The notes under the pieces: generated by a model
Database searches by the model: none
What the model was told of the DNA's origin: nothing
Seen by the model: the letters and a program-made list of their open reading frames with translations, nothing else
Translations under genes and position numbers: made by a program
Shown here: piece after piece, positions 1-64,000 of the stretch
Numbering within the stretch: the first letter of the stretch is position 1
How the letters are laid out: the number at the start of each line of letters is the position of its first letter
NCBI GenBank assembly: GCA_040768225.1
Contig: JAXGMZ010000001.1
Coordinates: forward strand, 346,591-410,590
Direction: 5' to 3'
Length of the DNA stretch: 64,000 bases
Source: Evtepia sp.
GTDB lineage: Bacteria; Bacillota; Clostridia; Oscillospirales; Oscillospiraceae

Positions 1-1
1 A

Positions 2-1729
2 CAGGGGCATGAGGGGCTGCTCAAGCCCAAAGCGACCATTACCCGCGCGGAATTCATCTCCATCCTCGAGCGGATGATCCAGCCGGACCCCTCCTTCGAT
101 GCACCCGGCAGCCGGGAGGGCGGCGCCATCCTGCTCCCCGCGCGCGACCCCAACGCCCCGCTGCCGGCGGAGGCGAATCTTCGCCTCTCCGATCTGGATC
201 TCCACAGCGAGCTCTTCCTGACCGCTGAGAGCAGCAGCCTGACGCTGGAGAATGTCCGCTCGGACGCGCGCATCCTGATCCGCTCTGCGGCGCTCGCTTC
301 GCTGAACATCAGCGGCGGAGACCTCTCCCAATTGACCATTGCCGCCACCGGGGGGGATGTCAGCATCTCCCCGAAGAAAAACGGGCAGATCCGCACACTC
401 ACCGTCGGCGACGGCGCGGGGGAGCTCCATCTGGGCGAGGGCATCGGCAAGGTGGAGATCACCGGCGACCACCGCAGCGTCTTCCTCGATATGAAAGCGC
501 TCGACTCCCTGACCGTCAGCGGCAGCAACAATGTCATCACCGTGAGCAAGTCCTGCCGGATTGATGCGGTCACGCTGCTGGCCCTCGGTTCAGACAATGA
601 ACTGCTGGTACAGGGAAGAGCGGAGACGCTCACCATCCTCGGCGATCGGAATACGGTTGCGGGCAAGGGCAAGGCGGGGGATCTGCTGCTGCGCGGGCTC
701 GACTGCCGGGTGACGCTCTCCGCCGACATGCTCTGGGCAGATCTCGACTACGGCCTCTCTGAGCTGGAATTCACCCTCACACCCGCGCAAAACCCGCTCC
801 CCGCAGGGGAAACCGCTGCCATCACCGCAAGCTTTGCGCCGCTGCACGACGCCGTGGTCTCCGCCCAGTGGTATCAGGACGGCGTACCGGCCGCAGCCTA
901 TCAAAACCCCGCGCTGCCGCTCCACGCGGGCGCTTCCTCCACCTTTTATCCGAGCATTCCATACAGCGAAGACATGAAGCTCACCACCACCATCGCCCTG
1001 GAGCTTCGCTACCAGCGCAGTGACCAGCTCCAGAGCGTGCGGCAGGAGATCGAACTCGAGTTGGAAAACCATCCCTACAGCTACTACCACCCCGGCCCCA
1101 AGGCGAGCGACAAGCTCGTCGCCCTGACCTTTGACGACGGGCCCAGCGGCAACACCGGCCGCCTGCTCGATATCCTTGCCAGCCGGGATGTCAGTGCTAC
1201 CTTCTTCCTCGTCGGGCGGAGCATCCACAGCCGCCCGGAGCTCCTCGTCCGCATGCTTGACGACGGGCACGAGATCGGCTCTCACAGCTACAGCCACCCG
1301 GATCTCAGCCGCGCAAGCGCCGCGACCATCCGCAGCGAGCTGAGCTCCACCGCCGCTGCCATGCAGGAGGCCGCCGGCCACACACCAACCCTTCTGCGCC
1401 CCCCCTACGGCGCGTATAACCAAAGTGTGCTGGATCTCTGCCGGGAGGACGGGGTCTCTGTCATTTGCTGGTCGGTGGATACGCTCGACTGGAAAAGCCG
1501 CAACAGCAAGAGCATCTATGATATGATCTTCCACAATGGCGCGGCCAGCGTGAAGGACGGCGATATCATCCTCATGCACGACACGGTGGGCGCTTCGGTC
1601 GATGTCATCGCATCGGTGATCGACCGCCTGCTGGAGGAGGGCTATCACCTCGTCACCGTCTCGGAGCTGATCACCCTGCGCTATGAAAACGGCATGCAGG
1701 CCGGAACGGTGTATTTTCACGCCCGCTAA
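2..1729 (+). CDS. SLH-domain, beta-repeat and polysaccharide deacetylase (NodB/CE4) surface protein, 5' partial
   Basis: Frame is open from base 2 (..LLKPKATITRAEFISIL, SLH motif); C-terminal LTFDDGP, HSYSH, LRPPYG, ILMHD CE4 motifs. Confidence 0.85.
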   Translation, partial: QGHEGLLKPKATITRAEFISILERMIQPDPSFDAPGSREGGAILLPARDPNAPLPAEANLRLSDLDLHSELFLTAESSSLTLENVRSDARILIRSAALASLNISGGDLSQLTIAATGGDVSISPKKNGQIRTLTVGDGAGELHLGEGIGKVEITGDHRSVFLDMKALDSLTVSGSNNVITVSKSCRIDAVTLLALGSDNELLVQGRAETLTILGDRNTVAGKGKAGDLLLRGLDCRVTLSADMLWADLDYGLSELEFTLTPAQNPLPAGETAAITASFAPLHDAVVSAQWYQDGVPAAAYQNPALPLHAGASSTFYPSIPYSEDMKLTTTIALELRYQRSDQLQSVRQEIELELENHPYSYYHPGPKASDKLVALTFDDGPSGNTGRLLDILASRDVSATFFLVGRSIHSRPELLVRMLDDGHEIGSHSYSHPDLSRASAATIRSELSSTAAAMQEAAGHTPTLLRPPYGAYNQSVLDLCREDGVSVICWSVDTLDWKSRNSKSIYDMIFHNGAASVKDGDIILMHDTVGASVDVIASVIDRLLEEGYHLVTVSELITLRYENGMQAGTVYFHAR

Positions 1730-1766
1730 GTCGAATCCTGTCGTTTTTACAACATGAATTACACAG

Positions 1767-1806
1767 AAAAGAAGCGTTTGCAGCTGATCCTGCAAACGCT
1801 TCTTTT
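1767..1806. terminator. Bidirectional intrinsic terminator
   Basis: aaaagaagcgtttgcag...ctgcaaacgcttctttt between convergent genes. Confidence 0.85.
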
Positions 1807-1813
1807 GGTTGGA

Positions 1814-2740
1814 TTATTGGCACTCCTGCTCTTCCCGCAGAGCGTCTCTCCCCTCCGCGCGCATTTCTTCCAGCCTCTCTTCTGAGCAGACTTCCTGCGG
1901 CTTCGGCTGCATACGGGCCAGGAGCACATTGTAAACCGTCACCGAGCCCAAGACGATGACACCGCCGATCACGGAGACCGGCGTCATCCGCTCTCCCACG
2001 ACAATGCCCACCAGAAGGGGGTTCATCACCGGCTCCACACCCGAGATCAGGCAGGCGCTCACGGGCGCCGTTTTCTTGATGCCCGCGCAGAAGCAGACAT
2101 AGCCCAGCCCCATCTGAAAGAGGCCCAGCGCCAGCAGCAGCGTGATGCTGCCGGGGTCAAAGTTTCGCTGCTGGAGGATGACAGGAAGGCCGATCAGCCC
2201 CGAAGCGAAGTGCCCCATCACCGCCGCAGAATAGGAGTCTCCCCCGGGGATGCGGTTCATCATAAACACGCCCGCATAGGTAACCCCCGAAAAGAGCGCG
2301 AGCATATTGCCCAGCATCCGCCCGCTCCCCAGCCCGTCCATCACAAAGAAGGCGATGCCCGAGAACACGGCGATGCAGGTGATCACATCCAAGCGCCTTG
2401 GCCGCTCCTTGAAGAGAAGCCACATGAAAAAAATGATGAAGATGGGCGAGGCAAATTGGATGAGAATGGCGTTTGCCGCCGTTGTGAGCTTGTTGGCAAC
2501 CATGTACAGGTTGGTCGTGGCGCTGATGCAAAAGGCCCCCGTGAGCGTCCCCTTTGTGATCTTGACGCGCCCACCCGTCTTCTTCAGGTAGACGAGGATC
2601 ACAAAGCCCGCGATCCCGCAGCGCACGCCGTTGATGGCCAGCGCCGGCCACTCGGGCAGCATTTTAATCATCATGCCGCCGGTGCTAAAGAGCAGCGCCG
2701 AGCAGAGCATCAGAATATTGCCGTTTTTGAGCAGCTTCAC
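1814..2740 (-). CDS. EamA/DMT family transporter
   Basis: About 10 hydrophobic helices in two EamA repeats (TTAANAILIQFASPIF; VSACLISGVEPVMNP). Confidence 0.9.
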   Translation of the reverse strand: MKLLKNGNILMLCSALLFSTGGMMIKMLPEWPALAINGVRCGIAGFVILVYLKKTGGRVKITKGTLTGAFCISATTNLYMVANKLTTAANAILIQFASPIFIIFFMWLLFKERPRRLDVITCIAVFSGIAFFVMDGLGSGRMLGNMLALFSGVTYAGVFMMNRIPGGDSYSAAVMGHFASGLIGLPVILQQRNFDPGSITLLLALGLFQMGLGYVCFCAGIKKTAPVSACLISGVEPVMNPLLVGIVVGERMTPVSVIGGVIVLGSVTVYNVLLARMQPKPQEVCSEERLEEMRAEGRDALREEQECQ

Positions 2741-2817
2741 TTCATTTGCCCCTCTCTTTCGATCTGGAAATCACCTGCACGGGGGGCGGTCTGAAAGCCT
2801 TGCTGTGGCCTTCGCTC

Positions 2818-4098
2818 TTATACGCCTTCCAGCGCCGCGGCAATGTCCGCAATGATATCGGCACTCTCTTCAATGCCAACGGAAAAACGAACCATGTCAG
2901 CGGGCACGCCTGCCGCGGTCAGTTCCGCATCACTCAGCTGCCGGTGCGTCGCGGAGGCCGGGTGGAGCACGCAGGTCTTTGCATCGGCCACGTGCGTTGC
3001 AATCGAGGCCAGCTTCAAGCCGCCCATGAAGCGCTCTGCCGCTTCCCTGCCGCCCTTGAAGGCAAAGCTTGTCACGCCGCAGCTGCCATTTGGCAGGTAT
3101 TTTTGTGCCAGCTCGTAATCCCGGTCGCCGGGCAGTCCCGGATAGCGAACCCAGGCGATTTTGGGGTGATTCTGCACAAACTCCGCCACCTTCTGCGCGT
3201 TTTCGCAGTGCTTGGGGATGCGCAGATGCAGCGTCTCAAGCCCCACGTTGAGCAGGTAGGAGTTCATGGGGGCGGGGGAGGCGCCAAAGTCGCGCATCAG
3301 CTGCACAACGGCCTTGGTGATATAGGCGCCCTCCAGACCAAAGCGCTCCGTATAGGTCACCCCGTGGTAGCTCGCATCGGGCGTGGTCAGGCCGGGGAAC
3401 TTGTCCGCATATTGATTCCAATCGAAGGCGCCGCGGTCGACAATGGCGCCGCCCACGCAGTTGGCGTGCCCGTCCATGTATTTCGTGGTGGAGTGGATCA
3501 CAATGTCCGCACCCCACTCAAAGGGCCGGCAGTTGATGGGCGTTGCAAAGGTGTTGTCGATCAAGAGGGGCACACCGTTGCGATGCGCCACGCGGGCAAA
3601 GCGCTCAATGTCCAGCACCACCAAGGCCGGGTTTGCGATGGTTTCGGCAAAGAGCGCCTTGGTCTCCGGGCGGAAGGCCCGGTTCAATTCCTCCTCCGAG
3701 GCATAGGGATCAACGAATGTAAAGGAGATTCCCATGCGCTTCATGGTCACCGCGAAGAGGTTATATGTCCCGCCGTAGAGGGTGGATGAGGCCACCACAT
3801 GGTCCCCGGCGGAGCAGATATTAAAGAGCGAGAAGAAGCTTGCCGCCTGTCCGGATGAGGTGAGCATTGCGGCGCTCCCCCCCTCCAGCGCGGCGATCTT
3901 AGCCGCGACGTGGTCGCTGGTCGGGTTTTGGAGGCGGGTGTAGAAATAACCGCTACTCTCCAGATCGAAGAGCGCGCCCATTTGCCGGCTGCTCTCGTAG
4001 CGGAAGGTTGTGCTTTGGATAATGGGAATGTTTCTTGGCTCTCCGTTCTTGGGCCGATATCCTGCGTGGATGCAGTCGGTTCCTCTTTGATGGGCCAT
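2818..4098 (-). CDS. metY: O-acetylhomoserine aminocarboxypropyltransferase/sulfhydrylase (PLP)
   Basis: YTRLQNPT, TSSGQAA, IDNTFATP, HSTTKY (PLP lysine), HVADAKTCVLHPASATHRQL. Confidence 0.92.
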   Translation of the reverse strand: MAHQRGTDCIHAGYRPKNGEPRNIPIIQSTTFRYESSRQMGALFDLESSGYFYTRLQNPTSDHVAAKIAALEGGSAAMLTSSGQAASFFSLFNICSAGDHVVASSTLYGGTYNLFAVTMKRMGISFTFVDPYASEEELNRAFRPETKALFAETIANPALVVLDIERFARVAHRNGVPLLIDNTFATPINCRPFEWGADIVIHSTTKYMDGHANCVGGAIVDRGAFDWNQYADKFPGLTTPDASYHGVTYTERFGLEGAYITKAVVQLMRDFGASPAPMNSYLLNVGLETLHLRIPKHCENAQKVAEFVQNHPKIAWVRYPGLPGDRDYELAQKYLPNGSCGVTSFAFKGGREAAERFMGGLKLASIATHVADAKTCVLHPASATHRQLSDAELTAAGVPADMVRFSVGIEESADIIADIAAALEGV

Positions 4099-4154
4099 GG
4101 CAGTTCATCCTTTCTTCTGTCAATTACAAGTCATCGCGCCGCCGGCAGTTCCGC

Positions 4155-5117
4155 CTAATCTTCCGGCTGGGATGCTTGCGTTGGCGCGGCGATCCCGCTG
4201 AAGGCTTGGACACTCTCCGCGTCCAGCCGCTCCGCTAAGCCGAGCTGACCGTAGCGCAGCGCCGGCTCCCCTTCTTTGTAGAGGCAGAGTGCGTCAATGT
4301 GGTCGAGCTGGCAGAGGGTGAGCACAAGCGCCCCGAGCGCTGCAACATTTTGCGCTCTCTCCTCGGGCAGCATCTCAAAGAACGAGCCGGAGAGATCCAT
4401 GATGCAGCAGCCATCCTTCACCCGGACGGAATGGATGTCTTTTTCGGCAGGCAGCCCCAAAAGCGCCTGCGTCTTGGCCTCCGCCGTGAGCGCATGCAGC
4501 GCCGCGAGCGCGAGGCTCTCGTCCTGCGTGAGGAGGATCGTTTTTGTCCTCCGCTCCCAGCGCAAGCCCTCCTCTGTTTCCAGCAGAAACCAGAGGGTGA
4601 TCTCCCGCTCTGTGAGCGCGCTGCGGTGCAGGGAGAGCAGCAGGTCTTCCGGGCGCAGATTTTGGTGGTCGCGGTAGCTGATGGGCTCTGATTCAACCCT
4701 TGTGACTACGCTCTGCACCTGCGAAAGCTGGCTGAGAGTCATCGTAACACTGTAGTCCGCCAAAGTCAATTCAATTCCGGAGAGCGCGCCGTATTGCCTG
4801 GAGAAATCCACCGTCAGCACACCCTCCTCGAGGGTCCAGCCCCGAAGCGTGACCCCTTTGGGGATGCTGCGGCGCATGCTCTCCGCCGGCGGCTCCTGCA
4901 GCAGCGCCTCGAGCAGCAGGTCGATCGGCTCCTCCCCCTCGGGCACGAAGAGACTCTGGCTGGCGAGTGCCGCATCCTGCAGCCCGCCCTGTTCCGCAAG
5001 GTAGTACACCTCATAATATACTCCCCCCGAATCCCTCCCCCCGCAGGCGGCCAAGAGGAGGGCGAGGGCAAGGGTGAGCGCCGCGAGCGCGGCTCTCCTG
5101 TGATCCCCTCTCATCAC
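4155..5117 (-). CDS. GerMN-domain lipoprotein
   Basis: Lipobox LLLAACG; two GerMN-like repeats (IPKGVTLRGWTLEEGVLTVDFS; CCIMDLSGSF...LVLTLCQL); overlaps the kinase stop. Confidence 0.8.
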   Translation of the reverse strand: MMRGDHRRAALAALTLALALLLAACGGRDSGGVYYEVYYLAEQGGLQDAALASQSLFVPEGEEPIDLLLEALLQEPPAESMRRSIPKGVTLRGWTLEEGVLTVDFSRQYGALSGIELTLADYSVTMTLSQLSQVQSVVTRVESEPISYRDHQNLRPEDLLLSLHRSALTEREITLWFLLETEEGLRWERRTKTILLTQDESLALAALHALTAEAKTQALLGLPAEKDIHSVRVKDGCCIMDLSGSFFEMLPEERAQNVAALGALVLTLCQLDHIDALCLYKEGEPALRYGQLGLAERLDAESVQAFSGIAAPTQASQPED

Positions 5118-6517
5118 GCATCGCCCCCCTTCCAGCGCGGGAAGCGAAGGCGCATGCAGCTCCCGCCGCCGGCGCTTGCCTCAGCGCGGATCTCCCCGCC
5201 GTAGATTTCAACCGCCTCGAGCACAATGGCAAGGCCGAGACCCGTGCCGCCCGCGTCGCGGCTGCGCGCCTTATCCACGCGGTAAAAGCGCTCGAAAATA
5301 TGCGGCAGGTCCTCTTCGGGAATTCCCATCCCATCGTCCTCCACATCGACACAGGCCCAATCCTCCGTACCCTCCAGCCGCAGCAGCACCCGCCCGCCCG
5401 GCAGGCTGTATTTGACCGCGTTTTCCATCAGGTTTGTAAAGATATGGACAAAGTCACCCTCGTGCCCCAGCACCACAAGCTCCTCTTCCGGAAGCTCCAG
5501 CAGCAGTGCAACATCCGCCGCATGCGCCAGGGGCGCGATCAGCTTGCGGGTTTTTTCAATGACAGGCGAGAGCGGCAGGGGCGAGAGGGCGTGCCTCTGC
5601 CCGGCATCGAGCCGGTTGAGCGTGAGCAGATCCTCGCTGATGCCAATCAGCCGATCGGCCGCCTGGCGGATGTCCTCAACAAATTCCAGCGTGGTCTCCC
5701 GCTCCATCTCCCCCTGGAGAATGGAGTCACTGAGCAGTTTGATGGAGGTCAGCGGGGTTTTCAGCTCATGCGAGGCATCGGAAACGAAGCGGCGGCGCGC
5801 CTCCTCCGTGGTTTGCAGGCGGTCGGTCAGTTGGTTGAACTCCTCCCCCAGCTGCGAGAGCTCGTCCTTGCCGCGGATGGCGATCCGGTGCGCATACTCC
5901 CCCTCCCGCACGATGTGGATGGCGCCGAGCAGCGCGCCGATCCGCTTGGTCACGGTTCGCGAGAGCAGGGTTGAGATCAAGAGCACCAGACCGCAGACCG
6001 CAAAGGAGATGAGCTGCAGGTTGTGCTGCACCTCTTTTAACAAAACCCCCTGGCTGCTGTCCGCCTCATAGAGGTAGACCGCGCCCACAATGCGCCCGCG
6101 CGTGAGCACGGGCGAGGCGGCATAGCTGCGGAAGACGCCGTCATGGTATTCCGCGAAGAAGACATCATTCCCCCGGAGCGCCAGCACGAGCGAGCGCAGC
6201 AGCGCATAGTGGGAGACGGCGGACTCCTCCGCCGAATCGTAGAGCACCAGAGCGCTCTCATCGGTCACCAGCAGCCGCCTGCCGCCGAGCTCTTCCAGAC
6301 TCACCGCCTGCTCCACGGCCTCCGGCGTCAAGCGCCCGGGGGCCGGAAGGGCATTGGCCACCAGCAGCACCTGACTTTGCAGCGAGATCTCTTTGGAGCG
6401 AAACATCATATCCTGCGTCATCATCAGCGGATAGGTGTTCAGAAGAACCAAGACGGCCAGAATAATGGCCGCATAGGCCAGCGAGAGCTTAATCTGAATC
6501 GAGCGGCGCCCCTTCAT
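5114..6517 (-). CDS. HAMP-domain sensor histidine kinase
   Basis: H-box SDASHELKTPL, N-box NLMENAVKY, DDGMGI, FERFYRVD, GTGLGL. Confidence 0.95.
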   Translation of the reverse strand: MKGRRSIQIKLSLAYAAIILAVLVLLNTYPLMMTQDMMFRSKEISLQSQVLLVANALPAPGRLTPEAVEQAVSLEELGGRRLLVTDESALVLYDSAEESAVSHYALLRSLVLALRGNDVFFAEYHDGVFRSYAASPVLTRGRIVGAVYLYEADSSQGVLLKEVQHNLQLISFAVCGLVLLISTLLSRTVTKRIGALLGAIHIVREGEYAHRIAIRGKDELSQLGEEFNQLTDRLQTTEEARRRFVSDASHELKTPLTSIKLLSDSILQGEMERETTLEFVEDIRQAADRLIGISEDLLTLNRLDAGQRHALSPLPLSPVIEKTRKLIAPLAHAADVALLLELPEEELVVLGHEGDFVHIFTNLMENAVKYSLPGGRVLLRLEGTEDWACVDVEDDGMGIPEEDLPHIFERFYRVDKARSRDAGGTGLGLAIVLEAVEIYGGEIRAEASAGGGSCMRLRFPRWKGGDA

Positions 6518-7196
6518 CTTTCTTAAAATAATAACCCACTCCCCATTTCGTCAGCAGCCGCCGGGGCGAAGCTGGATTCTCTTCCATCTTTTCACGCAGG
6601 CGGCGCATGTGCACGTCTACCGTGCGGTCATCGCCCGCATATTCATAGCCCCAAATGAGATTGAGCAGCTGCGCGCGGCTGTAGACGCGGCCCGCGTTTC
6701 GCATCAGAAGCTCCAGAAGGTCAAACTCCTTTGCCGTCAACTCCACCGGGCCGCGCGCGTTCCAGGCGGCGCGCGCATTCCCGTCGAGCGCCCAGCCGCT
6801 TTGGCGCACGCGCGCGCCCTCGTCCTGCTCCCTCTGCCCCGCGCGGCGCAGCAGCGCGCGCACTCTGGCCTTCACCTCCAGAATCTGAAAGGGCTTGGTG
6901 ATATAGTCATCCGCCCCGTATTCAAAGCCGAGCAGCTTGTCCGTGTCCTCATCCCGGGCCGTGAGCATAATGATCGGCACGGAGGAGAAACTGCGAATCT
7001 CCATGCAGGCGGCAAGCCCGTCAATCTTCGGCATCATCAGATCCAGAAGAATGAGGTCGTAGCTGTTTTGTTTCGCAAGCTCCACCGCCTGCTGCCCGTC
7101 ATAGGCGGCATCCACCGTGTGCCCTTCGTTTTCCAGGTTGAATTTTAGACCCTTCACGATTGCCTTCTCGTCATCCACCACCAGAATTCTTGACAT
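6489..7196 (-). CDS. OmpR/WalR-family response regulator
   Basis: ILVVDDE, LDLMMP, MLTA, GADDYITKPF, winged helix RTVDVHMRRLREK. Confidence 0.95.
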   Translation of the reverse strand: MSRILVVDDEKAIVKGLKFNLENEGHTVDAAYDGQQAVELAKQNSYDLILLDLMMPKIDGLAACMEIRSFSSVPIIMLTARDEDTDKLLGFEYGADDYITKPFQILEVKARVRALLRRAGQREQDEGARVRQSGWALDGNARAAWNARGPVELTAKEFDLLELLMRNAGRVYSRAQLLNLIWGYEYAGDDRTVDVHMRRLREKMEENPASPRRLLTKWGVGYYFKKDEGAPLDSD

Positions 7197-7599
7197 CCCA
7201 TGCACCCCCTTCCTCTTCCACCGTCACATAATCGAGCAGCTTTTCCAGCGTTTTTTCTCCAATGCCCGGCACTTGAATCAAATCCCCCGGCGCAGCAAAG
7301 GGCCCCTGCGCCTCCCGATGGGCTACAATATTCCGGGCCTTTGCCTCACCGATTCCGGGAAGGCGCGTCAAATCCTCCCAAGAGGCGGTGTTCACATTGA
7401 TGCGCTCCCCCGCGAGAATGCCCGGCGCGGGTGAGCGCTCCGCCGGCTCGATGGCCGCTTGCGCCGCCTCCGGTGTTGAGACCGTAATGCGGGTGAGCTC
7501 GCGCTGCCTGTTCTCAAAGAAAAACCAAAGCGCGCTCAGGAGAAGAAAGAGGGCTGTGAGCAGCAGCACACTGCGCTCGAAAGCCGATATCTTTTTCAT
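7171..7599 (-). CDS. comEA: ComEA-like helix-hairpin-helix DNA-binding protein
   Basis: N-terminal TM; ININTASWEDLTRLPGIGEAKA...QVPGIGEKT. Confidence 0.85.
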   Translation of the reverse strand: MKKISAFERSVLLLTALFLLLSALWFFFENRQRELTRITVSTPEAAQAAIEPAERSPAPGILAGERINVNTASWEDLTRLPGIGEAKARNIVAHREAQGPFAAPGDLIQVPGIGEKTLEKLLDYVTVEEEGGAWDVKNSGGG

Positions 7600-7620
7600 G
7601 CGGCGAAATCACTCCTGACA

Positions 7621-7649
7621 TTGCGTATTTTCCCCCGGTTTGTTATAAT
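7621..7649 (+). promoter_or_regulatory. sigmaA-type promoter
   Basis: TTGCGT-17 bp-TATAAT. Confidence 0.55.
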
Positions 7650-7846
7650 GGAAGCCACGCGGCAGGGCGCCGCCTGCGGCGGAGCGATCTGCTGCTGCAC
7701 GCAGCCCAACGCCTTGGCCCTCCCTGTTTGGAGATCGTATACCACAGGCGCTGTGCGCCGTTGTGGTATATGTAATCTAAATCAGGTATAATATCCACTT
7801 CGTGGATATTATACCATATGATATCACTGAAAGTAGAGCTTTCTAT

Positions 7847-9364
7847 ATGAAAAAACAATCAATTTTTGCTTTTTTTCTGGCATGCATCCTCTTCCTCCCC
7901 ACCCTGCCCCATGCCGCCGCCCTCAATAACACGGAATCTGCCCCCAGCCCTGCCCTTCAGGAGAGCGCGGCCGCGGAGGCCCCCGCGGAATCACCGCCGG
8001 AAACACCGCCCGCAGCGCTTCCCCCAAAGCGGATGCAGACAGAAGGCCCCAAGGGCATCCGCGCAGAGGCGGCCCTCTTGATCGATGTGCAGCGTGATCA
8101 GGCAGAGGACACCATCCTCTTCGACCAAAACGGAAGCGCACGCCGCTACCCCGCCAGCACCACGAAGATCATGACGGCGCTGCTCGTTCTGGAAGCCGTT
8201 GACCGCGGGCAATTGCAGCTGGACACGCCCATCCGCTGTTCGGAGAGCGCGCTCTCGGGCATCGGCTGGGACGCATCCACGCAAAACATTCAGGCGGGCG
8301 AGCTGATGAGTGTGGAGAACCTGCTCTACTGCCTGCTCTGCGCCTCTGCCAACGAGGCGGGCAATATTTTGGCGGAAGCGGTCAGCGGTGAGATCGGGCG
8401 TTTTGTCGAGCAGATGAACGAGCGCGCGAGCGAGCTTGGCATGGAGAATACCCATTTTTCTAACACACATGGGCTGCATGAGAGCAACCACTATACCACG
8501 GCTTATGATCTCTACCTGCTCACCCGCAGCGCGATGGAGCACAGCGTCTTCCAAAAAATTGTCTCCACCGCGGACTACACGGTGCCGGCCACCAACATGG
8601 CGGGCGAGCGCCGCTTTTTTAACACCAACGCGCTCCTGTCCACCTGGCTCTATTCCGGCTATGACTACTCCCCCGCGACAGGCGTCAAAACCGGCTATAC
8701 CGGCGAGGCGGGCTACTGTCTGGTCTCCTCCGCCTGGCACGAGGGGCGCATGCTCATCTGCGTCGTGCTGGGTGCGGAGACGGAGAAAGACGCCCGCGGC
8801 CATGTCACCGACCGGCGGCAGTTTAGCGAAAGCCGCACCCTCCTGCGCTGGGGCTTTACGAACTTTAAAATCCAGCCCCTGGTCGGCCCGGGCACGCTCC
8901 TGAGCGAGGTCCCCGTCGCCCTTGGAAAAAACGTCTCCTATGTTCTGGCGGGCCCGGGCGACACCATACACGCGCTGCTTCCAAGCTCCTTCCGCCCGGA
9001 GGACGTGTCGCTCGATGTCACCCTCCTGCGGGAGCAGGTGCGCGCCCCTGTCAAACAGGGGCAGCTGCTCGGCTCCGCCACGGTTGCCTACGGCGGCATC
9101 TCCTATGGCAGCTGCGACCTCGTCGCGGTCAACAGCGTGGAGCTCTCCGTCTCCAAGCTTATCAGCAGCAGCATTGCCGCTTTCTTTGGCAATCTCATCG
9201 TCCAGCTGGCGCTCATCGCCCTTGCCATCTTCATCGTATTGCGCTACATACGCACATCAAGGCGGGAGCCGCGGCGCGGCAACCGCAAGCCCCCCTCCAA
9301 CACGACGCCCTATCCCGGCACGGAGGAGCGAAATCAAAAACGCGGCGGCAGAAGGCGATTGTAA
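7847..9364 (+). CDS. D-alanyl-D-alanine carboxypeptidase (peptidase S11, PBP5-like)
   Basis: Signal peptide from ATG 7847; PASTTKIMT (SxxK), SAN, KTGYT; C-terminal TM. Confidence 0.92.
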   Translation: MKKQSIFAFFLACILFLPTLPHAAALNNTESAPSPALQESAAAEAPAESPPETPPAALPPKRMQTEGPKGIRAEAALLIDVQRDQAEDTILFDQNGSARRYPASTTKIMTALLVLEAVDRGQLQLDTPIRCSESALSGIGWDASTQNIQAGELMSVENLLYCLLCASANEAGNILAEAVSGEIGRFVEQMNERASELGMENTHFSNTHGLHESNHYTTAYDLYLLTRSAMEHSVFQKIVSTADYTVPATNMAGERRFFNTNALLSTWLYSGYDYSPATGVKTGYTGEAGYCLVSSAWHEGRMLICVVLGAETEKDARGHVTDRRQFSESRTLLRWGFTNFKIQPLVGPGTLLSEVPVALGKNVSYVLAGPGDTIHALLPSSFRPEDVSLDVTLLREQVRAPVKQGQLLGSATVAYGGISYGSCDLVAVNSVELSVSKLISSSIAAFFGNLIVQLALIALAIFIVLRYIRTSRREPRRGNRKPPSNTTPYPGTEERNQKRGGRRRL

Positions 9365-9409
9365 GCGAAGGATCTATCCCTTTTTCACCACTTTAAGGAG
9401 GTTTTACAC

Positions 9410-10153
9410 ATGGACAATCCCTTTGAAACCTTGCAGCAGTGGCTCGACGAGAGCGAGCGAATCGTCTTTTTCGGCGGTGCGGGTGTCTCCACCGAGAGCG
9501 GGATCCCCGACTTTCGAAGTGTGGACGGGCTCTACCACCAGACCTACAGCCATCCGCCGGAGACCATCCTCAGCCACAGTTTTTTCATGCGGCACCCGAA
9601 AGAGTTCTATCAGTTTTACCGGGATAAAATGATCATCCCCGACGCAAAACCAAACGCCGCCCACCAGAAGCTTGCCGAGCTGGAGCAGGCCGGAAAACTC
9701 CAGGCGGTGATCACGCAAAACATTGACGGACTCCATCAGGCGGCCGGCAGCCGCGAGGTGCTGGAGCTGCACGGCTCTGTCCACCGGAATTACTGCATGG
9801 GCTGCGGCGCGGACTACCCCATCTCCTTCATCGCGGAGAGCCAAGACGTTCCCAAGTGCACTCTCTGCGGCAAAATCGTCCGCCCCGATGTCGTGCTCTA
9901 TGAAGAGGGGCTCGACGGCGACGTGATGGAGCGCGCTGTGTCCCATCTCCGCGCGGCGGATATGCTCATCATCGGCGGCACCTCCCTGGTGGTCTACCCC
10001 GCCGCGGGCCTCGTCAATTACTACCGCGGCGCAAAGCTCGTGCTCATCAACAAGGGGGAGACCTCCATGCACGCCCGCGCCAACCTGACCATCTCCATGC
10101 CGATCGGCGAGGTCTTCTCCCGCATGCGGACGGGGGCGGCAGAGCCGCGCTGA
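9410..10153 (+). CDS. cobB: NAD-dependent protein deacylase (sirtuin)
   Basis: GAGVSTESGIPDFRS, TQNIDGLH, HGS, Zn-binding CxxC pairs, GGTSL. Confidence 0.93.
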   Translation: MDNPFETLQQWLDESERIVFFGGAGVSTESGIPDFRSVDGLYHQTYSHPPETILSHSFFMRHPKEFYQFYRDKMIIPDAKPNAAHQKLAELEQAGKLQAVITQNIDGLHQAAGSREVLELHGSVHRNYCMGCGADYPISFIAESQDVPKCTLCGKIVRPDVVLYEEGLDGDVMERAVSHLRAADMLIIGGTSLVVYPAAGLVNYYRGAKLVLINKGETSMHARANLTISMPIGEVFSRMRTGAAEPR

Positions 10154-10243
10154 CGCGGCCCGCCCCACTCCCCCCGCACCCGGTGCACAGCCGCGCCCGG
10201 GGATCCAAATCTGAATTGGCAATGCCGGTAAGGAAGGTGTTTT

Positions 10244-11608
10244 ATGGCATTTCGCAGCGAGCGGGACAGCATGGGCGAGCTGCTCGTCCCCGCAGATTCT
10301 CTCTGGGGCGCGCAGACCCAGCGCAGCCTGCAATATTTTGCGATCGGCGAGGAGCGCATGCCCGACCCGCTGATCAAAGCACTCGCGGAGGTCAAACGCG
10401 CGGCCGCGCGCGCAAACCACGCCCTCGGGCGGCTGGGCGAGCGGCGCTGCGCGCTGATTTCCAGCGTCTGTGATGAGATCTTAGACGGGCTCTGGGATGC
10501 GCAGTTTCCGCTCTCCGTCTGGCAAACCGGGAGCGGCACGCAGACAAACATGAACCTCAACGAGGTCATTGCCACGCGCGGCAACCAGCTCGCCGGCGAG
10601 CGGCTGCTCCACCCGAACGACCACGTCAACCTCTCCCAGAGCTCCAACGACAGCTTTCCCACCGCCATGCACATCGCCGCCGCGCTTTCCATCCACCGCG
10701 CCCTTCTGCCGGCGCTCGACGGCCTATCCGCCGCGCTGCTGCAGCTGGAACACGCCCACCCCTCCCTTATAAAAATTGGCCGCACCCACCTGCAGGACGC
10801 GGTGCCCATCCGCTTTTCCCAGGAGGTCTCCGGCTGGCGCGCGCTGGTAACGGAGAGCCGGCGCATGCTGCTCTCCGCGCTGCCTCCGCTTTACGAATTG
10901 GCGCTCGGGGGCACGGCCGTCGGCACGGGGCTCAACGCCCCGGCGGGTTTTTCCGAGGCTGCCATTGCGGACATTGCGGCGCGCACGGCGCTCCCCTTCC
11001 GCCCGGCGGCAAACAAGTTTCACGCCCTCTCCTCCAAGGACGCCATGGCCTTCTGCCACAGCGCGCTTAAGGTGACAGCGGGCAATTTGATGAAGCTTGC
11101 CAACGATCTGCGGCTCCTTGCCAGCGGCCCGCGCTGCGGCCTGTCTGAGCTCACCCTGCCCGCCAACGAGCCGGGCTCCTCCATCATGCCCGGCAAGGTC
11201 AACCCCACGCAGTGTGAGGCCATGACGATGGTCTGCGTGCAGGTGATGGGAAACGATGCCGCCGTCGGCTTTGCCGCCTCACAGGGGCAGCTCCAGCTCA
11301 ATGTGTTCATGCCCCTCATCGCCCATAACACGCTGCAATCCATCCGCCTGCTCTCCGATGCCTGCACCTCCTTCACGCGCCACTGCGTGCAGGGCATTGA
11401 GGTCAACGAAGGTAAAATGGCGGAAAATCTCTCCCGCTCGCTCATGACGGTCACGGCGCTCACGCCGCATCTCGGTTACGACCAGAGCGCGCGCATCGCA
11501 AAGCTCGCCTTTGAGGAGGACATCTCCCTGCGGGAGGCCGCCCAGCAGCTGGATTTGATGCGCGGGGAGGAGTTTGACCGCCTCTTCCGCCCGGAGGACA
11601 TGGCATAA
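10244..11608 (+). CDS. fumC: Class II fumarate hydratase
   Basis: WGAQTQRS, QTGSGTQTNMN, GRTHLQDA, GSSIMPGKVNPTQCE. Confidence 0.95.
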   Translation: MAFRSERDSMGELLVPADSLWGAQTQRSLQYFAIGEERMPDPLIKALAEVKRAAARANHALGRLGERRCALISSVCDEILDGLWDAQFPLSVWQTGSGTQTNMNLNEVIATRGNQLAGERLLHPNDHVNLSQSSNDSFPTAMHIAAALSIHRALLPALDGLSAALLQLEHAHPSLIKIGRTHLQDAVPIRFSQEVSGWRALVTESRRMLLSALPPLYELALGGTAVGTGLNAPAGFSEAAIADIAARTALPFRPAANKFHALSSKDAMAFCHSALKVTAGNLMKLANDLRLLASGPRCGLSELTLPANEPGSSIMPGKVNPTQCEAMTMVCVQVMGNDAAVGFAASQGQLQLNVFMPLIAHNTLQSIRLLSDACTSFTRHCVQGIEVNEGKMAENLSRSLMTVTALTPHLGYDQSARIAKLAFEEDISLREAAQQLDLMRGEEFDRLFRPEDMA

Positions 11609-11702
11609 GCCGCCGGCAGCGGATAGAAACAGCGCCATCCCATCTCAGAGCCGAGCGGAGCCGGAGCTTCCATCGGTGATTTTAACAAAGGAGTACCCAT
11701 GT

Positions 11703-12875
11703 ATGGACATCAAGCAGGAAGCGATGGCCCTCCACGAAGCCTTAGAGGGCAAAATTGAAGTGATCTCCCGTTGCCGCCTCCAGGACGCGCACGACCTCTC
11801 TCTTGCCTACACCCCCGGCGTTGCCGCACCCTGTATGGCAATCCACGAAACGCCTGACAAGTCCTTTTCCTTGACACGCCGCCGCAATCTTGTCGCTGTG
11901 ATTACCGATGGTTCCGCCGTTTTGGGGCTTGGAAACATCGGCCCAGAGGCGGCGATGCCGGTGATGGAGGGCAAATGCGTCCTCTTTAAAGAGTTCGGCG
12001 GGGTGGATGCCTTTCCGCTCTGCATTGACACGCAGAAGGTCGACGCGCTCGTGGAGACCATCGCGCTGCTCTCGAAGAGCTTTGGCGGCATCAATTTGGA
12101 GGACATCTCTGCGCCGCGCTGTTTTGAAGTGGAAGCGCGGCTCATCGAGCGCTGCGACATTCCGGTCTTTCACGATGACCAGCACGGCACCGCCGTCGTC
12201 ATCGCCGCCGCGCTGCACAACGCACTTCGCCTCGTCAACAAGCGCAGGGAGGACGTGCGCATTGTGATCTGCGGGGCAGGCGCCGCCGGAAGCGCCAGCG
12301 GCAGGCTCCTCCTTGACATGGGCTATCGCAACTTGCTCTTCGTCGCCCGCCAGGGCATCCTCCATAGGGGGAACCCGGCGCTCACAGACGCACAGAGACA
12401 GCTGGCGGAGATCAGCAATCCCGAGGGCTTGCAGGGCGGGCTCGCGGAGGCGGTGCAGGGGGCAGATATCTTCATCGGCCTCTCCGGCCCGGAAATCCTG
12501 AGCGGGGAGATGGTCGCCTCCATGGCGGCGGAGCCGATTATTTTGGCCCTCTCCAACCCCGTCCCTGAGATCATGCCCGCGCTTGCCAAGGCGCATGGGG
12601 CCGCAATCATCGGCACCGGCCGCTCCGACTTTCCAAATCAGATCAACAATGTCCTGGTCTTTCCGGGGCTCTTCAAGGGCGCGCTCTCCGTCGGCGCGCG
12701 GCGCATTACCGAGGGCATGAAGCAGCGCGCGGCGATGGCGCTGGCCGCCCTTGTCAGCGATGCGGAGCTCTCCCCCGACTACATCATCCCCTCCGCCCTG
12801 GACCCGCGCGCGGCCGATGCTGTTGCGCAGGCGGTGGCCGAGGAGGCCAGGCGCACAGGCAATGTCCGCTTCTAG
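11703..12875 (+). CDS. NAD(P)-dependent malic enzyme
   Basis: LAYTPGVA, PVMEGK, INLEDISAP, DDQHGT, GAGAAG, TGRSDFPNQINN; RBS aaggag before ATG 11703. Confidence 0.93.
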   Translation: MDIKQEAMALHEALEGKIEVISRCRLQDAHDLSLAYTPGVAAPCMAIHETPDKSFSLTRRRNLVAVITDGSAVLGLGNIGPEAAMPVMEGKCVLFKEFGGVDAFPLCIDTQKVDALVETIALLSKSFGGINLEDISAPRCFEVEARLIERCDIPVFHDDQHGTAVVIAAALHNALRLVNKRREDVRIVICGAGAAGSASGRLLLDMGYRNLLFVARQGILHRGNPALTDAQRQLAEISNPEGLQGGLAEAVQGADIFIGLSGPEILSGEMVASMAAEPIILALSNPVPEIMPALAKAHGAAIIGTGRSDFPNQINNVLVFPGLFKGALSVGARRITEGMKQRAAMALAALVSDAELSPDYIIPSALDPRAADAVAQAVAEEARRTGNVRF

Positions 12876-12927
12876 GCGGCTGTGCTTTGCCGGCAGGGAC
12901 GCAGTGCAGCGCGTCCCCTCTCCATGC

Positions 12928-12959
12928 AAAAGCGCCTCAACCGTGGTTGAGGCGCTTTT
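12928..12959. terminator. Bidirectional terminator
   Basis: aaaagcgcctcaacc-gt-ggttgaggcgctttt. Confidence 0.85.
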
Positions 12960-12998
12960 CTCTTGCGTATTTCGATTATACTGCGGCTGCTTTTCTGC

Positions 12999-13514
12999 CT
13001 AGACCGCGTCCTTCACTTCTTCCACCGAGCTTTTCAGGACATCCAGCACGCTCTCTCTGGAGACGTCCAGCACGATGGCAAGCTCCCCGTAGAGCAGCTC
13101 TTCCGCCCGCTTCATATAGCGCTCATCCACCGCAGCGGGCTTCTTGCCCAGCGAGGCGGCACGCTGCTTTTTCTGGTAGAGCCCCTTAATGAGCTGCACG
13201 AGTTCTGTACAGTTGTGCGTTTGCAGATACTGATCATAGCGCTCTGCCAGAAAACGCAGGTTCTTCTCTTCGCAGAGCGTCTCTGTGATGCTGGGAATTT
13301 CCTCCACCAGCCGTTCCGCATCCGGCCGCGAGATCACGCGGCGCATAAACACGGGGCTGTCTACAGGGGTGTAGATGACACCTTCCCGGTAAACAGGGTT
13401 GAGGGTGTAGTACGTGCGCTCCGGGTTGATCGCCGGAATATCCGGCGAGCCGATGTCCCGAACGCGGCAAACCCCCTCGCTCCCATAAATAATCAATTCT
13501 CCAATCTCATACAC
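12999..13514 (-). CDS. CarD-family transcriptional regulator
   Basis: YEIGELIIYGSEGVCRV N-terminus; AEELLYGELAIVL C-terminus. Confidence 0.88.
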   Translation of the reverse strand: MYEIGELIIYGSEGVCRVRDIGSPDIPAINPERTYYTLNPVYREGVIYTPVDSPVFMRRVISRPDAERLVEEIPSITETLCEEKNLRFLAERYDQYLQTHNCTELVQLIKGLYQKKQRAASLGKKPAAVDERYMKRAEELLYGELAIVLDVSRESVLDVLKSSVEEVKDAV

Positions 13515-13934
13515 GAAGCTTCACCTTCCCTTTCCCTGTGCTGCCGCTTGCAAGCTGCTCCTGCAAGCGCGCTGGCCTACGTAAGCGAATATCATTGACA
13601 CAATTTGTGTGTGCATTTGTAAAGCAAGACGCGCAGTTGCATATCGGCTTTCTCTCTGCCGCAACTGCACGCTGCATGATTGTGTTCTAATTTTTCCGAC
13701 TCTAATATAGTATAGCACATTTTTGTGGGGAATGTAAGCTTTTTTTGCGTTATTTCAGATTTCTCTCCAAATCGCACCGTTTTTGTCTTTTTTAACGGTG
13801 AAATAGTAAACTTTTATACGCCCCGAGTGGAAAAGATGCACCCGGCGCCGGGGATGCAGCCCTCGGAATCCCCCGCACGGGCGGGAGTACTTCTACACGC
13901 GCCCCGGGCGGAGAAGGTGTGGCTACCCCGCCTT

Positions 13935-14483
13935 TTATCCGTTCTTCAAGCGGTCTTTGTGCGCGGCATAGTGCTCCAGGGCACCGCGGATGGCGTCCTT
14001 CGCCGCCTGCACATGCTGCACCTCGTCCACCACGGTCGTCTTGCGCTCCAGGCTTTTGTAGACCTGGAAGAAGTGCCGCATTTCCTCAAAGATATGCGCC
14101 GGCAGTTCGTCCACACTCCGGTATGCGTTGTAGGTCGGATCGTCAAAGGGGATGGCAATGATCTTTTCGTCGCGTTTTCCCTGATCCTCCATCACAATCA
14201 TGCCGATGGGGTAGCAGCGCACCAGACTCATGGGGTAGATCGTCTCGCTGCACAGAACCAGCACATCCAGCGGGTCGAGGTCATCGGCATAGGTGAGCGG
14301 GATAAAGCCGTAATTGGCCGGATAGTGCGTTGAGGTGTGCAGTACCCGGTCGAGGATCAGGTGCCCGCTCTCTTTATCGAGCTCATATTTGCTCTTGGAG
14401 CCCTTCCCAATTTCGATCACCGCAAGGAAATCTTCCTCGGAAATGCGCGCAGGATTCACATCGTGCCACAGATGGTTCATCAT
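13935..14483 (-). CDS. ppa: Family I inorganic pyrophosphatase
   Basis: EIGKGSKSKYE, YPANYGFIPLTYADDLDPLDVL, DEKIIA. Confidence 0.95.
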   Translation of the reverse strand: MMNHLWHDVNPARISEEDFLAVIEIGKGSKSKYELDKESGHLILDRVLHTSTHYPANYGFIPLTYADDLDPLDVLVLCSETIYPMSLVRCYPIGMIVMEDQGKRDEKIIAIPFDDPTYNAYRSVDELPAHIFEEMRHFFQVYKSLERKTTVVDEVQHVQAAKDAIRGALEHYAAHKDRLKNG

Positions 14484-14735
14484 ATCGCTTCCTTCCTTGA
14501 ATTGATCGCACGCGCTTGCCCGGGCGGGGGCAGCTTACCCTGCCGAAACACAGGGCAGGGCGCTTTGGCGGCAGCGCGCTGCCGAGTTGACGGGGTGGAG
14601 CTGCGCTCTTTTCACCCCTCTGGCCCCGCCAGTCTCTCTGTATTATAACAAACTTTCCCCAAGCTGTAAAAGCTTTTTGAGTGCGGCGGTCCCCTCTGTG
14701 CGCGGGGAGAGAAAAAACTGCCGCACGCAGAGGCA

Positions 14736-14774
14736 GAAAAGAACTGCCCCGCAAGCTGCGGGACAGTCCTTCTG
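14736..14774 (-). terminator. Intrinsic terminator after adh
   Basis: Minus strand agaaggactgtcccgcag-ct-tgcggggcagttcttttct. Confidence 0.75.
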
Positions 14775-14798
14775 TACTGTATTTCTGCTCGTTTCTGA

Positions 14799-15854
14799 TT
14801 AGATGATGACAACAGGCTTAATCAGATCAGCGGGCTTATCCTTCATGAGCATCAGCGCATCTTCCAGCTTATCCAGACCGTTGAAGCGGTGGGTGATCAG
14901 CTTGGAGGGATCCAGACGGCCTGCCATGACCATGTTGGCAAGCTTCTCCATGCGGAGACGGCCGCCGGGCATCAGACCGCCGTGGATGGACTTATGGCCC
15001 ATGCCCACACCCCACTCAACGCGGGGAATCTTGATCGAATCGCCGGAGCCGAGATAGTTCACGTTGCCAATGATGCCGCCGGGCTTGAGCATGGTGATGG
15101 CCTGGGCGAAGGTGTCATTGTCGCCGCCGGCGATGATGACTTTGTCAACACCCTTCCCATTGGTGGCTTCCATGACCTGCTCGACGATGTCGCCGTTGCG
15201 GTAGTTGATGATATCGGTTGCGCCGTATTCTTTTGCAATGGCGATGCAGTTCGGTCTCGAGCCGACGGCAAAGAGGCGGCTCGCACCGGAGAGAACCGCG
15301 CCGCGCACGCACATCAGGCCGACAGGGCCGATGCCGATGACGCAGACCGTATCGCCAAACTTGATGTCGGCCAGCTCCGCGCCGTGGAGGCCGGTGGGAA
15401 CCATGTCAGAGAGCATGGCTGCGGTGGCAGGGTCCATTCCTTCCGGCAGAAGGGCAAGGTTTCCGTCTGCGTCGTTGACGTGGAAGAACTCGGCAAATAC
15501 GCCATCCTTAAAGTTGGAGAACTTCCAGCCGCCGAGCATTCCGCCCGAGTGCATGGAGAAGCCGCCCTGGGCTTCCAGGGAGTTCCAGTCGGGGGTAATG
15601 GCGGGGATGATGACCTTGTCGCCGGGCTTGAAATCGCGCACCAGAGAGCCGACCTCAACCACTTCACCAACACCTTCATGTCCGAGGATCATGTCAAAGC
15701 GCTCACCGACCGCACCTTCCCAAACCGTATGAATATCTGAGGTGCAGGGAGCCAGAGCGATGGGGCGGACAATGGCATCAATGGGGCCGCATGCGGGTCT
15801 GTCCTTCTCAATCCAGCCGACTTTTCCAATACCTAACATTGCAAATGCTTTCAT
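14799..15854 (-). CDS. adh: NADP-dependent secondary alcohol (isopropanol) dehydrogenase
   Basis: Recognisably similar to C. beijerinckii/T. brockii ADH: PCTSDIHTV, ILGHE, DMVPTGLHGAELA, GIGPVG, GSRP, GGRLRME. Confidence 0.9.
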   Translation of the reverse strand: MKAFAMLGIGKVGWIEKDRPACGPIDAIVRPIALAPCTSDIHTVWEGAVGERFDMILGHEGVGEVVEVGSLVRDFKPGDKVIIPAITPDWNSLEAQGGFSMHSGGMLGGWKFSNFKDGVFAEFFHVNDADGNLALLPEGMDPATAAMLSDMVPTGLHGAELADIKFGDTVCVIGIGPVGLMCVRGAVLSGASRLFAVGSRPNCIAIAKEYGATDIINYRNGDIVEQVMEATNGKGVDKVIIAGGDNDTFAQAITMLKPGGIIGNVNYLGSGDSIKIPRVEWGVGMGHKSIHGGLMPGGRLRMEKLANMVMAGRLDPSKLITHRFNGLDKLEDALMLMKDKPADLIKPVVII

Positions 15855-16009
15855 AAGTGTCCCTCCGTTTTCTAAAAAATACTTTGTTGTTCGAATGCAA
15901 TTATACTATACTTTCCCTCTCTTGGCAAGCGTTCCCCGCCCCCGTTCTTGTTTGTTTGTCTCTTTTAACAAACTGTTCACATTAGTAGCGTTCCCCTTCA
16001 ATGCCCGAT

Positions 16010-16204
16010 CTATTCTCTGCCTCTCCGCAGGGTTTTTTCGAGCGCATTTTCGCGCAAAGACCCTTTGTGGCTTGGAGCATCCGGTATGAAAGGCGTTGTG
16101 TCTTCCTCCCGGCAGCTATCATAAATTTTCCTGGTGTTGATGCAAACCGCCTCACGGATGCCGGTATTGTCACAGATCGGGCCGGGTATGATCCTCTCTT
16201 TCAT
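16010..16204 (-). pseudogene. 5' remnant of a conserved clostridial Cys-motif hypothetical protein
   Basis: MKERIIPGPICDNTGIREAVCINTRKIYDSCR then unrelated sequence; good RBS (ggagg). Confidence 0.5.
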
Positions 16205-16330
16205 AAATAAAACCTCCAATCAGAGAATTATAACGATTTTCTCGCCACTCCATTCTATGAGCGCGGCGGGGATTGGTGCGGAAAGGAACTTGACCTATAA
16301 AAATTTTCTCCGCTTCGGGCAGAGGAAGTC

Positions 16331-16359
16331 TTGCAATGAGATTTTCTCTGTGCTATAGT
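16331..16359 (+). promoter_or_regulatory. sigmaA promoter of tRNA-Gly
   Basis: TTGCAA-17-TATAGT with extended TG. Confidence 0.8.
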
Positions 16360-16443
16360 AGAGTTGTCCGGGGCGGGAAAGAGAAAGCGCCCCTGCCACC
16401 CCCCTTACGGGAGGGACGGCGATGTCCCCGGCACTGCCTTCCT

Positions 16444-16517
16444 GCGGGTGTAGTTCATCGGTAGAATGAAAGCTTCCCAAGCTTTAGAGGTGGGTTCGAC
16501 TCCCATCACCCGCTCCA
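16444..16517 (+). tRNA. tRNA-Gly(CCC)
   Basis: GCGGGTG/CACCCGC acceptor, AAAGC-TTCCCAA-GCTTT anticodon arm, GGTTCGAC T-loop, U73, CCA. Confidence 0.97.
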
Positions 16518-16622
16518 CCAGCTTGAAGCTGGACACAAATCGCGCGCTTCACTTTGTGGGGTGCGCTTTGTTTTGCGCCCGCGCCGAAAGCCCGCATCTA
16601 TTCTGAGCGAATGACACAAATC

Positions 16623-16657
16623 AGAGAGACCAGACGATGGCATCGTCTGGTCTCTCT
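16623..16657. terminator. Perfect 16-bp-stem hairpin, terminator
   Basis: agagagaccagacgat-ggc-atcgtctggtctctct. Confidence 0.8.
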
Positions 16658-16773
16658 TTCTGCGCGCAGAGCGCACGCAGCGGGCGTTTCTTCACGGCGT
16701 GTGCCCCGCTCTCCCTATCCGCGGCGCTGCCCTGTGCTGCGGAGGCTTTGCAAGGCACTTCGTTTGGGGTTGG

Positions 16774-18453
16774 TCACTGGATGGCCTCGAAGGTCCGGAC
16801 CGCCATGAGCACAGCGGCCTCTCTGGATGCCATGCCGTAGCCCGAGGCCTCGTGCGCGGCGTTGAGCGGCTTGGGCATGAAATAGCCCCTCGTGTCCCCT
16901 AAAATGATGCCCAGTTTGGACATATATTTCGTCCCTTCCACCGCCCAGGAGGCGATCTGCGCCTGATCGGGGAAGTCCGGGATTCCCGTGGTGCTGTAGT
17001 CGGCATTGGGCGCGATGGCCTTGATGGCCCGGTAGAGCATGGTGGCGCACTGCTCGCGGGTGATGCGCGTGTTGGGTTCAAAGGTCGTCTCCGAGGTACC
17101 GGCGGTGATCCCCAGCTGATAGGCCTTTAAAATCTGATAGTTTGCCGTATCTGTAAAGGGGTTTGCGTTGAGCACCAAGATGGTTTTTCCCGTGGTGCCC
17201 TCATAGAGCTGCACCGCCAGCTCCGCAAACTCCTCCCTGGAGATCGACACTCTCATGTCCTTGCCACGCAAAATTTCGGGGATGAGCCCTGCGGCAGCGG
17301 CCTGATCGAGCTCAGCAATGGCCCAGTCGCTCGCCGGGCCGTATATCGGCGATGCAGGCGGCAGTGCGGTCTCCGCAGGCGCCGCGGTGATTTCAGCCTC
17401 CAGCCCCATCCCCCCGCTGTTGAGGGCGCGCACCTTAAACAGATAGCTCTGCCCGTTTTTCAGCCCGGTAAAGGTGTAGCTGCTTGTGTTTCCTGTCGTG
17501 AGCCAGGTCGTCCCGCCGTTGTCGCTCACCTCAAAGCTTGTGATGGTGCTCGTTCCGCCGTAGGCAGGCAGAGCCCAGCTTAGGGCCACCGTTCCGTCCC
17601 CGGGCTTCGCGCTGAGGTTCTGGGGCGCGGAGGGCGTCGGCGGGTCAAAGGTAAAATAACTAAGCTGAGACTTATTCAGGCCGATAATGGCGTTTTCAGA
17701 TGGCAGGTAGTTATTTTGGCAGGCCAGCCTTTTAAGATTTGTATTCTTGCTGACATCCAGCGCGGTCAGCTTATTGCCTTGGCAATATAATGACTCTAAT
17801 AGCGGATTTTTACTCACATCCAGCACGGTCAGATTATTGTTTCTGCAAATAAGGTCCTGTAGATTTGGATTTTTGCTGACATCCAGCGAGGTCAGATTAT
17901 TGTCTTCGCAATTCAAGTACTCTAGCAGGGGATTTTTGCTCACATCCAGCGAGCTTAGACTGTTCTTGTTGAAAATAAGTACTTTCAAATTCAAATTATT
18001 GCTGACATCCAGCGAGGTCAGATTATTGTCTCCGCAATCTAAGCGCGCTAACAGAGGGTTTTTGCTGACATCCAGCGCAGTCAGATTGTTATTGCCGCAC
18101 CAGAGTTGCTTCAGTTTCAGATTACTGCTGACATCCAGCGAGGTCAGATTGTTAGTGTGGCAATTAAGCTCTTCCAAGCCATAAAAATACTCTATTCCGG
18201 CAAGGCTGTAGATAGAGCTATGATGTACACTCAACTCAGTAATCTTCGACACATCGGTGGTATACACCGGCTCAGCGGCGCTTTTCCCCAAAGCCTTTCG
18301 GACTTCCGCCAGAAAGATTGCGTCTGTAAACTTGTCTGTGATGTCGATCTTAAACTCGGGAAACGTGAGCGCTGCCGCCTTGGGCATCGCCCCAAGCAGG
18401 AAGAAGAGCAGAAGCAGCAGGGAAACGCTTTTGCTTAGGGTCTGTTTCATCAT
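16774..18453 (-). CDS. Secreted leucine-rich-repeat + FN3 + SLH surface protein
   Basis: Signal peptide after RBS gaggagg; 21-aa LRRs (LxCxNNxLTxLDVSxN); FN3 (PSAPQNLSA...YLFKVRALN); C-terminal SLH (ITREQCATML). Confidence 0.9.
   Translation of the reverse strand: MMKQTLSKSVSLLLLLFFLLGAMPKAAALTFPEFKIDITDKFTDAIFLAEVRKALGKSAAEPVYTTDVSKITELSVHHSSIYSLAGIEYFYGLEELNCHTNNLTSLDVSSNLKLKQLWCGNNNLTALDVSKNPLLARLDCGDNNLTSLDVSNNLNLKVLIFNKNSLSSLDVSKNPLLEYLNCEDNNLTSLDVSKNPNLQDLICRNNNLTVLDVSKNPLLESLYCQGNKLTALDVSKNTNLKRLACQNNYLPSENAIIGLNKSQLSYFTFDPPTPSAPQNLSAKPGDGTVALSWALPAYGGTSTITSFEVSDNGGTTWLTTGNTSSYTFTGLKNGQSYLFKVRALNSGGMGLEAEITAAPAETALPPASPIYGPASDWAIAELDQAAAAGLIPEILRGKDMRVSISREEFAELAVQLYEGTTGKTILVLNANPFTDTANYQILKAYQLGITAGTSETTFEPNTRITREQCATMLYRAIKAIAPNADYSTTGIPDFPDQAQIASWAVEGTKYMSKLGIILGDTRGYFMPKPLNAAHEASGYGMASREAAVLMAVRTFEAIQ
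17740..18190 (-). repeat. Seven 63-bp tandem LRR-coding repeats
   Basis: gctgacatccagcgaggtcagatt-like unit recurs near 17749, 17812, 17875, 17938, 18001, 18064, 18127. Confidence 0.9.
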
Positions 18454-18502
18454 AATTTCCTCCTCAGATTTCTCTTTTTGAGTGCGCGGCGCGGCAAAGC
18501 GG

Positions 18503-19051
18503 CTACTTGACGGCCGCTGCCAGATTTTCCAGGGCAAGCCTGCCCGCTTCCACAAGTTTTTCTCGATTACCCGCATCGTCCAAATTGCCAACTGCGATGA
18601 GGATGTAGTACCCGTCCTTCAGAATATGCAGTCCGGGTGTTGCAAAATGCGCCTCATCGCCAATGCCCTCCACCGGGATCGCGTCCTCAAAATTCTCGAC
18701 AATCGCCCGATACAGGCTCTCCGGTGTCTGCCTCTGCTCTGCGGGCATCATGGCCTGCTGCGTGAGGCTGAGCTGGAGAAAGTGATCCTCCGAGCCGTAG
18801 AAGCGCTGCTTCAGGCCCACCTGTTCCTGTTCGCTGCTCTCGGCTGTGTCCAGCGTCACCCCAAGGATCTCTTCGGCCTCTTCCTTAGAGATCAGTGACG
18901 ATGGCTCTATGACAGCTGCCGCCGCGTGGTGTTCGGGCGGTGCCTGAGGCGGTTGCGAAGGCGCGGCGGCCGGATCGCCCGCAGGCGCACCGCAGGCACA
19001 GAGCAGGAGTAAGAGCAGCGTGCCAAGGCATATCTTTGCAAAGCTTTTCAT
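18503..19051 (-). CDS. Lipoprotein, DUF3558/PknH-extracellular-like
   Basis: ATG 19051 with RBS ggaggg; lipobox LLCACG; PSSLISKEEAEEILG...VEGIGDEA pattern. Confidence 0.7.
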   Translation of the reverse strand: MKSFAKICLGTLLLLLLCACGAPAGDPAAAPSQPPQAPPEHHAAAAVIEPSSLISKEEAEEILGVTLDTAESSEQEQVGLKQRFYGSEDHFLQLSLTQQAMMPAEQRQTPESLYRAIVENFEDAIPVEGIGDEAHFATPGLHILKDGYYILIAVGNLDDAGNREKLVEAGRLALENLAAAVK

Positions 19052-19151
19052 TTTAAATTCCCTCCATACGCGATGACCGCGATGATGTTCCCTCTCACGG
19101 GATCCCCACACCCTTGATCCTATTTTAGAGCGGGAGTGCCCTGTTTCATAG

Positions 19152-19167
19152 CTACTAAACATGGTAG
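19152..19167. promoter_or_regulatory. Candidate LuxR box 1
   Basis: CTACT-AAACAT-GGTAG between luxR1 and the lipoprotein gene. Confidence 0.5.
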
Positions 19168-19259
19168 GTTTTTAGAAAAGGCAGCCCTGAGCGAAGTCAA
19201 GGCTGCCTTTGCTGCCGCAGGGCAGACGATACGCCCTCCGGCCGTGGGAGGTCGGTTTT

Positions 19260-20689
19260 TTATTCCGGGGGGACGCTGTAGGGCTTGAGCCGGACAAAGA
19301 GTTCCGAGCGGTTGTTGACACCCAGCTTTTTATAGAGGTTTTTAATATGGAAGTTGGCGGTGTGGACGCTGATCCCAAGCTCCTGGGCAATCCGCTTCGC
19401 GTCTTTCCCCTCCAGAAGCAGTGCGGCAACTTCCTTTTCGCGGGGCGTGAGCCTGAGCGCCGCCATCGTATCGGGCACTTCCCCCCGGCGCGCAGCCTGC
19501 GTCATATCGAGCGCGTGAAAATCATCCGACCAGTCCGCATAGAACAGGTACTTTGAGTAGGCGGGCGAGAGCAGGATAAAGACGATAAATACAGCGCCGG
19601 AGGTCAAGGCGGCCGCAAGAGGCAGCAGCTCGGGCGTGTGGGTGGCAAGCGCTCCCGGAATGACGTAGGAGACCATGCTCAGCGGGAGAATCGTCACAAG
19701 GCAGAGTTTGAACATGCGAAAGTCCCCGTGTTTTTTAAAGACGCAGCCGAGCAGATAGTAGGCCGCGATATACCCCATCTGCTCAAAGCCGTGGATATAG
19801 CGCGCGGCGCTGCGCAGCAGCGTGCCTTCCGGCATAAAATACAGGCAGTAGGTGCAAATCATGGCAATGAAAAACAGGTTGCACATGTTCCAGATGCTGC
19901 GCTTTGTGAGCAGTTGCAGCACCACCGCGAGGGAGACAACGAAGATGCCGACGCTTCCGTTTGCCAGCATGGCGGCGGGCGAGGAGGCCCCGGCAAATAG
20001 CTGTAAAATATCTCCACAAAATAGTGGGCAACGAAGAAATAGAGCGTGAGCTTCAGGGCGGGATTGAGTTTTGCCCTTGGCTTCTGCGCGATGGCTGAAA
20101 AATCCGCCGCCCGATAGCGCGAGAGGCAGAGGCAGGTGCCAAGGATGAGCGCCGCCAAGTAGCTCTTGTCAAACAAGCCGGAGGCGAGGGTCACTTTTGA
20201 GCCGAGCTGGTTGAGCGCAAAAAACAGCGAAATGGCCGCCGCGCCCAAGAGACGCTCCGTATTGTTGAGCGTGAAGGTATAGGCAAAGGCCGCGCAGCCG
20301 CCCAAGCTGAACATGAAACAGTTGGCCATCAGCAGGCTCAGCAGGCTCTCGGGCATGAGAAGCCATAACACAAAGGCGGCAGCGGTCAGCAGAGCGGAGA
20401 GCTTCGAGATCCGCGCCATGTTCTCTGTGTTGGTGCAGGCAAACAGGGCCCCGGCCCCAAGACAGTAAGCGCTCCCCATCAGCGTCATGGCGTCCAGACC
20501 GAAGAGCCGCAGCGAATCGTGAAAGAGGGCCCCCTGCATATTTGCGAACACCGGCGCCAGAGGAAAGATCAGCATATAGTTGAGGTGAGTCGCGCGCACA
20601 TTGCGCAGCCTGATATTGTCCCGCGCGCGCAGCAGCGCGAGAAGGGAGGCCGAAAGGCCCTTCTTTACACTTTTTTCCGCTGTTATCAT
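19260..20689 (-). pseudogene. Multi-TM LuxR-family regulator (luxR1), frameshifted
   Basis: TM ORF 19859-20689 and TM+HTH ORF 19260-19970 (LTPREKEVAALLLEG...TANFHIKNLYKKL) join if one base is added to the C4 run at 19988-19991 (giving YLPGASSPAAMLANG). Confidence 0.85.
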
Positions 20690-20772
20690 ATCGTCACCTC
20701 CCCGCCCCCTCTGGGCCTGCGCCCCTTTCCGCTTTGTCTTTTGCGCGAAAATCCAATGATGAGCATCTCTCT

Positions 20773-20801
20773 ATTATACTGCATTGAGCTAAAAACTTCA
20801 A
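20773..20801 (-). promoter_or_regulatory. sigmaA promoter of luxR1
   Basis: TTGAAG-17-TATAAT on minus strand. Confidence 0.75.
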
Positions 20802-21199
20802 GAACTGGAAGTAACTTCGAGCCCTCCTTGCGTCTGGAGATTGGCCGTCCGCACCGCTGCCAAGGGGGAACCCCAAGGCGGGCGCTGCCAGCAAATTCGC
20901 GTGCCGAAAGAGGGGGCGAACTGATGCAGCTCAGGCATGCCGCTATGCTAGAATATTCTTGTGCGAGATGTGGCAATGGCTTATTGTGTGGAGTGCGGGA
21001 AGCGCTTAGAGGACAACTATTTGCAAAAGGAATCCAGGCATCATCCCCTTACACGCACACAGCTGCTCCACTGCAGGGGTATCCGCCAGCGCAGACGCAG
21101 CAAGTCATGCACTCCCCCGGGAGACGCTGCGGCAAATTCATCTTTTTCAGGGGACATGCCTGTGGAGAAGGGAGTGGCTTGCAGTTTCCTCCCACTGAT

Positions 21200-21238
21200 C
21201 AATACAGGGCTGTGGGTTTATACCACAGCCCTGTATTG
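21200..21238. terminator. Perfect 16-bp-stem hairpin
   Basis: caatacagggctgtgg-gtttata-ccacagccctgtattg. Confidence 0.8.
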
Positions 21239-21399
21239 TTTGGATGCAGGGGCAGGGTTTTCAAGCCCTGTAAAGCCCTTCTGCTTCTCCGCACAAAGCG
21301 CTGCCTCCGGGATGGCGGAAGCTTGCACGCCCGCGCTTCAGGCCCTTAATTGGCGCGCAATCACAGCGCCGCGCCCCCTGCGCTTTTCTTGTCTGTGCT

Positions 21400-23091
21400 T
21401 TAGCGATAAGCCCACCAGTCGTAGTAATACGTGGCTTCGCCGTCCGAACCCCCATAGGTGAGGATCATGGAGCCGCTGATGCTTGCAGAACCGTCTTCCC
21501 CCTCCGTCACCGTGCCTGTAAAGGACGCGGTGGAGCTTACAACAATACCCCAATAGCTCACGGTTTCCGAAACTTTAAAGCTGATATTTTTGCCGTTGTT
21601 TGAGACTGTAATCCCTCCGGTGAAGCCTTGCACATTGGCAATTCCCCCATCCTCTTGGAACGAGAGTGAGAAATAAATGGACTCCTCCGGCTCCAGATCC
21701 TCCACATCGTCTCCGCCGACGAGTACGGCGCTGCCGCCCCAGACTCCGCTCAGATCCACGCCCCCGGTGAGCGTGTCGGTCTCTTCGCCGGCCTCTTCCG
21801 CAAGGGCGATCATCTCAGCGATCAGCTCGGCCATCTTCTCTAGGGCCGCCTTGGCCTCTGCAATGTAGTCTTCGATCAGCTTCTCGAGCGTCACAGCTTC
21901 ATCCGTTTCCGCAGGCAGGGAGAGCCCCAGGGCCTCCAGCGCCTGCTTGAACCCTTCCTCGGCGCCCTTCACCTGCGGGTCCGGAGCGCCGACGAGCCGC
22001 ACGGCCATTTTAATGCCGCCCTCCTTTATGGGATTGATCACCATGCCCGTGATCGAGCCGGGGTAGATCCACTCTTTAATCGTTTCCCCGACGAAGGCGA
22101 TCTGAGAGGGTATGTTTGTGGGGTCAAGCGTGAGGAACCCTACCGCCGTGGAGGCCGGCGAGAGCACATCTGAGGCTTTTTGAAAGTCCACCGTGACCTG
22201 ATGGTCTTCTCCCAAGATGATGCTGCTGCCGGTTTTTCCGACCTCTACGATGCAGTCCACACCGCCGACGAGTACGGCGCCCGCTGTGCCCAGCGACATG
22301 CTGCTGCCGGCCAGGGAGGCCAGGGTTCCGCCGCCGGTTGCAACGGTCGCGCCCACGAAGAGCCCCACTTTACTGCCTGTCTTATAGGTTTCCAGAATGT
22401 TGATGCTGCGGGTGTAGGCGCCGACCTCCGCCTGGGCCTCTTCCAGATCGGCTGCGTTGCGGATGATCTGTTGCGCCAGCGCCATCTGCTCGCAGGCGGT
22501 TCTCGCATCCGTTCCCAGCTGTTCGGCAAGCTGCTGATACCGCTGGGCGCCGCGCAGTGCGTCAAACTGTTTGGTCAGGTTCTCTGCCCAGGTCTCCCGG
22601 TCAATCACCGCGCCGCCCGCTGCGGTGAGCTGCCCTGCCGCAGCCAGCCTGACGGCCTGTGTCTGCGGAACGAGCACGGCCGCCGTCGGCTCTGCGGTGG
22701 CGCGCTCAAGCAGCAGAACCGCAACAGTGCTGATCCGCTCCGCCCCATCGAGGAGCTCTTCCGCCGTTTCCCAGACGGAGAGCAGCTCATCGGCCATTCG
22801 CTCCATCTCTCCCGACGCGATGGATTCCACATCCACCGCGATCAGCTCCTCCGTTTTCAAGCGCGCGTAGATGTAATAGCGCAGCGCCAATGCGCTGGCC
22901 TCGCTCGCCGTTTGCAGGGCCGGCGGCTCCGCCCCCCGCTCCATGACAATCGGCTCGCTCTCCCCCGCTGCTCCGCTTCCGGGTTTGCCGCAGGCCGAAA
23001 GGCCAAAGAGCATTGCGCCGACCAGAACAAAAGCCAAGCAGCGACCCATTGTCTTTGCCAGAGACTCTCTTTTTGTAAGTGTATTGTTCAT
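21400..23091 (-). CDS. Large hypothetical lipoprotein (helical N-half, Gly/Ala-rich hydrophobic hairpin, C-terminal beta domain)
   Basis: Lipobox GLSACG; long ORF with good RBS; no family recognised. Confidence 0.75.
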   Translation of the reverse strand: MNNTLTKRESLAKTMGRCLAFVLVGAMLFGLSACGKPGSGAAGESEPIVMERGAEPPALQTASEASALALRYYIYARLKTEELIAVDVESIASGEMERMADELLSVWETAEELLDGAERISTVAVLLLERATAEPTAAVLVPQTQAVRLAAAGQLTAAGGAVIDRETWAENLTKQFDALRGAQRYQQLAEQLGTDARTACEQMALAQQIIRNAADLEEAQAEVGAYTRSINILETYKTGSKVGLFVGATVATGGGTLASLAGSSMSLGTAGAVLVGGVDCIVEVGKTGSSIILGEDHQVTVDFQKASDVLSPASTAVGFLTLDPTNIPSQIAFVGETIKEWIYPGSITGMVINPIKEGGIKMAVRLVGAPDPQVKGAEEGFKQALEALGLSLPAETDEAVTLEKLIEDYIAEAKAALEKMAELIAEMIALAEEAGEETDTLTGGVDLSGVWGGSAVLVGGDDVEDLEPEESIYFSLSFQEDGGIANVQGFTGGITVSNNGKNISFKVSETVSYWGIVVSSTASFTGTVTEGEDGSASISGSMILTYGGSDGEATYYYDWWAYR

Positions 23092-23300
23092 CTAGTTCCC
23101 TCCTGTTTTTGATTGTCATCGTCCTCTGCATCCTCTTGCGTTTCAGCCCCCGCAACGAACCCCCCTACCTCCAAAGCACCAAAACAGGGGCGCGGGCGCG
23201 CGGGTTGGGGCATCTGCGCAAAAAGCCCCCCGCCTTTTCCGGGTAGGGGGCCTTTGCTTTTTGCGCGAGACGTCTCATGCGCGATCCCGCTGACCAGCGT

Positions 23301-24758
23301 CTATTCGCGCCATTCGTAGTAGTATTTGAAGCCGTGACCATTCAAATAAAGGATAATGGCTTTCTTCGATCCGGCTGAGCCTTTTAACGCCTTTTCCATC
23401 TGAATGGTTCCCTGATAAGATTGCAGGTAACCTTGTCCATCTGGCGTTACAAAAGCGAGGTAGGATGATGTTCCGCCGCCGGGATTTATGCTGTCATTGT
23501 CAAAGTGGGCGCTAAAGGCGCCGATACCCCAGGTGGATTCCACCGTCCGATTGATTGTGATGGAAGGTCGATCGTTTCCGCTAAAATATGCCGGGGGGTC
23601 TGACCAAAGGGTCACAGCATGGCCGGAAGCAGCTATCTTGCCATCGGAGAGCCGCCGCGCAGTGACATTGGTGAAGTTATTTTTTTCTCCCTTGCCCTCT
23701 GTATAATCCGTATAGGTGTCACCGTTGGCAAATCTGCCCACTTTCCCTCCGGTTTCAGCCGTATCATAGGGATCTTTGTAATATTCCCAGTACGTAAAGT
23801 ACCAGCCGGCGGCCGTTGTTTTGGAGGGGCTGCTGCTGATGAGCACCGTGTTGCTGTTGCCATCCCAGTCGATGCCGAGCCCCAGCAGGTAGCCCATGGC
23901 GCGCACAGGCAGATAGGTCGTGCCGTTATAGCTGATGGGCAGCACCGGCGTGCCGTCATCCCCCACGGGGACTGCGGCCTTCCCGTCGAGCTTAAACTTT
24001 AGCTGCCCGTTGAGCACCGCCCCGGTGATGGGGATCAGGCGGTTCCCTTTCGTGTTTGAGCTGGCTTTGGGTGCAGCCTTTGTCGTTGTGCTCGTAATCA
24101 GGACGGTGTTGGTCGCGCCGTCCCAATCTATGCCGAGCCCCAGCAGATAACCGACGGCACGGACGGGCAGATAGGTCGTGCCGTTGTAGCTGATGGGCAG
24201 CACGGGCGTGCCGTCATCCCCCACGGGCACGACGATGCTTCCGTTGAGCTTAAAATTGAGCTGTTCATTGAGCACCGCCCCGGTGATGGGGATGAGGCTG
24301 CCCGTGTTCCCGCTTGGGGGCACTGCGGGCACAGAGGGTGTTGTCATCGGAGTTGTCTTGCTTGCGCTCCAGCTGTAGTTTCCGCTGCCGTTCTGTGTGA
24401 AGCTGCCGCTGATCGTGGCGCTGCCGCTGCTGCTGATGCTCAGGGTGCCGGTATAGTCCTGCCGCAGCGTGCTGCCGGCCCACGAGCGGGTAAAGCTGAC
24501 GGTGTTTCCGCTCACTGTTCCGTTGGTCAACTGTTCCGTTTTGCCCGAGTCGATGTTGACCGTTCCGCTAAATTCGTTTCCGCTCTGCGCGGTGACGTTG
24601 AAGCGCCCGCGCGAGTTATTTGCCTGAATGCTCCACTCTCCGAGCATGTCAGGCGTGCTTGCGGCCGACGCTGTGCCGAGTATGCCCACGGATAGAAGCA
24701 TGGCCAGCGCCAGGAGAGCAGCAAATAGTTTCCGCATTCTTTTTTTCGTATACATCAT
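23301..24758 (-). CDS. Secreted protein with two copper-amine-oxidase-N/stalk-like domains
   Basis: Signal peptide; two copies of LNGxxVPVGDDGTPVLPISYNGTTYLPVRAxGYLLGLGIDWDG. Confidence 0.82.
   Translation of the reverse strand: MMYTKKRMRKLFAALLALAMLLSVGILGTASAASTPDMLGEWSIQANNSRGRFNVTAQSGNEFSGTVNIDSGKTEQLTNGTVSGNTVSFTRSWAGSTLRQDYTGTLSISSSGSATISGSFTQNGSGNYSWSASKTTPMTTPSVPAVPPSGNTGSLIPITGAVLNEQLNFKLNGSIVVPVGDDGTPVLPISYNGTTYLPVRAVGYLLGLGIDWDGATNTVLITSTTTKAAPKASSNTKGNRLIPITGAVLNGQLKFKLDGKAAVPVGDDGTPVLPISYNGTTYLPVRAMGYLLGLGIDWDGNSNTVLISSSPSKTTAAGWYFTYWEYYKDPYDTAETGGKVGRFANGDTYTDYTEGKGEKNNFTNVTARRLSDGKIAASGHAVTLWSDPPAYFSGNDRPSITINRTVESTWGIGAFSAHFDNDSINPGGGTSSYLAFVTPDGQGYLQSYQGTIQMEKALKGSAGSKKAIILYLNGHGFKYYYEWRE
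23835..24300 (-). repeat. Intragenic tandem duplication, about 258-bp period
   Basis: gagcaccgccccggtgatggggat at about 24270 and 24012, followed by near-identical domain DNA. Confidence 0.85.
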
Positions 24759-24859
24759 GAAACAGCCTCCCTTTTCTTAGTCGATGGACGAGGATCAGTA
24801 AGATTGAATGTGCAACCCAGTTCCTTCCTACACCCTAGCACGATTTTTCTTAGATTTCT

Positions 24860-24875
24860 TCACCCAATCGGGTAG
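24860..24875. promoter_or_regulatory. Candidate LuxR box 2
   Basis: TCACC-CAATCG-GGTAG between luxR2 and the next gene. Confidence 0.5.
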
Positions 24876-24886
24876 TCCCTGTAAAA

Positions 24887-24915
24887 AAGCCCCTACCCGT
24901 TTCGGGTAGGGGCTT
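24887..24915 (-). terminator. luxR2 terminator whose stem contains CTACC-N7-GGTAG
   Basis: aagcccctacccg-ttt-cgggtaggggctt with a U6 tail on minus strand. Confidence 0.75.
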
Positions 24916-24942
24916 GGTATTCGGCGGTTTTTGACAGATGGG

Positions 24943-26397
24943 CTATTTTTTCAGCGCCTCGCCCTCTTGGCTCTGCATGAGGGTGATCAGCTCCGCGCGG
25001 CTTTGAACTTCAAATTTGGAATAGATGTTCTTGACATAATACTTCACCGTGTTCTCGCTGATTGAGAGCTCTCCCGCAATGGTCTTATAGGTCTTCCCCT
25101 GCAGCAGAAGGGCGGTGACCTGGCGCTCTCGCTCCGAGAGTTTTCCCCGCTGTGCAGACTGCCCCAGCTGGCTCTCCTGTTCCTGCGCGGGGAGGCGGGA
25201 AAATTCTGTGAGATAGGCATGGCCTTTGAGCAGGGCAGAGAGGCGCTTGTGCAGCGGAGGCAGCAGAACCAGTGTCACGCAGACCACCGCGAGCGCGAGG
25301 AGCGTCGGGTGGATGCTCTGCGTCTCCGCCCTTGTGATGGCATTGCCGATCAGCCCGCCAAACAGCACGCCGAGCACATTGGCCGAGAGGCCGATGCCAA
25401 ACACTTTCACAGGGTTTTCGTGAAAATCCAGCATCTCGCCGAGAATGCTCCACCAGAACAGATCATAGACCCCGCAGGCTCCGAGCATCAGCGTGTTGAC
25501 CAGCAGGTAACTTGCGGCGGAGTGGTCCAGGCTGATAAAGGCGATGAAGGAGAAGCCGATCATGGCGATGCCCAGGTAGAGAATATAGCTGCGGTTCGTC
25601 TTATGGGGCAGATTGCGCATGATGATCAGGGCGAGTATATAGGGCAGGGCCCAGTACCAGCTGGTCAGCCATGTCAGGTGCGCGTAGGCCGGATTGAGCA
25701 CCTGATACATCAACCCCGAGTTGATGGTGATCACGCAGACAAAGAGGCAGAGAAAGGCCAGCGGCTTCATCATGCTGGGCGCTGCGCTCCCCTCCCGGGC
25801 GGGCTGGGGCTGCGCCGGCGCGGCTCCCCCGGCGGACTCCGGCAGACGGAGTGCAAAGGGGAAGGCAAGGGCAAGGCTCAGCATGGAGAGGGCGAGCCCA
25901 AGCCGCGCGGAGACGTGAATGGCCGCCATGTTCAGAAGGATCATCAGCAGGTTCGAATAGATCAGCGCGTCCGCCGCTGTTTTGATGCGCTCGTTCCGGG
26001 GCGTTGCGCTCCAGAAATAAAAGCCCCAAGCCGCCACGCAGCCCCCGGCGAGGAAGGAGATCGCAAGGATTGCAGGCAGCCAAAGCCCGCAGTGCGGGAG
26101 CAAAAAGGCGCCCGAGCCTGCGATGCAGAGGAGAATGCTGCCGAGCATGAAGCGCTTTGCGGTCCTCATGTTCTTGATCAGGAATCCGCTGGAAAACAAG
26201 CCGCAGAAGGTGGCCGCCGCCGCCCCGAACACCATCCCGTGCACTTCCGTCTGGCAGCGCGCGGAAAGGGCATAGAGGATCTGACCTTCGAAGGGAAAGG
26301 CCAGCTGCCAGGCAAAAAAAAACGAAAAAACGATGACAGATAACTGCCGATCGCTGATCGCCGCCCATCCGCCCTGCCCTGTCATCTTGCCTATCAC
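24943..26397 (-). CDS. Multi-TM (about 12 TM) LuxR-family regulator (luxR2)
   Basis: GTG start after ggaggtg; long hydrophobic sensor; C-terminal LSERERQVTALLLQGKTYKTIAGELSISENTVKYYVKNIYSK. Confidence 0.9.
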   Translation of the reverse strand: MIGKMTGQGGWAAISDRQLSVIVFSFFFAWQLAFPFEGQILYALSARCQTEVHGMVFGAAAATFCGLFSSGFLIKNMRTAKRFMLGSILLCIAGSGAFLLPHCGLWLPAILAISFLAGGCVAAWGFYFWSATPRNERIKTAADALIYSNLLMILLNMAAIHVSARLGLALSMLSLALAFPFALRLPESAGGAAPAQPQPAREGSAAPSMMKPLAFLCLFVCVITINSGLMYQVLNPAYAHLTWLTSWYWALPYILALIIMRNLPHKTNRSYILYLGIAMIGFSFIAFISLDHSAASYLLVNTLMLGACGVYDLFWWSILGEMLDFHENPVKVFGIGLSANVLGVLFGGLIGNAITRAETQSIHPTLLALAVVCVTLVLLPPLHKRLSALLKGHAYLTEFSRLPAQEQESQLGQSAQRGKLSERERQVTALLLQGKTYKTIAGELSISENTVKYYVKNIYSKFEVQSRAELITLMQSQEGEALKK

Positions 26398-26543
26398 ATG
26401 CTCACCTCCCCCAGCCCGTTTGCGGGAGAACCCGGGCCCTCTCGTTTTTGCGCCCCCCGGCGGCAAAGGGCTGCCGATCCGTTGGTTTTTTGCGCCCACT
26501 GTCTTGATCGCCGTCCCCACCGGAGGGGGGTTATCTATTGCCC

Positions 26544-26572
26544 ATTATATTTCCTGGCTGCGTAACATGCAA
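26544..26572 (-). promoter_or_regulatory. sigmaA promoter of luxR2
   Basis: TTGCAT-17-TATAAT. Confidence 0.75.
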
Positions 26573-26662
26573 GACGCAAAATGAGGGAGGGCAGTTCTCT
26601 TTGTCCGGAGAAGCGCGCGTTCGCGGCAGATCTTGCGCTCCTGCGGGCAAGGGGAAATCTGA

Positions 26663-26708
26663 AAACTCGCCTCACCTTGCAGCTGGGCGTGCAAGGCGAG
26701 GCGAGTTT
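26663..26708. terminator. Hairpin terminator after the EAL gene
   Basis: aaactcgcctcaccttgc...gcaaggcgaggcgagttt. Confidence 0.7.
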
Positions 26709-26750
26709 CTGTTTCCGTTTTCAACTGACTTTCCGCGGCGCAGAGTGCTC

Positions 26751-29693
26751 TTAGGATCGCCCTGCGATGTTTAAAATCTCCTTCTTGACGGAGGCGCGAA
26801 TCCCCCCTATAGAGGCGTTCGGCTTTCCAATGTAATAGCCCTGCAGGTAATCGATGCCCAGCTTGATGACATAGGCAAGATCCTCGGCATCCTCTATGCC
26901 CTCGGCCACTGTTTTGATGTTTTTTGACTTGCAGAAGAAGAGAATGTTCTTCACCAGCATCTGCTTGTCCAAATCCCGGTGGATGCCCTGGATCAGCTCC
27001 ATATCTATTTTTATGACATCGGGTTTCAGGTTGATCACCCGGATTTCGTTGGAATAGCCCTTGCCGAAGTCGTCAATCGCGATGAGCATCCCCTCCGCCC
27101 GGGCGAAGTTAATTTTCTTCTGCATAATTTCAGGCAGCCTGCTCTCTTCCTCTGTGATTTCAAGTGCAATGCGCGGCAGGAGATGTCCATACTCTTTTTT
27201 CAGCGCCGCCCGGCTCTCCCGGCCCACAAGCTGGCTGGGGATGCTGTTGACAAACACCCTTGCCGGGCCGAGGGCCTTAATCTGCTCGTTGATCGTCTTG
27301 AACACGCTGCGGAAGACCAGATCCTCCAGCGCGCCCAGCTTGGACTGCGCCGCGGCAACCGCCAGAATCTCCATCGGCCCTTTGAAGTTCTCCAGATCGG
27401 AGCGCATCAGGGCCTCATAGGCAAACACTTCGCCCGTCTCCACAGCGACGATCGGCTGAAAGACAAACTTAATGCGCGCCTGATCCAAGAGCTGATGGAT
27501 GGCCTCTCGGTTTTCCAGAAGAAATACATTTTTCCGATAGGACTCGATGTCGAATTCATAGAGGGAACCCTTAAAGTTATGCTTCGCCTCGTACATGGCA
27601 AAGTCTGCAAGCTTGAGCAGATCTGTCACATCGTCCGCATCGTCCGGGTACCAGGCGAGGCCCGAAGAAAAGCGAATTTTATGATCCGAGTCATCGGGGA
27701 TTTTAATGCTGTAGCTCTCAAAAGCGAGCAGCTTTTGCTGCAAGAGCTCCCTGACCTCCTCCTTGCTGTCAAAGCCATGCAGGTAGATCGCAAACTCATC
27801 CCCCGATATCCTCGATACAACGCCCCCATACTGCCTAAACTCCCGGAACATCTCACCGGCATGGATGATCAGCTGATCCCCCAGATCGTGCCCAAAGGTA
27901 TCGTTGATGTATTTCAAGTTGTCCAGATCCGAAAACATCAGCACACCCATCTTCTCCGGCCTGCTCCAGATGAGCTCATCCACCTCCCGCTTAAAGGCGG
28001 TGCGGTTGTAGAGCTGCGTGAGGGAGTCGTGATCCAATTCATAGCTCAGGCGAAGGTTTTCGTCGATCTCTTTGGTTGCATCCAGGATCACGCCCACGTA
28101 GCCGTCTCTTGTCCTGCTCTCGATAATCCGCAGCCAATAGTCTGTTTCGCCCTTTGGATTTGGGTATTGATAGATGTTCATGTAGCGATCCGAGGGGTTC
28201 ATCCTCAGCTTGCGAAATGCCTGGTTCCACGCCTCAAAGTCTACAGAAGACCCTTTTTCCAAATCTGTGATCTCATAGATGAAATCCGTCAAGATCACCT
28301 TGTTCTCGATGACCTCAAAGCTCCCGATGGGCAGGAGGGAGAGTTTCAATATCTTCGCTGTCGACTCTGAAGCCTGGATCACGCTTCGGTTGAAGAGCTC
28401 CACGGCCGCTGTCAATTCGTCAATCTCCCTTAGCTTGGTCTTTTGAAACTTAATATCCGAATAAGGGCTTAAGGTTTTCAGATGCTGGGAGAGCGCTCCG
28501 ATCCTTTTGGTCGAGGTGTAGCTCACCAAAATGGAGGCGAGGATAGAGATCATCGTTGTGATGGCAATGCCAAAGATCAGGATAAATCTTATTTTTGCCG
28601 TGCTCTGATGCAGCTCTTCCTTCTGAGTCATGCCGATCAAAGACCAGCTCTCATCATAGAAGGGGGAGTTTTTGCTGTACATATAGATCTCGTAATCCGC
28701 AACATACATATCGCCAAGGCTCTCCAAATGGATCCGGCTGATGTCGGCCCCCTTGACCGGCTCGAGCCAATAGCGTTGGAAGCGCTGCAGGTGGTTTTCC
28801 GCCAGAGGCCCGCTGGGGACAAACCAATCGAAATTCAAGATTCGGTCCCGGATGGGGCTGATGGCGTAGAAGCTATTCTGATAGGCGAGATCTTTATTGG
28901 GCAGGTATTCCTTCGCCAAGTGGCCGGCGGAGATCTCCACCCCGAAGACGCCAAAGGGATTGCCCACCTCGTCCAGCAGCGGCATCGTATACGTAATGAC
29001 AGTCTGTCCGTCGTGCAGGGTGTCGCTCGGCGCGCTCCAGTAGCCGTATCGCTCTATCTCAGACTCCGGAAAGTGCTGCGCCGCCCAGATGGGTTTGCTG
29101 TAAAACTCCCGCTGCTCCCGCTCCCCCAAGTGCATGTGCAGCCTCCAGTTGACGCCCACGGTCATCTTCAATTTTTGCGCCACATAGGAGGGCCCGATCT
29201 CCATCTGGTACATCGACGGGTTTGTGCTGTTGCTGCTTGGCGCAGTGTTGCGTATGTAGACACCCGGGCGGCTCTCCTTGTCCTCCGTCAGGATACCTGG
29301 ACCGCTGAAGAGGAAAAATGCTCCCGTAATATTATTTTCTCGGATGGCACGGATTAAAACCCTCCCCGCTTCTAAAGAGAGCGCGCGGTAGGCCTCGTCG
29401 TGTTCATAGATCTCAAACGGTCCGCTGCCGTAATCCGCCCCGATTTTCTCTGACAAGGCGCTGACCTCTTCGGTATACTGGCCCACATTCTCAACCAGGG
29501 CGCCGATATCGTCATTAAAGTTTTCAACCCTTGACTCCACTGTATTGTTAAAGAGGCGAAAGGCGTTCTCGTCTAAGCGGATGAAGACTTTTGAGAGCGT
29601 GATTGAGGTCACCAAGGCCACGCTTTGCAACAATACCAAGGAGATCATAATAATCAGGATTTGATGACGCAGACTTTTAGTCCCCTTTAACAC
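26751..29693 (-). CDS. Membrane GGDEF/EAL c-di-GMP enzyme with large extracellular sensor
   Basis: Two TMs around about 330 aa; DLDNLKYINDTFGH...SGDEF; EAL, EITE, DDFGKGYS, EGIE, LQGY. Confidence 0.92.
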   Translation of the reverse strand: MLKGTKSLRHQILIIMISLVLLQSVALVTSITLSKVFIRLDENAFRLFNNTVESRVENFNDDIGALVENVGQYTEEVSALSEKIGADYGSGPFEIYEHDEAYRALSLEAGRVLIRAIRENNITGAFFLFSGPGILTEDKESRPGVYIRNTAPSSNSTNPSMYQMEIGPSYVAQKLKMTVGVNWRLHMHLGEREQREFYSKPIWAAQHFPESEIERYGYWSAPSDTLHDGQTVITYTMPLLDEVGNPFGVFGVEISAGHLAKEYLPNKDLAYQNSFYAISPIRDRILNFDWFVPSGPLAENHLQRFQRYWLEPVKGADISRIHLESLGDMYVADYEIYMYSKNSPFYDESWSLIGMTQKEELHQSTAKIRFILIFGIAITTMISILASILVSYTSTKRIGALSQHLKTLSPYSDIKFQKTKLREIDELTAAVELFNRSVIQASESTAKILKLSLLPIGSFEVIENKVILTDFIYEITDLEKGSSVDFEAWNQAFRKLRMNPSDRYMNIYQYPNPKGETDYWLRIIESRTRDGYVGVILDATKEIDENLRLSYELDHDSLTQLYNRTAFKREVDELIWSRPEKMGVLMFSDLDNLKYINDTFGHDLGDQLIIHAGEMFREFRQYGGVVSRISGDEFAIYLHGFDSKEEVRELLQQKLLAFESYSIKIPDDSDHKIRFSSGLAWYPDDADDVTDLLKLADFAMYEAKHNFKGSLYEFDIESYRKNVFLLENREAIHQLLDQARIKFVFQPIVAVETGEVFAYEALMRSDLENFKGPMEILAVAAAQSKLGALEDLVFRSVFKTINEQIKALGPARVFVNSIPSQLVGRESRAALKKEYGHLLPRIALEITEEESRLPEIMQKKINFARAEGMLIAIDDFGKGYSNEIRVINLKPDVIKIDMELIQGIHRDLDKQMLVKNILFFCKSKNIKTVAEGIEDAEDLAYVIKLGIDYLQGYYIGKPNASIGGIRASVKKEILNIAGRS

Positions 29694-29751
29694 AACAACA
29701 CCACGCTTTTAAAATCTCGCAGCTCTCGCAGTTCCCCTGAGCTTCGGATGC

Positions 29752-31233
29752 TTATTCGACTGAATATGGGATCTTTTCCGCCTCCAGGCTAAGCTTCAGG
29801 CGCTCCAGCCAGTTTTCAACGTACTCCTCCATGCCGAGCGCCGCTAAGATCTCTTCCTCGCTCTCATAGTCTGCCTTGAGTACGTCAACCCGCTCTCTCA
29901 GTTCGCTTGCAAGATCCATCAGGCTTGCTTCCAGCAGTTTGCGAAGCTGATAGCTTTTGTCAAAGGGCTTGGCCGCATAGGTGTTGGCTTCAAGGATTTG
30001 AGTCATCACAATTTCATAGACGGCCGCCACGTTTCTATCGCGCTTTTCTCCCGCTTTCAGCTTCTCAATCGCCTTGCCGAATTCGTCACTTTCGAAGGAC
30101 TTCGTCTGCACGGGCAAATAGCCCGTTGTCATGGCAAAGTCAATATTTTGCTCCCTGTCTGTGAACCATTTCAAAAAGATCGCGGAGGCAAGCTCTCTCT
30201 CCGGCGTAGAGCGGGCAATGCACATGCCCGCGCCCTGCTGCACAGCGAAGGGCTCTCCCGCTTCAAATTTGGGATAGCTGAGCGCCTTAAAGTCAATGGC
30301 CGCCTCAATGTTATTCTGCTCTACCCAGGTGGGGAAATAGGCCGCGCCCGAAGAGGAGCCCACATAGGAGATGAGCTCTCTGGCCTTGATGTCGTCGGAG
30401 CGGAACTTGCCGACCGCGTCAAAATAGCCCATGCCGATTCCCAGCCCATAGATTTCAAACAGCTTTCCTAGTGTCTCTCTGTGCAGGAGCGCTTTTTGCT
30501 GTTCGCCATCGATGATATCAATCCCCATCTGCTTGTTCCCTACGATGATATAGTTGGCAACGGAATCAAAGCCCATAAAGGCCTTTCCGGACCAGGGGCC
30601 CTCCCCCGTCTGCTCCGCTGTCCAGTGATAGTAACTGCGGGCCGTGTCCAACACCCCTTCCCAGGTGGCTAAGCTCTCTATGTTCTGCCCCGTTGCCGCT
30701 TCAAACTCATTCCACGCCGTCTCGTTGAGATAGAAAAGCTCCGTGCTCTTGACAACGGGGATTAGCAAGAGCCTGCCGCCTTCAAAAACCCCGTCCTTCA
30801 GAAAGCCCTCCACGTACAGCGCCTGCTCTTCTTCTGTAAAGTATTGATTCAGATCGACCAGCATACCGAGTTTGTCGATCTCTTCCGCCTTGTCCGGATA
30901 GGTGGAGAAGAGATCGGGCATCTCTTTGGAATTGATCACACCCTTGGCCGACTCCGACACGGCCTCCTCCAACTCCCCAATGTTGCCCATCCCCAGCGCA
31001 TCGACAATGATCCCTTTCTCGATGCCGATGCTGCGGTTAAATTCCGAGATTGCCCGATCCAGAGCAACCTTGTTCTCCCCCACGTAATAGTGCCATAGGC
31101 TGACCGTTATCGGGTTCTTCGGGTCCAAAACCGTTTCCGCCCTGTTGCTCAAATCAGAATCCCCGCCGCAGGCCGTGAGTGTCAGCAGCGCTGCAAGGAA
31201 CACAACCGCCATGATTCTCTTTGCCATCACCAT
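29752..31233 (-). CDS. Extracellular solute-binding lipoprotein (family 1, sugar-type)
   Basis: Lipobox TLTACG; VSLWHYY, LLIPVVKSTELFYLN, FLKWFT, TTGYLPV. Confidence 0.88.
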   Translation of the reverse strand: MVMAKRIMAVVFLAALLTLTACGGDSDLSNRAETVLDPKNPITVSLWHYYVGENKVALDRAISEFNRSIGIEKGIIVDALGMGNIGELEEAVSESAKGVINSKEMPDLFSTYPDKAEEIDKLGMLVDLNQYFTEEEQALYVEGFLKDGVFEGGRLLLIPVVKSTELFYLNETAWNEFEAATGQNIESLATWEGVLDTARSYYHWTAEQTGEGPWSGKAFMGFDSVANYIIVGNKQMGIDIIDGEQQKALLHRETLGKLFEIYGLGIGMGYFDAVGKFRSDDIKARELISYVGSSSGAAYFPTWVEQNNIEAAIDFKALSYPKFEAGEPFAVQQGAGMCIARSTPERELASAIFLKWFTDREQNIDFAMTTGYLPVQTKSFESDEFGKAIEKLKAGEKRDRNVAAVYEIVMTQILEANTYAAKPFDKSYQLRKLLEASLMDLASELRERVDVLKADYESEEEILAALGMEEYVENWLERLKLSLEAEKIPYSVE

Positions 31234-31612
31234 GTCCCTCCTGAGTGTTTATTGTGAAGATCTCTTTTTCTCGCTTGTTCTCTTTACTAAATCTGTCGAT
31301 TGGGATAATGGCACACCCATCAATTACTTATCGACCCCTTGCAAGCCTTTGTTAATGGCTTTATCTGTAAAAATGTTTGCCCCGGCTCCCCCGCTTGCCC
31401 CGGAAGCCGCTTTTCCAGGGCGGTCACCACTTTTTCACCCGGAATGTCCGCCTCTTTTCTCCCTGCCTATCCGCAGGGTCAATCCGGCAGGCGTGCGCGG
31501 AAGCGCGCTTCTGTGTGCAGCCGGCGCGTATTTTTTATTTTGAGTTTTTGGCGATTTCATTTGCATTTTATGTTACAATGGGGATCAATCGACAGAAGGA
31601 GGTTGATAAACG

Positions 31613-32578
31613 ATGGCCTTGGTGAAAACGGATGCATCCGCAAGATTATTTGGCAGGATGAGTGTGGCGCATGGCTGCTACATCGCCCAGGGGGCGATCC
31701 TGCGCTCCATAGACGGTGCGATAGAGATCAAAAACAACTCTTGGGTGCTGGAAAACTCCGTCCTCATCGGCAGTCCCGCCCACCCCTTACGGGTGGGGCA
31801 AAAGACTGTCTTTGGACACCAGTGCCTGGTGATCGGGGCCAGCATTGGAAACCTTTGTGAAATTGGCAACAAAGTGATCATAGAAGAGGGCGCGCAAATT
31901 GGAGACCTGTGCATCTTTGGCGAGGGGAGTTTGATCCCCAAGCACATGGTGATCCCCTCCGGCTCTGTGGTTGTGGGAAGACCGGGCCGCATCCTCCGGA
32001 CGCTCAGCCCGGAGGATAAGGAGATGATCCGGAGAATGCGGGGAGGGGATCTCTCCCTGGCAGATCACCAAGAACACATCATCGAAGGGAAGCGTGAGAA
32101 CATGGGAACGCTGTATCCATTTCAAGACAAGTATCCCCAAGTCGCCGAAACAGCATATCTATATGACAGCGCTGAGGTGACGGGGGAGGTTCAAATCGGC
32201 GAACACTCCGTCATCGGCGCGGGTGTGAAAATTATTGGCAATTCCCATGGCCCGGTCAAGATCGGAGCACATGTCCACATCCTTGAGAACACAGTTCTCC
32301 ACCTGCTGCCGGACAACCAGCTGATCATAGAAGACTATGTCACCATAGGCCCGGGCTGCGTCATCCATGGGACGACCATCGGCGCCCACTCCGTTGTCGA
32401 ATCGGGGGCGATTGTCTGCGACTATAGCCGCCTGGGTCAAAACACCCTGGTGAAATCCGGCTCCCTGGTTCCCCAGAGAAGCATCTTTTCCGATCACCTC
32501 GTCTTAGAGGGCTTCCCCGCAAAGGAAATTGGCCGGCTGGAGCAAATCTTAGAGCGGCCGGCCTGGGCCTTTTTGTAG
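31613..32578 (+). CDS. Tandem two-domain gamma-carbonic-anhydrase-like (left-handed beta-helix) protein
   Basis: Hexapeptide repeats; two YrdA/CaiE-like units, each ending in G.P.(R/K)..(R)L. Confidence 0.85.
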   Translation: MALVKTDASARLFGRMSVAHGCYIAQGAILRSIDGAIEIKNNSWVLENSVLIGSPAHPLRVGQKTVFGHQCLVIGASIGNLCEIGNKVIIEEGAQIGDLCIFGEGSLIPKHMVIPSGSVVVGRPGRILRTLSPEDKEMIRRMRGGDLSLADHQEHIIEGKRENMGTLYPFQDKYPQVAETAYLYDSAEVTGEVQIGEHSVIGAGVKIIGNSHGPVKIGAHVHILENTVLHLLPDNQLIIEDYVTIGPGCVIHGTTIGAHSVVESGAIVCDYSRLGQNTLVKSGSLVPQRSIFSDHLVLEGFPAKEIGRLEQILERPAWAFL

Positions 32579-32746
32579 CACACACTGGGGCGGCCTTGCG
32601 CCCTCCGCCTGTTTCTATTGCCCATGGAGCCGGCCTGCCCGTCGGCATGCCCGCTCCCTACGCTTCCGGAAGAAGCACAGGCGCCACCGCGCGAAAGAAC
32701 GATTGAAGACCTTTGACTCTCACTTGATTACAGAGGAGGAACACCC

Positions 32747-34183
32747 GTGAAAAACGCTCAGCAGCGACTGCTCTCCATCTTCCTGGCTGTCTTTTTTGCC
32801 CTTTGCCTCACCCCGCTTGTTCCCCTGCCGGCAAACGCGGCCGCCCAGGGGATCGACATCTATCTCAACGGGGAAGAGCTCAACATTCCGCCAAGCTTCG
32901 GCAGCCCATTCTACGACCAGAACGGGCGGCTTCAAATACCCATGCGATATATTATCCAATCCTGCGGCTATGACGTGCTGTGGAATCATGCGGATCGCAG
33001 TGTTACGGTCCCCGTCAAGAGCGGAAATGTTGTCATCAAAACAGACTCAACTATCATGATCACTCCAGCCGGCGAGGTCATCATGGACACCAGCGCCATG
33101 ATAAAGGACAGCAGAACCTACATCCCCCTGCGCTTTGCCTTAGAGGCCCTGGGCTTTGAAGTCAACTGGGCTGCCGGGCCTTTCGCCGACCGGGTTGATA
33201 TTACCGGCCAGATTGGCGCAGCCTCCAAGCGCGTTCCCATGACGGCAGCGGATGTCTCAGATTTGGCCTCGCCCGCTACATTTTTTATTGAGGTATCCGG
33301 GCTTGATGAACTTGCCTTTTCGGGCGGCAGCGGATTTTTTATCGACCCGTCGGGGGTTGGCGTTACCAATTACCACGTGATTGAGGGTGCCACCAGGGCT
33401 ACCATTACCACCATTGACGGGGCAAGCTATGACATGGGCATGATTCTATACTATGACACAGAGCGTGATCTCGCCGTGTTTAATGTGATCCCGACGCAGC
33501 CGTCCAGCAAAAAAATCGACGTTCCCTACTTGAACCTGGCCGTTTCCAGCAGCATTCGCAATGGCGACGTGGTCTATGCGATCGGCAGCCCGCTGGGCCT
33601 TCAAAACTCAATCACCGACGGCATTGTCAGCAACAAGGACAGAACGCTGCCGGGCTCTGCACAGTCCTTCATTCAAACATCCGCGCCGATTTCACCCGGC
33701 AACAGCGGCGGCCCCTTGCTCAACCAATACGGTGAGGTGATCGGCGTGACCACCGCAAGCTTAACAGACGGGCAAAACCTAAATCTTGCGATTCCGGTGG
33801 GAGAGCTCGCGGCTGTCAACTATCAGGATCAATCAAGCTGGATGTTCCTCTCTCAGGTCTATGAGGCGGAGAGCAAGATCCTTCCACCCACAAACATTCG
33901 GGTGGTGAAAACCAATTCAGACACCGCGTTTATCCAATGGGATCCCGTAGAGGACGCCGACTACTATCACCTCTATTACAAGCAGTCCTGGGAGGATACA
34001 TACTGGTACGATGGCGATGACGACAGCGACGGCCCCCTGCGCTTTTACTGGTATCCGGAATACTCTGTTGAATACTCCGGCCTTGTTGCAGGAAACACCT
34101 ATCATATCATCATGACCTCTGTGAAGGATGGCGTGGAGTCTGCCGACAGCAAGGTCTTCATCTTCACCTTCCGCGGCTCTTAA
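32747..34183 (+). CDS. Stalk (Cu-amine-oxidase-N-like) + trypsin-like serine protease + FN3-like surface protein
   Basis: TYIPLRFALEALG stalk; TNYHV, DLAV, GNSGGPL catalytic triad; no PDZ. Confidence 0.88.
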   Translation: MKNAQQRLLSIFLAVFFALCLTPLVPLPANAAAQGIDIYLNGEELNIPPSFGSPFYDQNGRLQIPMRYIIQSCGYDVLWNHADRSVTVPVKSGNVVIKTDSTIMITPAGEVIMDTSAMIKDSRTYIPLRFALEALGFEVNWAAGPFADRVDITGQIGAASKRVPMTAADVSDLASPATFFIEVSGLDELAFSGGSGFFIDPSGVGVTNYHVIEGATRATITTIDGASYDMGMILYYDTERDLAVFNVIPTQPSSKKIDVPYLNLAVSSSIRNGDVVYAIGSPLGLQNSITDGIVSNKDRTLPGSAQSFIQTSAPISPGNSGGPLLNQYGEVIGVTTASLTDGQNLNLAIPVGELAAVNYQDQSSWMFLSQVYEAESKILPPTNIRVVKTNSDTAFIQWDPVEDADYYHLYYKQSWEDTYWYDGDDDSDGPLRFYWYPEYSVEYSGLVAGNTYHIIMTSVKDGVESADSKVFIFTFRGS

Positions 34184-34287
34184 ACGCTGCGCCGGCACCC
34201 GGACGGCTGATGCCCGCCAGACTGGCGGAATAAAACGGGCGGGGGCTGAACGGGCAAACACCGCGGCTCAAGTTCAATTTGATAGAG

Positions 34288-34327
34288 AGCGCCATCCCCC
34301 GCCGACTGTTCGGCGGGGGATGGCGCT
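34288..34327. terminator. Bidirectional terminator
   Basis: agcgccatcccccgccga-ctgt-tcggcgggggatggcgct. Confidence 0.85.
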
Positions 34328-34341
34328 TTGCCTAGCCTTTG

Positions 34342-37300
34342 TTAGGGGTTGCTGATTCTGAAGGGGGTGAATGCCGAGCTGACAAAGGCGATAATTTTAC
34401 CTGTGGAATCATAGACAAGAATCTGCATATAGCCGCCCTGATCAATTACGGCGAAGGGGTTGGAGGAATCCAGATCGCTCTCGCTTCCGGTGTCAACAAA
34501 GAGCACCGTGGCGGCGGGAGCCTGCGTGGCGGCATCTGCCGGGCACCTGAGCATCCCCGATGCGGAGTCATAGCTTCCGCTAAAGGTATAGCCGAGGGAT
34601 GGGATGGACAGGCTGACCGTGCCGGTCGCTTTATTCGCCGTCAAATTCAGCTTGCCTGTTGATTGGGTGACGCCTGTTTTACCGGGTATGTAGCTTTGAA
34701 TGGTTGCGCTAAATTCACCGGATGATTTCTCAAGCAGCTCGGCGCTCGGCAGCTTAAGCCCGGTTTTTTTGACGGCGCTTACCTTGAGCGAGTAGAGCCA
34801 GGGAACTTGACTCTTGTTCACCACCATGACAAGCAGGTCGTGCAAGCCGACAGGCACCGTCACCGTACCGTCCTTACCCGTATAGGTTTTGACACAGGTA
34901 TTGCCCTGCATGAGCATTGCCACCACGTAGGTGTCCTTGCTGCCCGTGCTGATGACGTATTCAGAGTCAACGGGGGTGTTAAGGGGCTGCAGATACACAA
35001 ATCTGGCACCGAAAGCGGGAATGGTCAGGCTGCTTGAGGCGGTGCCGTAGCTAGAGAAGTCGTAGTTCAGATTGCTGCGGATGCTGTCAAAATCACTATT
35101 TGAGATGATGGATCCGGCAGAGAGGGAGGCATGAGAGACCAGCTTGTTGCCGGTGACATACATCTCAAAGAAGGGCCCTGCCATGTCATAAATATTCTTG
35201 CCGATTACCTTCTCAATATTGAATGGCGCCCAGTCGTGGACAAAGGTGGTGCCTCCGGCCGCGTAGGCCGCGCGGATATAGTTTGCGTCGCTGCTCGCCT
35301 GCTCCTGCAAATACTGTATCACCGGCAGGCGGGCATAGCCGTTCTCCGCGCTATAAAAATTGAACACCGTGGCAAAGCTTGGGATGAATCCATCAAACAC
35401 GCGCATATGGTGGAGACCGTAGTTCGAGGGGATATCGCCGCTGAATTTGTATTCATAGTAGCTTGCGGTTGCCTCGTCGAACCAGAGCGCGCCGAAGGTG
35501 GGATCCACGTAGCAATTCTGAATGAAGTGGAAAACTTCATGGACCATCGTGCTGTAAATCTGTTTGTTTACGGTTTTGGAGCTGTAGCCGTGTTTGAACA
35601 GCTTCGCATTGAGCTGGATTGTGCCTCCATTGAGCGTCCACCCGGAGATATAAACGCCGTCCTGCCCTGCCTTTTTGGCGCCCTCTTCCACGGCCATTTT
35701 TGTAATGAAGATCTCAAAGGGCCAGTCGCTGCGGGCGCTGGTCTCAAAGCCAAGCCGGCGGTATTCGGCTATAATCCCATTGATATCTACAAGGAATTGG
35801 GCCGCAGCGCTTTTCGTCAGTTCCTTATCCGTAAGGCTGGCGTAGACTTTGAAAGAACCCAGATTGGGGTCGAAGAAAAACTGAAGTTCTTTGGCCTGAA
35901 CAAGGAACTGAAAGCCGATGGCTTCCAGGCGCTTGAGGTCTCCCCCTCCCCCCGTTCCGGCGGGGCGCGCCATCTCTACAAACTCACTGTAGTTCGCAAG
36001 GTCAAGATTGCTGACGGTGGCATATCCCCCTGAGACAGTAGCGCGAACGGGCTTGAAGAGCACGCCCTTGTTGCCGCTCTCGGTTTTGTATTCAACACCG
36101 AGGAAGAGGAAGGTCTCCGTGTTCTCGGCGCCGGAGGGATTGCGGTTGAGCTTGACGGACAGCGTGATGGGCTCCTTTGGTATTTCGCTCAGCGCGATGC
36201 GGCTGCAAGAGGAGAGGGCATCGGGGTCTGAGGAATAGCCGTCATAGGAGATGCTCTGGCCGCCGCGCACCGTGACCGTGCCTGCGGAAGATGCGCCAAA
36301 ACCCAGCTTCACATCGCCCGCGATGACAGTCCCTTTGGCGGGAACGGGCTTGCCCTCCTCCACCCCGGCAGAGGGCGCATCTGCCAGCTTGTTTGCCATC
36401 CGCACAGCCAAGGCCAGCGCCTGTTCGGCGCTCGCTTTTTCAGCGGGGGCAAAGCGGTTGCCCCCCACACCATTGATCACCTCATTGGCGACCATGAAAT
36501 ATACGCTCTCACTTGCCCAGGAGGAAATCAGGTAGTTGTCCGCAAAGAGAGAGGGTCTTGTGTATGTCAATGAATGGTTTCCGTCCGTGGGCAGTGTCCA
36601 GCCGGGGATGGCATAGCGCTTATAGGCCCGGGTGAGCATGGTGGCCATCTGCTCCCTGTCGAGGATTGCTGCGGGAGAAAAGCTCGTCGCCCCCGTGCCG
36701 TTTACAATGCCAAGATGATAGGCCTTGATCACCTCGGGATCGGATGTGTCGTGGAAGGGGTTGGATCCGGCGGCCGCCTTGCTTCCGGAAAGGTATTCAT
36801 AAATTTTGACGGATACAGCGGCAAAATCGGCGCGGCTGATGGGTTTTCTCAGGTCAGCTTTTAAGAGCCTGTCAGGAATCAGCCCCTTTGCCAGCGCATC
36901 CGCAAGCTCCGCCGTTGCCCAGGGGGAGTTGATATATCCCTCTGCCCCAGAGGGAGGGAGAGGTTCCTCTCTCCCGGGCGGGGGGGTGTTCCCACCTGTC
37001 CCGGCGGCTGTTTCATAGCCCCGAATGTTGAAAAAACCGCAGCTGTCCGAGGCCTCGTTGTAGGACCAGCTTTCCATATCAGAGGGGAGGAGATAGTAAG
37101 CCCCGGGGGGCAATTCAAGGTTGGGGAAGATGTCCCAATAGGCGTTGGGCACATCTCTGTAGCCCATTCGCCCCTGCGCGGCATAGCTTCCCAGCAGCTC
37201 TCCGAATTCATTGTAGATGCTGATCGTGCCGGGGGCCTTCCCTCTGGCGCTGTTCCAGTGATAGGTCGTTGCCGACTGGATCAGGACGGTCTTTGAAACT

Positions 37301-37482
37301 TCAAACTGCAGGTAGTACGGCGGATCGTTGTATACAGTGTTGGTGTTCTCATTGGAATACAGCAGCTCATAATCATCCACATGCACGGCGCCGGCAGAGA
37401 GCCCGGGCAAGATGGGCAGGGCTCCCAGCAGGAAGCAAAGCGCAAGTGCAAGGGTTGAACTGCGTTGAAAGAATCTTTTCAT
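34342..37482 (-). CDS. Secreted SLH-containing putative zinc metallopeptidase
   Basis: Signal peptide; central SLH repeats (ISRADFAA, LDREQMATML); VHEVFH plus downstream WFDEATA (gluzincin-like). Confidence 0.8.
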   Translation of the reverse strand: MKRFFQRSSTLALALCFLLGALPILPGLSAGAVHVDDYELLYSNENTNTVYNDPPYYLQFEVSKTVLIQSATTYHWNSARGKAPGTISIYNEFGELLGSYAAQGRMGYRDVPNAYWDIFPNLELPPGAYYLLPSDMESWSYNEASDSCGFFNIRGYETAAGTGGNTPPPGREEPLPPSGAEGYINSPWATAELADALAKGLIPDRLLKADLRKPISRADFAAVSVKIYEYLSGSKAAAGSNPFHDTSDPEVIKAYHLGIVNGTGATSFSPAAILDREQMATMLTRAYKRYAIPGWTLPTDGNHSLTYTRPSLFADNYLISSWASESVYFMVANEVINGVGGNRFAPAEKASAEQALALAVRMANKLADAPSAGVEEGKPVPAKGTVIAGDVKLGFGASSAGTVTVRGGQSISYDGYSSDPDALSSCSRIALSEIPKEPITLSVKLNRNPSGAENTETFLFLGVEYKTESGNKGVLFKPVRATVSGGYATVSNLDLANYSEFVEMARPAGTGGGGDLKRLEAIGFQFLVQAKELQFFFDPNLGSFKVYASLTDKELTKSAAAQFLVDINGIIAEYRRLGFETSARSDWPFEIFITKMAVEEGAKKAGQDGVYISGWTLNGGTIQLNAKLFKHGYSSKTVNKQIYSTMVHEVFHFIQNCYVDPTFGALWFDEATASYYEYKFSGDIPSNYGLHHMRVFDGFIPSFATVFNFYSAENGYARLPVIQYLQEQASSDANYIRAAYAAGGTTFVHDWAPFNIEKVIGKNIYDMAGPFFEMYVTGNKLVSHASLSAGSIISNSDFDSIRSNLNYDFSSYGTASSSLTIPAFGARFVYLQPLNTPVDSEYVISTGSKDTYVVAMLMQGNTCVKTYTGKDGTVTVPVGLHDLLVMVVNKSQVPWLYSLKVSAVKKTGLKLPSAELLEKSSGEFSATIQSYIPGKTGVTQSTGKLNLTANKATGTVSLSIPSLGYTFSGSYDSASGMLRCPADAATQAPAATVLFVDTGSESDLDSSNPFAVIDQGGYMQILVYDSTGKIIAFVSSAFTPFRISNP

Positions 37483-37819
37483 AACAATCTCCTTATATAA
37501 TAGAGTAGTAGTGATTCACGTCCCTCTCCAAGGACGCTGTAGGGAATGCTGCGGATGGCTGCGCCTCCTCCTGCGCAAGCTGTAACAGCTGCTCAAGCAC
37601 TATTGACTTTTAGCTTCTTTATACTATTTTCTATGCCCTTCTGCGCCGCCTATTTTGATCGCTCTCTCAAACTTTGGACTTTGGAGATAAGATCTATTTC
37701 TAATCGGCAGTTACACATATTTTCTCTCCCCGAAAATTGCGAAAAAACGATTCCGCATGAATATCATAGCAAAAAGACTGATAAAAGAAATCACCCGAAT
37801 GAGCTAGTTTGGGCAAAAA

Positions 37820-37838
37820 TCCCCCCACCCGAAAAGGG
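37820..37838 (-). terminator. GC-rich hairpin with U-tail on minus strand
   Basis: ccccccaccc-gaaaa-gggtggggg, followed by attttt on minus strand. Confidence 0.55.
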
Positions 37839-38110
37839 TGGGGGGCCAAATAAGCGTTCTAAATCAAGGGATTTTCCATTTCGCCCGGGCCGAATTCTTT
37901 TTTTGCCGCATCATGGCAACACACTCCCCCCGGCCCTGAAGAGGACATTCGGAAGAGACAGTTTTTACATAATATTGAAGCGCATTTTCACGGCTCATCC
38001 GCTCGCTGGCGGCGCTGCCGCGCGGTTTGCATCTCCAAACAGATAGTCAGCTTCATTTTACGGGGACTCCCCTGCCTCTGAACGCGATGTCAAGGGGGTC
38101 TCTCTGGAAC

Positions 38111-40940
38111 TCACTTCCACCCATCAAAGCTGTGCAGCACCGCCGCGACCTGCGCGCGCGTGGCATCGCCCTGCGGCGTGAGTTTCCCCTCGCTGCCCTG
38201 CATCAAACCCGCTCCGCAGGCCCACTGCAGCGCCGCAATGGCGTATTCGGAGATGTCGAAGGCATCCTCATAGGAGAGAATATTGCTCTCCTCGCCCAGA
38301 GATACATCATAGCCCTTCTGCTGCGCGTAGCGGTGGAGAATCGCCGCCATCTGCTCGCGGGTGATCGAATCATTCGGCCCGAAGCCAGCGCCCCCGTAGC
38401 CGCTCACAATCCCATGTTCCGCCGCCCAAGCCACAGCTTCGGCATACCACGCGCCGGGGCTCACATCGGAGAACGCAGCCGCGCCGGCGGCTTCCGGACT
38501 GCCCTCCATCCGCCAGAGCACCGTGACGAGCATGCCGCGCGTCATGCCGAGATCGGGGCTGAAGATCGCCTCCGCCGTGCCCGTCATCAGGCCGCGCAGG
38601 GCGACATACGCGATGTCTTCGCTCGCCCAGTGCGCCGCCGTGTCGCTAAAGTTTGGAGCTTCCCTGTAGCCGATGCCGAAGCTTGAGAAGTGGCCGGTGT
38701 CAAAGAAGAGCGTCTGGGCAGTTTGGCTGTAGCTGGAATTCCAAAGCCACGCCACAGCGCCCGCCCCGTCCACATAGACAGCGAAGAGGCCGCCCGGATG
38801 TTCGCCCTCGGCGGGGGCATAGGGCAGGGAGAGCGCAATCCGGCCGCCGCCGAACTCCGTGATCGCCCGCGCCCCATCAGAGATGGAGAGCCGGTAGAAG
38901 GGGCGGGAGCCGAGGGCAAGTTTTGCCGCGCCCGCAAGGCCCGCCGGGTCAATCCGCTCGGCGGAGATGGTGATCTCTTCGCCCATGTTCCGTAAAATCG
39001 TTTGCAGCGTCTGCAAGTCCAGCGAGAGGGAAATCTGCGGCGTTTTGATCTCTAAATAGCGCACGCCCGCCGCCGTCAAGGCCTGATAGACCCCCCGGCT
39101 GAGGGTCAGGGGCAGGCTGTTAAACTGCGTTTGCAGCCCCGAGAGGTCGATGGAGACGGCGAGGCCGTTTCCATCGCTGCCCGCGCTGGCTGCCAGCGCC
39201 GCGTCGATGGCGCTTTTTACATCCTGCTCTGTGACCCTTACGCTGGCGATGCCGCTCGCGTCCACTGTTGCGGCGGGTGTGACGCTGCCCACGGCGGGCG
39301 GGTTCGGCTGCTCCGGGGTGGGCAGCGGCGTGGCGGCGGTGATGCTGCTGCCGGTGCTGCTGCTCCCGCTCCCTCCGCCGCCTCCGCCGCTAGAGCGGGG
39401 GATTTCTGTCCACTGGGCGTAGAGGGTCATATCTGATGTGACGGTATCCTTTGCAAAATCCCAAACTTCGGCGAATGCTGCATCTTTATACCAAGCGGAA
39501 AAGCTATACCCGTCTCTGGTCGGGTCATCGGGTTTTGTGATAGTTTGCCCATGGGAGATGATAGCTTCAGGAACTGCGCTGCCGCCCTTGACATCAAAGG
39601 TCACGGTGTAGGAATTGAGTGTCCACTGGGCGTAGAGCGTATGGTTTTCGGTCACGGTGACGACGGTAGCCGAAGTAACCTTATCACCGCCCTCGTCAGC
39701 GGTGAACCAGCCGTTAAATGTATAGCCCTCGCGGGTGGGGGTCGGAAGATCGCCGTAGGGATCGCCACTGACGACGGGCTGGGATTCCGGAAACACCGTG
39801 CCGCCCTTGGCATCAAAGGACAGGGTATGACTGGTCTTAAGAATAGGATACGCTACATTAGATAAATTTGTCCAGTTGAGATAATTGTTTGGTGTGGCCT
39901 GTGCCTGCACCCAGTCGTTGAGCGCAGCACAGAGGGTGCCTGTTTTGGTATTTGCGCCAATTGTATAGGAAAAATCGCTCTCCGTGCCCTTGCCCTGTGC
40001 TTCTGTAAATTTTTCGTAGTTTGTGACATTGTTTCCGTTGCCGCCACTCCCGCTAGCAACGCTCGCCGCTGTATTGAGCCAGTAGCAATTGGTCATCGTG
40101 CCACCATTGCTCCTTCCTAGAAGGCCGCCGGCGTCGCTGCTTGCAGTCACCGCGCCTGTGTTATAGCAGTTTGTAACCGTACAGTTATCAGCAATATATC
40201 CCACAAGGCCGCCGGCAAAGCTAACATCGCCGCCGTTTGCCGTCACCGTGTCTGTGTTGTAGCAGTTGGTCACCGTGCTGTCATTTTTAGTATATCCCAC
40301 AACGCCGCCGGCATAGTTTTTTTCCCCCATTGCTTGCAGCCACAGTGCCCATGGTGTTATAGCAGTTCTTCACTGTACCTTCGTTTAGCCCGACAAGGCC
40401 GCCTGCATAAGCTCTTGCACCACCGGTAGCGCTACTTGCGCCTTGGTAGTTGCAGTTGATTATCTTGCCGGTATTAGTATTAAATCCTGCGATGCCGCCA
40501 GCATAATTATCGTCGCTGCCGCTGGCGCTTACGCTGCCCGAAACTGAAAGGTTTTGCACAGTACCTTTCAAAAGCCCGAACAACCCAGCGAAATCAGTGT
40601 TTTTTACCGTCATATTACTGATGCTGTATCCGTCGCCGTCAAATGTGCCGGAAAAATTGCCCATCGGCGTCCAAAGATAGCCGCTCAGGTCGATATTTGC
40701 CGTGAGGGTGACGGTGTTACCGGAAAGAGAATTGTTTTTATCGACCACCTTTGTCAGCCACGCCAGCCCCTCGGCGCTGGAGATGGTGACATCGCCGCTG
40801 CCCTCATCGACAACATACCCATCTGGCTTTTCCGTGACATATTCCGTCCACGTTTCCGGATCCGCCGCCCAGGCCGCCATCGGCAGCAGGGCGAGCAGCA
40901 TGCAGGCCGCCAGCAGGGTGGATAATACTCGTTTTTTCAT
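38111..40940 (-). pseudogene. GLUG-repeat + InlB-B-repeat + SLH adhesin-like protein, frameshifted
   Basis: ORFs 40287-40940 and 38111-40330 join (ASNGGKNYAGG) if one base is removed from the GGGGG-AAAAAAA tract at 40317-40328; YAGG..G.N GLUG motifs; PTREGYTFNGW and PTRDGYSFSAWY repeats; C-terminal SLH domains. Confidence 0.85.
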
Positions 40941-40978
40941 GCTTCTTCCTCCTCAAAATAGCGCAGATAAAAAGCCTT

Positions 40979-40994
40979 CTACCTATATAGGTAC
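40979..40994. promoter_or_regulatory. Candidate LuxR box 3
   Basis: CTACC-TATATA-GGTAC, about 40 bp upstream of the SLH adhesin ATG. Confidence 0.5.
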
Positions 40995-41135
40995 AAAAAA
41001 CGGCAAAACTACGCACCCGAGAATGAAAAAATTTTAAAATATTTTTTAAGCAAGAATCCACCGGAGTGAAACGCACGCCTAATGCCAGAGCGCATGGCCC
41101 AGCGCGCTCCGGTGCGGATGCCCCTCTCCTTACCC

Positions 41136-41297
41136 TCACTGCGCCAGAAAGCCTTCTTCCGAATCGGTGCGCCCCGCGGCGGCAGACAGTCCGGCAGCGG
41201 CACCGATGACGACGGCATCCGCCTCTGTTCTCTCTGTTTTTAAACGCTGCAGCTTCATCTTCTCACCGCCGGGGACGGTGTTCTTTTTAAACATCAT
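41136..41297 (-). pseudogene. 53-aa 5' remnant of a class M (SirTM-type) sirtuin
   Basis: MMFKK...EADAVVIGAAAGLSAAAGRTDSEEGF resembles ADAIVIGAGAGLSTSAGFTYSGERF, then stops. Confidence 0.6.
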
Positions 41298-41313
41298 ATT
41301 TCATCACTGCCTT

Positions 41314-41751
41314 TTATGACAAGTTCCAAATCTCAATGCCCGCATTGCCGTCAACGATTCTGCCGATCTTCTCTTCCGCCGGGGTCAATATGATTTCGCC
41401 GGTATAGCTGATTTCCGCTTCTTCCAGATGCCCGGCGGTCATGGCAACTTCCCCCTTATCCTTGAGGCAGGAAAAAACCGCGTGGCCATGGAGAAACGGC
41501 TGCCCGTTCTGATCGGTCGAGATATTGCCCATCAAGGAGATCATCTCCAGCATGCCGGTGATGCTGTGGTGGATAAAGTCCTCCTTTTCCGGAACCCAGG
41601 TGGATAAAACCGCCTTGCCGCAGGCACCGATGCCCTGAAAACATCCGGCTTCCACCCGCTCTTTTTTGCAGACCTTTTTGATTGTCTCCACCACCTCTTC
41701 TCCCTTGTCAATCCGGAGGTAGATGGCGCTTTTTTCTTTCCTGTACTCCAT
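41314..41751 (-). CDS. PPC-domain (DUF296) protein
   Basis: YLRIDKGEEV, GIGA, EMISLMGNIS, HGHAVFS, GHL. Confidence 0.88.
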   Translation of the reverse strand: MEYRKEKSAIYLRIDKGEEVVETIKKVCKKERVEAGCFQGIGACGKAVLSTWVPEKEDFIHHSITGMLEMISLMGNISTDQNGQPFLHGHAVFSCLKDKGEVAMTAGHLEEAEISYTGEIILTPAEEKIGRIVDGNAGIEIWNLS

Positions 41752-41853
41752 TCTAATTTCTCCTTTCAGCCGCGCGGCTGATCTGGCTTGGGCCGCTTCT
41801 TCCTTTCAGTTCTTCAGGCAAAATTCTTCTCATCTTGATATATCTTTTGTAAT

Positions 41854-42801
41854 TTATATTGTTACGACAATCTTCCCGTTCACCCTGCCTGTATCCAGCG
41901 CGATGCAGGCTTTTTGGATATCCGAAAAGGCAAAGGTTTCTCCGATGCACGGCTCCAGCTGATGGGCCTTTATAAAATCGAAAATGTCATCTATTATCGG
42001 CTGAGTCGGATAATTGCTGAAAAACCCCGTCAGATATACGCCGTTTGGAATCTCCTTGATGGGGTCAAAGCCGTCTAAGGCATACACGCCCCCAAGCACG
42101 CCGGTGTTGCAGACAATGCCGCCCGGCTCTACCGTTTTCAGCGTATCCCGCAGGGTTTTCGGCCCCACCAGCTCCAGCGCCTTTGTCACACCGGAAAATG
42201 CTCCCGCAAGCATTCCTGTGTCTACCACCGCTTCATCTGCCTCCGCAATCAGGGGTAACTTTTCCTCTTTATGGGTGGTGGCGATGACCTTGGAGCCGAG
42301 GGCCTTTGCCAGCTGCATGGCGGCATAGCCCAAGGCGCTGGTTGCCCCACGAATCAAAAGCGTATCATCCGGACGCAGCCGCAGGCATTCAAACAAAGAA
42401 CCCCATGCGGTAAAATAAGTCTCCGGTACGGCGGCCAGCCTGCTCCACGGCAGGTCTGAATCAATGGAAAAGATCTGTTTGGCCGGCAAAAGGGCATATT
42501 CGGCGTAGCTGCCGTGGAAGCTTCTGCCCATGCCGCCCATGAGCGCGGCCACCCTTTGCCCCGTCTGAAAACGGCTGTCTGAGGGGTCGGCGATTTCTCC
42601 CACGCACTCAATGCCCGGAATGATGGGCTTTTGAATATAGTCTGCACGGATTTCCGAAAGCCGCAAAATCTGCTCGGAATGGTTCAGGCCAAATGCTTTG
42701 ACCTGAACAAGAACCCAGCCGGGCCGCACCTTTGGAATGTCTGTCTCCTCCAAACGCAGCTGCTCCGCGGGCGTTACATCACGCAGTATGACTGCTTTCA
42801 T
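41854..42801 (-). CDS. MDR-family zinc-independent (quinone) oxidoreductase
   Basis: VKAFGLNHSE, PGIECVG, GSYAEY, IRGATSALG, GKIVV. Confidence 0.88.
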   Translation of the reverse strand: MKAVILRDVTPAEQLRLEETDIPKVRPGWVLVQVKAFGLNHSEQILRLSEIRADYIQKPIIPGIECVGEIADPSDSRFQTGQRVAALMGGMGRSFHGSYAEYALLPAKQIFSIDSDLPWSRLAAVPETYFTAWGSLFECLRLRPDDTLLIRGATSALGYAAMQLAKALGSKVIATTHKEEKLPLIAEADEAVVDTGMLAGAFSGVTKALELVGPKTLRDTLKTVEPGGIVCNTGVLGGVYALDGFDPIKEIPNGVYLTGFFSNYPTQPIIDDIFDFIKAHQLEPCIGETFAFSDIQKACIALDTGRVNGKIVVTI

Positions 42802-43840
42802 CGCTCGAGACCTCCTTCCAGCACTGTGGGTCGGCAGCGTAAAAGCTGCCGTTCGTGCCCCTTGCCACGGCGGGGCAGCCCCTGCAATAGGCCATCAGTT
42901 CACATTTGGCACATGTTTGAAACTTGCCATAGTCCCGATATCGCTCCATCTCGCAGACCCACACATCCGCAAGCCTGTCCTCAAACACATTGCCCACTTT
43001 GCTCTCCTGCACCCGGCGGCAGGCGTAGATGTCGCCGGCGGGCAGGATGGTGATATGGCAGTTTCCGCAGTTGCAGCCGCCGTAAATCATGCCGTCCTCG
43101 GCATCCTCGGGGATTTTGAAAATCCCCTCTTCATACTCATAGAGCCTCCAGAGGTGGTCTTTGCGGTTGAAGTAGGTCTCGCAGCCCTCCGCTTCGTATT
43201 TTTCATATTTTTGATGGCAGGCATCCAGCAGGGCCCGATATTCCCCGGGGCTGATGCCGATACCCGCTTCCTCCCCGCTGGGGCAATAGCGGGCAAAGGC
43301 AAAGACATTGGCCCCAGCCCGCACAACGGTGTCGATCATATCCGGAACTTCTTTGATATTCCTGCCGGACACGGTGCTCATGATCACGGAGCGGATGCCC
43401 GCCCGGTTGATGCAGCCAATTTTTTCAAGGGTGATCTCAAAGCTCCCGGGTTTTCGAAACCAGTCGTGGGTCTCCCGCATCCCGTCGAGCGAGAGCTGGT
43501 ATTTCTGGCATCCGCACTCCTTCAGCTGCCGGCAGACTTCATCATTCAGATGAAAGGGATTGCCCAGAATGGTAAAGGGAATGCCTCGTTCCTTCATAAG
43601 CGCTAAAAGCCGCCAAAAATCCGGATGCAAGATCGGGTCTCCCCCTGTGATGTAAAAGTAAGGCAGGCGCTTATATACCTCGCAGAAGTCCAAACAGTTA
43701 TAGAAGGTGTCCTCTATCTGCTCCCAACTCATGGAGGCAAGCTGCTTGCAGTTTCCGCCCGAAAAGATGTAACAGTGCTTGCAGCGCTGGTCGCACGCAT
43801 CCGTGATGTGCCATTGAAACGAAAAATATTCCCTCATCAT
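42779..43840 (-). CDS. acgM: Radical SAM/SPASM maturase, ACGX system
   Basis: CDQRCKHC cluster motif; SPASM GCNCG...YACRR...CAKC...CRGCPA; adjacent ACGX peptide. Confidence 0.85.
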   Translation of the reverse strand: MMREYFSFQWHITDACDQRCKHCYIFSGGNCKQLASMSWEQIEDTFYNCLDFCEVYKRLPYFYITGGDPILHPDFWRLLALMKERGIPFTILGNPFHLNDEVCRQLKECGCQKYQLSLDGMRETHDWFRKPGSFEITLEKIGCINRAGIRSVIMSTVSGRNIKEVPDMIDTVVRAGANVFAFARYCPSGEEAGIGISPGEYRALLDACHQKYEKYEAEGCETYFNRKDHLWRLYEYEEGIFKIPEDAEDGMIYGGCNCGNCHITILPAGDIYACRRVQESKVGNVFEDRLADVWVCEMERYRDYGKFQTCAKCELMAYCRGCPAVARGTNGSFYAADPQCWKEVSSDESSHTA

Positions 43841-43889
43841 GCTCTCCCCACCTTATGTAAAATCGGTGTTACCGACCAAACTCTCGTGT

Positions 43890-43919
43890 GCTCCCGGCGG
43901 GAACAGATCCGCCGGGAGC
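43890..43919 (-). terminator. Hairpin between precursor and maturase
   Basis: gctcccggcgg-gaacagat-ccgccgggagc. Confidence 0.6.
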
Positions 43920-43938
43920 GGCTTTGGAATCAAAGGAT

Positions 43939-44082
43939 TTACTTATCGCCCGCGCCGCAGGCAGTGGGCTTTTCTTCCGGCTTGTCACCGGCTCCGCAAG
44001 CGGCAGGCTTGTCAGATGCGCCGCAGGCAGAGGAAGCAGCGGCCCCCTTCTTATTCCAGCCGGACAGATTGGAACGTGCCAT
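43939..44082 (-). CDS. acgA: ACGX-repeat RiPP precursor peptide (47 aa)
   Basis: MARSNLSGWNKKGAAASSACGASDKPAACGAGDKPEEKPTACGAGDK; three ACGA motifs; RBS ggaggg. Confidence 0.85.
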   Translation of the reverse strand: MARSNLSGWNKKGAAASSACGASDKPAACGAGDKPEEKPTACGAGDK

Positions 44083-44355
44083 TTTGTTTCCCTCCGTTCC
44101 CGTATTCAGCGGGTCTTTCAGACCCGCTGTGCCCATCACCCTACACAGCTTTCGGGGCGCGCGCAAGTACGCAGCTTTTTGTGGGATAGGCACTTTTTTG
44201 TAAGCTTTGGGCCCTCGCAGACCTTCCGAGGCGGCGCGCGCTGCTCTGTCGGTTCAAGCTGTGCGGATTGCAAACCATTGCCTGCTATGTTATTATGCAT
44301 GGCATGCAATATTTAAAATGGAATGTAACACTTAAATTTCAGAGGGGATGAAAGT

Positions 44356-44688
44356 ATGAAGAAAAAGGACGAATTGCCGGCCTGCCCGGTGGCGACCACC
44401 GTACAACTGATCGGCAGCAAGTGGAAGCTTCTCATTCTGCGAAATTTGCTGACCCGCCCCTGGCGCTTTAATGAACTGCAAAAAAATTTGGATGGAATCA
44501 GCCAGAAGGTGCTGACGGACAGCCTGCGCTCCATGGAGGCGGACGGCATCATCACACGCACCGTTTTCCCTGAAGTGCCGCCGCGGGTGGAATATGCCTT
44601 GAGCGATCTCGGCGAATCCATGCGGCCGGTGATCCGCACGATGGAGGAGTGGGGAAGCAGCTATCGGGAGAATTGCGAAAGCAAGTAA
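44356..44688 (+). CDS. HxlR-family winged-helix regulator
   Basis: CPVATTVQLIGSKWK...RFNELQK..GISQKVLT...PPRVEYALS. Confidence 0.92.
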   Translation: MKKKDELPACPVATTVQLIGSKWKLLILRNLLTRPWRFNELQKNLDGISQKVLTDSLRSMEADGIITRTVFPEVPPRVEYALSDLGESMRPVIRTMEEWGSSYRENCESK

Positions 44689-44799
44689 CACATACCGCCG
44701 GCCAGTGGGCATTGATCACATCAAAAAATTACTGGCTTTTGAGATGTAGAAACGATCCGAGCGTTTAATCACTGCTTCGATTTATTTATGATATACATA

Positions 44800-44828
44800 T
44801 TGACATTTTTCAATCTGAGGTATATACT
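44800..44828 (+). promoter_or_regulatory. sigmaA promoter with overlapping ArsR-type inverted repeat
   Basis: TTGACA-17-TATACT; ATTGA-N6-TCAAT over the -35 and again at attgaatcttatcaat before the start. Confidence 0.75.
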
Positions 44829-44857
44829 CATAACAAATTGAATCTTATCAATATGAG

Positions 44858-45184
44858 GTGAGTCTATTGGAAAATCGTCATGGAAAGAGCGCAAGGGTAT
44901 TCAAAGCCTTTTGCGATGAAAACCGCCTGCAAGTTCTCGAACTGTTGCAGAGCGGTGAAAAATGCGCTTGCGTCCTGCTGGAGGATTTGAAAATCAGTCA
45001 GCCAACACTCTCGCATCACATGAAAATCCTCTGTGAGAGCGGCATTGTCACGGGGCGAAAAGAGGGAAAGTGGACGCACTATTCCATTTCTAATGAGGGT
45101 GCACAGGCTGCGCAAGCTCTTTTGACAAGCTTGACCACTGTAACCGTTATCCATGAGAGCGCAGGCGAAGCGGTATGCGGGTAG
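44858..45184 (+). CDS. ArsR/SmtB-family regulator
   Basis: FKAFCDENRL...EKCACVLLEDLKISQPTLSHHMKIL. Confidence 0.92.
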   Translation: MSLLENRHGKSARVFKAFCDENRLQVLELLQSGEKCACVLLEDLKISQPTLSHHMKILCESGIVTGRKEGKWTHYSISNEGAQAAQALLTSLTTVTVIHESAGEAVCG

Positions 45185-46176
45185 TGTGGGATTTTCTTCA
45201 AAATCAAGTCCTCGGTATGAAGTGGCTCAATGATTTCATCGGAAGTTTGCTTACAAGCTTTGGGCTTGATATTACATCAAGGCTCGGGGGCAGCGTCCAC
45301 TTTTTCATCTACGACGTGATTAAAATTGTGGCGCTGCTCTGCGTGCTGATCTACGGCATCTCCTATATCCAAAGCTATTTCCCGCCCGAGCGAAGCAAGA
45401 AGATACTGGGGCGCTTCCGCGGCATCGGCGCAAACTGCATGGCCGCTTTATTGGGCACGGTGACACCATTTTGCTCCTGCTCATCCATCCCTCTGTTCAT
45501 CGGCTTTAGCAGTGCGGGCTTACCGCTTGGTGTAAGCTTTTCCTTTCTCATCTCCTCACCAATGGTGGACTTAGGGTCGCTGGTGCTGCTCATGAGTATA
45601 TTTGGAGCGCCTATCGCAATTGCCTATGTGCTGGTGGGGCTTGTGATTGCTGTGGTCGGCGGCACTATCATCGAAAAGCTGCACGTGGAAAAGTATGTCG
45701 AGGAATACATCACCTCCGCCCAGAGCACGGACATTGAAGCCGCCGATTTCACACAGAAAGACCGGCTGCAATACGCTTGGGACCAAATGCGGGATACCTT
45801 CAAAAAAGTGTTTCCCTATATCCTGATCGGCGTGGGCATCGGCGCTGGCATCCATAACTGGATTCCTGAAAGCTGGATTGAAACAGTGCTTGGCAGCAAC
45901 AATCCCTTCTCGGTTATTTTGGCAACGCTGGTGGGCGTGCCCATGTACGCCGACATTTTTGGCACCATCCCCGTGGCTGAGGCGCTTTACGCCAAAGGGG
46001 CGCAACTTGGCGCGATCCTCGCCTTTATGATGGGTGTCACCACTCTGTCCCTGCCCTCCATGATTATGCTGCGCAAGGCTGTAAAGCCCAAGCTGCTGGC
46101 GCTGTTTATCGCCATTTGCACCACGGGGATTATCATCGTGGGGTATCTGTTTAACGCATTTCAGTTTTTATTTTAG
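45175..46176 (+). CDS. ArsP/DUF318-type permease
   Basis: TPFCSCSSIPLF, ISSPMVD, GVPMY, SLPSMIML. Confidence 0.9.
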   Translation: MRVVWDFLQNQVLGMKWLNDFIGSLLTSFGLDITSRLGGSVHFFIYDVIKIVALLCVLIYGISYIQSYFPPERSKKILGRFRGIGANCMAALLGTVTPFCSCSSIPLFIGFSSAGLPLGVSFSFLISSPMVDLGSLVLLMSIFGAPIAIAYVLVGLVIAVVGGTIIEKLHVEKYVEEYITSAQSTDIEAADFTQKDRLQYAWDQMRDTFKKVFPYILIGVGIGAGIHNWIPESWIETVLGSNNPFSVILATLVGVPMYADIFGTIPVAEALYAKGAQLGAILAFMMGVTTLSLPSMIMLRKAVKPKLLALFIAICTTGIIIVGYLFNAFQFLF

Positions 46177-46476
46177 GGCGGTTCCATGATGGCATTATTT
46201 CAAAAAAGACCATACATTTTAATTTTTGATGTGAGGAACCGGACACTTGATCTATTCGATTGTCAAGCTACATTGGCTTTTGCCAAGCACAGTATCCCAC
46301 AACTTTTTGAGCCAAACTATATCAAAAAAGAAGAAGATGCAATATTTATACGGCCGCTATAGGAGAAAGGTTCCAAAGTAATCTGATAATGAATCCCGTC
46401 GTTTCATGATTCGCTTTGGGTATAAAATAAGCAGCGTGTTTGAGCTGGTGTTTACTCTTCAAGGATGGAGTAGCAT

Positions 46477-47061
46477 TTATACCCCCAAAAACCCATTGAT
46501 CTGTTTCTTGGCCGCTTGCGCTTGTTCTTCGTTGTAATACCGGGAATAGGGGTCTAAGAACCCGTGCTTCGCCTGAAACACGCACAGCTTAGTTTTTGCC
46601 TTTTTCCGCAAAACCGCTGCAACATCATTTACATTAAATGAATCTTCTAAGGCAAAAAGCAGCAGAACAGGGCATGCCGGGGACAGATTCCTATAATCAC
46701 GGATTCGAGATCCATAGCAGCAGATGATGCCGTCACACAGTTTGCTTGTACAGCACCGCCACGCAAGGGTAGCCCCAACGCTAAACCCCATAACGTATAG
46801 CTTATCATATGCGGGTCTTAAGGCTTCAAGCAGAGCTTCAATCCTATAGTAGTAGTCAAAACCAACTTCACTATTGAAAAAGGCATATGCCCTCTCCGTT
46901 TCATGATAAGCGAAGTGATTTTTGGAGAGCATATCGGGGCAATATATATCCAAGCCCTTTGCATGATATTCGGCGCAGGTATCCCTGATGAAATCATTCA
47001 TGCCATAGATCTCATGCAATATAATTATGGCAGACTTATTCTTGCCTAGCATCTTGAGCAC
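46477..47061 (-). CDS. Dienelactone hydrolase family protein
   Basis: LHEIYGMN, GFSVGAT, YGSRIR, AKHGF. Confidence 0.85.
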   Translation of the reverse strand: MLKMLGKNKSAIIILHEIYGMNDFIRDTCAEYHAKGLDIYCPDMLSKNHFAYHETERAYAFFNSEVGFDYYYRIEALLEALRPAYDKLYVMGFSVGATLAWRCCTSKLCDGIICCYGSRIRDYRNLSPACPVLLLFALEDSFNVNDVAAVLRKKAKTKLCVFQAKHGFLDPYSRYYNEEQAQAAKKQINGFLGV

Positions 47062-47259
47062 CAGACCACCTCACGTCATAAGTAAACTTCAACAGGGTAA
47101 ACGTTCGGCAGACATCGCTTCTGTTTACTTGCTGTTAGTCTGTGACTTACCCTTGGGTTACTACTTGCGAAACGTATTCTTCGTTGTTAATTATATTGTA
47201 TATCTATCAAGCGGGCAAGATTTCGTTTTCATACGTCAAGTGAAAAAGGAGAAAAAACA

Positions 47260-47901
47260 ATGATTCCATCAGAGTATCATTTATATCCGTTTACCACTTA
47301 TGTGAAGCCCATTAACCTTTCCTTTCATCAGTATTTACTTTTGACAGAGGAGCCTGTCCTGTTCCATACGGGCAGTGCCCAACAGGCTGCGGCTCTGCTG
47401 CCGCGGTTGGAGGAAATCCTTGCAACCCGGCCGCTAAGGCACATCTTCGTCTCGCATTTTGAATCCGATGAATGCGGCGGCTTGACACTGTTGCTCGGCA
47501 GATACCCCGACGCATCGGTTATCTGTTCTGAAGTCACCGCACGTCAGCTGGCAGGCTTTGGGCATCAATGCAGCTTGGATGTGAAAAAACCGGGGGATCA
47601 TCTTATAACGGATTTTTTTGACCTCCAGTTCATTGGATACCCTTCTGAAATGCATCTTTGGGAGGGGTTGCTGGCCTATGAACACAGACGCAAGATTTTT
47701 TTCAGCAGTGATTTGATGCTCCGCTGGGGCGAGACGGATGGCTCCCTCATTCGCTCAAACTGGAAAGATGAAGTAAGCGGTATTTCGGCTGAACAGATTC
47801 CCGATCCGCAGCGGCTGCTCCGCCTGCAGGAGGAATTATTGCGCTTTTCCCCGGATATCATTGCGACCGGGCACGGGCCGATCATCGATTTAAGGGAATG
47901 A
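47260..47901 (+). CDS. Metallo-beta-lactamase-fold (FprA/ODP-like) protein
   Basis: FHTG, FVSHFESDECGG, HLWEG, FSSDL, TGHG. Confidence 0.8.
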   Translation: MIPSEYHLYPFTTYVKPINLSFHQYLLLTEEPVLFHTGSAQQAAALLPRLEEILATRPLRHIFVSHFESDECGGLTLLLGRYPDASVICSEVTARQLAGFGHQCSLDVKKPGDHLITDFFDLQFIGYPSEMHLWEGLLAYEHRRKIFFSSDLMLRWGETDGSLIRSNWKDEVSGISAEQIPDPQRLLRLQEELLRFSPDIIATGHGPIIDLRE

Positions 47902-48201
47902 TACTTTTTCGTCTATCTTAAAAATAGCATGTTGTAAACTCATGGAACCGTTATGCGCAAATAGCCGGGGATGATAAGATTCTTTTCCCCGCGGGCCGCA
48001 TAAGGGCTGCCCTGTTGACTAAGATCGAATCCACGGAACAGACGCTATAACTTGAAATAAGCAGCCGATATAGATGTAAACGGCTATTTTCAAAAGGGTG
48101 ACGGATAAAACCGTCACCCTTTGGTGATTATTCTTCGTCAATGTGCTATCATGATTCTGTCCGGGAATAAAAGCCCAATCGAAACAGTTTTGTGAAAGAA
48201 G

Positions 48202-48837
48202 GTGACGGCGCTGTATTTTGCGTATGGTTTGGACGCCATTGAATACCTGAAAAAGAAAGATAAGCGGCTGGGAGATGCCATTGAACGAATTGGCCCGATC
48301 CAACGTAAGACGGAGAGTGATCTGTTTACCGCTGTTGTCCATCATATTGTCGGCCAGCAGATCTCCACTGCCGCACAGGCAACGGTTTGGGCTCGGCTGC
48401 AGGGGTTATTGGGGAAGGTTTGTGCGGATACGGTTTGCCTTTTCTCGCGGGAAGAGCTGCAAAGCTGTGGCATTACGTTTAAAAAAGCGGACTATATCCT
48501 GGCTTTTGCGCAGAAGGTGCAGTCTGGCGAATTTAATGTGGAGGCTCTCCGGGACATGGCGGATAAAGATGTCATCGCCACTCTCTCCTCCCTTAATGGT
48601 GTAGGGGTGTGGACCGCTGAAATGCTGATGATTTTTTGTATGCAGCGTCCAGATGTTGTGAGCTATGGGGATCTTGCGATCCGCCGCGGAATACGAATGC
48701 TTTACCGCCACCGCAAGCTGGATAAAAAAATATTCGCCAAATACGCGCGAAGGTACTCCCCCTATGGGTCAGTGGCCAGCCTGTACCTTTGGGCAATTGC
48801 CGGCGGCGCTATTCCGGAGTTGGATGATCCGGGATGA
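48202..48837 (+). CDS. DNA-3-methyladenine glycosylase II (AlkA-like)
   Basis: IVGQQISTAA, LNGVGVWTAEM, DLAIRRG, YSPYGSVASLYLW. Confidence 0.9.
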   Translation: MTALYFAYGLDAIEYLKKKDKRLGDAIERIGPIQRKTESDLFTAVVHHIVGQQISTAAQATVWARLQGLLGKVCADTVCLFSREELQSCGITFKKADYILAFAQKVQSGEFNVEALRDMADKDVIATLSSLNGVGVWTAEMLMIFCMQRPDVVSYGDLAIRRGIRMLYRHRKLDKKIFAKYARRYSPYGSVASLYLWAIAGGAIPELDDPG

Positions 48838-49044
48838 GTGCTTGAACTCAGCCTGTGTGTACGGGGCTACAGGATCGTATTCATACAGCCTTGATACGGT
48901 ATGCGTTTAAGAGTGTCTTTTTGACAAAGTCGGCCGCTTCATAGTTTGGCTCTGGCACAAAAAAGAGTGGCGCGCTGTAAAAGCCGCTTTGCCATGAGAG
49001 CATCCGCAAACAGGGCGACCCCACATCGCTTCTGTTACGATATA

Positions 49045-49112
49045 ATTACGGCATCCACACCGTAGACCCGCTTGCTTTGCGTCGCCGGCTTTCGCCGGTT
49101 TTGCCTTTCGCT
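49045..49112 (-). ncRNA. c-di-GMP-I (GEMM) riboswitch aptamer, 3' end degenerate
   Basis: Minus strand AAAGGCAAAACCGGCGAAAGCCGGCGACGCAAAGCAAGCGGGTCTA matches GGCAAA-P2(GAAA)-GACGCAAAGC; expected closing ..GCC(N)nTTGCC not found. Confidence 0.65.
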
Positions 49113-49343
49113 TTATTCTATTGCATATCACTGTTGATCTTTTATTTAACGAGCATTGCAAACGCAGGGATCAAGACAAGCGCTAAATAGACTCCGTACT
49201 TATAACTACATTATTTCGCCCCTTGTTTTTTGCCTGATACAATGCTTGATCAGCCATATGAGTAAAAACGCGATCAAGGCAATTGTAACGATTAGCTGCA
49301 GTAAAGAAGGGATTGTAAACCACTTTCGCATATAAGATCCCCC

Positions 49344-51485
49344 CTAGCCCGTAATCGTTTCAACATGGTATGGGACATCTATTATATTAAAAAACAGTTG
49401 TGCAATGTCCGGATCAAATTGTGTGCCCATATTACGCTCGATCTCTTTGATTGCCATATCTTTCGGCAAAGCCTTACGGTATATTCGATCCTCTGTCATC
49501 GCATCGTACGCATCGGCAATCGCAAGAATCCGTGAAATAACAGGAATCTCCCGCTCCTTTAGCCCGATGGGATAGCCCGTCCCATCCCATCGCTCATGGT
49601 GATATAAAATATAGTCGGCGATATGCTCCAGCTGCGGGGTTGACATGGCGATGCGATGCCCGATTTCGGGGTGCTGCCTCATGATAACCCACTCGCTTTC
49701 GGTCAGCTTGCCCGTCTTATTTAGGATACGATCATCAATGCCGATCTTCCCGATATCATGGAGCTTGGATAACAGCTGCAGTTCATCCAGCTCTTTTTGT
49801 GATAGCCCTAGCTGTTCTCCGATTGCATGACAAAGCAGCCCCAGCCTTTGGCCATGCTGTTCTGTTTCCTGACTTTTCGCATACAGCGTTGCCATGATGG
49901 AAGAGACGATGGCCGAGTGGGAGCTGTTTTGGTTGAGGAGTTTGCGGCGGCTCAGATATTCCTCCGCAGCTCTCGTTACATCCTGCATCGTCTGGTGTTC
50001 CGTTTCCTTTGTGGCGTGCCCTATGGAGATGCTACTTGCATAAAGTGCCTTTTCACTTGCTCTGTTATAGCTTTCGACCGCATGTTTGATCTCCTCTTTT
50101 AACTGATGGGCAGCCTGGCTGTCTGTGTGCGGCAGCAGAAGGATATATTCGCCGCCGCCAGCGTGTCCAAGTACAGATTCATTGCGTAAGCACCCTTGGA
50201 TCAGATGCGCTGTTTTTATAATGAGACGGTCCCCCTCTTCATGTCCATAGGCATCGTTAATCATGCGCAGCCCGTCAATATCACAAATGGCGATGGACAG
50301 GGGCCAAAACTCCGGCTGATCCAGATACTTTTTCTGTTGCTCTATATAGTTGCGATTGTAAAGGCCGGTGAGAAAATCATGCTCCCGCAGATGCGCGATC
50401 TGAGCATCCTTATTCTTTTGGTCGGAAATGTCCAACACAACTCCCTCAAGGGCTTCCAGCTTACCGTCATCGTCATAAACGCCCTGGCCTAATTCCAAAA
50501 CCCACTTCCGTTCTCCGGACTTTGTGAGGATCTCGTATTCATCGCGGTACCGCTTGCGCTGTATCAATACTCGTTTCCATTCAGCCCGGACAAGATCGCG
50601 GTATTCGGGAGAAATGAGCCCGTTAAAAGAGAGCATTTTGTCCGTGGTAAAGCTTTCCGCCTTATACCCCGTCAGGTCATAGCAGCCCTCCGAAACAAAT
50701 TCCATTGTCCAGTTTTCGTTATCTTGGCATCGGTAGGCCATGCCGGGGATATGGGAGAAAAACACAGCTTTGCTGCGCTCGCTTTCCTGACGGGACGCTT
50801 CCGCTTCTTTAAATCTTGCGTTTTTTCTCAGGAGGTTAAAGAGCGTAAAAACAAGTGCGGCGAGGCATGCGACAACCATAATGTCGGGAATCATCTTTTT
50901 CCATAGCTTTGCCTGCCACTCGAGCGCAGAATAGCTCAGTCCGAGGACGGCGATGACGCTTTTTCCGTTTGCATCATAGATTGGCACCAGCGCCCTGATC
51001 CAATTTCCGCAGGGGAGGGAAATGGGATCGGTAATATAACTTTGCCCCGTTCCAAAAGATATTTGGTTTATGTCCGCGGTTTCCTCACAACTGCGTCTTG
51101 TCGGGTGGGAAGTGTCGGAATTGGCGGCAGATGAATCTGCGATAACGGAAATGCTCCCACTCTGCTGCTTTAAAATATAGGCATAATAAATCGAATCCGT
51201 GACCTCGACCAGATGTGTCAAGGACTCTTCGACAAGACAGCCATCGGGAGCGGTTGCCTGATTGCTCGATGCCAGCTCCGCTATATGCTCTACATGCAGC
51301 AGCGAGCCTACTGACTGTGCGAGGTTTGTCGCCTCCAGTTTCGCCATCTGCTGGTATCTGCTCCAGGCAAAATATAAGTATAGGCTCGCCAATATAACCA
51401 CGATTAAAACCGTGGAGACCATAGGTAACAATATACGGGGATGCAGGCCCTCTGCTAAAACCCTCTTGACTTGTTTATCTCTCAT
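49344..51485 (-). CDS. Membrane PAS + degenerate GGDEF + HD-GYP c-di-GMP phosphodiesterase
   Basis: PAS (HIPGMAYRC..WTMEFVSEG); GGGEY in place of GGDEF; LHDIGK...HHERWDGTGYP...DAYDAMT. Confidence 0.9.
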   Translation of the reverse strand: MRDKQVKRVLAEGLHPRILLPMVSTVLIVVILASLYLYFAWSRYQQMAKLEATNLAQSVGSLLHVEHIAELASSNQATAPDGCLVEESLTHLVEVTDSIYYAYILKQQSGSISVIADSSAANSDTSHPTRRSCEETADINQISFGTGQSYITDPISLPCGNWIRALVPIYDANGKSVIAVLGLSYSALEWQAKLWKKMIPDIMVVACLAALVFTLFNLLRKNARFKEAEASRQESERSKAVFFSHIPGMAYRCQDNENWTMEFVSEGCYDLTGYKAESFTTDKMLSFNGLISPEYRDLVRAEWKRVLIQRKRYRDEYEILTKSGERKWVLELGQGVYDDDGKLEALEGVVLDISDQKNKDAQIAHLREHDFLTGLYNRNYIEQQKKYLDQPEFWPLSIAICDIDGLRMINDAYGHEEGDRLIIKTAHLIQGCLRNESVLGHAGGGEYILLLPHTDSQAAHQLKEEIKHAVESYNRASEKALYASSISIGHATKETEHQTMQDVTRAAEEYLSRRKLLNQNSSHSAIVSSIMATLYAKSQETEQHGQRLGLLCHAIGEQLGLSQKELDELQLLSKLHDIGKIGIDDRILNKTGKLTESEWVIMRQHPEIGHRIAMSTPQLEHIADYILYHHERWDGTGYPIGLKEREIPVISRILAIADAYDAMTEDRIYRKALPKDMAIKEIERNMGTQFDPDIAQLFFNIIDVPYHVETITG

Positions 51486-51754
51486 GATTCCCCCCTAAAC
51501 GAGGCTGCCCATTTATACTCCTGATCCCGTGTTTACAGTTCTGACAGCTTTTTCTGCCCTCTGACTTTGGCCGATACATGGGCCGATTTGCAGGCGTGCC
51601 GTACAGAGAAAATATCTTTCTGTACGGCACATGGAGCTGTCCATATCGCGATTGGCATACCGCAATTCGTATGAGGGTAATCGTTCTACACCGAGTGCCC
51701 CCCCAAGCACAAGAGGTTCCGTTCCCAGCTTTTGGATTACCTGACGGCATCGCT

Positions 51755-52279
51755 CTAATTCTCCGCCAGTTTTGATAGCGCGGAAAATTCGCTTTCGCCA
51801 AGGATTTTCCCAGCGTGGAGCAGTAAGGCTACACGCTCCTTCTGGCCTTCATCTGCTTGTAAGGTAGCGATCCCCGTCAAGTAATCGCTGACATGTGAAG
51901 GCACGTTGCCTATTTTTGGCGGTTCGGAAATCTGCTGTGCCTCGATATCGGTGACTTCGTCGACCTGATCGACAATAAGGCCAAAATCATTCCCCTGCAC
52001 ATGGGCGATTATGATGCAGGTCCGCTCAGTGAACTGCGCTTCATCCTTCCCGAAGCGCAATCGAATATCAATGACAGGTATGATTTGACTGCGCAAATTG
52101 ATCATGCCTTTGACATAAGGCACTTGTTCCGGCAAGGGTATCACCTCCTGCATCTGCGCAATCTGAACAATCTCTGTGATCGGCAGACCGAATAGCTGTC
52201 CATCCGTAAAGAAGGTCAGGTATCGGTTACTGGACTCTTCAGTTAATTGAGAGGTCAGTACTTGTTCTTGCAGTTCCAT
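51755..52279 (-). CDS. cheW: Chemotaxis coupling protein CheW
   Basis: YLTF, YVKGMINLRSQIIPVIDIRLRF, GLIVDQV. Confidence 0.92.
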   Translation of the reverse strand: MELQEQVLTSQLTEESSNRYLTFFTDGQLFGLPITEIVQIAQMQEVIPLPEQVPYVKGMINLRSQIIPVIDIRLRFGKDEAQFTERTCIIIAHVQGNDFGLIVDQVDEVTDIEAQQISEPPKIGNVPSHVSDYLTGIATLQADEGQKERVALLLHAGKILGESEFSALSKLAEN

Positions 52280-52297
52280 TCATTCTCCCCCCTTCCA

Positions 52298-54079
52298 TTA
52301 ATACTTTCCCAGGCCGAACGCCGCTTCGGGCAGTCGATCTTCAAACCGCGGCTTGCTTTGGGAGGCAATGGACAAAATATGCTCTTGCGCTGCTCCGTCA
52401 GCCAGCTTGAATTTTCTAATCTCTCCGCGCAGCGCCGCGGCCTGTGCGGACATTTCCTCACTGGTGGCGGAGTTTTCCTCCGCCGTGGCGGCATTTGTTT
52501 GCACCACAGAGGAAATCTGGGAGAGCCCATCCTTAATCTGCTCGATTGCAGCGGTCTGCTCGGCAATCGATTTTTCAATTTTTTCAAAGTTATCCGTTAC
52601 TTCACCCGTGCTTGTGCCCACATCCCGAAGAATTTGAGCCGTTTGGCTGGTAATCTCCGCACCCTTTTCCACCGCAATCACAGAGGACTGAATCAGGGTT
52701 CCCGTCTGCTGGGCAGCTTCGGCCGATTTTGCGGCAAGATTACGGACTTCATCCGCCACAACTGCAAAGCCCTTTCCCGCATTGCCTGCCCGCGCCGCTT
52801 CAATCGCAGCATTGAGCGCGAGGATGTTCGTTTGGAACGCGATGTCTTCTATCACCTTTGTAATGCTGGCAATCTGGCTAGAGCTGGAGCTGATATCCGC
52901 CATTGCCTGGGATAGCTGCCCCATGTGCTCATTGCCTGTGTTGACTCCCATACCTGCCTGATCAACAAAACTGCTTGCTGATATAATTGCCACCAAATTT
53001 TCTTCCGCTTGCTTTGCAATGGTCTCCACGGAGGCCTCCAGTTCCTCCACGGAGGCTGCCTGTTCCGTTGAGCCCGCTGCCAGCGCCTGTGCACCGCTGG
53101 ATACCTGATCGGAGCCCGCAGCTACCTGCTCGGCCGCCGTATCGATGTTGAGCATTGTATGATTCAGGGCAGAAACGGTATCTTCTATTTCCCGCTTCAG
53201 AACCGCGAAGTCTCCGGGGTAGTCCAAATCTACCCGAAGCCGCAAATCTCCATGGGATATTTTTTCAAACTTATCGATGACATCCTCGACGATTGCGCCT
53301 TGCATCGCATTGGTTTGTTGAATCAGTTTGGTCATCTGCCCGAGCTCGTCACGGCTTTCATAGCGGATTACGGTCTTCATATTGCCTTTGGCTATTTCAC
53401 CGTAGGCATCTACAATTTCATTGACAGGCGTGAGGATAGACTTTCTGATGATGATTGTTAAAAACACGGAAAGCGCTGCGGCCACAGCTCCGCACACAAT
53501 CATCGCAAGTAGAGCGAATTTAACCGTAGCCACTGCGTCCTGCTCCTGATGAACAGCACGCTCATCTGCAGTTGTGGTGAATTTAACCATAATTTCAGCC
53601 GCCTGATCCATGATCGGTACATAGTCGTATTCGTACCTTTCTCTTGCTTGTTGCATGTTAGCTTCCGTTGGCGTCGCCGCGAGTTCGGCAATTTCTAGCC
53701 GTATTTTCCCCGCCTTACCGAACAGCTCCCGCAGTTTTGCAATATCCGCATCACGGCTTGTATCCCTTTGGTTTCCCTCGTACCGATCAAATTCACTCAG
53801 TAATGTCGTCGAATCTTGTTGGGCCGAATCGAACCATTTTGAAACTTTCACTGCGTCAGCCTCAAGCAGTCCATTAGCCATATCCCTCTGTATAGAAACT
53901 GTGTTACGACGAATCACCCAGATACTTGTGCTGTTTGGCAGTGTGTATTTCGCGTAGGAATGAATCTGCTCATTGATGCCGTTGATGCTTAAGATTGCGA
54001 CTGCGATGGTGATCAGGAGCATGACTAAAATGGCGCCGAATCCAATGATAAGCTTTTTGCTGATCGATAGGTTTTTCAT
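52298..54079 (-). CDS. Methyl-accepting chemotaxis protein (four-helix sensor + HAMP)
   Basis: Two TMs; DELG HAMP; [37 protein letters not shown]; RBS ggaggg before ATG 54079. Confidence 0.95.
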
Positions 54080-54141
54080 ACTGTTTCCCTCCAAAATGTT
54101 TTAGAGCCGCTGTTAGCGGGGTAAGTTGCTTTTGTGCAAAA

Positions 54142-54161
54142 CACATAATTCTCATTATGTT
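54142..54161. repeat. Left inverted repeat of invertible cassette (dif-like)
   Basis: cacataattctcattatgtt; exact reverse complement of 54401-54420. Confidence 0.9.
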
Positions 54162-54233
54162 GTAATAACGAAAAAGAAATTGTAAGATATATACTGTTAT
54201 TAAATAATCAGGAGTAAAAATAGAAAAGCAAAT

Positions 54234-54265
54234 AGGCCGATTAGATAAAATACTTCTATCGGTCT
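54234..54265. terminator. Bidirectional terminator inside the cassette
   Basis: aggccgattaga...tctatcggtct with U-rich tails on both strands. Confidence 0.7.
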
Positions 54266-54334
54266 TGTTTTCGTGTATAAAATTTAATTCTATTTGATAA
54301 AAATATCAGCTTGTGAATTGCGTCAACGAATCGC

Positions 54335-54363
54335 TTGTTATTTCCACCATGAAGTAGTATAAT
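54335..54363 (+). promoter_or_regulatory. sigmaA promoter inside the cassette, currently pointing away from the MCP gene
   Basis: TTGTTA-17-TATAAT, 37 bp from the right repeat. Confidence 0.75.
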
Positions 54364-54400
54364 ATTATGTAAATTTATGTTGAATTATTAATATAAATGT

Positions 54401-54420
54401 AACATAATGAGAATTATGTG
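54401..54420. repeat. Right inverted repeat (overlaps the recombinase stop codon)
   Basis: aacataatgagaattatgtg. Confidence 0.9.
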
Positions 54421-55271
54421 ACCGCTAATCTCATTTGCTCAATTTGATGGGCATGGATCGCGCCACTCTCAATCGTATAAATTCGCGTTGTATTCACATT
54501 GGAATGACCGAGTATATCCGCCAGGCGAAACAAATCCTTTTCCAGCGCATAATAAGTTCGCGCAAATAAATGGCGTAGGTTGTGAGGAAACACCTTTTCG
54601 GGTGCTACTCCCGCACGTTTACACAGGCTCTTCATGTCCCGCCAGATATTAGAACGATTGAGGGGTTTGCCCGCTTTTGTGATGAATATATGCCCGGAAG
54701 CCAATTGCTGCTTCCGGGCATATTGCATCAGTGCCCGGCACAGCCTTTTGGGAAGAAAGATGGTGCGCATCTTGCCCTTGCAGTTGACAACCGCGCGCCC
54801 TGCTCTTGCTGCTTCTATTGTGATGAATTGCAGTTCGGAAACACGAATCCCTGTGGCGCAGATGGTTTGGAGAACGAATGATAGTCGTTCATTTCCCTCC
54901 TGCTCGGCTGCTCGAACCAGACGCAGGTATTCCTCACGGGTAAGCTCCTTTTCTTCCCCGCAAAACAGACTTCTTTGTATCTTAAGCGGTTTAAGCTTGA
55001 AATCGAACCAGCCGGCAAAGCTTAAAAAAGCATTGACTCCCGCAAGCATGGTATTGACGCTGGATGGTGCGTATTGCTGTGTCAGTGCCTCCTTCCACCG
55101 GATTAAACTAGTTTTAGAGACTGGTTCATGATCAAGAAATCTGCGCAGTGCGGCAAGGCTGCGTTCATAGGCCTCAATGGTTGAGTTACCCTTTTCTTGC
55201 TCTTGAAGATAGGAAATAAAAGCTTTTGTCCTTTTAGGGGTAATCGTTCGGATTTCTTCATTTTGCGACAT
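54414..55271 (-). CDS. XerD-like tyrosine recombinase (285 aa), candidate invertase
   Basis: TGIRVSEL (R), KGK (K), HNLRHLFA (HxxR), LGHSNVNTTRIY (H, Y); no arm-binding N-terminal extension. Confidence 0.93.
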   Translation of the reverse strand: MSQNEEIRTITPKRTKAFISYLQEQEKGNSTIEAYERSLAALRRFLDHEPVSKTSLIRWKEALTQQYAPSSVNTMLAGVNAFLSFAGWFDFKLKPLKIQRSLFCGEEKELTREEYLRLVRAAEQEGNERLSFVLQTICATGIRVSELQFITIEAARAGRAVVNCKGKMRTIFLPKRLCRALMQYARKQQLASGHIFITKAGKPLNRSNIWRDMKSLCKRAGVAPEKVFPHNLRHLFARTYYALEKDLFRLADILGHSNVNTTRIYTIESGAIHAHQIEQMRLAVT

Positions 55272-55529
55272 GATATAGAATCTCCTTTCGTGCGCTAGAC
55301 ATATTGTACCATTGCATTGCTTTCATCTGAAGAAATGCGAACCACCGCCTTATCCTATACACTTTTGCTTCTTTATTACGATTTATACCACTTCTCCAAC
55401 TGTTATAATCGACATATTAAACTCTCATCCACCTTGCCCGCAAAAATATTACATTGCAGAAAAATAAACAGGGCTGACTGCAGGCCCCGCTCTTTCGGTA
55501 TATTACAAGTTTTCTGGCAGCTGCTCTTT

Positions 55530-55649
55530 CAGCTTGGATGGATAGATTTTTCGCGCAGTGAACGTAACAAGATCATACAAACCCTAAAAATGCTTGAGGA
55601 ATCCACCGCGCCGGATGAGCTTGGGATTGGCGTGATCCGTGATGGGTAG
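55530..55649 (+). pseudogene. About 39-codon remnant of a DUF6361-like protein N-terminus
   Basis: QLGWIDFSRSERNKIIQTLKMLEESTAPDELGIGVIRDG*. Confidence 0.6.
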
Positions 55650-55662
55650 GGCTTATTACATT

Positions 55663-56127
55663 TTACATGGACTGTTCCTGAGATCTCCGTAGGCTCTCTT
55701 CTGTCATCTCATAAATCTGCTGCTTAATATCGGGGATGATGGCTTCGATTTTCAGTTGGATATCGGTCAGCTGCTGGACATCCTTCTTTGTTAACTCGTA
55801 GCCTGCCTCAAAGGTGCCGTTCACGCTTTGATAACTATCCATCAGCTGCTTGTGGCTGAATAGTCGTTGTTCATCGGTCAGGCCGGCTCAGATGGCAAAG
55901 TCCTGCTTTTCATCGGAATGATTGTCCAGATAGTAGTGCCTCCACATCACCCCGGTTTCATCATAGTCACACTCCCATGTGACAAATTGATCGCCATGCT
56001 GGGTTTCTCGACCGGCGGGCCAGGTACCAATCAGAATGGGGAGGGTGTCCTTCTCCGGCGGCGCTGTTTCGATTTCGTTTTTGCCAAGGATCCGGGAAAG
56101 CTCTGTGAAATATTTTTTAGTGTCCAT
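55663..56127 (-). pseudogene. Decayed paralogue of the 61138-61809 gene
   Basis: MDTKKYFTEL...; in-frame loss of about 69 codons; premature TGA at 55888; homology resumes to ...QEQSM*. Confidence 0.9.
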
Positions 56128-56154
56128 AAATATTCCCCTTCGTTTTTATTTGAA

Positions 56155-57277
56155 CTTGAATTTACAATGTAAGTGCAACAGCAGAAAAAAGAAATGACTC
56201 AGAGCAAGGAATCCGATACCATAGTGTTTGTGAGGACAACTATGGGAGGAAGCCAAGACAATGAGTCATTATCATCATCTTAGCATAACCGAAAGAGAAA
56301 AGATACTTGTGCTGCGCACAGAAGGAAAAAGCTTACGGACGATATCAGCGGAAATTGGGCGTTCAGTGTCAACAGTGACGCGGGAAATCAAACGTAACAG
56401 TCGCCCTGATGAAAGCTACTCTGCGGTAGAAGCGCACAGAAAATACTGTAAACGTCGAAAAAAATGCAGGCGTCATAAGTTGCTTTCAGATGTGGGATTG
56501 ATGGAAACAGTAAAGCGTCTGTTTCTTGAACTGCAATGGTCGCCGGAACAAATCTCAAATCGCCTTCTTTATGAAAACAGCATGTTCAAAATCAGCTATT
56601 CGACGATCTATCGGGCAATTTACGCGGGATTGTTTGACACTCCTGAGCAACGGCATTCCAAAGGAAACCGAGGTGCAATCAGAAAGCTACGCCATCGCGG
56701 AAAGACAAGGCGGCGCAGAGGGACGATAGAAACCAGGGGGAAGATTGTTATCAGCAACCGGATCCAGGAGCGGCCAAAAGAAGCGGAGGGGCGTCAAGTC
56801 ATCGGTCATTGGGAAGCCGATACTCTGGCAGGGAAAACAGGTTCCGCCTGTCTTGTAACCATTACAGACAGGTGCAGCCGCTATCTGCTGGCCGGAAAGG
56901 TTGCAAAGAGATATTCTGCTTCGGTTGCTGAAAAAATGATTACTTTGCTTTCCGCTCTGCCTAAGAAGAAACTAAAAAGTATCACCCCTGACCGGGGTAA
57001 AGAGTTTTCCAAGCATAGTTCTGTAACACAGGCACTGAAGGGATTGCAGTTTTACTTCCCAGACCCTCACGCTCCTTGGCAGCGTGGAACAAATGAGAAC
57101 ACCAATGGCCTGCTCAGAGAATATCTGCCGAAATCCTTCGATATCGCTCTTTCTTCTGATAGCGACATCAAGAACTTCATGAACAAACTAAATTTCAGAC
57201 CCCGCAAATGCTTAGCTTGGAAATCCCCTCATGAAGTCTTTTTTAATCAAGTGTTGCTTTTGACTTGACAATTCAAG
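56155..57277 (+). mobile_element. IS30-family element, copy 1 (1123 bp)
   Basis: Imperfect IRs CTTGAATTTACAATGTAAGTGCAACA / CTTGAATTGTCAAGTCAAAAGCAACA; 2-bp target duplication AA. Confidence 0.95.
56261..57268 (+). CDS. IS30-family transposase
   Basis: LSITERE HTH, WSPEQIS, GHWEADT, ITPDRGKEF, PWQRGTNENTNGLLREY. Confidence 0.97.
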   Translation: MSHYHHLSITEREKILVLRTEGKSLRTISAEIGRSVSTVTREIKRNSRPDESYSAVEAHRKYCKRRKKCRRHKLLSDVGLMETVKRLFLELQWSPEQISNRLLYENSMFKISYSTIYRAIYAGLFDTPEQRHSKGNRGAIRKLRHRGKTRRRRGTIETRGKIVISNRIQERPKEAEGRQVIGHWEADTLAGKTGSACLVTITDRCSRYLLAGKVAKRYSASVAEKMITLLSALPKKKLKSITPDRGKEFSKHSSVTQALKGLQFYFPDPHAPWQRGTNENTNGLLREYLPKSFDIALSSDSDIKNFMNKLNFRPRKCLAWKSPHEVFFNQVLLLT

Positions 57278-57410
57278 AAATAAAAAAAGCCCGTACATTT
57301 CTGTACGGGCCTCAGATCAACTCTAAATTTTATCAAGTGTCCAGTCTTTTTAATTATGGTAGTGTATGAAAAAACCACAAGGCTTTTTTGGCCTTGTGGT
57401 TTATCATTTT

Positions 57411-57448
57411 TGGTGGAGACGAGGGGGATCGAACCCCTGACCTCCTGA
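57411..57448 (-). repeat. att site: 3' fragment of tRNA-Ala
   Basis: 37/38 identical to 63097-63134. Confidence 0.9.
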
Positions 57449-57508
57449 CGCTCCTAAAGGCAGTTTTTATTCTTCATTTTGTAATATTATTCAGTGCGCT
57501 CAAGTGCT

Positions 57509-57829
57509 TTACGGCAAGTCCCGAAAAAGCCGCTTATACTCCGTCCGGCCGTCGGCGATATGGTAGACGAAGATCGTGTCGCCAATCAGTCGGTAGAAAC
57601 ATAGATAGTTGCCGCAGACCAGCTTGCGATAGCCCTGTCTGGACAGGTCGCGTTCTTCCAGGGACACGCCGAGGTGAGGGTGGCCACGCAGGTGCTCCAT
57701 CGACTTTCGCAGCGATGTTGTGATTTTTCTCGCAGAGTTTGGGCCGACAAGCGCCATGTGTATTCTGGCGATTTCACGGATTTCTTCCCGTGCCTGGGTG
57801 AGAATTTCTAACTTATACCGTGTCGTCAC
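57509..57829 (-). CDS. RelE/ParE-family toxin
   Basis: GTG start; YKLEILTQAREEI...GYRKLVCGNYLCFYRLIGDTIFVYHIADGR. Confidence 0.88.
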   Translation of the reverse strand: MTTRYKLEILTQAREEIREIARIHMALVGPNSARKITTSLRKSMEHLRGHPHLGVSLEERDLSRQGYRKLVCGNYLCFYRLIGDTIFVYHIADGRTEYKRLFRDLP

Positions 57830-58088
57830 GATAGATTTCCTCCAGACCGTCAAACACTTCCTCCAGCGTGTAGGTCGGTACGCCAGCAAGGCGGCTGGCC
57901 TCCGCGGCCTCAAGTCTGGCGCGCAAGCGGTGGAGTTCTTCCCGGCGTTCGAATGCGCCTATGCTCATCACGACCAGATCGCCCTCGCCGTTCTTGGTGA
58001 TATAGATGGGCTCCTGCTCTTTATGTGCCAGCTCGGAAATGACACCATAGTCATTGCGCAAGCTGGTTGAGGATTTGATAATCATCAT
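57813..58088 (-). CDS. Phd/YefM-family antitoxin
   Basis: IKSSTSLRNDY...EPIYITKNGEGDLVVMS; overlaps the toxin start. Confidence 0.9.
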   Translation of the reverse strand: MMIIKSSTSLRNDYGVISELAHKEQEPIYITKNGEGDLVVMSIGAFERREELHRLRARLEAAEASRLAGVPTYTLEEVFDGLEEIYRDDTV

Positions 58089-58161
58089 TCAGCCTTCCTC
58101 TCATTCAGAATTCTGATATTATTATACCCGAATCCTGCCCGATATGCAACCTACTTTTAAA

Positions 58162-59355
58162 TTATACCGAAACCGCTTGCAGTAGCTCCTGACCAATCTG
58201 CCGCCAGTCCTCCCACATACTCTCGTCCAAGTTTGCGAACAGATCCTCGGTGGAAAAAATCTCCACATAGCAGAACTGCAGATAGCGGATACGGATGCTC
58301 CTGCGCCGGATGCCGTCCTCCTTTTGAATGGGGCCCACCTCGATGCTGTGAATCAGCTCGTTGAGGATGGACTGGTTGAGACCGGTGATGTCCTTGTAAG
58401 CGGCGATCATCTCCATAAACTGTTCGCTCTCACTCTGGCGCTTCTGCTGTTCGGCCAACTCCTGCTTGATGGCGGTATGCCGCCCCTTCAGCTCGGCCTG
58501 CTCGGCTTCGTATTTCCTGAGCAGGGCGTCGAAGCGTTCGCGGGAGATGCGCCCAAGGGCGCTGTCCTCATACAGTCTGCCGATGACGGTGTCCAGCTCG
58601 CTGATGCGGGAATCTACCGTCTTAAAGGCTTTCTCAGCTTCCCGCAGTTTTTTTGTAAGCGCCCCCGAAGCTTCACTCCTGAGTCGACGCAGCATGTACT
58701 GATCCATTCCGGCCGCCGCTTTCGCCCTGCGCCGTATGTCGTGAAGCACCACATCGTAGAGCTCGTCGTAGCGGATGTAGTGGGAGGAGCAGTAGTCCTT
58801 GCCCTTGACATTGTACTGGCTGCATTGGTAATAGGGATTGCCGCCGTTCTTGGTATAGGCCAGTGCGTAGCCGCAGTCGAGGCATTTCACAAGCCCCGCG
58901 AACATCTGCATGGCACCCTGATCGTCACTTCGCTTTCGCACCTTGATTTTCTCGTGGGCCAAATCCCACGTCCGCTGGTCAATGATAGCTTTATGCATAT
59001 CAGCGGTTACAATCCACTCTTCCTCTGGCTGATGGATAATCTGCTTGTCCTTAAAGGAGCGGGTTGTTCGTCGTCCGCTGACAACCTTGCCCAGATAGGT
59101 GGGGTTGTGGAGGATGGTCTTGACAGAGGAGGAATGCCAGTCGTGGGGCTGTTTCCAGTAGTCGCTGCCCGCATGATGCTCCGGGTCCTTTTCGTTGGTG
59201 TAGGCGGTGGGATTGGGGATGCCCTCATCCCGCAGCCTACGACAGATGGCCTTGTAGCCCAGCCCGTCACAGGCCAGTTGAAAGATGTACCGAATCACCT
59301 CCGCCGCCTCCGGATCGACCAGAAGATGATATTTATCCGCCGGGTCTTTAATATA
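58162..59355 (-). pseudogene. Large serine recombinase (TnpX/TndX-like) lacking the N-terminal catalytic domain
   Basis: Begins at YIKDPADKYHLLVDPEAAEV after an in-frame stop; recombinase domain (ILHNPTYLG), Zn ribbon (FAGLVKCLDCG), coiled coil; no resolvase domain. Confidence 0.85.
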
Positions 59356-59361
59356 ACGTAA

Positions 59362-60354
59362 TTATGGAATACAGCTAAATAAATTGAGCTGCTGTGGCTC
59401 ATGGCGGCTTCGTTCCTGCAAATCGTAGTTGGCGAGGATGATTTCGGAAAACTGCGCTCCATTGTCGTACCGCTGCTTGATGTTGTTGATGCGGGTAAAG
59501 GCTTTGATCTGAATGCCCGGCGCATCGTACAGGTCCCGGATAAAGGCGCAGTCATTGTAAGAGAGTAAAAATTTTCCCTCGATGCTCATCAGAGCGTCCC
59601 GCAGGCGGATATGATCCTCCCTGCCAAAGCCGTCCTCGCCCACGTTTTTGTAATAGCTCTCGGTTTCAAAATACGGTGGATCGAGATAGAAAAAGCTCAC
59701 CGGGCGGTCATACTGTCGGATGAGCTTTTCAAAGTCCTTATTTTCAATAACCACCTTGGCAAGCCGCCGATGAGCCTGCTCGATGAGCGAGAAATTAGTG
59801 CGGATATCGTGGGGCTGGCTGCCGTAGCTGGTAAGCCCCGAGGCATATACCACACCGTAGGGCGTGATGATCCCATCCTCATTCAACAGAAGGGAAAGGG
59901 CTACTTTACGAAAATCGACTGTTTGAAGCTCATCGGCAGTGAGGCCGCCGTGGAGATTCATGTAATGCGAGCGTCCGACAGCCTCCAGGTCTGTAAAATC
60001 CTGAACGACCGTCACGCCCTGACAGCAGAAGGTCAGGTTGATAAAATCCGTCATATCGGAAAATTCCTGGCTGACGGCGGCTCCCTGAAACTGCGCAAGC
60101 TCATATCGGTCAAAGCTCTCAAGCCGTTTGGCGAGATAGTCCAGCTCATCCACGTTGATTTCGGTTTCCTGTAGTCGTTTGAGGACGGGATAATCGCCGT
60201 CAAGCTCCGTCACAAAGCAGTCACGGATGGCAATGTGTCCGATCCCGATGTCTGCCAGATTTTGATAGATTTCGGAGTAGCTTGTAATGGGAAATTCGAT
60301 GGAAACTGGGGGAATATCCGGCCTCTGACGGTTTGATAGAATAGCACGAATCAT
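59362..60354 (-). CDS. In-frame chimera: clostridial ICE ArdA-like N-terminus + C-terminal half of a Dam/D12-class adenine methyltransferase
   Basis: N-half VDELDYLAKRLESF..DFINLTFCC..TPYGVVY; C-half VVIENKDFEKLIRQYD..FFYLDPPY..FLLSYND; junction at about 59843-59848. Confidence 0.7.
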   Translation of the reverse strand: MIRAILSNRQRPDIPPVSIEFPITSYSEIYQNLADIGIGHIAIRDCFVTELDGDYPVLKRLQETEINVDELDYLAKRLESFDRYELAQFQGAAVSQEFSDMTDFINLTFCCQGVTVVQDFTDLEAVGRSHYMNLHGGLTADELQTVDFRKVALSLLLNEDGIITPYGVVYASGLTSYGSQPHDIRTNFSLIEQAHRRLAKVVIENKDFEKLIRQYDRPVSFFYLDPPYFETESYYKNVGEDGFGREDHIRLRDALMSIEGKFLLSYNDCAFIRDLYDAPGIQIKAFTRINNIKQRYDNGAQFSEIILANYDLQERSRHEPQQLNLFSCIP

Positions 60355-61049
60355 CTTTTCACCTCCAAAACATCTGATCCAAACCGGGCAATGAGCATAG
60401 CGCCCACCAGAACCGCTAGCAGGGGATCTGAAATGAGCTCATCATCGGCCAGCTCGGAAACAGTGACTTTCGCCTGCCTTGTGGAGAGCGTTCTTGCCAT
60501 CTGAAAAAGCGTATAGCCATCTGTGCCAATCCCACTGAGCTTGATATGTTCAAAGTGGATGGCATCTTTATTGACGGAGTTTTTTGCAATTCGCCAGAGC
60601 TTTTCATCTGCCGTTAACAGGAACAGAGCGGCGATGTGACAATCGGCGGTTTTGCCAAGCAGGATTCGCAGGCTATTTTTCGCAAGCTCAAAGCGCTGTC
60701 GATGGAGGCTGTCTTTGAACAGGCTGCCGCAAAATTTCTTTGTGAGACGCTGAAGCCTAATCTGAAAGTCCTTGTCATTCATATCGCAGAAGCATTCTCC
60801 CAGCAGTTCTCCATAGCTTATGTTGCCGGCCTCCAGTCTCTCTGCCAGCCATGGACAGCGCTCCGCGCCGCATTTTTTCTTTTGCCACTCTGTGCAGTCA
60901 CGGCAATCGGTGGATTCCTTTGTATAACGAAATCGGTTTAGAATCGCCAGCCCGCTTTGACGTTTTCGGAAAAATGGCGGCAACATCATGGAGACCTCAA
61001 GCCCCGCCAGATTGGTATCTCTCATAAAGTATCTGGACATTCTTCTCAT
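60351..61049 (-). CDS. Conserved clostridial mobile-element hypothetical protein with Cys cluster
   Basis: DCRDC..C..ERCPW; AALFLLTADEKLW..GYTLFQMAR. Confidence 0.75.
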   Translation of the reverse strand: MRRMSRYFMRDTNLAGLEVSMMLPPFFRKRQSGLAILNRFRYTKESTDCRDCTEWQKKKCGAERCPWLAERLEAGNISYGELLGECFCDMNDKDFQIRLQRLTKKFCGSLFKDSLHRQRFELAKNSLRILLGKTADCHIAALFLLTADEKLWRIAKNSVNKDAIHFEHIKLSGIGTDGYTLFQMARTLSTRQAKVTVSELADDELISDPLLAVLVGAMLIARFGSDVLEVKR

Positions 61050-61071
61050 CCTTTCTTTTGCCCTGAGAACA

Positions 61072-61118
61072 AAAAAAGGCGGAGTCTACACGGTCTGTGT
61101 GACCGCGGACTCCGCCTT
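61072..61118 (-). terminator. Intrinsic terminator
   Basis: Minus strand aaggcggagtccgcggtcacacagaccgtgtagactccgcctttttt. Confidence 0.7.
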
Positions 61119-61137
61119 GAGATAGGGCTTATTCTTG

Positions 61138-61809
61138 TTACATGGATTGCTCCTGGGCTTTTCGGAACTGCTGTTCTGTCATCTCATAAATCTGTCTGTT
61201 AATATCGGGGATGAGCGCTTCAATCTGTGTCTGGATGCCGGAGAGCTGCTCTGCCTCCGCATCGCTTAGCTCATATCCAGCCTCAAAGGTGTCGTTTACA
61301 CTTTGGTAGATGTCCATGAGCTGCTTGTCGCTGAATAGCCGCTGTTCATCGATCAGGCCGGAGCGGATGGCAAAGTCCTGCTTTGCATCCAAGTAATTGT
61401 CCAGATAGTAGTGCCCCCACATCACTCCGGTTCCATCATAGTCGCGCTCCCATGTGACGAATTGATAGCCATGCTGGGTTTCCCGGCCAACGAGGACGGC
61501 TCCGTTAAATTCGGCAAGCAGCCGGAATTCCTCGTCCAGTGCCACGGCTTCGAGCAAGGGTGACTTTTCCATCGCCGTCATATATTCTTTTACCATGGTG
61601 GCGATGGGTGCTGCCTTGAAGTATAAATCACTGGCTTCCGGGCTGTCCAAGTCGCCGGGAAACTTGCATAATTCTCCGCTGGGGCCTACTCGACAGGCGG
61701 GATGTGTACCAAGCAGAATGGGGAGGGTGTTTTTTTCCGGAGGCGCTGTCTGGATTTCATTCTTTCCAAGCACTCGGCAAAGCTCTGCAAAGTATCTTTT
61801 CGTATCCAT
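61138..61809 (-). CDS. Clostridial ICE-type hypothetical protein, first gene of the element
   Basis: QFVTWE..G..WGHYY..NY..AKQDFAIRSGLI motif; RBS gaaaggag. Confidence 0.8.
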   Translation of the reverse strand: MDTKRYFAELCRVLGKNEIQTAPPEKNTLPILLGTHPACRVGPSGELCKFPGDLDSPEASDLYFKAAPIATMVKEYMTAMEKSPLLEAVALDEEFRLLAEFNGAVLVGRETQHGYQFVTWERDYDGTGVMWGHYYLDNYLDAKQDFAIRSGLIDEQRLFSDKQLMDIYQSVNDTFEAGYELSDAEAEQLSGIQTQIEALIPDINRQIYEMTEQQFRKAQEQSM

Positions 61810-61838
61810 ATGTGTGTTCTCCTTTCGTTTTTCTGTGA

Positions 61839-62961
61839 CTTGAATTTACAATGTAAGTGCAACAGCAGAAAAAAGAAATGACTCAGAGCAAGGAATCCGA
61901 TACCATAGTGTTTGTGAGGACAACTATGGGAGGAAGCCAAGACAATGAGTCATTATCATCATCTTAGCATAACCGAAAGAGAAAAGATACTTGTGCTGCG
62001 CACAGAAGGAAAAAGCTTACGGACGATATCAGCGGAAATTGGGCGTTCAGTGTCAACAGTGACGCGGGAAATCAAACGTAACAGTCGCCCTGATGAAAGC
62101 TACTCTGCGGTAGAAGCGCACAGAAAATACTGTAAACGTCGAAAAAAATGCAGGCGTCATAAGTTGCTTTCAGATGTGGGATTGATGGAAACAGTAAAGC
62201 GTCTGTTTCTTGAACTGCAATGGTCGCCGGAACAAATCTCAAATCGCCTTCTTTATGAAAACAGCATGTTCAAAATCAGCTATTCGACGATCTATCGGGC
62301 AATTTACGCGGGATTGTTTGACACTCCTGAGCAACGGCATTCCAAAGGAAACCGAGGTGCAATCAGAAAGCTACGCCATCGCGGAAAGACAAGGCGGCGC
62401 AGAGGGACGATAGAAACCAGGGGGAAGATTGTTATCAGCAACCGGATCCAGGAGCGGCCAAAAGAAGCGGAGGGGCGTCAAGTCATCGGTCATTGGGAAG
62501 CCGATACTCTGGCAGGGAAAACAGGTTCCGCCTGTCTTGTAACCATTACAGACAGGTGCAGCCGCTATCTGCTGGCCGGAAAGGTTGCAAAGAGATATTC
62601 TGCTTCGGTTGCTGAAAAAATGATTACTTTGCTTTCCGCTCTGCCTAAGAAGAAACTAAAAAGTATCACCCCTGACCGGGGTAAAGAGTTTTCCAAGCAT
62701 AGTTCTGTAACACAGGCACTGAAGGGATTGCAGTTTTACTTCCCAGACCCTCACGCTCCTTGGCAGCGTGGAACAAATGAGAACACCAATGGCCTGCTCA
62801 GAGAATATCTGCCGAAATCCTTCGATATCGCTCTTTCTTCTGATAGCGACATCAAGAACTTCATGAACAAACTAAATTTCAGACCCCGCAAATGCTTAGC
62901 TTGGAAATCCCCTCATGAAGTCTTTTTTAATCAAGTGTTGCTTTTGACTTGACAATTCAAG
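61839..62961 (+). mobile_element. IS30-family element, copy 2 (1123 bp)
   Basis: Same IRs and length as copy 1; 2-bp target duplication GA. Confidence 0.95.
61945..62952 (+). CDS. IS30-family transposase (protein identical to copy 1)
   Basis: Identical 335-aa translation. Confidence 0.97.
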   Translation: MSHYHHLSITEREKILVLRTEGKSLRTISAEIGRSVSTVTREIKRNSRPDESYSAVEAHRKYCKRRKKCRRHKLLSDVGLMETVKRLFLELQWSPEQISNRLLYENSMFKISYSTIYRAIYAGLFDTPEQRHSKGNRGAIRKLRHRGKTRRRRGTIETRGKIVISNRIQERPKEAEGRQVIGHWEADTLAGKTGSACLVTITDRCSRYLLAGKVAKRYSASVAEKMITLLSALPKKKLKSITPDRGKEFSKHSSVTQALKGLQFYFPDPHAPWQRGTNENTNGLLREYLPKSFDIALSSDSDIKNFMNKLNFRPRKCLAWKSPHEVFFNQVLLLT

Positions 62962-63096
62962 GAAAATAAAAAAGGCCCGTACATTTCTGTACGGACCTCA
63001 GATCACCTTTGAATTTTATCAAGTGTCCAGTCTTTTTACTTATGGTAGTGTATGAAAAAACCACAAGGCTTTTTTGGCCTTGTGGTTTATCATTTT

Positions 63097-63172
<76 letters not shown>

Positions 63173-63263
63173 ATGTGTTGGAAAGCCCTGTGTTTATGCG
63201 GGTTTCCGGGTTTTTCAATTTTCGGACTGTCTCTCTTTTGTGGGGCTGCACACCGGATAGCTT

Positions 63264-63288
63264 GCTCTCCCAGCTGCGCCACGCCCCC
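63264..63288 (-). repeat. Duplicated 5' fragment (nt 1-25) of tRNA-Ala
   Basis: GGGGGCGTGGCGCAGCTGGGAGAGC, 24/25 identical to the tRNA 5' end, 116 bp upstream of it. Confidence 0.85.
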
Positions 63289-63365
63289 AGATTCTATTAG
63301 GCATCAAACACGCCGACATTCACGCAATACAGATCACGCCGCGCAGCATTGTTAAACGCTTGTAC

Positions 63366-63394
63366 ATAGTACCAAATTCAACGATAAATGTCAA
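63366..63394 (-). promoter_or_regulatory. sigmaA promoter for tRNA-Ala
   Basis: TTGACA-17-TACTAT. Confidence 0.85.
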
Positions 63395-63573
63395 CCTCAA
63401 AATCACAGGAAATCAAAACTTGCTCTAATTTGACTTTTGCGCGAAAAATAGCTCTGTTGTCAACCCGTTCTTGATCACAACAGAGCTATTTCGAAAACCG
63501 TTTCGTCAAAACATCATCGTCTCGCGCGGGGGCACGCAGCCGCCACGCGGGCAGCCCGCCTCCCCCAACTGCT

Positions 63574-63729
63574 TCACAGGCCGATCGAGTCGATCGCGCT
63601 GTCCACAGTGCGCTTTGCGCGGTTGACCTTCCGCTTGATCTGCTTCTCCTCCGATTTGAGTTTCACGCCCAGCAGCGTGCCCGCGGCAACGCCAACACCG
63701 ACGCCCTTCCAGAAATTCTGCATATTCAT
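63574..63729 (-). CDS. Small 51-aa membrane-anchored protein (YtxH-like architecture)
   Basis: MNMQNFWKGVGVGVAAGTLLGVKLKSEEKQIKRKVNRAKRTVDSAIDSIGL; RBS aaaggggg; below the ORF-track cutoff. Confidence 0.65.
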   Translation of the reverse strand: MNMQNFWKGVGVGVAAGTLLGVKLKSEEKQIKRKVNRAKRTVDSAIDSIGL

Positions 63730-63829
63730 CAGTCACTTCCCCCCTTTACCAGGAACTTGGTCTTGCTCAGCTATATTATACCCAGTTTTCTCAATAATCC
63801 CTTGCTAAATAATGAGAATTCCTTTCTAA

Positions 63830-63858
63830 TTGCCAGCATCCTCTGTTTGTGCTATAAT
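63830..63858 (+). promoter_or_regulatory. sigmaA promoter for a gene beyond the window
   Basis: TTGCCA-17-TATAAT with extended TG. Confidence 0.7.
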
Positions 63859-64000
63859 TACTACAAAATGTGATTAGACAGAGACGGAGCCGCCCGAGCA
63901 ATCCGGCTGCCGAAAGGCCTCTTCACACGGCAGAGACGATGCGCCCTGCACCACGCTGGGCGCTTTGGAGCGCGCTGCTTCCTGCGCGCTCTCCTGCTCT

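Follow-up and report, generated by a model that had tools for sequence, protein, structure and literature searches.

Textbooks describe proteins with the gamma-carbonic anhydrase (gamma-CA) fold as symmetric homotrimers that have the same site at each of their three interfaces. To our knowledge, the only well-described asymmetric case is the module of eukaryotic complex I, which is built from separate subunits, and many members of the superfamily that we know of, such as YrdA, CaiE and the CamH-type proteins, still lack a clear function. In CsoSCA, the beta-CA of alpha-carboxysomes, a duplicated CA domain is degenerate and there is one active site per pseudo-dimer, as is proposed here for a gamma-CA-type protein; however, CsoSCA has the beta-CA fold, and its ligands are not shared out between the copies but all lie in one of them. 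PaaY and CaiE have the gamma-CA fold but serve functions other than CO2 hydration, and CcmM, from beta-carboxysomes, is made both as the full-length M58 and as the internally initiated M35.

In Cam, one monomer gives His81 and His122 while its neighbour gives His117, and a hydrogen-bond network formed by Asn73 and Gln75 adjoins the metal-bound water (PMC4519908). The Arg59-Asp76 salt bridge joins neighbouring monomers in gamma-CAs, and the change from Asp to Glu is tolerated in active trimeric enzymes (PMC12635333). In the gammaCA/gammaCAL module of complex I, a heteromeric trimer of the same fold, the full set of three His and the metal are found at one interface only (CA1 H130 with CA2 H107 and H135), the other interfaces being degenerate; in Arabidopsis, the subunit with the His117-type ligand also contributes N99, Q101 and D102, and R86 belongs to the other subunit (PMC8290278).

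The gene product analysed here is an uncharacterised two-domain member of this superfamily. It is encoded in the window (the whole stretch of DNA that was analysed, 64,000 nucleotides from Evtepia sp.) by an ORF of 321 amino acids plus the stop codon, with an ATG start, exactly where an earlier sequence-only reading had placed it. Its main parts are the following:

31613..32578, + strand: complete ORF of the tandem gamma-CA-fold (left-handed beta-helix, LbH) protein, from the ORF list, Pfam, NCBIfam and PDB matches and the AF2 model.
31596..31603, + strand: Shine-Dalgarno (SD) sequence AAGGAGGT of the annotated start, 10 nt 5′ of the ATG, with an anti-SD duplex energy of -13.4 kcal/mol.
31613..32101, + strand: domain 1 (D1), residues 1-163, including a helix (133-142) and the linker, from PDB alignments and DSSP on the AF2 model.
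32102..32575, + strand: domain 2 (D2), residues 164-321, full-length and of gamma-CA type, with a short C-terminal tail (RPxWA), from PDB alignments and AF2.

The assignment is based on several kinds of matches. The Hexapep profile of Pfam was found at 1.7e-22, and the NCBIfam gamma-CA model NF050158 at an E value of 1.9e-49, with 167.6 bits over two stretches, below its 250-bit cutoff. With phmmer against the PDB, both halves align to gamma-CAs (9jyw, 3vnp, 1xhd, 9qev, 9rmq, 1v3w and YrdA 3tio) with E values from 1e-29 to 1e-18. Each half superposes on such proteins with an rmsd of 0.7-1.3 A and 30-35% identity (Foldseek and PDB alignments); in the Foldseek search of the PDB, gamma-CAs were matched by each half with an rmsd under 1 A, and one domain reached target-normalised TM scores of 0.82-0.85, with an rmsd of 0.7-0.9 A, to 9qev, 1xhd, 7zw9 and 6ive. 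D1 is shorter at its start than canonical gamma-CAs by ~20 residues (the alignments to 9rmq, 1v3w and 4n27 start at about chain residue 20), and the C-terminal helix of D2 is truncated, the left-handed beta-helix and C-terminal helix of gamma-CAs being otherwise present. For the whole protein, AF2 gave a rigid two-domain model (pLDDT 95, pTM 0.92), and this pTM implies direct packing of D1 against D2. The Foldseek search of the PDB returned single-domain gamma-CAs only (query-normalised TM ~0.45), with no two-domain match and no long continuous-helix match, and a full-text literature search for tandem, fused or duplicated gamma-CA proteins gave nothing relevant. Thus, no solved structure in the PDB search and no paper in the literature search describes the two-domain, split-ligand architecture that follows from the positions of the metal-binding His:

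31766..31768, + strand: D1 Ile52, at the first His (His81) position, from alignments, conservation in 120 homologues and BLASTP of D1 against D2.
31817..31819, + strand: D1 His69, predicted His117-type ligand and the only one kept in D1 (120/120; invariant in both clades).
31832..31834, + strand: D1 Ile74, at the third His (His122) position, from the same three sources as Ile52.
32300..32302, + strand: D2 His230, predicted His81-type ligand (120/120; invariant in both clades).
32351..32353, + strand: D2 Pro247, at the middle His (His117) position (120/120; variable in the Peptoniphilus-type clade).
32366..32368, + strand: D2 His252, predicted His122-type ligand (120/120; invariant in both clades).

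In the PDB alignments, the D1 segment VLENSVLI pairs with VQDGSVMH, which puts I52 at the first His position, and FGHQCLVIG pairs with VGHNAMLHG, so that H69 is the middle His and I74 takes the place of the third. In D2, ILENTVLH and IGPGCVIHG pair with IQDNSILH and VGHQVILHS; H230 and H252 are kept and P247 lies at the middle position. BLASTP of D1 against D2 (24% identity, E=3e-9) pairs I52 with H230, H69 with P247 and I74 with H252 without any outside reference. Neither domain thus has three His, and only D1 and D2 together make up the full set. As each domain keeps only part of the metal-binding His, a complete site can form only where D1 and D2 meet.

This division is strongly conserved. 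Carriers of the gene amount to ~294 of 185,579 species-level genomes, mostly anaerobic Bacillota, and those that can be cultivated include Sporomusa malonica, Sedimentibacter hydroxybenzoicus and Desulfitobacterium sp. PCE1. In the best 120 homologues (59-100% identity), H69, H230, P247 and H252 are never replaced, and positions 52 and 74 are always aliphatic with the exception of a single Asn; judged from these alignments, the complementary pattern is far beyond chance. When 14 sequences from both clades were compared, down to 40% identity, H69, H230 and H252 were among the 37 invariant columns. The Peptoniphilus-type clade, at 40% identity and with only five members, still has the ligand split. 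It keeps H69, L46/E47, G209, H212, H230 and H252, and its positions 31, 52, 74, 224, 225 and 247 are polar and variable, so that, by sequence comparison, conservation in this clade is limited to the faces from which the composite site would be built (the His81/122 side of D2 and the His117 side of D1). One member, P0131, has a charge swap, with Asp at position 31 and Lys at position 225; covariation across the second interface was considered and rejected, since the swap is not general in this small clade. Some peripheral relatives depart from the pattern: none of the six ligand positions is His in P0142, the D2 of P0229 and P0240 lacks the third His, and in P0126 positions 212 and 225 are Asn and Ala, respectively. 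Two representatives that look like natural split genes (P0137, D2 only; P0151, D1 only) are in fact the fused gene in damaged form, L086 carrying frameshifts and L087 an in-frame stop.

These results bear out the central claims of the sequence-only reading, namely that D1 keeps the middle His alone and D2 the first and third (both recovered by the PDB alignments and by BLASTP between the domains), and that Cam takes its ligands from two subunits in the way described above (PMC4519908). Its proposal that a site could form only at the D1/D2 interface gains support from the invariant split and the face-specific conservation, and the homologue comparison, which it had named as a possible ground for rejection, returned the pattern in 120 of 120 sequences. 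The likeness it drew to the gamma-CA/CAL heterotrimer of plant complex I is apt, as the full His set is found there at a single interface only (PMC8290278). In contrast to that module, whose subunits are encoded by separate genes and attach to the membrane arm through N-terminal amphipathic helices, the window protein is a soluble fusion from a bacterium and has no N-terminal extension; it is a single chain with no respiratory-complex context, and degeneration is strictly complementary between its partners. The homotrimeric gamma-CAs (Cam; the CamH-type 3vnp, 9jyw, 1xhd and 9qev; YrdA 3tio) share their fold with each half and follow the same interface logic that is proposed here, one side giving two of the His and the other side the third (PMC4519908). 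They differ in having three sites per trimer, while the window protein, with two diverged domains in one chain and the full ligand set in neither, could have at most one complete site per D1-D2 pair.

The surroundings of the predicted ligands have also changed:

31703..31705, + strand: D1 Arg31, at the Cam Arg59 position, predicted to form a salt bridge with D2 Glu225 at the metal-free interface (alignment, conservation).
31742..31753, + strand: D1 Trp44-Val45-Leu46-Glu47, at the Cam Asn73-x-Gln75-Asp76 positions, would-be second shell of the composite site (alignments; subunit assignment after PMC8290278).
32237..32248, + strand: D2 Gly209-Asn210-Ser211-His212, with Gly at the Arg59 position and His212 at the Cam Glu62 position (conservation).
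32282..32287, + strand: D2 Leu224-Glu225, at the Gln75-Asp76 positions, on the metal-free face (conservation).

The Asn73/Gln75 network of homotrimeric gamma-CAs is not found in either domain, the corresponding residues being W44 and L46 in D1 and H222 and L224 in D2, and the Gln-Asp pair reads L46-E47 in D1 and L224-E225 in D2. The residues of the Arg59-Asp76 bridge are R31 and E47 in D1 and G209 and E225 in D2; the Arg59 equivalent, kept in D1, is thus missing from D2 only, and with Gly209 in the place of Arg the sole possible pairing is that of D1 Arg31 with D2 Glu225. Arg31 is at least 90% conserved; it does not vary within the main clade and is absent from the Peptoniphilus-type clade. 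Gly209 and His212, the latter a new His with respect to homotrimeric gamma-CAs, are invariant in 119 sequences, and His212 is found in 13 of the 14 sequences compared across clades; a literature search on the subunit origin of Glu62 gave nothing.

The live site of complex I keeps Gln, Asp and Arg, and the proposed site of the window protein does not. The sequence-only reading had doubted CO2 hydration because the conserved pair is LE in both domains. The pair is indeed LE in both, but only L46/E47 of D1 belong to the composite site; the doubt itself stands, but it comes from the change of Gln75 to Leu together with that of Asn73 to Trp and not from Asp to Glu, which is tolerated elsewhere. From the alignments, the replacement of Gln75 by Leu makes efficient CO2 hydration doubtful, and the remodelled surroundings as a whole (Gly209, His212, Glu47, Leu46 and Trp44) point to a chemistry that is likely not efficient CO2 hydration. 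We give an activity other than CO2 hydration about an even chance.

A composite heterotypic metal site at the D1/D2 junction appears quite likely from these sequence comparisons. In the model that we propose, D1 and D2 would pack side by side, as two neighbouring protomers of a gamma-CA trimer do, and would hold one metal centre (Zn2+, or Fe2+ in these anaerobes) bound by His230 and His252 from D2 and His69 from D1. D1 would also supply Glu47, which takes the Asp76 position and no longer has an Arg partner, and the hydrophobic Leu46 and Trp44 instead of Gln75 and Asn73, while on the D2 side the Arg59 equivalent would be gone (Gly209) and the co-conserved His212 would lie at the Glu62 position. 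Such a site would most likely perform metal-hydroxide or general-base chemistry on a substrate other than CO2, or hydrate CO2 poorly. The opposite faces (Arg31, Ile52 and Ile74 in D1; Leu224, Glu225 and Pro247 in D2) would form a metal-free structural interface with an Arg-Glu salt bridge. Of the two heterotypic interfaces, a single chain can make just one, so that closing a trimer takes a third domain. No third LbH gene was found near the tandem gene in the neighbourhoods examined, and a candidate source lies within the gene itself:

32084..32099, + strand: internal purine-rich, Shine-Dalgarno-like stretch GAAGGGAAGCGTGAGA, 5′ of codon 164, with an anti-SD energy of -8.3 kcal/mol in the window.
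32102..32104, + strand: codon 164 (ATG), a conserved start codon, first codon of D2 and probable internal start of a free D2 product of 158 amino acids.

A conserved in-frame start codon and a putative ribosome-binding site are thus both found inside the ORF. Codon 164 is ATG in 74 of 80 loci and GTG in five, and the last locus has an ATG one codon off; all five replacements of Met by Val use GTG, though this is only 21% of Val codons. The SD preceding it is the strongest in-gene site, with a family mean anti-SD energy of -10.66 kcal/mol (over 80 loci that are related and not fully independent), compared with -3.8 +/- 1.66 gene-wide, -6.56 for the next-best site and a mean of -10.04 kcal/mol for annotated starts; the window's own internal SD (-8.3) is weaker than the family mean. 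The synonymous-recoding z at this SD is -1.48, against 0.04 +/- 0.19 at 75 control positions, in loci that are phylogenetically related. The signal is also present in a lineage of 67-68% GC, as cAGGAGGcactccccATG, and it is missing, together with Met164 and the C-terminal tail, in the clade without a conserved second interface, whose proteins would be predicted to form pseudo-dimers.

As the start is conserved and the SD is kept at synonymous sites, free D2 is probably also made, and on this evidence we consider internal initiation at codon 164 moderately probable. Alternatively, the SD and ATG may start no translation, being a relic of the fusion or a pausing site that lets D1 fold first, with the 321-amino-acid protein as the only product. 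This explanation is possible, if somewhat improbable. D2 begins exactly where canonical Gram-positive gamma-CAs begin (codon 164 aligns with their N-terminal Met, residue 2 of 3vnp), as expected after the fusion of two genes, and coding for the Lys-Glu-Gly-Glu peptide in part dictates the SD-like sequence. However, the synonymous null is exceeded at the codon-164 site only, Met is always replaced through GTG, and at 55-60% protein identity, a distance over which a neutral relic would be expected to decay, lineages of low and of high GC content still have the signal.

If free D2 is made from the same mRNA, it would fill the third place, and the resulting D1-D2 + D2 pseudo-trimer would have only one complete active site; we propose such a trimer tentatively. 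The likeness to CcmM would be limited in this respect, as the short product of CcmM consists of RbcS-like repeats and not of a gamma-CA domain, while the one predicted here is the second LbH domain. Regarding leader-dependent features, no riboswitch or leader RNA was found in the window, nor upstream of the gene in 13 homologous loci.

With respect to the reaction, an acyl-CoA-dependent enzyme, such as a PaaY-like thioesterase or a hexapeptide acyltransferase in which one or several of the conserved His at the interface would be a general base and not a metal ligand, seems improbable. Public records call these proteins DapH/DapD/GlmU-related, the second-best NCBIfam match is PaaY (2.7e-31), followed by the weaker NeuD, LacA, Maa and WbbJ, and the second shell is hydrophobic (Leu46 and Trp44). 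Nevertheless, all such matches are far under the curated cutoffs (PaaY, 108.8 against 319.6; CaiE, 65.1 against 305; LacA, Maa, DapH, GlmU and NeuD, at most 65 bits against 160-720), those to 1kqa and 3srt in the PDB span the last coils only, true gamma-CAs are the best matches in both sequence and structure, and the conserved His sit exactly at the three metal-ligand positions. PaaY and CaiE are, in addition, single-domain homotrimers encoded in paa or cai operons, unlike the window protein, and no paa, cai or sugar-biosynthesis genes occur in its context, in which the neighbours are variable and unrelated. A small GNAT gene, which would fit an acyl-CoA enzyme, is the commonest neighbour (11 of 80 loci), followed by nitroreductase (10 of 80), pirin (6) and PNPOx-like genes (6), all too sporadic for a pathway; no neighbour is conserved among the 80 loci, and the genes next to the tandem gene in the window are unrelated to it and give no clue to the substrate.

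The proposed composite site finds a parallel in betaproteobacteria, where proteins of 340-350 amino acids named 'gamma carbonic anhydrase family protein' (the P0258 family) also have two such domains; they are likewise uncharacterised. In the 118 tandem proteins compared, domain 1 has H81 in 98, H122 in all 118 and His at the Glu62 position in 95, while N73, Q75, D76 and H117 of domain 2 are each present in 118 of 118. At the other interface the bridge is charge-swapped: the Asp76 position is Arg, and the Arg59 position is Asp, each in 107 of 118. Like the window protein, this family combines a two-domain chain, a complementary ligand split and a conserved second heterotypic interface, and its two-His donor lacks Arg59 and has His at the Glu62 position. 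By contrast, its domain order is reversed, its bridge is charge-swapped and it retains the canonical Asn73/Gln75/Asp76 shell, which makes CO2 hydration plausible there. As the two are only 27% identical, the betaproteobacterial family is probably, by sequence, an independent origin of the split design.

Both families bear on how the domains assemble. Instead of a D1/D2 junction, three chains might form a D1 homotrimer and a D2 homotrimer, the former with Arg31-Glu47 bridges and a lone His69 and the latter with two-His sites (H230/H252, to which H212 or E225 might add). Proteins of the gamma-CA fold normally have C3 symmetry, and D1, having both Arg31 and Glu47, could pair homotypically as Cam does. 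However, such segregated trimers are hard to reconcile with the conservation data or the AF2 model, and we regard them as very unlikely: in the Peptoniphilus-type clade, the D1 face opposing the conserved one is charged and variable, with Arg31 changed to Asp or Leu; a homotrimer of the betaproteobacterial domain 2 would set Asp against Asp; the invariant lone His69 would be left unexplained in a hydrophobic pocket; and the predicted pTM implies direct D1-D2 packing. Equally slim is the prospect of a non-catalytic scaffold or adaptor like gammaCAL, CcmN or dynactin p25/p27, in which the two LbH domains would form a heterodimer-like module with His that are structural or bind metal for stability only, for although Pfam DCTN5 and eIF2B LbH profiles match D1, dynactin p25/p27 chains are among the PDB matches, Polytomella complex I has an entirely inactive gamma-CA module (PMC8290278) and P0142 has lost all its ligands, four His (H212 in 13/14), Glu47 and Gly209 are kept across clades down to 40% identity while adjoining surface positions drift, and the betaproteobacterial family retains its full catalytic shell on the donor face.

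The composite-site proposal may be extended further, to one mRNA giving both D1-D2 and free D2, an LbH pseudo-trimer that is obligatorily asymmetric and has just one four-His/Glu metal centre with non-CO2 chemistry, and a split-ligand design that arose at least twice (in Bacillota and Betaproteobacteria), with negative design, through lost or charge-swapped salt bridges, forcing heterotypic pairing. We consider it unlikely that this would hold in every part. If an asymmetric single-site pseudo-trimer did arise at least twice, it would represent an unrecognised, recurrent route from a symmetric homotrimer to a single-site asymmetric enzyme. The two families suggest that bacteria repeatedly fused two copies of the gene and split the ligand set between them and, with the set so divided, the heterotypic interface is the only possible active site. 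They would thus offer a natural and genetically compact system for how symmetric oligomeric enzymes turn asymmetric, an experimentally accessible case of internal initiation of translation, by which the subunit stoichiometry might be set, and a candidate new activity in the gamma-CA superfamily. As for nomenclature, databases currently list these proteins as 'DapH/DapD/GlmU-related' or 'carbonic anhydrase/acetyltransferase', names that the tandem gamma-CA-type assignment corrects.

A tandem protein of the gamma-class carbonic anhydrase (CA) fold is encoded by the following reading frame, which starts with ATG and is preceded, at 10 nt, by the Shine-Dalgarno (SD) sequence AAGGAGGT:

31613-32578, + strand: tandem gamma-CA-fold ORF, 321 aa

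Hexapeptide repeats are the sole Pfam detection in its product. The top NCBIfam model is the Gram-positive gamma carbonic anhydrase (1.9e-49, across two stretches), although its score of 167.6 bits falls below the cutoff of 250; PaaY is the runner-up. Comparison with the PDB by phmmer reveals two gamma-CA-type domains in succession: D1 (residues 1-163), whose alignment begins at about residue 20 of 9rmq, 1v3w and 4n27, and D2 (residues 164-321), which aligns from residue 1-4 of 3vnp, 9jyw and 1xhd. The whole chain was modelled by AF2 with 119 homologues at a pLDDT of 95 and a pTM of 0.92, which implies a defined packing of D1 and D2 in the predicted structure. The Foldseek matches were single-domain gamma-CAs only (rmsd 0.7-1.3 Å over ~150 columns; query-normalised TM 0.45), with no solved two-domain analogue among them.

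In Cam, the reference gamma-class enzyme, one monomer gives His81 and His122 and its neighbour gives His117 (PMC4519908), as the sequence-only reading had assumed when it described zinc ligands split complementarily between the domains. The split is borne out by the PDB alignments, where D1 retains only the middle histidine, His69, the other two being replaced by Ile52 and Ile74, and D2 retains His230 and His252, with Pro247 in place of the middle one. When D1 and D2 are compared directly by BLASTP (24% identity, E=3e-9), the same three swaps appear. The Gln75-Asp76 positions (Cam numbering) are Leu-Glu in both domains, also as described, and no detail of that observation was off.

Arg59 is known to form a bridge with Asp76 of the adjacent monomer (PMC12635333). 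The sole live site of Arabidopsis complex I joins CA1-H130 to CA2-H107 and CA2-H135; CA1, which donates the His117-type ligand, also contributes N99, Q101 and D102, and CA2 contributes R86 (PMC8290278). The Cam and Arabidopsis assignments thus define two faces per domain, a two-His face (Arg59, Glu62, His81 and His122 positions) and a one-His face (Asn73, Gln75, Asp76 and His117 positions), which are occupied here as follows:

D1, two-His face: R31, I52, I74
D1, one-His face: W44, L46, E47, H69
D2, two-His face: G209, H212, H230, H252
D2, one-His face: H222, L224, E225, P247

His212 falls at the Cam Glu62 position in an ungapped alignment (IRGDVAPTVIG / IGNSHGPVKIG), and we infer from this position and its co-conservation that it lies within a composite site. 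At the junction of the D2 two-His face with the D1 one-His face, this site would contain the three ligand histidines, His212 and an unpaired Glu47, and would be lined by Leu46 and Trp44. The opposite junction would be held by an Arg31-Glu225 bridge, with I52, I74 and P247 as a hydrophobic plug replacing the metal.

Among 5.8 billion proteins searched, 1702 relatives were recovered. The top 120 belong to Tissierellia, Clostridia, Gudongella and Desulfitobacterium and are all full-length tandems, 320-331 aa long apart from one of 367 aa and one entry of 401 aa, the latter merged with an HxlR gene. H69, H230, P247, H252 and L46 are each present in 120/120 of them, E47, L224 and E225 in 119/120, and positions 52 and 74 are aliphatic save for one Asn. 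When 50%-identity representatives were searched exhaustively and mapped with per-domain HMMs, the ligand pattern was identical in all intact members of the main clade, down to ~45% identity. The complementary pattern, whose conservation had been named as a check, is therefore kept. Relatives were found in 294 genomes of a one-genome-per-species scan; among the best 80, anaerobic Bacillota, some of them Negativicutes, account for nearly every genome, and there is one Desulfogranum.

Some relatives depart from this architecture. N-terminal extensions of ~220-300 residues precede the tandem module in P0122 (626 aa) and P0129 (482 aa), and P0141 (514 aa), P0157 (826 aa) and P0186 (466 aa) carry three gamma-CA-type domains with partly degenerate ligand sets (HSH / RHH / HHH in P0141), possibly as single-chain pseudo-trimers. 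Copies in a high-GC lineage (67-68% GC; L086 2440-3530 and L087 2990-4030) are disrupted by frameshifts or an in-frame stop, being either pseudogenes or assembly errors, and gave rise to "single-domain" cluster representatives.

As an alternative to the composite site, D1 and D2 might assemble as separate homotrimers. This is difficult to reconcile with the small, divergent Peptoniphilus-type clade (P0131, P0132 and P0271-P0273, from Peptoniphilus and relatives; ~40% identity, 307-310 aa), where a single interface is conserved: H69, H212, H230, H252 and G209 are kept, as is E47 in 4/5 members and Leu46 in 3/5, and positions 31, 52, 74, 224, 225 and 247 vary and are charged for the most part. 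Selection in this clade thus acts on just one of the two heterotypic interfaces, that predicted to hold the complete site. An alignment of 14 sequences from both clades has just 37 invariant columns, mostly Gly/Pro, with H69, H230 and H252 among them. Separate homotrimers are also hard to square with a betaproteobacterial tandem family (P0258 and P0278-P0396; Burkholderiaceae, Rubrivivax; 340-350 aa, only 27% identity), which seems to have arrived independently at the same ligand division in reversed domain order. In the 118 members analysed, domain 1 has His122 (118/118), His81 (98/118) and His at the Glu62 position (95/118); its His117 has been lost, as has Arg59, which is Ala in 96/118. Domain 2 has the canonical shell of Asn73, Gln75 and Asp76 plus His117, all four in 118/118, and retains neither His81 nor His122. 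The salt bridge of the other interface is charge-swapped: Arg occupies the Asp76 position in domain 1 and Asp the Arg59 position in domain 2, in 107/118 members each, an arrangement suggestive of negative design that disfavours homotypic pairs. In domain 1 of 20/118 members (about one sixth), Arg59 is present, His81 is Ile and the Glu62 position lacks His. Together, the face conservation in the Peptoniphilus-type clade and the reversed split provide strong support for placing a composite site at the heterotypic D1/D2 junction.

D2 is probably also made separately. Met164 is near-invariant and corresponds in alignment to the start Met of Gram-positive gamma-CAs. Among 80 non-identical loci, codon 164 reads ATG at 74 and GTG at five, and in the last the ATG is displaced by one codon; all five Val replacements use GTG, a codon that accounts for only 21% of Val in these genes. 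The 21 nt upstream show the strongest in-gene pairing with the 16S anti-SD (mean -10.66 kcal/mol, against a gene-wide mean of -3.8 with an sd of 1.66 and -6.56 at the next unrelated site), as strong as annotated starts (-10.04). When synonymous codons were redrawn with the peptide fixed, the internal SD had a mean z of -1.48, with 57% of loci in the lowest decile, against 0.04 (sd 0.19) for 75 control positions. The usual motif is AAGGAAGGTGAAAAA-ATG, and cAGGAGGcactcccc-ATG is kept in a 67-68% GC lineage; the internal site of the window (-8.3) is weaker than its own true start (-13.4). In the Peptoniphilus-type clade, Met164, the RPxWA tail at the C-terminus and the SD (-2.8) are all missing, and the second interface is unconstrained. 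This co-variation suggests that a free D2 would be translated in the main clade and fill the third trimer position through the conserved second interface, the Peptoniphilus-type protein being a plain pseudo-dimer. Among genes that include a gamma-CA, CcmM sets a precedent for internal initiation of a second product (M58/M35; PMC7059596).

The predicted site combines three histidines, a fourth where Cam has Glu62, an unpaired carboxylate and a hydrophobic lining instead of Gln75/Asn73, features that argue for a putative metal-dependent hydratase or hydrolase, probably preferring a substrate other than CO2. Residual CA activity could persist; the change from Asp to Glu would not by itself eliminate it (PMC12635333). 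Database names are generic, and neither the literature search nor solved structures provided a tandem of gamma-CA-fold domains whose ligand sets complement each other. The fold and the interface-metal principle were already known, the fused, complementary single-site architecture is new, and a two-product gene is a probable further novelty.

Genomic context says little about function. The gene is monocistronic and its neighbourhoods vary; HxlR, nitroreductase, pirin, PNPOx-like and small GNAT genes occasionally adjoin homologues. In Desulfitobacterium sp. PCE1 (L001 5645-5980, 7734-8060), a same-strand HxlR-type regulator lies 20 nt upstream of the homologue, with a second HxlR and nitroreductase, pirin, GNAT and TetR genes close by; HxlR and the tandem protein are merged in P0114 (401 aa), a metagenomic gene call. 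These surroundings give a hint of a connection with electrophile or redox stress, though not a general one. No riboswitch was found in the window or ahead of the gene at 13 homologous loci; a c-di-GMP-I riboswitch 1.5 kb upstream of the Dendrosporobacter homologue (L048 3357-3442) probably serves a different gene. A group II intron (D1-D4-6) lies immediately downstream of the Sporomusa malonica homologue (L051 6165-6396). In the window, two terminator-like hairpins followed by a T-run (31493-31540, + strand), without Rfam family matches, sit ~75-120 nt upstream of the gene start in a 380-nt divergent intergenic region and could be a leader/attenuator or the terminator of an unannotated transcript. 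The surrounding genes (23301-40330), of cell-envelope and signalling functions with no relation to the tandem protein, include:

26751-29693, - strand: GGDEF-EAL protein, 980 aa
29752-31233, - strand: ABC solute-binding protein
32747-34183, + strand: trypsin-like protease with Cu_amine_oxidN1 domain
34342-37482 and 38111-40330, - strand: SLH-domain proteins

The G+C content drops from ~0.60-0.64 in the first 12 kb of the window to 0.43-0.53 past 44 kb, which suggests that its right-hand part is a compositional mosaic, possibly of acquired DNA.

Follow-up and report, generated by a model that had tools for sequence, protein, structure and literature searches.

We read the locus described here as a fim-type promoter inverton, in which an Xer-like tyrosine recombinase would act on two dif-like core sites; we put the probability of this reading at about 0.8. 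Most likely, a 239-bp segment next to the recombinase gene can flip and thereby toggle a chemoreceptor and c-di-GMP signalling operon. The locus belongs to a stretch of 64,000 nucleotides from Evtepia sp. (contig JAXGMZ010000001.1), which is called the window below. The original prediction was that an invertible promoter with an adjacent recombinase gates the genes for a methyl-accepting chemotaxis protein (MCP), CheW and a phosphodiesterase (PDE) and is now OFF. It is supported by the architecture retained in 61 of 64 relatives, by the flipped state of the nearest relative and by the coexisting junctions in a 75% relative. The features are as follows.

55303..55331, minus strand: candidate recombinase promoter TTCAGA-17-TACAAT with TG (consensus scan, 9/12; ~30 nt upstream of the ATG)
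54414..55271, minus strand: Xer-like tyrosine recombinase, 285 aa, putative invertase (Pfam Phage_integrase, 5.6e-26, and Phage_int_SAM_1)
54401..54420, no strand: right inverted repeat, proximal dif-like core site (repeat search and family core motif)
54162..54400, no strand: putative invertible segment between the repeat arms, 239 bp, GC 0.25, orientation called OFF
54335..54363, plus strand: candidate invertible promoter of sigma-70 type, TTGTTA-17-TATAAT (consensus scan, 10/12; 37 nt between the end of its -10 box and the right arm)
54225..54273, no strand: conserved hairpin, preceded by an A-rich and followed by a T-rich tract; upstream of the promoter and a terminator on the same strand as it
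54142..54161, no strand: left inverted repeat, distal dif-like core site (repeat search and family core motif)
54080..54141, minus strand: MCP leader, 62 nt, with the ribosome-binding site GGAGGG at 54087-54092 and without a promoter-like match
52298..54079, minus strand: MCP (4HB_MCP, HAMP and MCPsignal in the domain search), first gene under the switch
51755..52279, minus strand: CheW coupling protein (domain search), starting 18 nt after the MCP stop
49344..51485, minus strand: PAS / degenerate GGDEF / HD-GYP protein, 713 aa (domains and motifs), likely c-di-GMP phosphodiesterase

The perfect 20-bp inverted repeats around an AT-rich segment were found as predicted: the arms are 20 nt long and 100% complementary, with 239 nt between them. 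Even with as many as 3 mismatches tolerated, the 64-kb window has no copy of the arm sequence outside these two places (54142-54161 and 54401-54420), and its chance expectation from 100 shuffles is 0. The core motif ACATAA-N6-TTATGT is likewise confined to the two arms within the window, where 0.04 occurrences would be expected. In the recombinase orientation the right arm reads gcggtc ACATAA-TTCTCA-TTATGT tacatt, and the TAA stop of the 285-aa recombinase (54414-54416) does lie inside it. A scan of JGI metagenome contigs for the exact 20-mer arm returned two chance matches only (one in a eukaryote-like tandem repeat, the other in an unrelated contig rich in AT), and Rfam elements were absent from the switch and the MCP leader.

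The promoter TTGTTA-17-TATAAT is on the plus strand at 54335-54363 and is directed away from the MCP gene, again in agreement with the original prediction. It is the joint best promoter-like match of the consensus scan over 53900-55500, and its -35 and -10 boxes are kept in three relatives (L084, L085 and L005). In the present orientation this predicted promoter would read the 3' end of the recombinase gene from the antisense side. The scan gave another promoter-like motif, TCAACA-16-TATACT (9/12, at 54383-54356), which faces the MCP gene at present. The distance from the left arm to the MCP ATG (54079) had been given as 63 bp and is actually 62 nt; the consensus scan detected no promoter-like match in this leader, and GGAGGG is 7 nt upstream of the ATG. 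After inversion 119 nt would separate the end of the -10 box from the ATG; the leader would then have ~110 nt, not far from the expected distance of about 100 bp.

The recombinase carries the catalytic residues R143, K167, H230, R233, H256 and Y265, all invariant in an alignment of 26 sequences. It fits its family (at least 49% identity, conserved PHNLRHLFA and SNIWRDMK motifs), and the nearest solved structures are XerA (4a8e and 5hxy) and XerD (1a0p). It scores under every NCBIfam cut-off: 130.5 bits against 220 for XerA, 113.5 against 329.6 for XerD and 105.5 against 335 for XerC. The FimB/FimE-type models NF007370 and NF007371 give 29.8 and 26.9 bits against cut-offs of 221 and 222, which rules out membership in the FimB/FimE-type DNA invertase family. 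An exact look-up of the recombinase returned the source contig only, in the same orientation. In the RNA runs X12 and X13 a single 269-nt contig covers 54430-54698; such contigs carry no strand, and X13 may be DNA.

This predicted switch is no one-off, but one member of a very large and little-studied family in Clostridia. Recombinase relatives are encoded by 595 of the 600 pattern matches in species-representative genomes, all 8000 scored proteins are at E<=1e-20, and at species level some 600 Clostridia genomes or more have the family; plasmid-borne relatives are few (5 records, mostly megaplasmids). Among the Clostridia relatives with sufficient downstream DNA, a repeat pair (16-30 bp) stands behind the recombinase in 61 of 64. 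Across the 61 loci the gap between the repeats is 194-335 bp (median 233), and the pair begins from -25 to +48 nt relative to the recombinase stop; a co-directional ORF follows it in 53. The core-site consensus is ACATAA-TnnnnA-TTATGT(t/g)GTa. Its 6-bp centre varies among loci, is the same in both arms of one locus and is self-complementary in none of 62, and a tyrosine recombinase depends on such a shared non-palindromic centre for directional inversion. The window fits the pattern, having two inverted core sites with identical non-palindromic centres, a spacing of ~200-300 bp and the first site at or just after the recombinase stop.

A promoter motif with up to 12/12 matches is found in the family 8-60 nt (mostly 22-50) from one arm; where its direction could be called clearly, it points toward the recombinase in 33 loci and toward the cargo in 8. 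The cargo includes c-di-GMP enzymes, surface proteins, pilus genes and transporters. In the nearest relatives it includes c-di-GMP genes, L085 having HD-GYP, MCP and CheW together. Contigs end 15-250 bp past the recombinase stop in 13 of 80 relatives, and also in L086 and L087.

Inverted forms are directly seen in relatives. The nearest one, L084 (recombinase 84% and MCP 78% identical, flanks collinear), has a segment that is 85% identical to that of the window as the reverse complement and 62% in the forward direction, and its promoter faces the orthologous MCP gene. The L034 segment matches the reverse complement of the L041 segment at 93% identity; L041 is a fold-back contig. In a Blautia contig from run X64 both flanks lie on one strand and the segment on the other. 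In isolate runs of Muricomes intestini, a 75% relative, junction unitigs of both orientations coexist, with depths of 181/167.5 against 60/70 in X33 and 4.9/9.6 against 8.1/15 in X35; the loose ends of these unitigs are identical to the opposite flanks read in reverse complement. The L004 runs hint only weakly at a mixed state: contigs break off at both arms, and X76 has a single junction unitig of 37 nt at depth 2.

At the exact locus only the OFF orientation was found, with no inverted junction in about eleven metagenomes (consensus contigs, 2-9x depth), and alignment of their contigs against the locus gave no strand-changing joint. Consensus contigs at such a depth cannot reveal a minority orientation, and continued switching in this strain is something we infer. 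One may instead suppose a fossil or locked switch, an inverton by descent that no longer flips here and leaves the MCP operon silent or expressed by read-through only. The single orientation in every run holding the locus would agree with this, as would the inner flank of the promoter-side arm, TTATGTtaca, which departs from the family consensus TTATGT(t/g)GTa. However, the two 20-bp arms match perfectly, the recombinase ORF has its full length and every catalytic residue, the relatives flip, and the available depths are too low to reveal a minority form; we consider a fossil unlikely. Another possibility is a terminator toggle as in C. difficile cwpV, in which read-through from the recombinase promoter is gated by the orientation of the hairpin. 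The segment had been said to hold a “bidirectional terminator”; the hairpin is real and conserved, but it is asymmetric in the window. Its plus-strand fold reaches -17.2 kcal/mol (z -5.2), with UUGUUUUCG behind it; the recombinase-sense fold has -9.5 kcal/mol (z -1.3) and is weak because a G.U pair becomes A.C. This asymmetry would suit a toggle, and the weak recombinase-sense fold means that some MCP expression by read-through from the recombinase gene is possible in the “OFF” state. Nevertheless, in three close relatives the hairpin is stable on both strands (-15.5 to -20.6), with a compensatory change GAU/AUC to GGU/ACC, and the family has no bias of the hairpin for the promoter strand (25 vs 37); the hairpin therefore cannot discriminate the orientations. 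It is the promoter that has a direction and a conserved position, and a toggle would make the present orientation the more permissive one, contrary to the promoter logic. We rate the toggle as quite improbable. (A simple terminator scan was empty, since the 9-nt hairpin loop is beyond its loop limit.)

The sites also resemble dif, the recombinase is closest to XerA and XerD, and mobile-element genes are nearby, so one could think of chromosome or plasmid dimer resolution, or of integration and excision of a mobile element exploiting Xer, with no inversion involved. Against this, two inverted sites ~230 bp apart stand behind the recombinase in 61 of 64 loci, the window has two sites only, and an exchange between inverted sites can yield inversion but not excision; inverted forms are observed in relatives, and the recombinase is far under the Xer family cut-offs. 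We regard such a role as very improbable. Dimer resolution by XerC, XerD or XerA was also rejected as a class assignment, given bit scores under the cut-offs and two inverted gene-adjacent sites in place of a single terminus dif. Finally, the repeats could have arisen by chance in AT-rich intergenic DNA, with an integrase unrelated to them next door. All that speaks for this is that the region has low complexity; not one of the 100 shuffles matched and the arrangement is conserved across the family, so this explanation has practically no chance and is already refuted.

The promoter inverton would work as follows. We infer that the adjacent recombinase is the invertase and that the predicted promoter is active. 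The recombinase would bind both half-sites (ACATAA and TTATGT) of each core site and pair the inverted sites; strand exchange across the identical asymmetric 6-bp overlap TTCTCA would then flip the 239-bp segment. In the OFF state the promoter would fire antisense into the recombinase 3' end, leaving MCP-CheW-(PAS/GGDEF*/HD-GYP) with no promoter in the 62-nt leader. In the ON state the terminator would block read-through from the recombinase gene, and the promoter would drive MCP via a leader of ~110 nt, with cheW next and the HD-GYP phosphodiesterase gene probably after it. The predicted ON junction is the left flank with the repeat (...gcaaaacacataattctcattatgtt) joined to acatttatattaataattc. 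An ON subpopulation would gain chemosensory input and have lower c-di-GMP, a phenotype in chemotaxis and c-di-GMP that we presume from the genes concerned.

The last of these genes likely encodes a c-di-GMP phosphodiesterase, judging from its motifs: GGDEF is degenerate (GGGEY), and both HD and GYP are intact. Its gap to cheW is 269 nt, and because of this separation we only presume its membership in the operon and its co-transcription with MCP and cheW. The switch would account for an intact MCP-CheW-phosphodiesterase cluster without a promoter of its own. It had also been called “island-borne”, which is plausible and partly shown: the region of 46-64 kb has a low GC content, IS30 copies and other mobile-element genes are nearby, and one relative is in an ICE-like context.

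It is tempting to propose that the family is a domesticated Xer/dif module, a portable and self-contained cassette of a recombinase, two sites, a terminator and a promoter. On this proposal the locus-specific 6-bp centre would be an address that prevents cross-recombination among the switches of one genome. The OFF promoter would transcribe antisense through the recombinase gene and slow OFF-to-ON switching, and such a brake could explain why 33 of 41 reference genomes are in the promoter-to-recombinase orientation. In the lineage of the window, mobile elements would carry the cassette together with MCP-CheW-HD-GYP. Taken jointly, these ideas are tentative, and we give them somewhat less than even odds; if they are true, chemosensory input to c-di-GMP would be phase-variable.

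For the promoter inverton itself, the comparison with relatives defines a compact switch recognizable by sequence (an Xer-like recombinase and a repeat pair ACATAA-N6-TTATGT), the state of which could be read from sequence alone in gut and digester metagenomes. It would account for many of the contig breaks behind these recombinase genes, and it would make a small single-protein inversion system with programmable centres available for experiments. In this uncultured digester bacterium it predicts a subpopulation with altered chemotaxis signalling and c-di-GMP levels.

Among known systems, fimS of E. coli has its promoter in an invertible segment of ~300 bp with short inverted repeats; its tyrosine recombinase genes directly precede the genes under control and run in the same direction as these, and segment orientation influences the recombinase transcript too. 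The window is similar in having a predicted promoter inside a short, putatively invertible segment and a recombinase upstream and co-directional with the cargo. FimB and FimE are of ~200 aa without the N-terminal SAM-like domain, and the fim repeats are 9 bp; the window, in contrast, has a 285-aa Xer-like recombinase and dif-like sites of 20-28 bp. The single-recombinase Xer/dif systems (archaeal XerA, XerH/difH and XerS/difSL) have, as the window does, two inverted half-sites around a 6-bp centre, and the E. coli dif (GCGCATAA-TGTATA-TTATGTTAAAT) is similar to CACATAA-TTCTCA-TTATGTT of the window. However, those systems use one terminus site, and here there are two inverted gene-adjacent sites and inversion. 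A literature search on dif-like or Xer invertons, Clostridia c-di-GMP invertons and invertible promoters of MCP genes found nothing relevant.

C. difficile, also in the class Clostridia, has several invertible switches (pdcB, pdcC, flgB, cmrRST and cwpV). A functional parallel is pdcB, where an invertible promoter phase-varies a PAS / degenerate GGDEF / phosphodiesterase protein and thereby c-di-GMP (PMC9286219). The pdcB element is 174 bp with imperfect 19-bp repeats and is 840 bp upstream of the gene. The phosphodiesterase of the window differs from that EAL protein in being of the HD-GYP type and in its linkage to MCP and CheW. RecV had been named as the pdcB recombinase; the source instead reports a non-adjacent recombinase that is unidentified, with RecV acting in trans on flg and cmr (PMC9286219). 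The recombinase of the window, unlike RecV, is encoded in cis.

The statement that such a switch is “not described” was overstated: the family is huge and was very probably catalogued in a 2025 survey of hCom2 (PMC11892184). Inverton group 139 / invertase group 35 of that survey comprises 33 invertons in 17 strains; Clostridia account for 32 of these invertons, and a tyrosine recombinase is close by in nearly all members of group 139. The examples given have repeats of 26 and 14 bp around interiors of 205 and 227 bp, and in the course of passaging the balance between their orientations changes (PMC11892184). Geometry, taxon and recombinase adjacency agree with our family, and on these three grounds we identify the two as probably the same; the dif-like core, the locus-specific centre and MCP/HD-GYP cargo are not described in the text of the paper. 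We regard the locus as very probably a real switch, and C. difficile already offers a known case in which a c-di-GMP phosphodiesterase varies in phase.

Every gene of the locus lies on the minus strand, and the order is recombinase, invertible segment, leader, MCP gene, cheW and PAS/GGDEF/HD-GYP gene.

54414-55271, minus strand: tyrosine recombinase gene, 285 aa
54401-54420: right arm, 20 bp, perfect inverted repeat
Between the arms: segment of 239 bp, GC 0.25
54142-54161: left arm, 20 bp, perfect inverted repeat
Between the segment and the MCP gene: leader of 62 nt with ribosome-binding site GGAGGG
52298-54079, minus strand: MCP gene
51755-52279, minus strand: cheW
49344-51485, minus strand: PAS/GGDEF/HD-GYP gene, 713 aa, after a 269-nt gap behind cheW

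The original prediction placed perfect 20-bp inverted repeats around a 239-bp segment, a recombinase gene ending within the right repeat and a promoter aimed away from the MCP gene, and all three are borne out. The recombinase gene has its stop codon, TAA, within the right arm, and TTGTTA-17-TATAAT (54335-54363, plus strand; 10/12, among the two best promoter-like matches in 53900-55500) is directed into the 3' end of that gene. The arm sequence has no further copy in the 64 kb with up to three mismatches allowed (chance expectation 0). In its host part, the window also has genes for one GGDEF-EAL protein (980 aa) and for two large surface proteins with SLH domains (26751-29693, 34342-37482, 38111-40330); since the window holds no further core sites, these genes are free of the family switch. 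The 713-aa protein has a degenerate GGDEF motif (GGGEY); its HD and HHExxDGxGYP motifs are intact, and it is therefore likely to be a phosphodiesterase. The runs with the complete locus come from anaerobic digester metagenomes; the host is an uncultured member of the Clostridia whose fumarase has no match above 68% identity in the protein collection.

Both arms contain ACATAA-TTCTCA-TTATGT, that is, inverted half-sites flanking an asymmetric 6-bp centre. They resemble E. coli dif, GGTGCGCATAA-TGTATA-TTATGTTAAAT, in layout and in much of the sequence. Inversion of a defined kind by a tyrosine recombinase needs two sites with an identical, non-self-complementary centre. The recombinase has a complete set of catalytic residues; judging from its sequence, we consider it Xer-like and not an Xer orthologue, since it comes closest to the models of XerA, XerD and XerC and to the structures of XerA and XerD, but its scores are far under the curated cut-offs for these three families. 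A relationship to FimB/FimE was rejected by family-model scores.

The chief yield of the analysis is a definition of the switch at the level of a family rather than of the single locus in the window. All 8000 of the 8000 scored recombinase candidates reached E<=1e-20, the top matches being 60-84% identical, and there are at least 595 relatives (595 of the 600 pattern matches listed, in one-genome-per-species contigs, encode one). A scripted analysis covered the best 80 relative loci, 64 of which had sufficient downstream DNA. An inverted repeat pair is present in 61 of these 64 (16-30 bp, median 22), with a gap of 194-335 bp (median 233) and the first arm beginning at -25 to +48 nt relative to the stop of the recombinase gene; 53 of the 61 have a co-directional ORF whose start is directly past the second arm. 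The consensus of the aligned arms is (a/t)(c/a)ACATAA-TnnnnA-TTATGT(t/g)GTa; the 6-bp centre is locus-specific, the same in both arms of one locus, and self-complementary in 0 of 62. Two loci have three core sites (L010: 5852-5871, 5906-5927, 6164-6185; L014: 1510-1531, 1563-1589, 1829-1855), two of them in direct orientation, following the recombinase stop at a spacing of about 50 bp, and the third inverted; a duplication or a switch of greater complexity may explain this arrangement.

In most segments of the family there is a strong promoter of the sigma-70 type (TTGACA-17-TATAAT at up to 12/12), and the distance from its -10 box to one arm is 8-60 nt, in most cases 22-50. Of the 41 promoters with a clear call, 33 are directed at the recombinase, which is the window's arrangement, and 8 at the downstream gene. 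Homologous segments are, in some relatives, oppositely oriented relative to the recombinase gene: the segment of L034 matches that of L041 at 93% identity after reverse complementation (65% forward) and that of L021 at 82% after reverse complementation. The nearest relative, L084 (recombinase 84% identical), has flanks collinear with the window and a downstream MCP orthologue (78% identity over 410 aa), while its 236-bp segment matches that of the window at 85% identity after reverse complementation, against 62% in forward alignment. The promoter in this segment, TTGTTA-17-TATACT, lies 36 nt from the distal arm and is aimed at the MCP gene, so that the predicted ON form is seen in a sister lineage.

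The proposal that the recombinase runs a promoter switch is thus supported by the flipped segment in L084, and also by both junctions in L005 and a flipped Blautia contig. In L005 (Muricomes intestini DSM 29489; recombinase 75% identical, GGDEF gene downstream), the assembly is broken exactly at both arms in Logan contigs of two isolate runs, and both runs contain 38-nt junction unitigs of both orientations. The junction depths are 181 and 167.5 (reference) and 60 and 70 (alternative) in run X33, and 4.9 and 9.6 (reference) and 8.1 and 15 (alternative) in run X35. Where the alternative unitigs cease to match, they end in AATCACAT and TGATAGCC; these are the opposite flanks in reverse complement, the pattern required by inversion. 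In Blautia, at locus L012, 5852-6077 lies on the strand opposite both flanks in a contig of 16.6 kb from run X64, and the contigs of run X58 are broken at the arms.

Indirect signs of mixed-orientation populations come from assemblies. L041 is a contig that folds back on itself (5757-5894 and 6133-6270), its final 138 nt being the recombinase 3' end and core site reverse-complemented; an assembly graph with both switch orientations yields such a pattern. Contigs of 13 of the 80 relatives (L015, L017, L023, L030, L037, L040, L044, L045, L056, L061, L063, L071, L073), as well as of L086 and L087, stop 15-250 bp past the recombinase stop, inside the switch, and in P0003 both contigs stop within the core site. 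It seems that the family's switches systematically break assemblies. For the window itself, contigs crossing one or both arms in about eleven metagenomes have only the window orientation, at a depth of 2-9x and with contigs dropping rare variants, so that switching in the Evtepia strain is neither shown nor excluded by them. This type of switch is real, and the copy in the window is undamaged and lies in the OFF orientation; that it continues to flip in this strain we infer.

Expression of the MCP gene in the OFF orientation has two conceivable sources. The segment contains a second motif, TCAACA-16-TATACT (9/12; 54356-54383, minus strand), which overlaps the main -10 box face to face and points toward the MCP gene, and L004 and L085 have a comparable TCGACA-16-TATACT (10/12) in the same place; we give this weaker motif little weight as a possible promoter. 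The other source is read-through from the recombinase gene. A hairpin at 54225-54273, upstream of the promoter on its strand, is preceded by an A-rich tract and followed by a T-rich one, and is kept in L084, L085 and L005 with the compensatory change GAU/AUC to GGU/ACC. There it folds well on both strands (-15.5 to -20.6 kcal/mol), so the suggested bidirectional terminator gains support at the family level. In the window, however, an A.C mismatch weakens the recombinase-sense version (-9.5 kcal/mol, z -1.3, versus -17.2, z -5.2, on the other strand), and some read-through into the MCP gene may therefore be conceivable. Metatranscriptome run X12 gave a single 269-nt contig (depth 8.1) at 54430-54698, corresponding to the recombinase gene's final 270 nt, while the rest of the gene had no coverage; it would fit antisense RNA from the OFF-state promoter, though strandless and short of the predicted start near 54370.

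The cargo of the nearest relatives consists of c-di-GMP genes: HD-GYP (L004), GGDEF (L005) and GGDEF-EAL (L014). In L085 (76%), the recombinase, switch, HD-GYP, MCP and CheW lie amid relaxase, NikA-like and AAA_25 genes; thus conjugative elements seem to carry the switch along with its sensory/c-di-GMP module. Behind the switches of distant members are genes for SLH, cohesin, dockerin and BspA-type surface proteins, SPFH/zinc-ribbon, TadZ and solute-binding proteins, a histidine kinase and a TIR protein. The description of the locus as island-borne is plausible: at 46-64 kb, GC is lower than in the remaining window, and this stretch, adjoining a tRNA-Ala gene, has two IS30-like copies, genes for a ParE toxin and a methyltransferase, and a fragment of a serine recombinase.

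A direct repeat of about 1.8 kb occurs in this region at 55663-57448 and 61138-63134, 5.68 kb apart, with IS30-like transposases (56261-57268 and 61945-62952) that are 97% identical. Its right end (62964-63134) extends into tRNA-Ala (63097-63172, minus strand), and a partial tRNA copy is therefore expected near 57411-57448. Between the copies are the ParE toxin gene, the serine recombinase fragment, lacking a resolvase domain, and the methyltransferase gene, of the D12 type. Downstream of the phosphodiesterase gene, before a riboswitch, a 46-aa ORF (49183-49323, minus strand) ends in ...ADQALYQAKNKGRNNVVISTESI, which we take to resemble the C-terminal end of a GGDEF domain; the ORF is probably the remnant of a diguanylate cyclase gene. 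The riboswitch is a c-di-GMP-I aptamer on the same strand (49003-49115, minus; RF01051, 45.2 bits versus a gathering score of 35; Rfam). It looks orphaned: no plausible ORF follows it, and the next real gene, HhH-GPD at 48202-48837, is convergent.

Mechanistically, the system is a promoter inverton of the fim type. In C. difficile, an invertible promoter phase-varies pdcB, a PAS/degenerate GGDEF/phosphodiesterase protein (PMC9286219); that switch differs in having 174 bp, imperfect 19-bp repeats, a position 840 bp upstream, control of an EAL protein and a non-adjacent recombinase, reported as unidentified (PMC9286219). A 2025 survey of a defined gut community describes inverton group 139: 33 invertons, 32 from Clostridia, in 17 strains, with examples having 26- and 14-bp repeats and interiors of 205 and 227 bp, orientation shifts visible in reads, and the strongest link to a neighbouring tyrosine recombinase, "group 35" (PMC11892184). 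Geometry, taxon and recombinase adjacency agree with the family of the window (PMC11892184), and on these features, not on the motif, we hold it quite likely, at roughly four in five, that the two are the same. The searchable literature yielded no account of the dif-like core, the locus-specific centres or an MCP/CheW/HD-GYP cargo. The claim that such a switch had not been described is overstated: the kind of system is known, and the family is probably catalogued already, though without characterisation; the switch in the window is a new cargo on a known kind of system.

Follow-up and report, generated by a model that had tools for sequence, protein, structure and literature searches.

The window, by which we mean the whole 64,000-nucleotide stretch of DNA analysed, contains a recombinase gene and a signalling operon on either side of a short AT-rich segment. 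In brief, the gene at 54414-55271 (minus strand) encodes a 285-aa tyrosine recombinase of the Xer superfamily, presumed to be an invertase, that was identified by profile, structure and catalytic-residue matches. The operon is also encoded on the minus strand. Its first gene encodes a methyl-accepting chemotaxis protein (MCP; 52298-54079), with an ATG start at 54079 behind a GGAGGG motif; the open reading frame list extends it to a TTG at 54094. Domain matches identify the products of the following genes as CheW (51755-52279) and a c-di-GMP protein with PAS, GGDEF and HD-GYP (HD_5) domains (49344-51485). The MCP operon is co-directional and faces away from the segment. Rfam gave a single match near the locus, a c-di-GMP-I riboswitch at 49003-49115, and no known RNA element in the switch or the leader.

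Flanking the segment is a 20-nt inverted repeat without a mismatch: CACATAATTCTCATTATGTT stands at 54142-54161, the reverse complement lies at 54401-54420, and 239 nt separate the two copies. Each copy has the form ACATAA-TTCTCA-TTATGT, with an asymmetric 6-bp spacer, and is the centre of a 28-bp site of 11-6-11 layout. The distal site, on the MCP side, lies at 54138-54165 and reads AAAACACATAA-TTCTCA-TTATGTTGTAA on the plus strand, with the outer arm at 54138-54148, the spacer at 54149-54154 and the inner arm at 54155-54165; its 20-nt part (54142-54161) is identical to that of the other site. The proximal site, on the recombinase side, lies at 54397-54424 and reads CGGTCACATAA-TTCTCA-TTATGTTACAT on the minus strand. 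The preliminary description had reported dif-like repeats of two inverted arms around an asymmetric 6-bp spacer with these same limits, and had placed the recombinase stop codon inside an outer arm. Both hold: the open reading frame ends GTC ACA TAA, with the TAA at 54414-54416, and the proximal outer arm (54414-54424) contains the last three sense codons of the recombinase together with this stop. With up to two mismatches allowed, the 18-nt core occurs in just these two places in the 2.25-Mb genome.

The recombinase has the full catalytic set, R143 (GIRVSE), K165/K167 (KGK), H230 and R233 (HNLRH), H256 (LGHS) and Y265 (RIYT), in motifs that align with those of the host Xer. The tyrosine recombinase profile PF00589 scores 91.8 bits (gathering cut-off 27.1), and the N-terminal SAM-like domain PF02899 (SAM_1) scores 31.5 (cut-off 22.3). 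The NCBIfam models score 130.5 for XerA, 113.5 for XerD and 105.5 for XerC, none of which reaches its equivalog cut-off (220, 329.6 and 335, respectively), and the FimB/FimE-type models, at 29.8 against 221 and 26.9 against 222, do not reach theirs either. Among solved structures the best matches are XerA 4a8e (2.8e-21), XerA 5hxy and XerD 1a0p. By these profile and structure matches the enzyme is classed as Xer-like, and not as XerC or XerD.

The segment between the sites (54166-54396) has a G+C content of about 25-30%. It carries a predicted sigma-A-type promoter at 54335-54363 (plus strand; TTGTTA-17-TATAAT) that matches the consensus at 10 of 12 positions, the best score in the region. This predicted promoter currently faces the 3' end of the recombinase gene, to which it is antisense, and the assembly is thus in the OFF state for the MCP-CheW-GGDEF/HD-GYP operon. 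Two TTATGT half-arms, 10 bp apart at 54365-54370 and 54375-54380 (plus strand), lie in the stretch that separates the -10 box from the proximal core site, just where the preliminary description had seen extra arms. The inner segment would be expected to hold 0.41 such hexamers. Across 68 loci of the family described below, 31 extra arms were observed where 16 were expected, 24 of them no more than 50 nt from a core site. We therefore rejected the half-arms as a strong universal feature, as the enrichment is about two-fold, clustered near the core sites and on a side that varies; those at 54365-54380 are possible accessory binding sites.

The centre of the segment (54225-54275) is predicted to fold into a hairpin with T-rich flanking tracts on both strands, at -15.1 kcal/mol (z -4.2) on the plus strand and -9.5 kcal/mol (z -2.2) on the minus strand. 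A similar central hairpin occurs in the paralogous switches of genome G040. A simple terminator scan found no terminator at the switch. From the folding model, we suggest that the hairpin is a candidate two-way terminator that may shield the cargo from read-through out of the recombinase gene.

The locus does not represent a new mechanism; it belongs, as an ordinary case, to a large family of switches that has been little described, with about 100 related loci in gut Clostridia. At E<=1e-30 the relatives of the recombinase fall into 739 clusters at 50% identity. We compared about 110 loci, 30 from the same GTDB family and 80 from named Clostridia; one of them is a predicted switch of Anaerotruncus colihominis DSM 17241 (L043; NZ_CP102255.1, approximately 3,279,180-3,279,440). 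It had been proposed that homologous clostridial recombinases of 280-290 aa should carry such site pairs at their 3' ends. In gut Clostridia they almost always do: at the stop codon or immediately past it lies a palindrome with a 6-bp spacer, and an inverted copy follows 116-508 bp further on, mostly at about 200-300 bp. The consensus site is TTACAACATAA-TTTNNN-TTATGTTGTAA. The arms of more distant members read GGACAAAA or GGACATTA, and four paralogous switches in one genome of the same genus have common arms and different spacers. Many homologues lie at contig ends, where the contig breaks exactly at the site. The near-consensus promoter has the same relative place in the homologous switches, facing the recombinase in 37 and the cargo in 14.

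The overlap between gene and site is a family trait. In 53 of 77 loci the spacer begins directly after the stop codon, which is TAA in 76 genes, TAG in 26 and TGA in 3. Of 107 genes, 74 have ACA as their last sense codon; elsewhere in the same genes ACA makes up only 20% of the Thr codons. As read from these codon counts, the stop-in-arm layout is a conserved constraint at the DNA level. Since the ACA and TAA of the recombinase form the inner half of the outer arm, gene and site are physically inseparable and the gene is left unaltered by inversion. Past the distal site, 67 of 83 loci have a co-directional cargo gene. The domains found in 43 scanned cargo proteins include GGDEF (14), EAL (7), response regulator (5), MCP (4-5) and CheW (2).

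Based on these observations, we suggest that the repeats serve as core recombination sites in a promoter inverton operated by the adjacent Xer-superfamily tyrosine recombinase, a reading to which we assign a probability of roughly 0.8. Palindromic repeats beside a promoter could also be the operators of an unrelated repressor, with no part in recombination. This is extremely improbable, however, as in about 100 loci the site accompanies the recombinase gene and overlaps the stop codon of that gene, the copies are always inverted and 116-508 bp apart, and the inner segments are inverted between orthologues. The last point comes from two orthologous pairs, L040/L041 and L042/L098, whose proteins are 67-70% identical to the recombinase in the window. 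Their flanks match in the same orientation (0.90-0.92), and their inner segments match only as the reverse complement (0.85-0.90 vs 0.14); the two members of each pair were thus assembled in opposite orientations.

The ON orientation of the locus in the window was seen neither in the genome nor in the sole other contig with the exact protein, whose sequence and OFF orientation are the same. When metagenomes were scanned for the 20-nt repeat, just two unrelated contigs came up, both chance matches. The presence of the OFF orientation alone, in the genome and one independent contig, would fit a frozen relic, in which sites and gene look intact and the switch nevertheless stays OFF in the source organism. 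We consider this unlikely, because the two 20-nt repeats are still identical, the reading frame and catalytic residues are intact, and the assemblies of homologues are likewise mostly OFF (the 37 to 14 given above), yet orthologues differ in orientation.

An inverton worked by its own recombinase would function as follows. The recombinase, acting as a homotetramer, would bring the inverted sites together and cleave at the borders between arms and spacer with a 6-bp stagger, and the AT-rich segment of about 250 bp between the sites would flip, carrying with it one outward-firing promoter, the two half-arms just downstream of that promoter and the central hairpin. In the OFF state the promoter would fire into the 3' end of the recombinase gene and give a transcript antisense to it. 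After inversion (ON) it would drive the MCP-CheW-PAS/GGDEF/HD-GYP operon, and the new junctions are predicted to read ...GCAAAACACATAATTCTCATTATGTT joined to ACATTTATATTAAT... and ...CGTTATTAC joined to AACATAATGAGAATTATGTGACCGC... The OFF-state promoter may also exert antisense feedback on the recombinase. It had been proposed that binding of the recombinase to the arms could autoregulate its gene; the predicted antisense promoter is the more concrete candidate for regulation.

The preliminary description went further and derived sites and enzyme from a Xer/dif system repurposed for inversion. The E. coli dif sequence that it quoted agrees with the table in PMC2731167. A dif site is defined as 28 bp with two 11-bp arms around a 6-bp central region (PMC5357621), and both switch sites and the family consensus have this layout, with partial dyad symmetry of the arms. 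The proximal site matches the arms of E. coli dif at 17 of 22 positions, as do only two of the approximately 4.5 million 28-mers of the genome, itself included. It is therefore the joint-best E. coli dif look-alike of the genome, in a tie, and the only one of the two that retains CATAA...TTATG. What stands of the proposed derivation is the Xer-like enzyme, the 11-6-11 geometry and the dif-like inner arms. Against descent, all Xer scores of the enzyme are far below the cut-offs, and arm position 9, where dif has a T, varies between T, A and G across the family. Common descent of the sites with dif is thus plausible but unproven.

The switch may be real and its likeness to dif without historical meaning, given that AT-rich palindromic arms around a spacer of 6-8 bp are generic for simple tyrosine recombinases and the ACATAA variant could have arisen by chance. 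The arms do vary at the decisive position (ACATAA, ACAAAA, ACAGAA, ACGGAA, GACATTA), only 13 of the 22 arm positions of E. coli dif agree with the consensus, and the enzyme falls well below every Xer cut-off and is no closer to the host Xer (36.9 bits) than to archaeal XerA (79.9 bits). On the other hand, the geometry is exactly 11-6-11, the invariant ACA-AA / TT-TGT fall on the best-conserved inner positions of dif (PMC2731167), a 17/22 match is as rare in the genome as stated above, and Xer proteins account for all of the enzyme's best matches among profiles and structures. Taken together, we regard a chance likeness as unlikely, though it carries real weight.

The genome has a single housekeeping xer gene, and its product is only distantly related to the recombinase of the switch (36.9 bits in phmmer). 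For now, we rejected the idea that the invertase arose recently from the Xer of the host, as this score is lower than those to archaeal XerA or E. coli XerD. Fuzzy searches of the host genome with E. coli and B. subtilis dif and with XerD-arm patterns gave nothing convincing as a classical dif, and we therefore took up a gene-linked palindrome beside the housekeeping xer gene, AACTTCGCAAAA-TGCTAA-TTTTGCGAAGTT at C3:214974-215003, as the candidate host dif. Its arms (CTTCGCAAAA) and spacer differ from those of the switch site.

It had also been suggested that host XerC/D may assist or compete at the switch, for which we found no support. Such a role, with the chromosomal Xer as partner on one arm or as competitor for the sites, would accord with the dif-like inner arms of the switch sites and with the AACA-AA...TT-TGTT that the candidate dif of the bacterial family and the switch consensus have in common. 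It is nevertheless quite improbable. Each switch site has two nearly identical arms, in keeping with the action of a single recombinase, the candidate host dif has a different spacer and different arms (CTTCGCAAAA), the invertase and the host Xer share only 36.9 bits, and each switch travels with its own recombinase, with which the arms co-vary. Furthermore, the related Xer-family invertase RecV, expressed in E. coli, inverts its own switch alone (PMC2784873).

Single-recombinase Xer systems are among the closest parallels. In XerS/difSL, XerH/difH and archaeal XerA/dif, as here, a single recombinase of Xer type works on a site whose two arms are similar, and the site immediately adjoins the gene to form a module (PMC5357621). 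Archaeal XerA is the best profile and structure match of the switch enzyme, and the 11-6-11 geometry is common to dif. These systems serve chromosome-dimer resolution with one site per replicon near the terminus, whereas the switch at C1:400.7-401.0 kb has two inverted copies around a promoter, far from the skew extremes (minimum at about C1:1.02 Mb, maximum at about C3:0.21 Mb). For XerCD, activation by FtsK is a further defining trait. The switch further differs in scores below every family cut-off and in a site that lies at the 3' end of the gene and contains its stop codon.

In E. coli fimS, as here, tyrosine recombinase genes lie alongside an invertible promoter. The expression of fimE depends on the orientation of the switch ('orientational control'), because its transcript runs into the switch. 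Our proposal of a 3' end that changes with orientation, and of an antisense promoter, is comparable. FimB and FimE, however, are one-domain enzymes of about 200 aa, and the NCBIfam models of their type give only 27-30 bits on the 285-aa switch enzyme, and fimS has 9-bp repeats with flanking half-sites and no overlap of gene and site.

Several other switches resemble parts of the system. Ureaplasma parvum XerC (UU222) and Mycoplasma Xer1 are Xer-annotated recombinases that carry out phase-variable inversion at short inverted repeats (PMC3599477); they belong to another taxon, swap gene parts or promoters among surface-antigen genes, and the recombinase is not fused to the site. In C. difficile, the XerC/XerD-family enzyme RecV inverts short segments that bear promoters or terminators (PMC2784873); its switches include cwpV, flgB and cmrRST. 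The pdcB switch, an invertible promoter of 174 bp between 19-bp repeats, governs a c-di-GMP enzyme (PMC9286219). Both pdcB and pdcC are c-di-GMP phosphodiesterase switches, and the switch in the window likewise fronts an operon with c-di-GMP cargo. RecV is a single master enzyme whose gene lies apart from most of its targets, and no recombinase is assigned to pdcB, whereas here each switch has its own neighbouring recombinase. The available parts of these sources describe neither a stop-codon overlap nor a dif-type site for the RecV and pdc switches.

Inverton group 139 of the hCom2 survey, with invertase group 35, may correspond to the family (PMC11892184). The survey gives 33 invertons, 32 of them in Clostridia across 17 strains and nearly all with an adjacent tyrosine recombinase. 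In the examples the repeats measure 13-25 bp and the inner segments 206-228 bp, and flipping was measured from reads, e.g. in Intestinimonas butyriciproducens and Clostridium sp. D5 (PMC11892184). Size, taxon and recombinase adjacency fit the family. The searchable text of the survey makes no mention of dif likeness, stop-codon overlap or c-di-GMP cargo (PMC11892184). In our literature search, we found neither dif-like sites with invertible switches directly described, nor invertons in Lachnospiraceae or Oscillospiraceae whose cargo serves c-di-GMP signalling or chemotaxis.

We speculate that the recombinase gene and its stop-containing core site form a self-contained phase-variation cassette that arose from a gene-linked Xer/dif module, was duplicated hundreds of times in gut Clostridia, is kept private by its own 6-bp spacer, is biased to OFF by antisense transcription and is wired preferentially to c-di-GMP and chemotaxis genes. 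In this combined form the proposal is doubtful; if true, phase variation would extend to the second-messenger set-points of commensals. The range of cargo (GGDEF, EAL, HD-GYP, MCP, CheW, response regulators) in itself suggests that c-di-GMP and chemotaxis signalling may often be phase-variable in commensals. To our knowledge, such phase-variable signalling has been studied so far mainly in C. difficile.

The invertons of gut Clostridia are under-described. The family has a recognisable signature for annotation, a TTACAACATAA-N6-TTATGTTGTAA site that overlaps the end of a gene terminating in ACA-TAA/TAG and has an inverted copy roughly 250 bp away, and switches with their private recombinases can therefore be annotated from sequence in these bacteria. 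The overlap of gene and site is also a clean case of a codon pair fixed by a DNA-binding requirement. Mutations in the spacer and arms that are silent in the protein, or lie outside it, offer simple handles for phase-locking.

We read the window locus as a promoter inverton whose Xer-superfamily invertase is encoded in cis. Systems of this kind are known, and the locus is a typical representative of a large family that has been little described. Its inverted repeat, CACATAATTCTCATTATGTT, is perfect over 20 nt, with copies at 54142-54161 and 54401-54420 separated by 239 nt, and this switch core has no further occurrence in the 2.25-Mb genome. In each copy, inverted arms ACATAA and TTATGT flank an asymmetric spacer, TTCTCA. 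Written as 11-6-11, the distal site on the MCP side is AAAACACATAA-TTCTCA-TTATGTTGTAA (54138-54165) and the proximal site on the recombinase side is, read on the minus strand, CGGTCACATAA-TTCTCA-TTATGTTACAT (54397-54424). The recombinase ORF (285 aa, 54414..55271, minus strand) ends in GTC ACA TAA, and the stop codon at 54414-54416 thus lies inside the outer arm. The sequence agrees with the preliminary description on the repeats, arms, 6-bp spacer, site limits and embedded TAA, and the E. coli dif sequence quoted there is correct when compared with PMC2731167.

The top-scoring predicted promoter of the invertible segment, TTGTTA-17-TATAAT, is located on the plus strand at 54335-54363 and faces the recombinase, so the assembly represents the OFF state for the operon left of the switch. 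In brief, this operon encodes an MCP (ATG at 54079, preceded by GGAGGG), CheW and a PAS-GGDEF-HD-GYP protein. Inversion would bring the transcription start to about 54190 (minus strand), some 110 nt ahead of the MCP start. A hairpin predicted in the centre of the segment (about 54234-54265; plus strand -15.1 kcal/mol, z -4.2; minus strand weaker) is bordered by T-rich tracts in both strands; whichever way the switch is set, it may block transcripts that read through from the recombinase gene. A comparable central hairpin is found in the paralogous switches of one same-genus genome. The one other public contig with an identical protein is identical in sequence and likewise OFF, so we infer, rather than observe, that the window locus flips. 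Just downstream of the GGDEF/HD-GYP gene there is a c-di-GMP-I riboswitch (49003-49115, minus strand; 45.2 bits, cut-off 35); no ORF of at least 100 aa comes next on its strand, and the neighbouring gene, HhH-GPD, occupies 48202-48837 on the opposite strand.

Inversion is visible among related loci. In two orthologous pairs from different assemblies, L040/L041 and L042/L098, the flanks align in the same orientation (scores 0.90-0.92) and the inner segments match in reverse complement only (0.85-0.90 vs 0.14). The segments of the family carry an outward-facing, near-consensus sigma-A promoter, TTGnnA-17-TATAAT (10-11/12 matches), predicted about 40-70 nt from one segment end, and in both pairs it reverses along with the segment. 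A co-directional gene lies beyond the distal site in 67/83 loci. Several contigs terminate exactly at a core site, a pattern that fits sequenced populations holding the switch in both orientations. Many assemblies break within or just past the core site located at the stop codon of the recombinase, among them loci L008, L010, L022, L032, L084 and L102 and other contig ends. A published read-based survey with measured flipping describes a Clostridia inverton group 139, comprising 33 invertons in 17 strains and tightly linked to a single tyrosine-recombinase group (PMC11892184). Its dimensions match those of our family, and group 139 is probably the same family.

In the OFF state, transcription from the invertible promoter would begin some 45 nt past the stop codon and cross the recombinase gene in antisense, and switch orientation would set the 3' end of the recombinase mRNA in either state. 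The latter is reminiscent of the orientational control of fimE. Judged from this anatomy, antisense transcription or an orientation-dependent 3' end suggests a more concrete route to autoregulation than the binding proposed in the preliminary description. The same route could lie behind the excess of the OFF state in assemblies, where the promoter faces the recombinase in 37 loci vs the downstream gene in 14.

A six-frame search of 201 genomes from the same GTDB family found homologues in 65, frequently in several copies and frequently at contig ends. A further 80 loci (56-76% identity) came from scanning species genomes and belong to Oscillospiraceae, Lachnospiraceae (Muricomes, Eisenbergiella, Blautia, Enterocloster, Hungatella), Anaerotruncus and others, and an exhaustive search gave 739 clusters at 50% identity (E<=1e-30). 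Two close homologues (60% identity), L092 and L093, lie in contigs that binning assigned to MAGs of Oxalobacter sp. and Bacteroides thetaiotaomicron, reflecting either binning error or transfer outside Clostridia.

Nearly all loci with sufficient downstream DNA have a palindromic site with a 6-bp spacer at or just past the stop codon, and an inverted partner follows 116-508 bp on (mostly about 200-300). Homologous recombinases thus do carry site pairs at their 3' ends, as the preliminary description had anticipated. The consensus of 131 distinct sites is ttACaACATAA-TTTnnn-TTaTGTTGTAa, with ACA-A(A) and TT-TGT-GT near-invariant. The spacer begins directly 3' of the stop codon in 53/77 loci. 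ACA is the final sense codon in 74 of 107 distinct genes, yet it accounts for only 20% of Thr codons in the rest of those genes, and the stop codons are TAA (76), TAG (26) and TGA (3). From these counts we conclude that the DNA site writes the end of the gene. In distant branches with GGACAAAA arms, the stop is a TAG placed towards the outside of the 11-nt arm. On this sequence evidence, the overlap is a rule of the family, not an accident of the window locus.

The sites share the geometry of dif, two 11-bp arms around a 6-bp central region (PMC5357621). The proximal site matches E. coli dif at 17/22 arm positions, including all of CATAAT...ATTATGTT, the distal site at 14/22 and the family consensus at 13/22. 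Only two of the ~4.5 million 28-mers in the genome reach 17/22, and the proximal site is the only one of these retaining the inner palindrome. The family-invariant arm positions coincide with the inner arm positions reported to be best conserved in dif (PMC2731167). By contrast, family members have T, A or G at the position of the dif-like T of ACATAA, and distant members have quite different arms. As to the proposed derivation from a Xer/dif system, we place the sites and the enzyme in the Xer/dif world by their architecture; that the sites descend directly from a dif site is plausible, with odds near even.

The recombinase has a Phage_integrase catalytic domain (91.8 bits), an N-terminal SAM-like domain and the full catalytic set R143, K165/K167, H230, R233, H256 and Y265. 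It scores 130.5 bits against NCBIfam XerA, 113.5 against XerD, 105.5 against XerC and about 30 against FimB/E-type models, and the best solved structure is XerA 4a8e (E = 2.8e-21), followed by XerA 5hxy and XerD 1a0p. All NCBIfam Xer scores are far under the curated cut-offs, so the enzyme is classed as a Xer-superfamily recombinase and not as an orthologue of XerC, XerD or XerA. Two more Xer-like paralogues of ~300 aa in the genome (C2:223792-224718 and C1:212618-213592) both end in ...LMNL, and one scores 180 bits against XerC.

A role for host XerC/D in assisting or competing, as suggested earlier, is unsupported. The genome encodes a single housekeeping Xer (C3:215033-216049; XerC 240 bits, XerD 214 bits) at the GC-skew maximum. 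Searches of the genome turned up no classical dif. Directly upstream of xer, outside the window, is a perfect 12-6-12 palindrome, AACTTCGCAAAA-TGCTAA-TTTTGCGAAGTT (C3:214974-215003; L132:1442-1471), and about 22/30 relatives have an equivalent, AAnTnAACAAAA-TAAAAA-TTTTGTTnAnTT, upstream of the orthologous gene. We take this palindrome as a candidate non-classical dif for the Clostridia family, linked to its gene as in XerS/difSL. In this genome it and the switch site differ; the two arms of each switch site are near-identical, which fits a single recombinase; and the invertase is distant from the host Xer (36.9 bits; catalytic domains 28% identical). By analogy, the Xer-family invertase RecV needs no partner when it acts in E. 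coli (PMC2784873).

Four paralogous switches in one same-genus genome have common arms, GACCACATAA, and the spacers CAACGG, TGACGG, CGGCGG and TTCCGA; paralogues inside other assemblies likewise share arms and differ in spacers. This pattern fits a spacer acting as a private address that would block recombination between switches. Extra arm hexamers inside segments number 31 against 16 expected, 24 of them within 50 nt of a core site, and some loci have a complete third site. The two additional TTATGT hexamers of the window (54365 and 54375) therefore have family precedent, with modest statistical support (~2-fold). Loci L052, L063, L072, L077, L076, L079 and L089 have either a third complete core site, within or next to the first at a distance of 20-45 nt, or a tandem duplicate of the first; such a site could serve alternative inversions or an accessory role.

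Signalling proteins dominate the cargo genes: the 43 scanned include GGDEF (14), EAL (7), response regulators (5), MCP (4-5), CheW (2) and HD-GYP (1). There is a parallel in C. difficile pdcB, a phase-variable c-di-GMP phosphodiesterase (PMC9286219). Stop-codon embedding in a dif-shaped 28-bp site, spacer addressing and signalling cargo were not found described in the literature searched, and are useful family-level descriptions.

G024, a genome from the same family, has a recombinase of lower identity (40-44%) in 12 copies (L116-L127), a large share of them near-identical. Every complete copy has a site pair, GGACATTA-TTGATA-TAATGTCC, about 270-310 bp apart and starting ~100 nt past the end of homology. 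Several copies have the same spacer, and the set resembles an element present in many copies and possibly mobile more than it does private switches.
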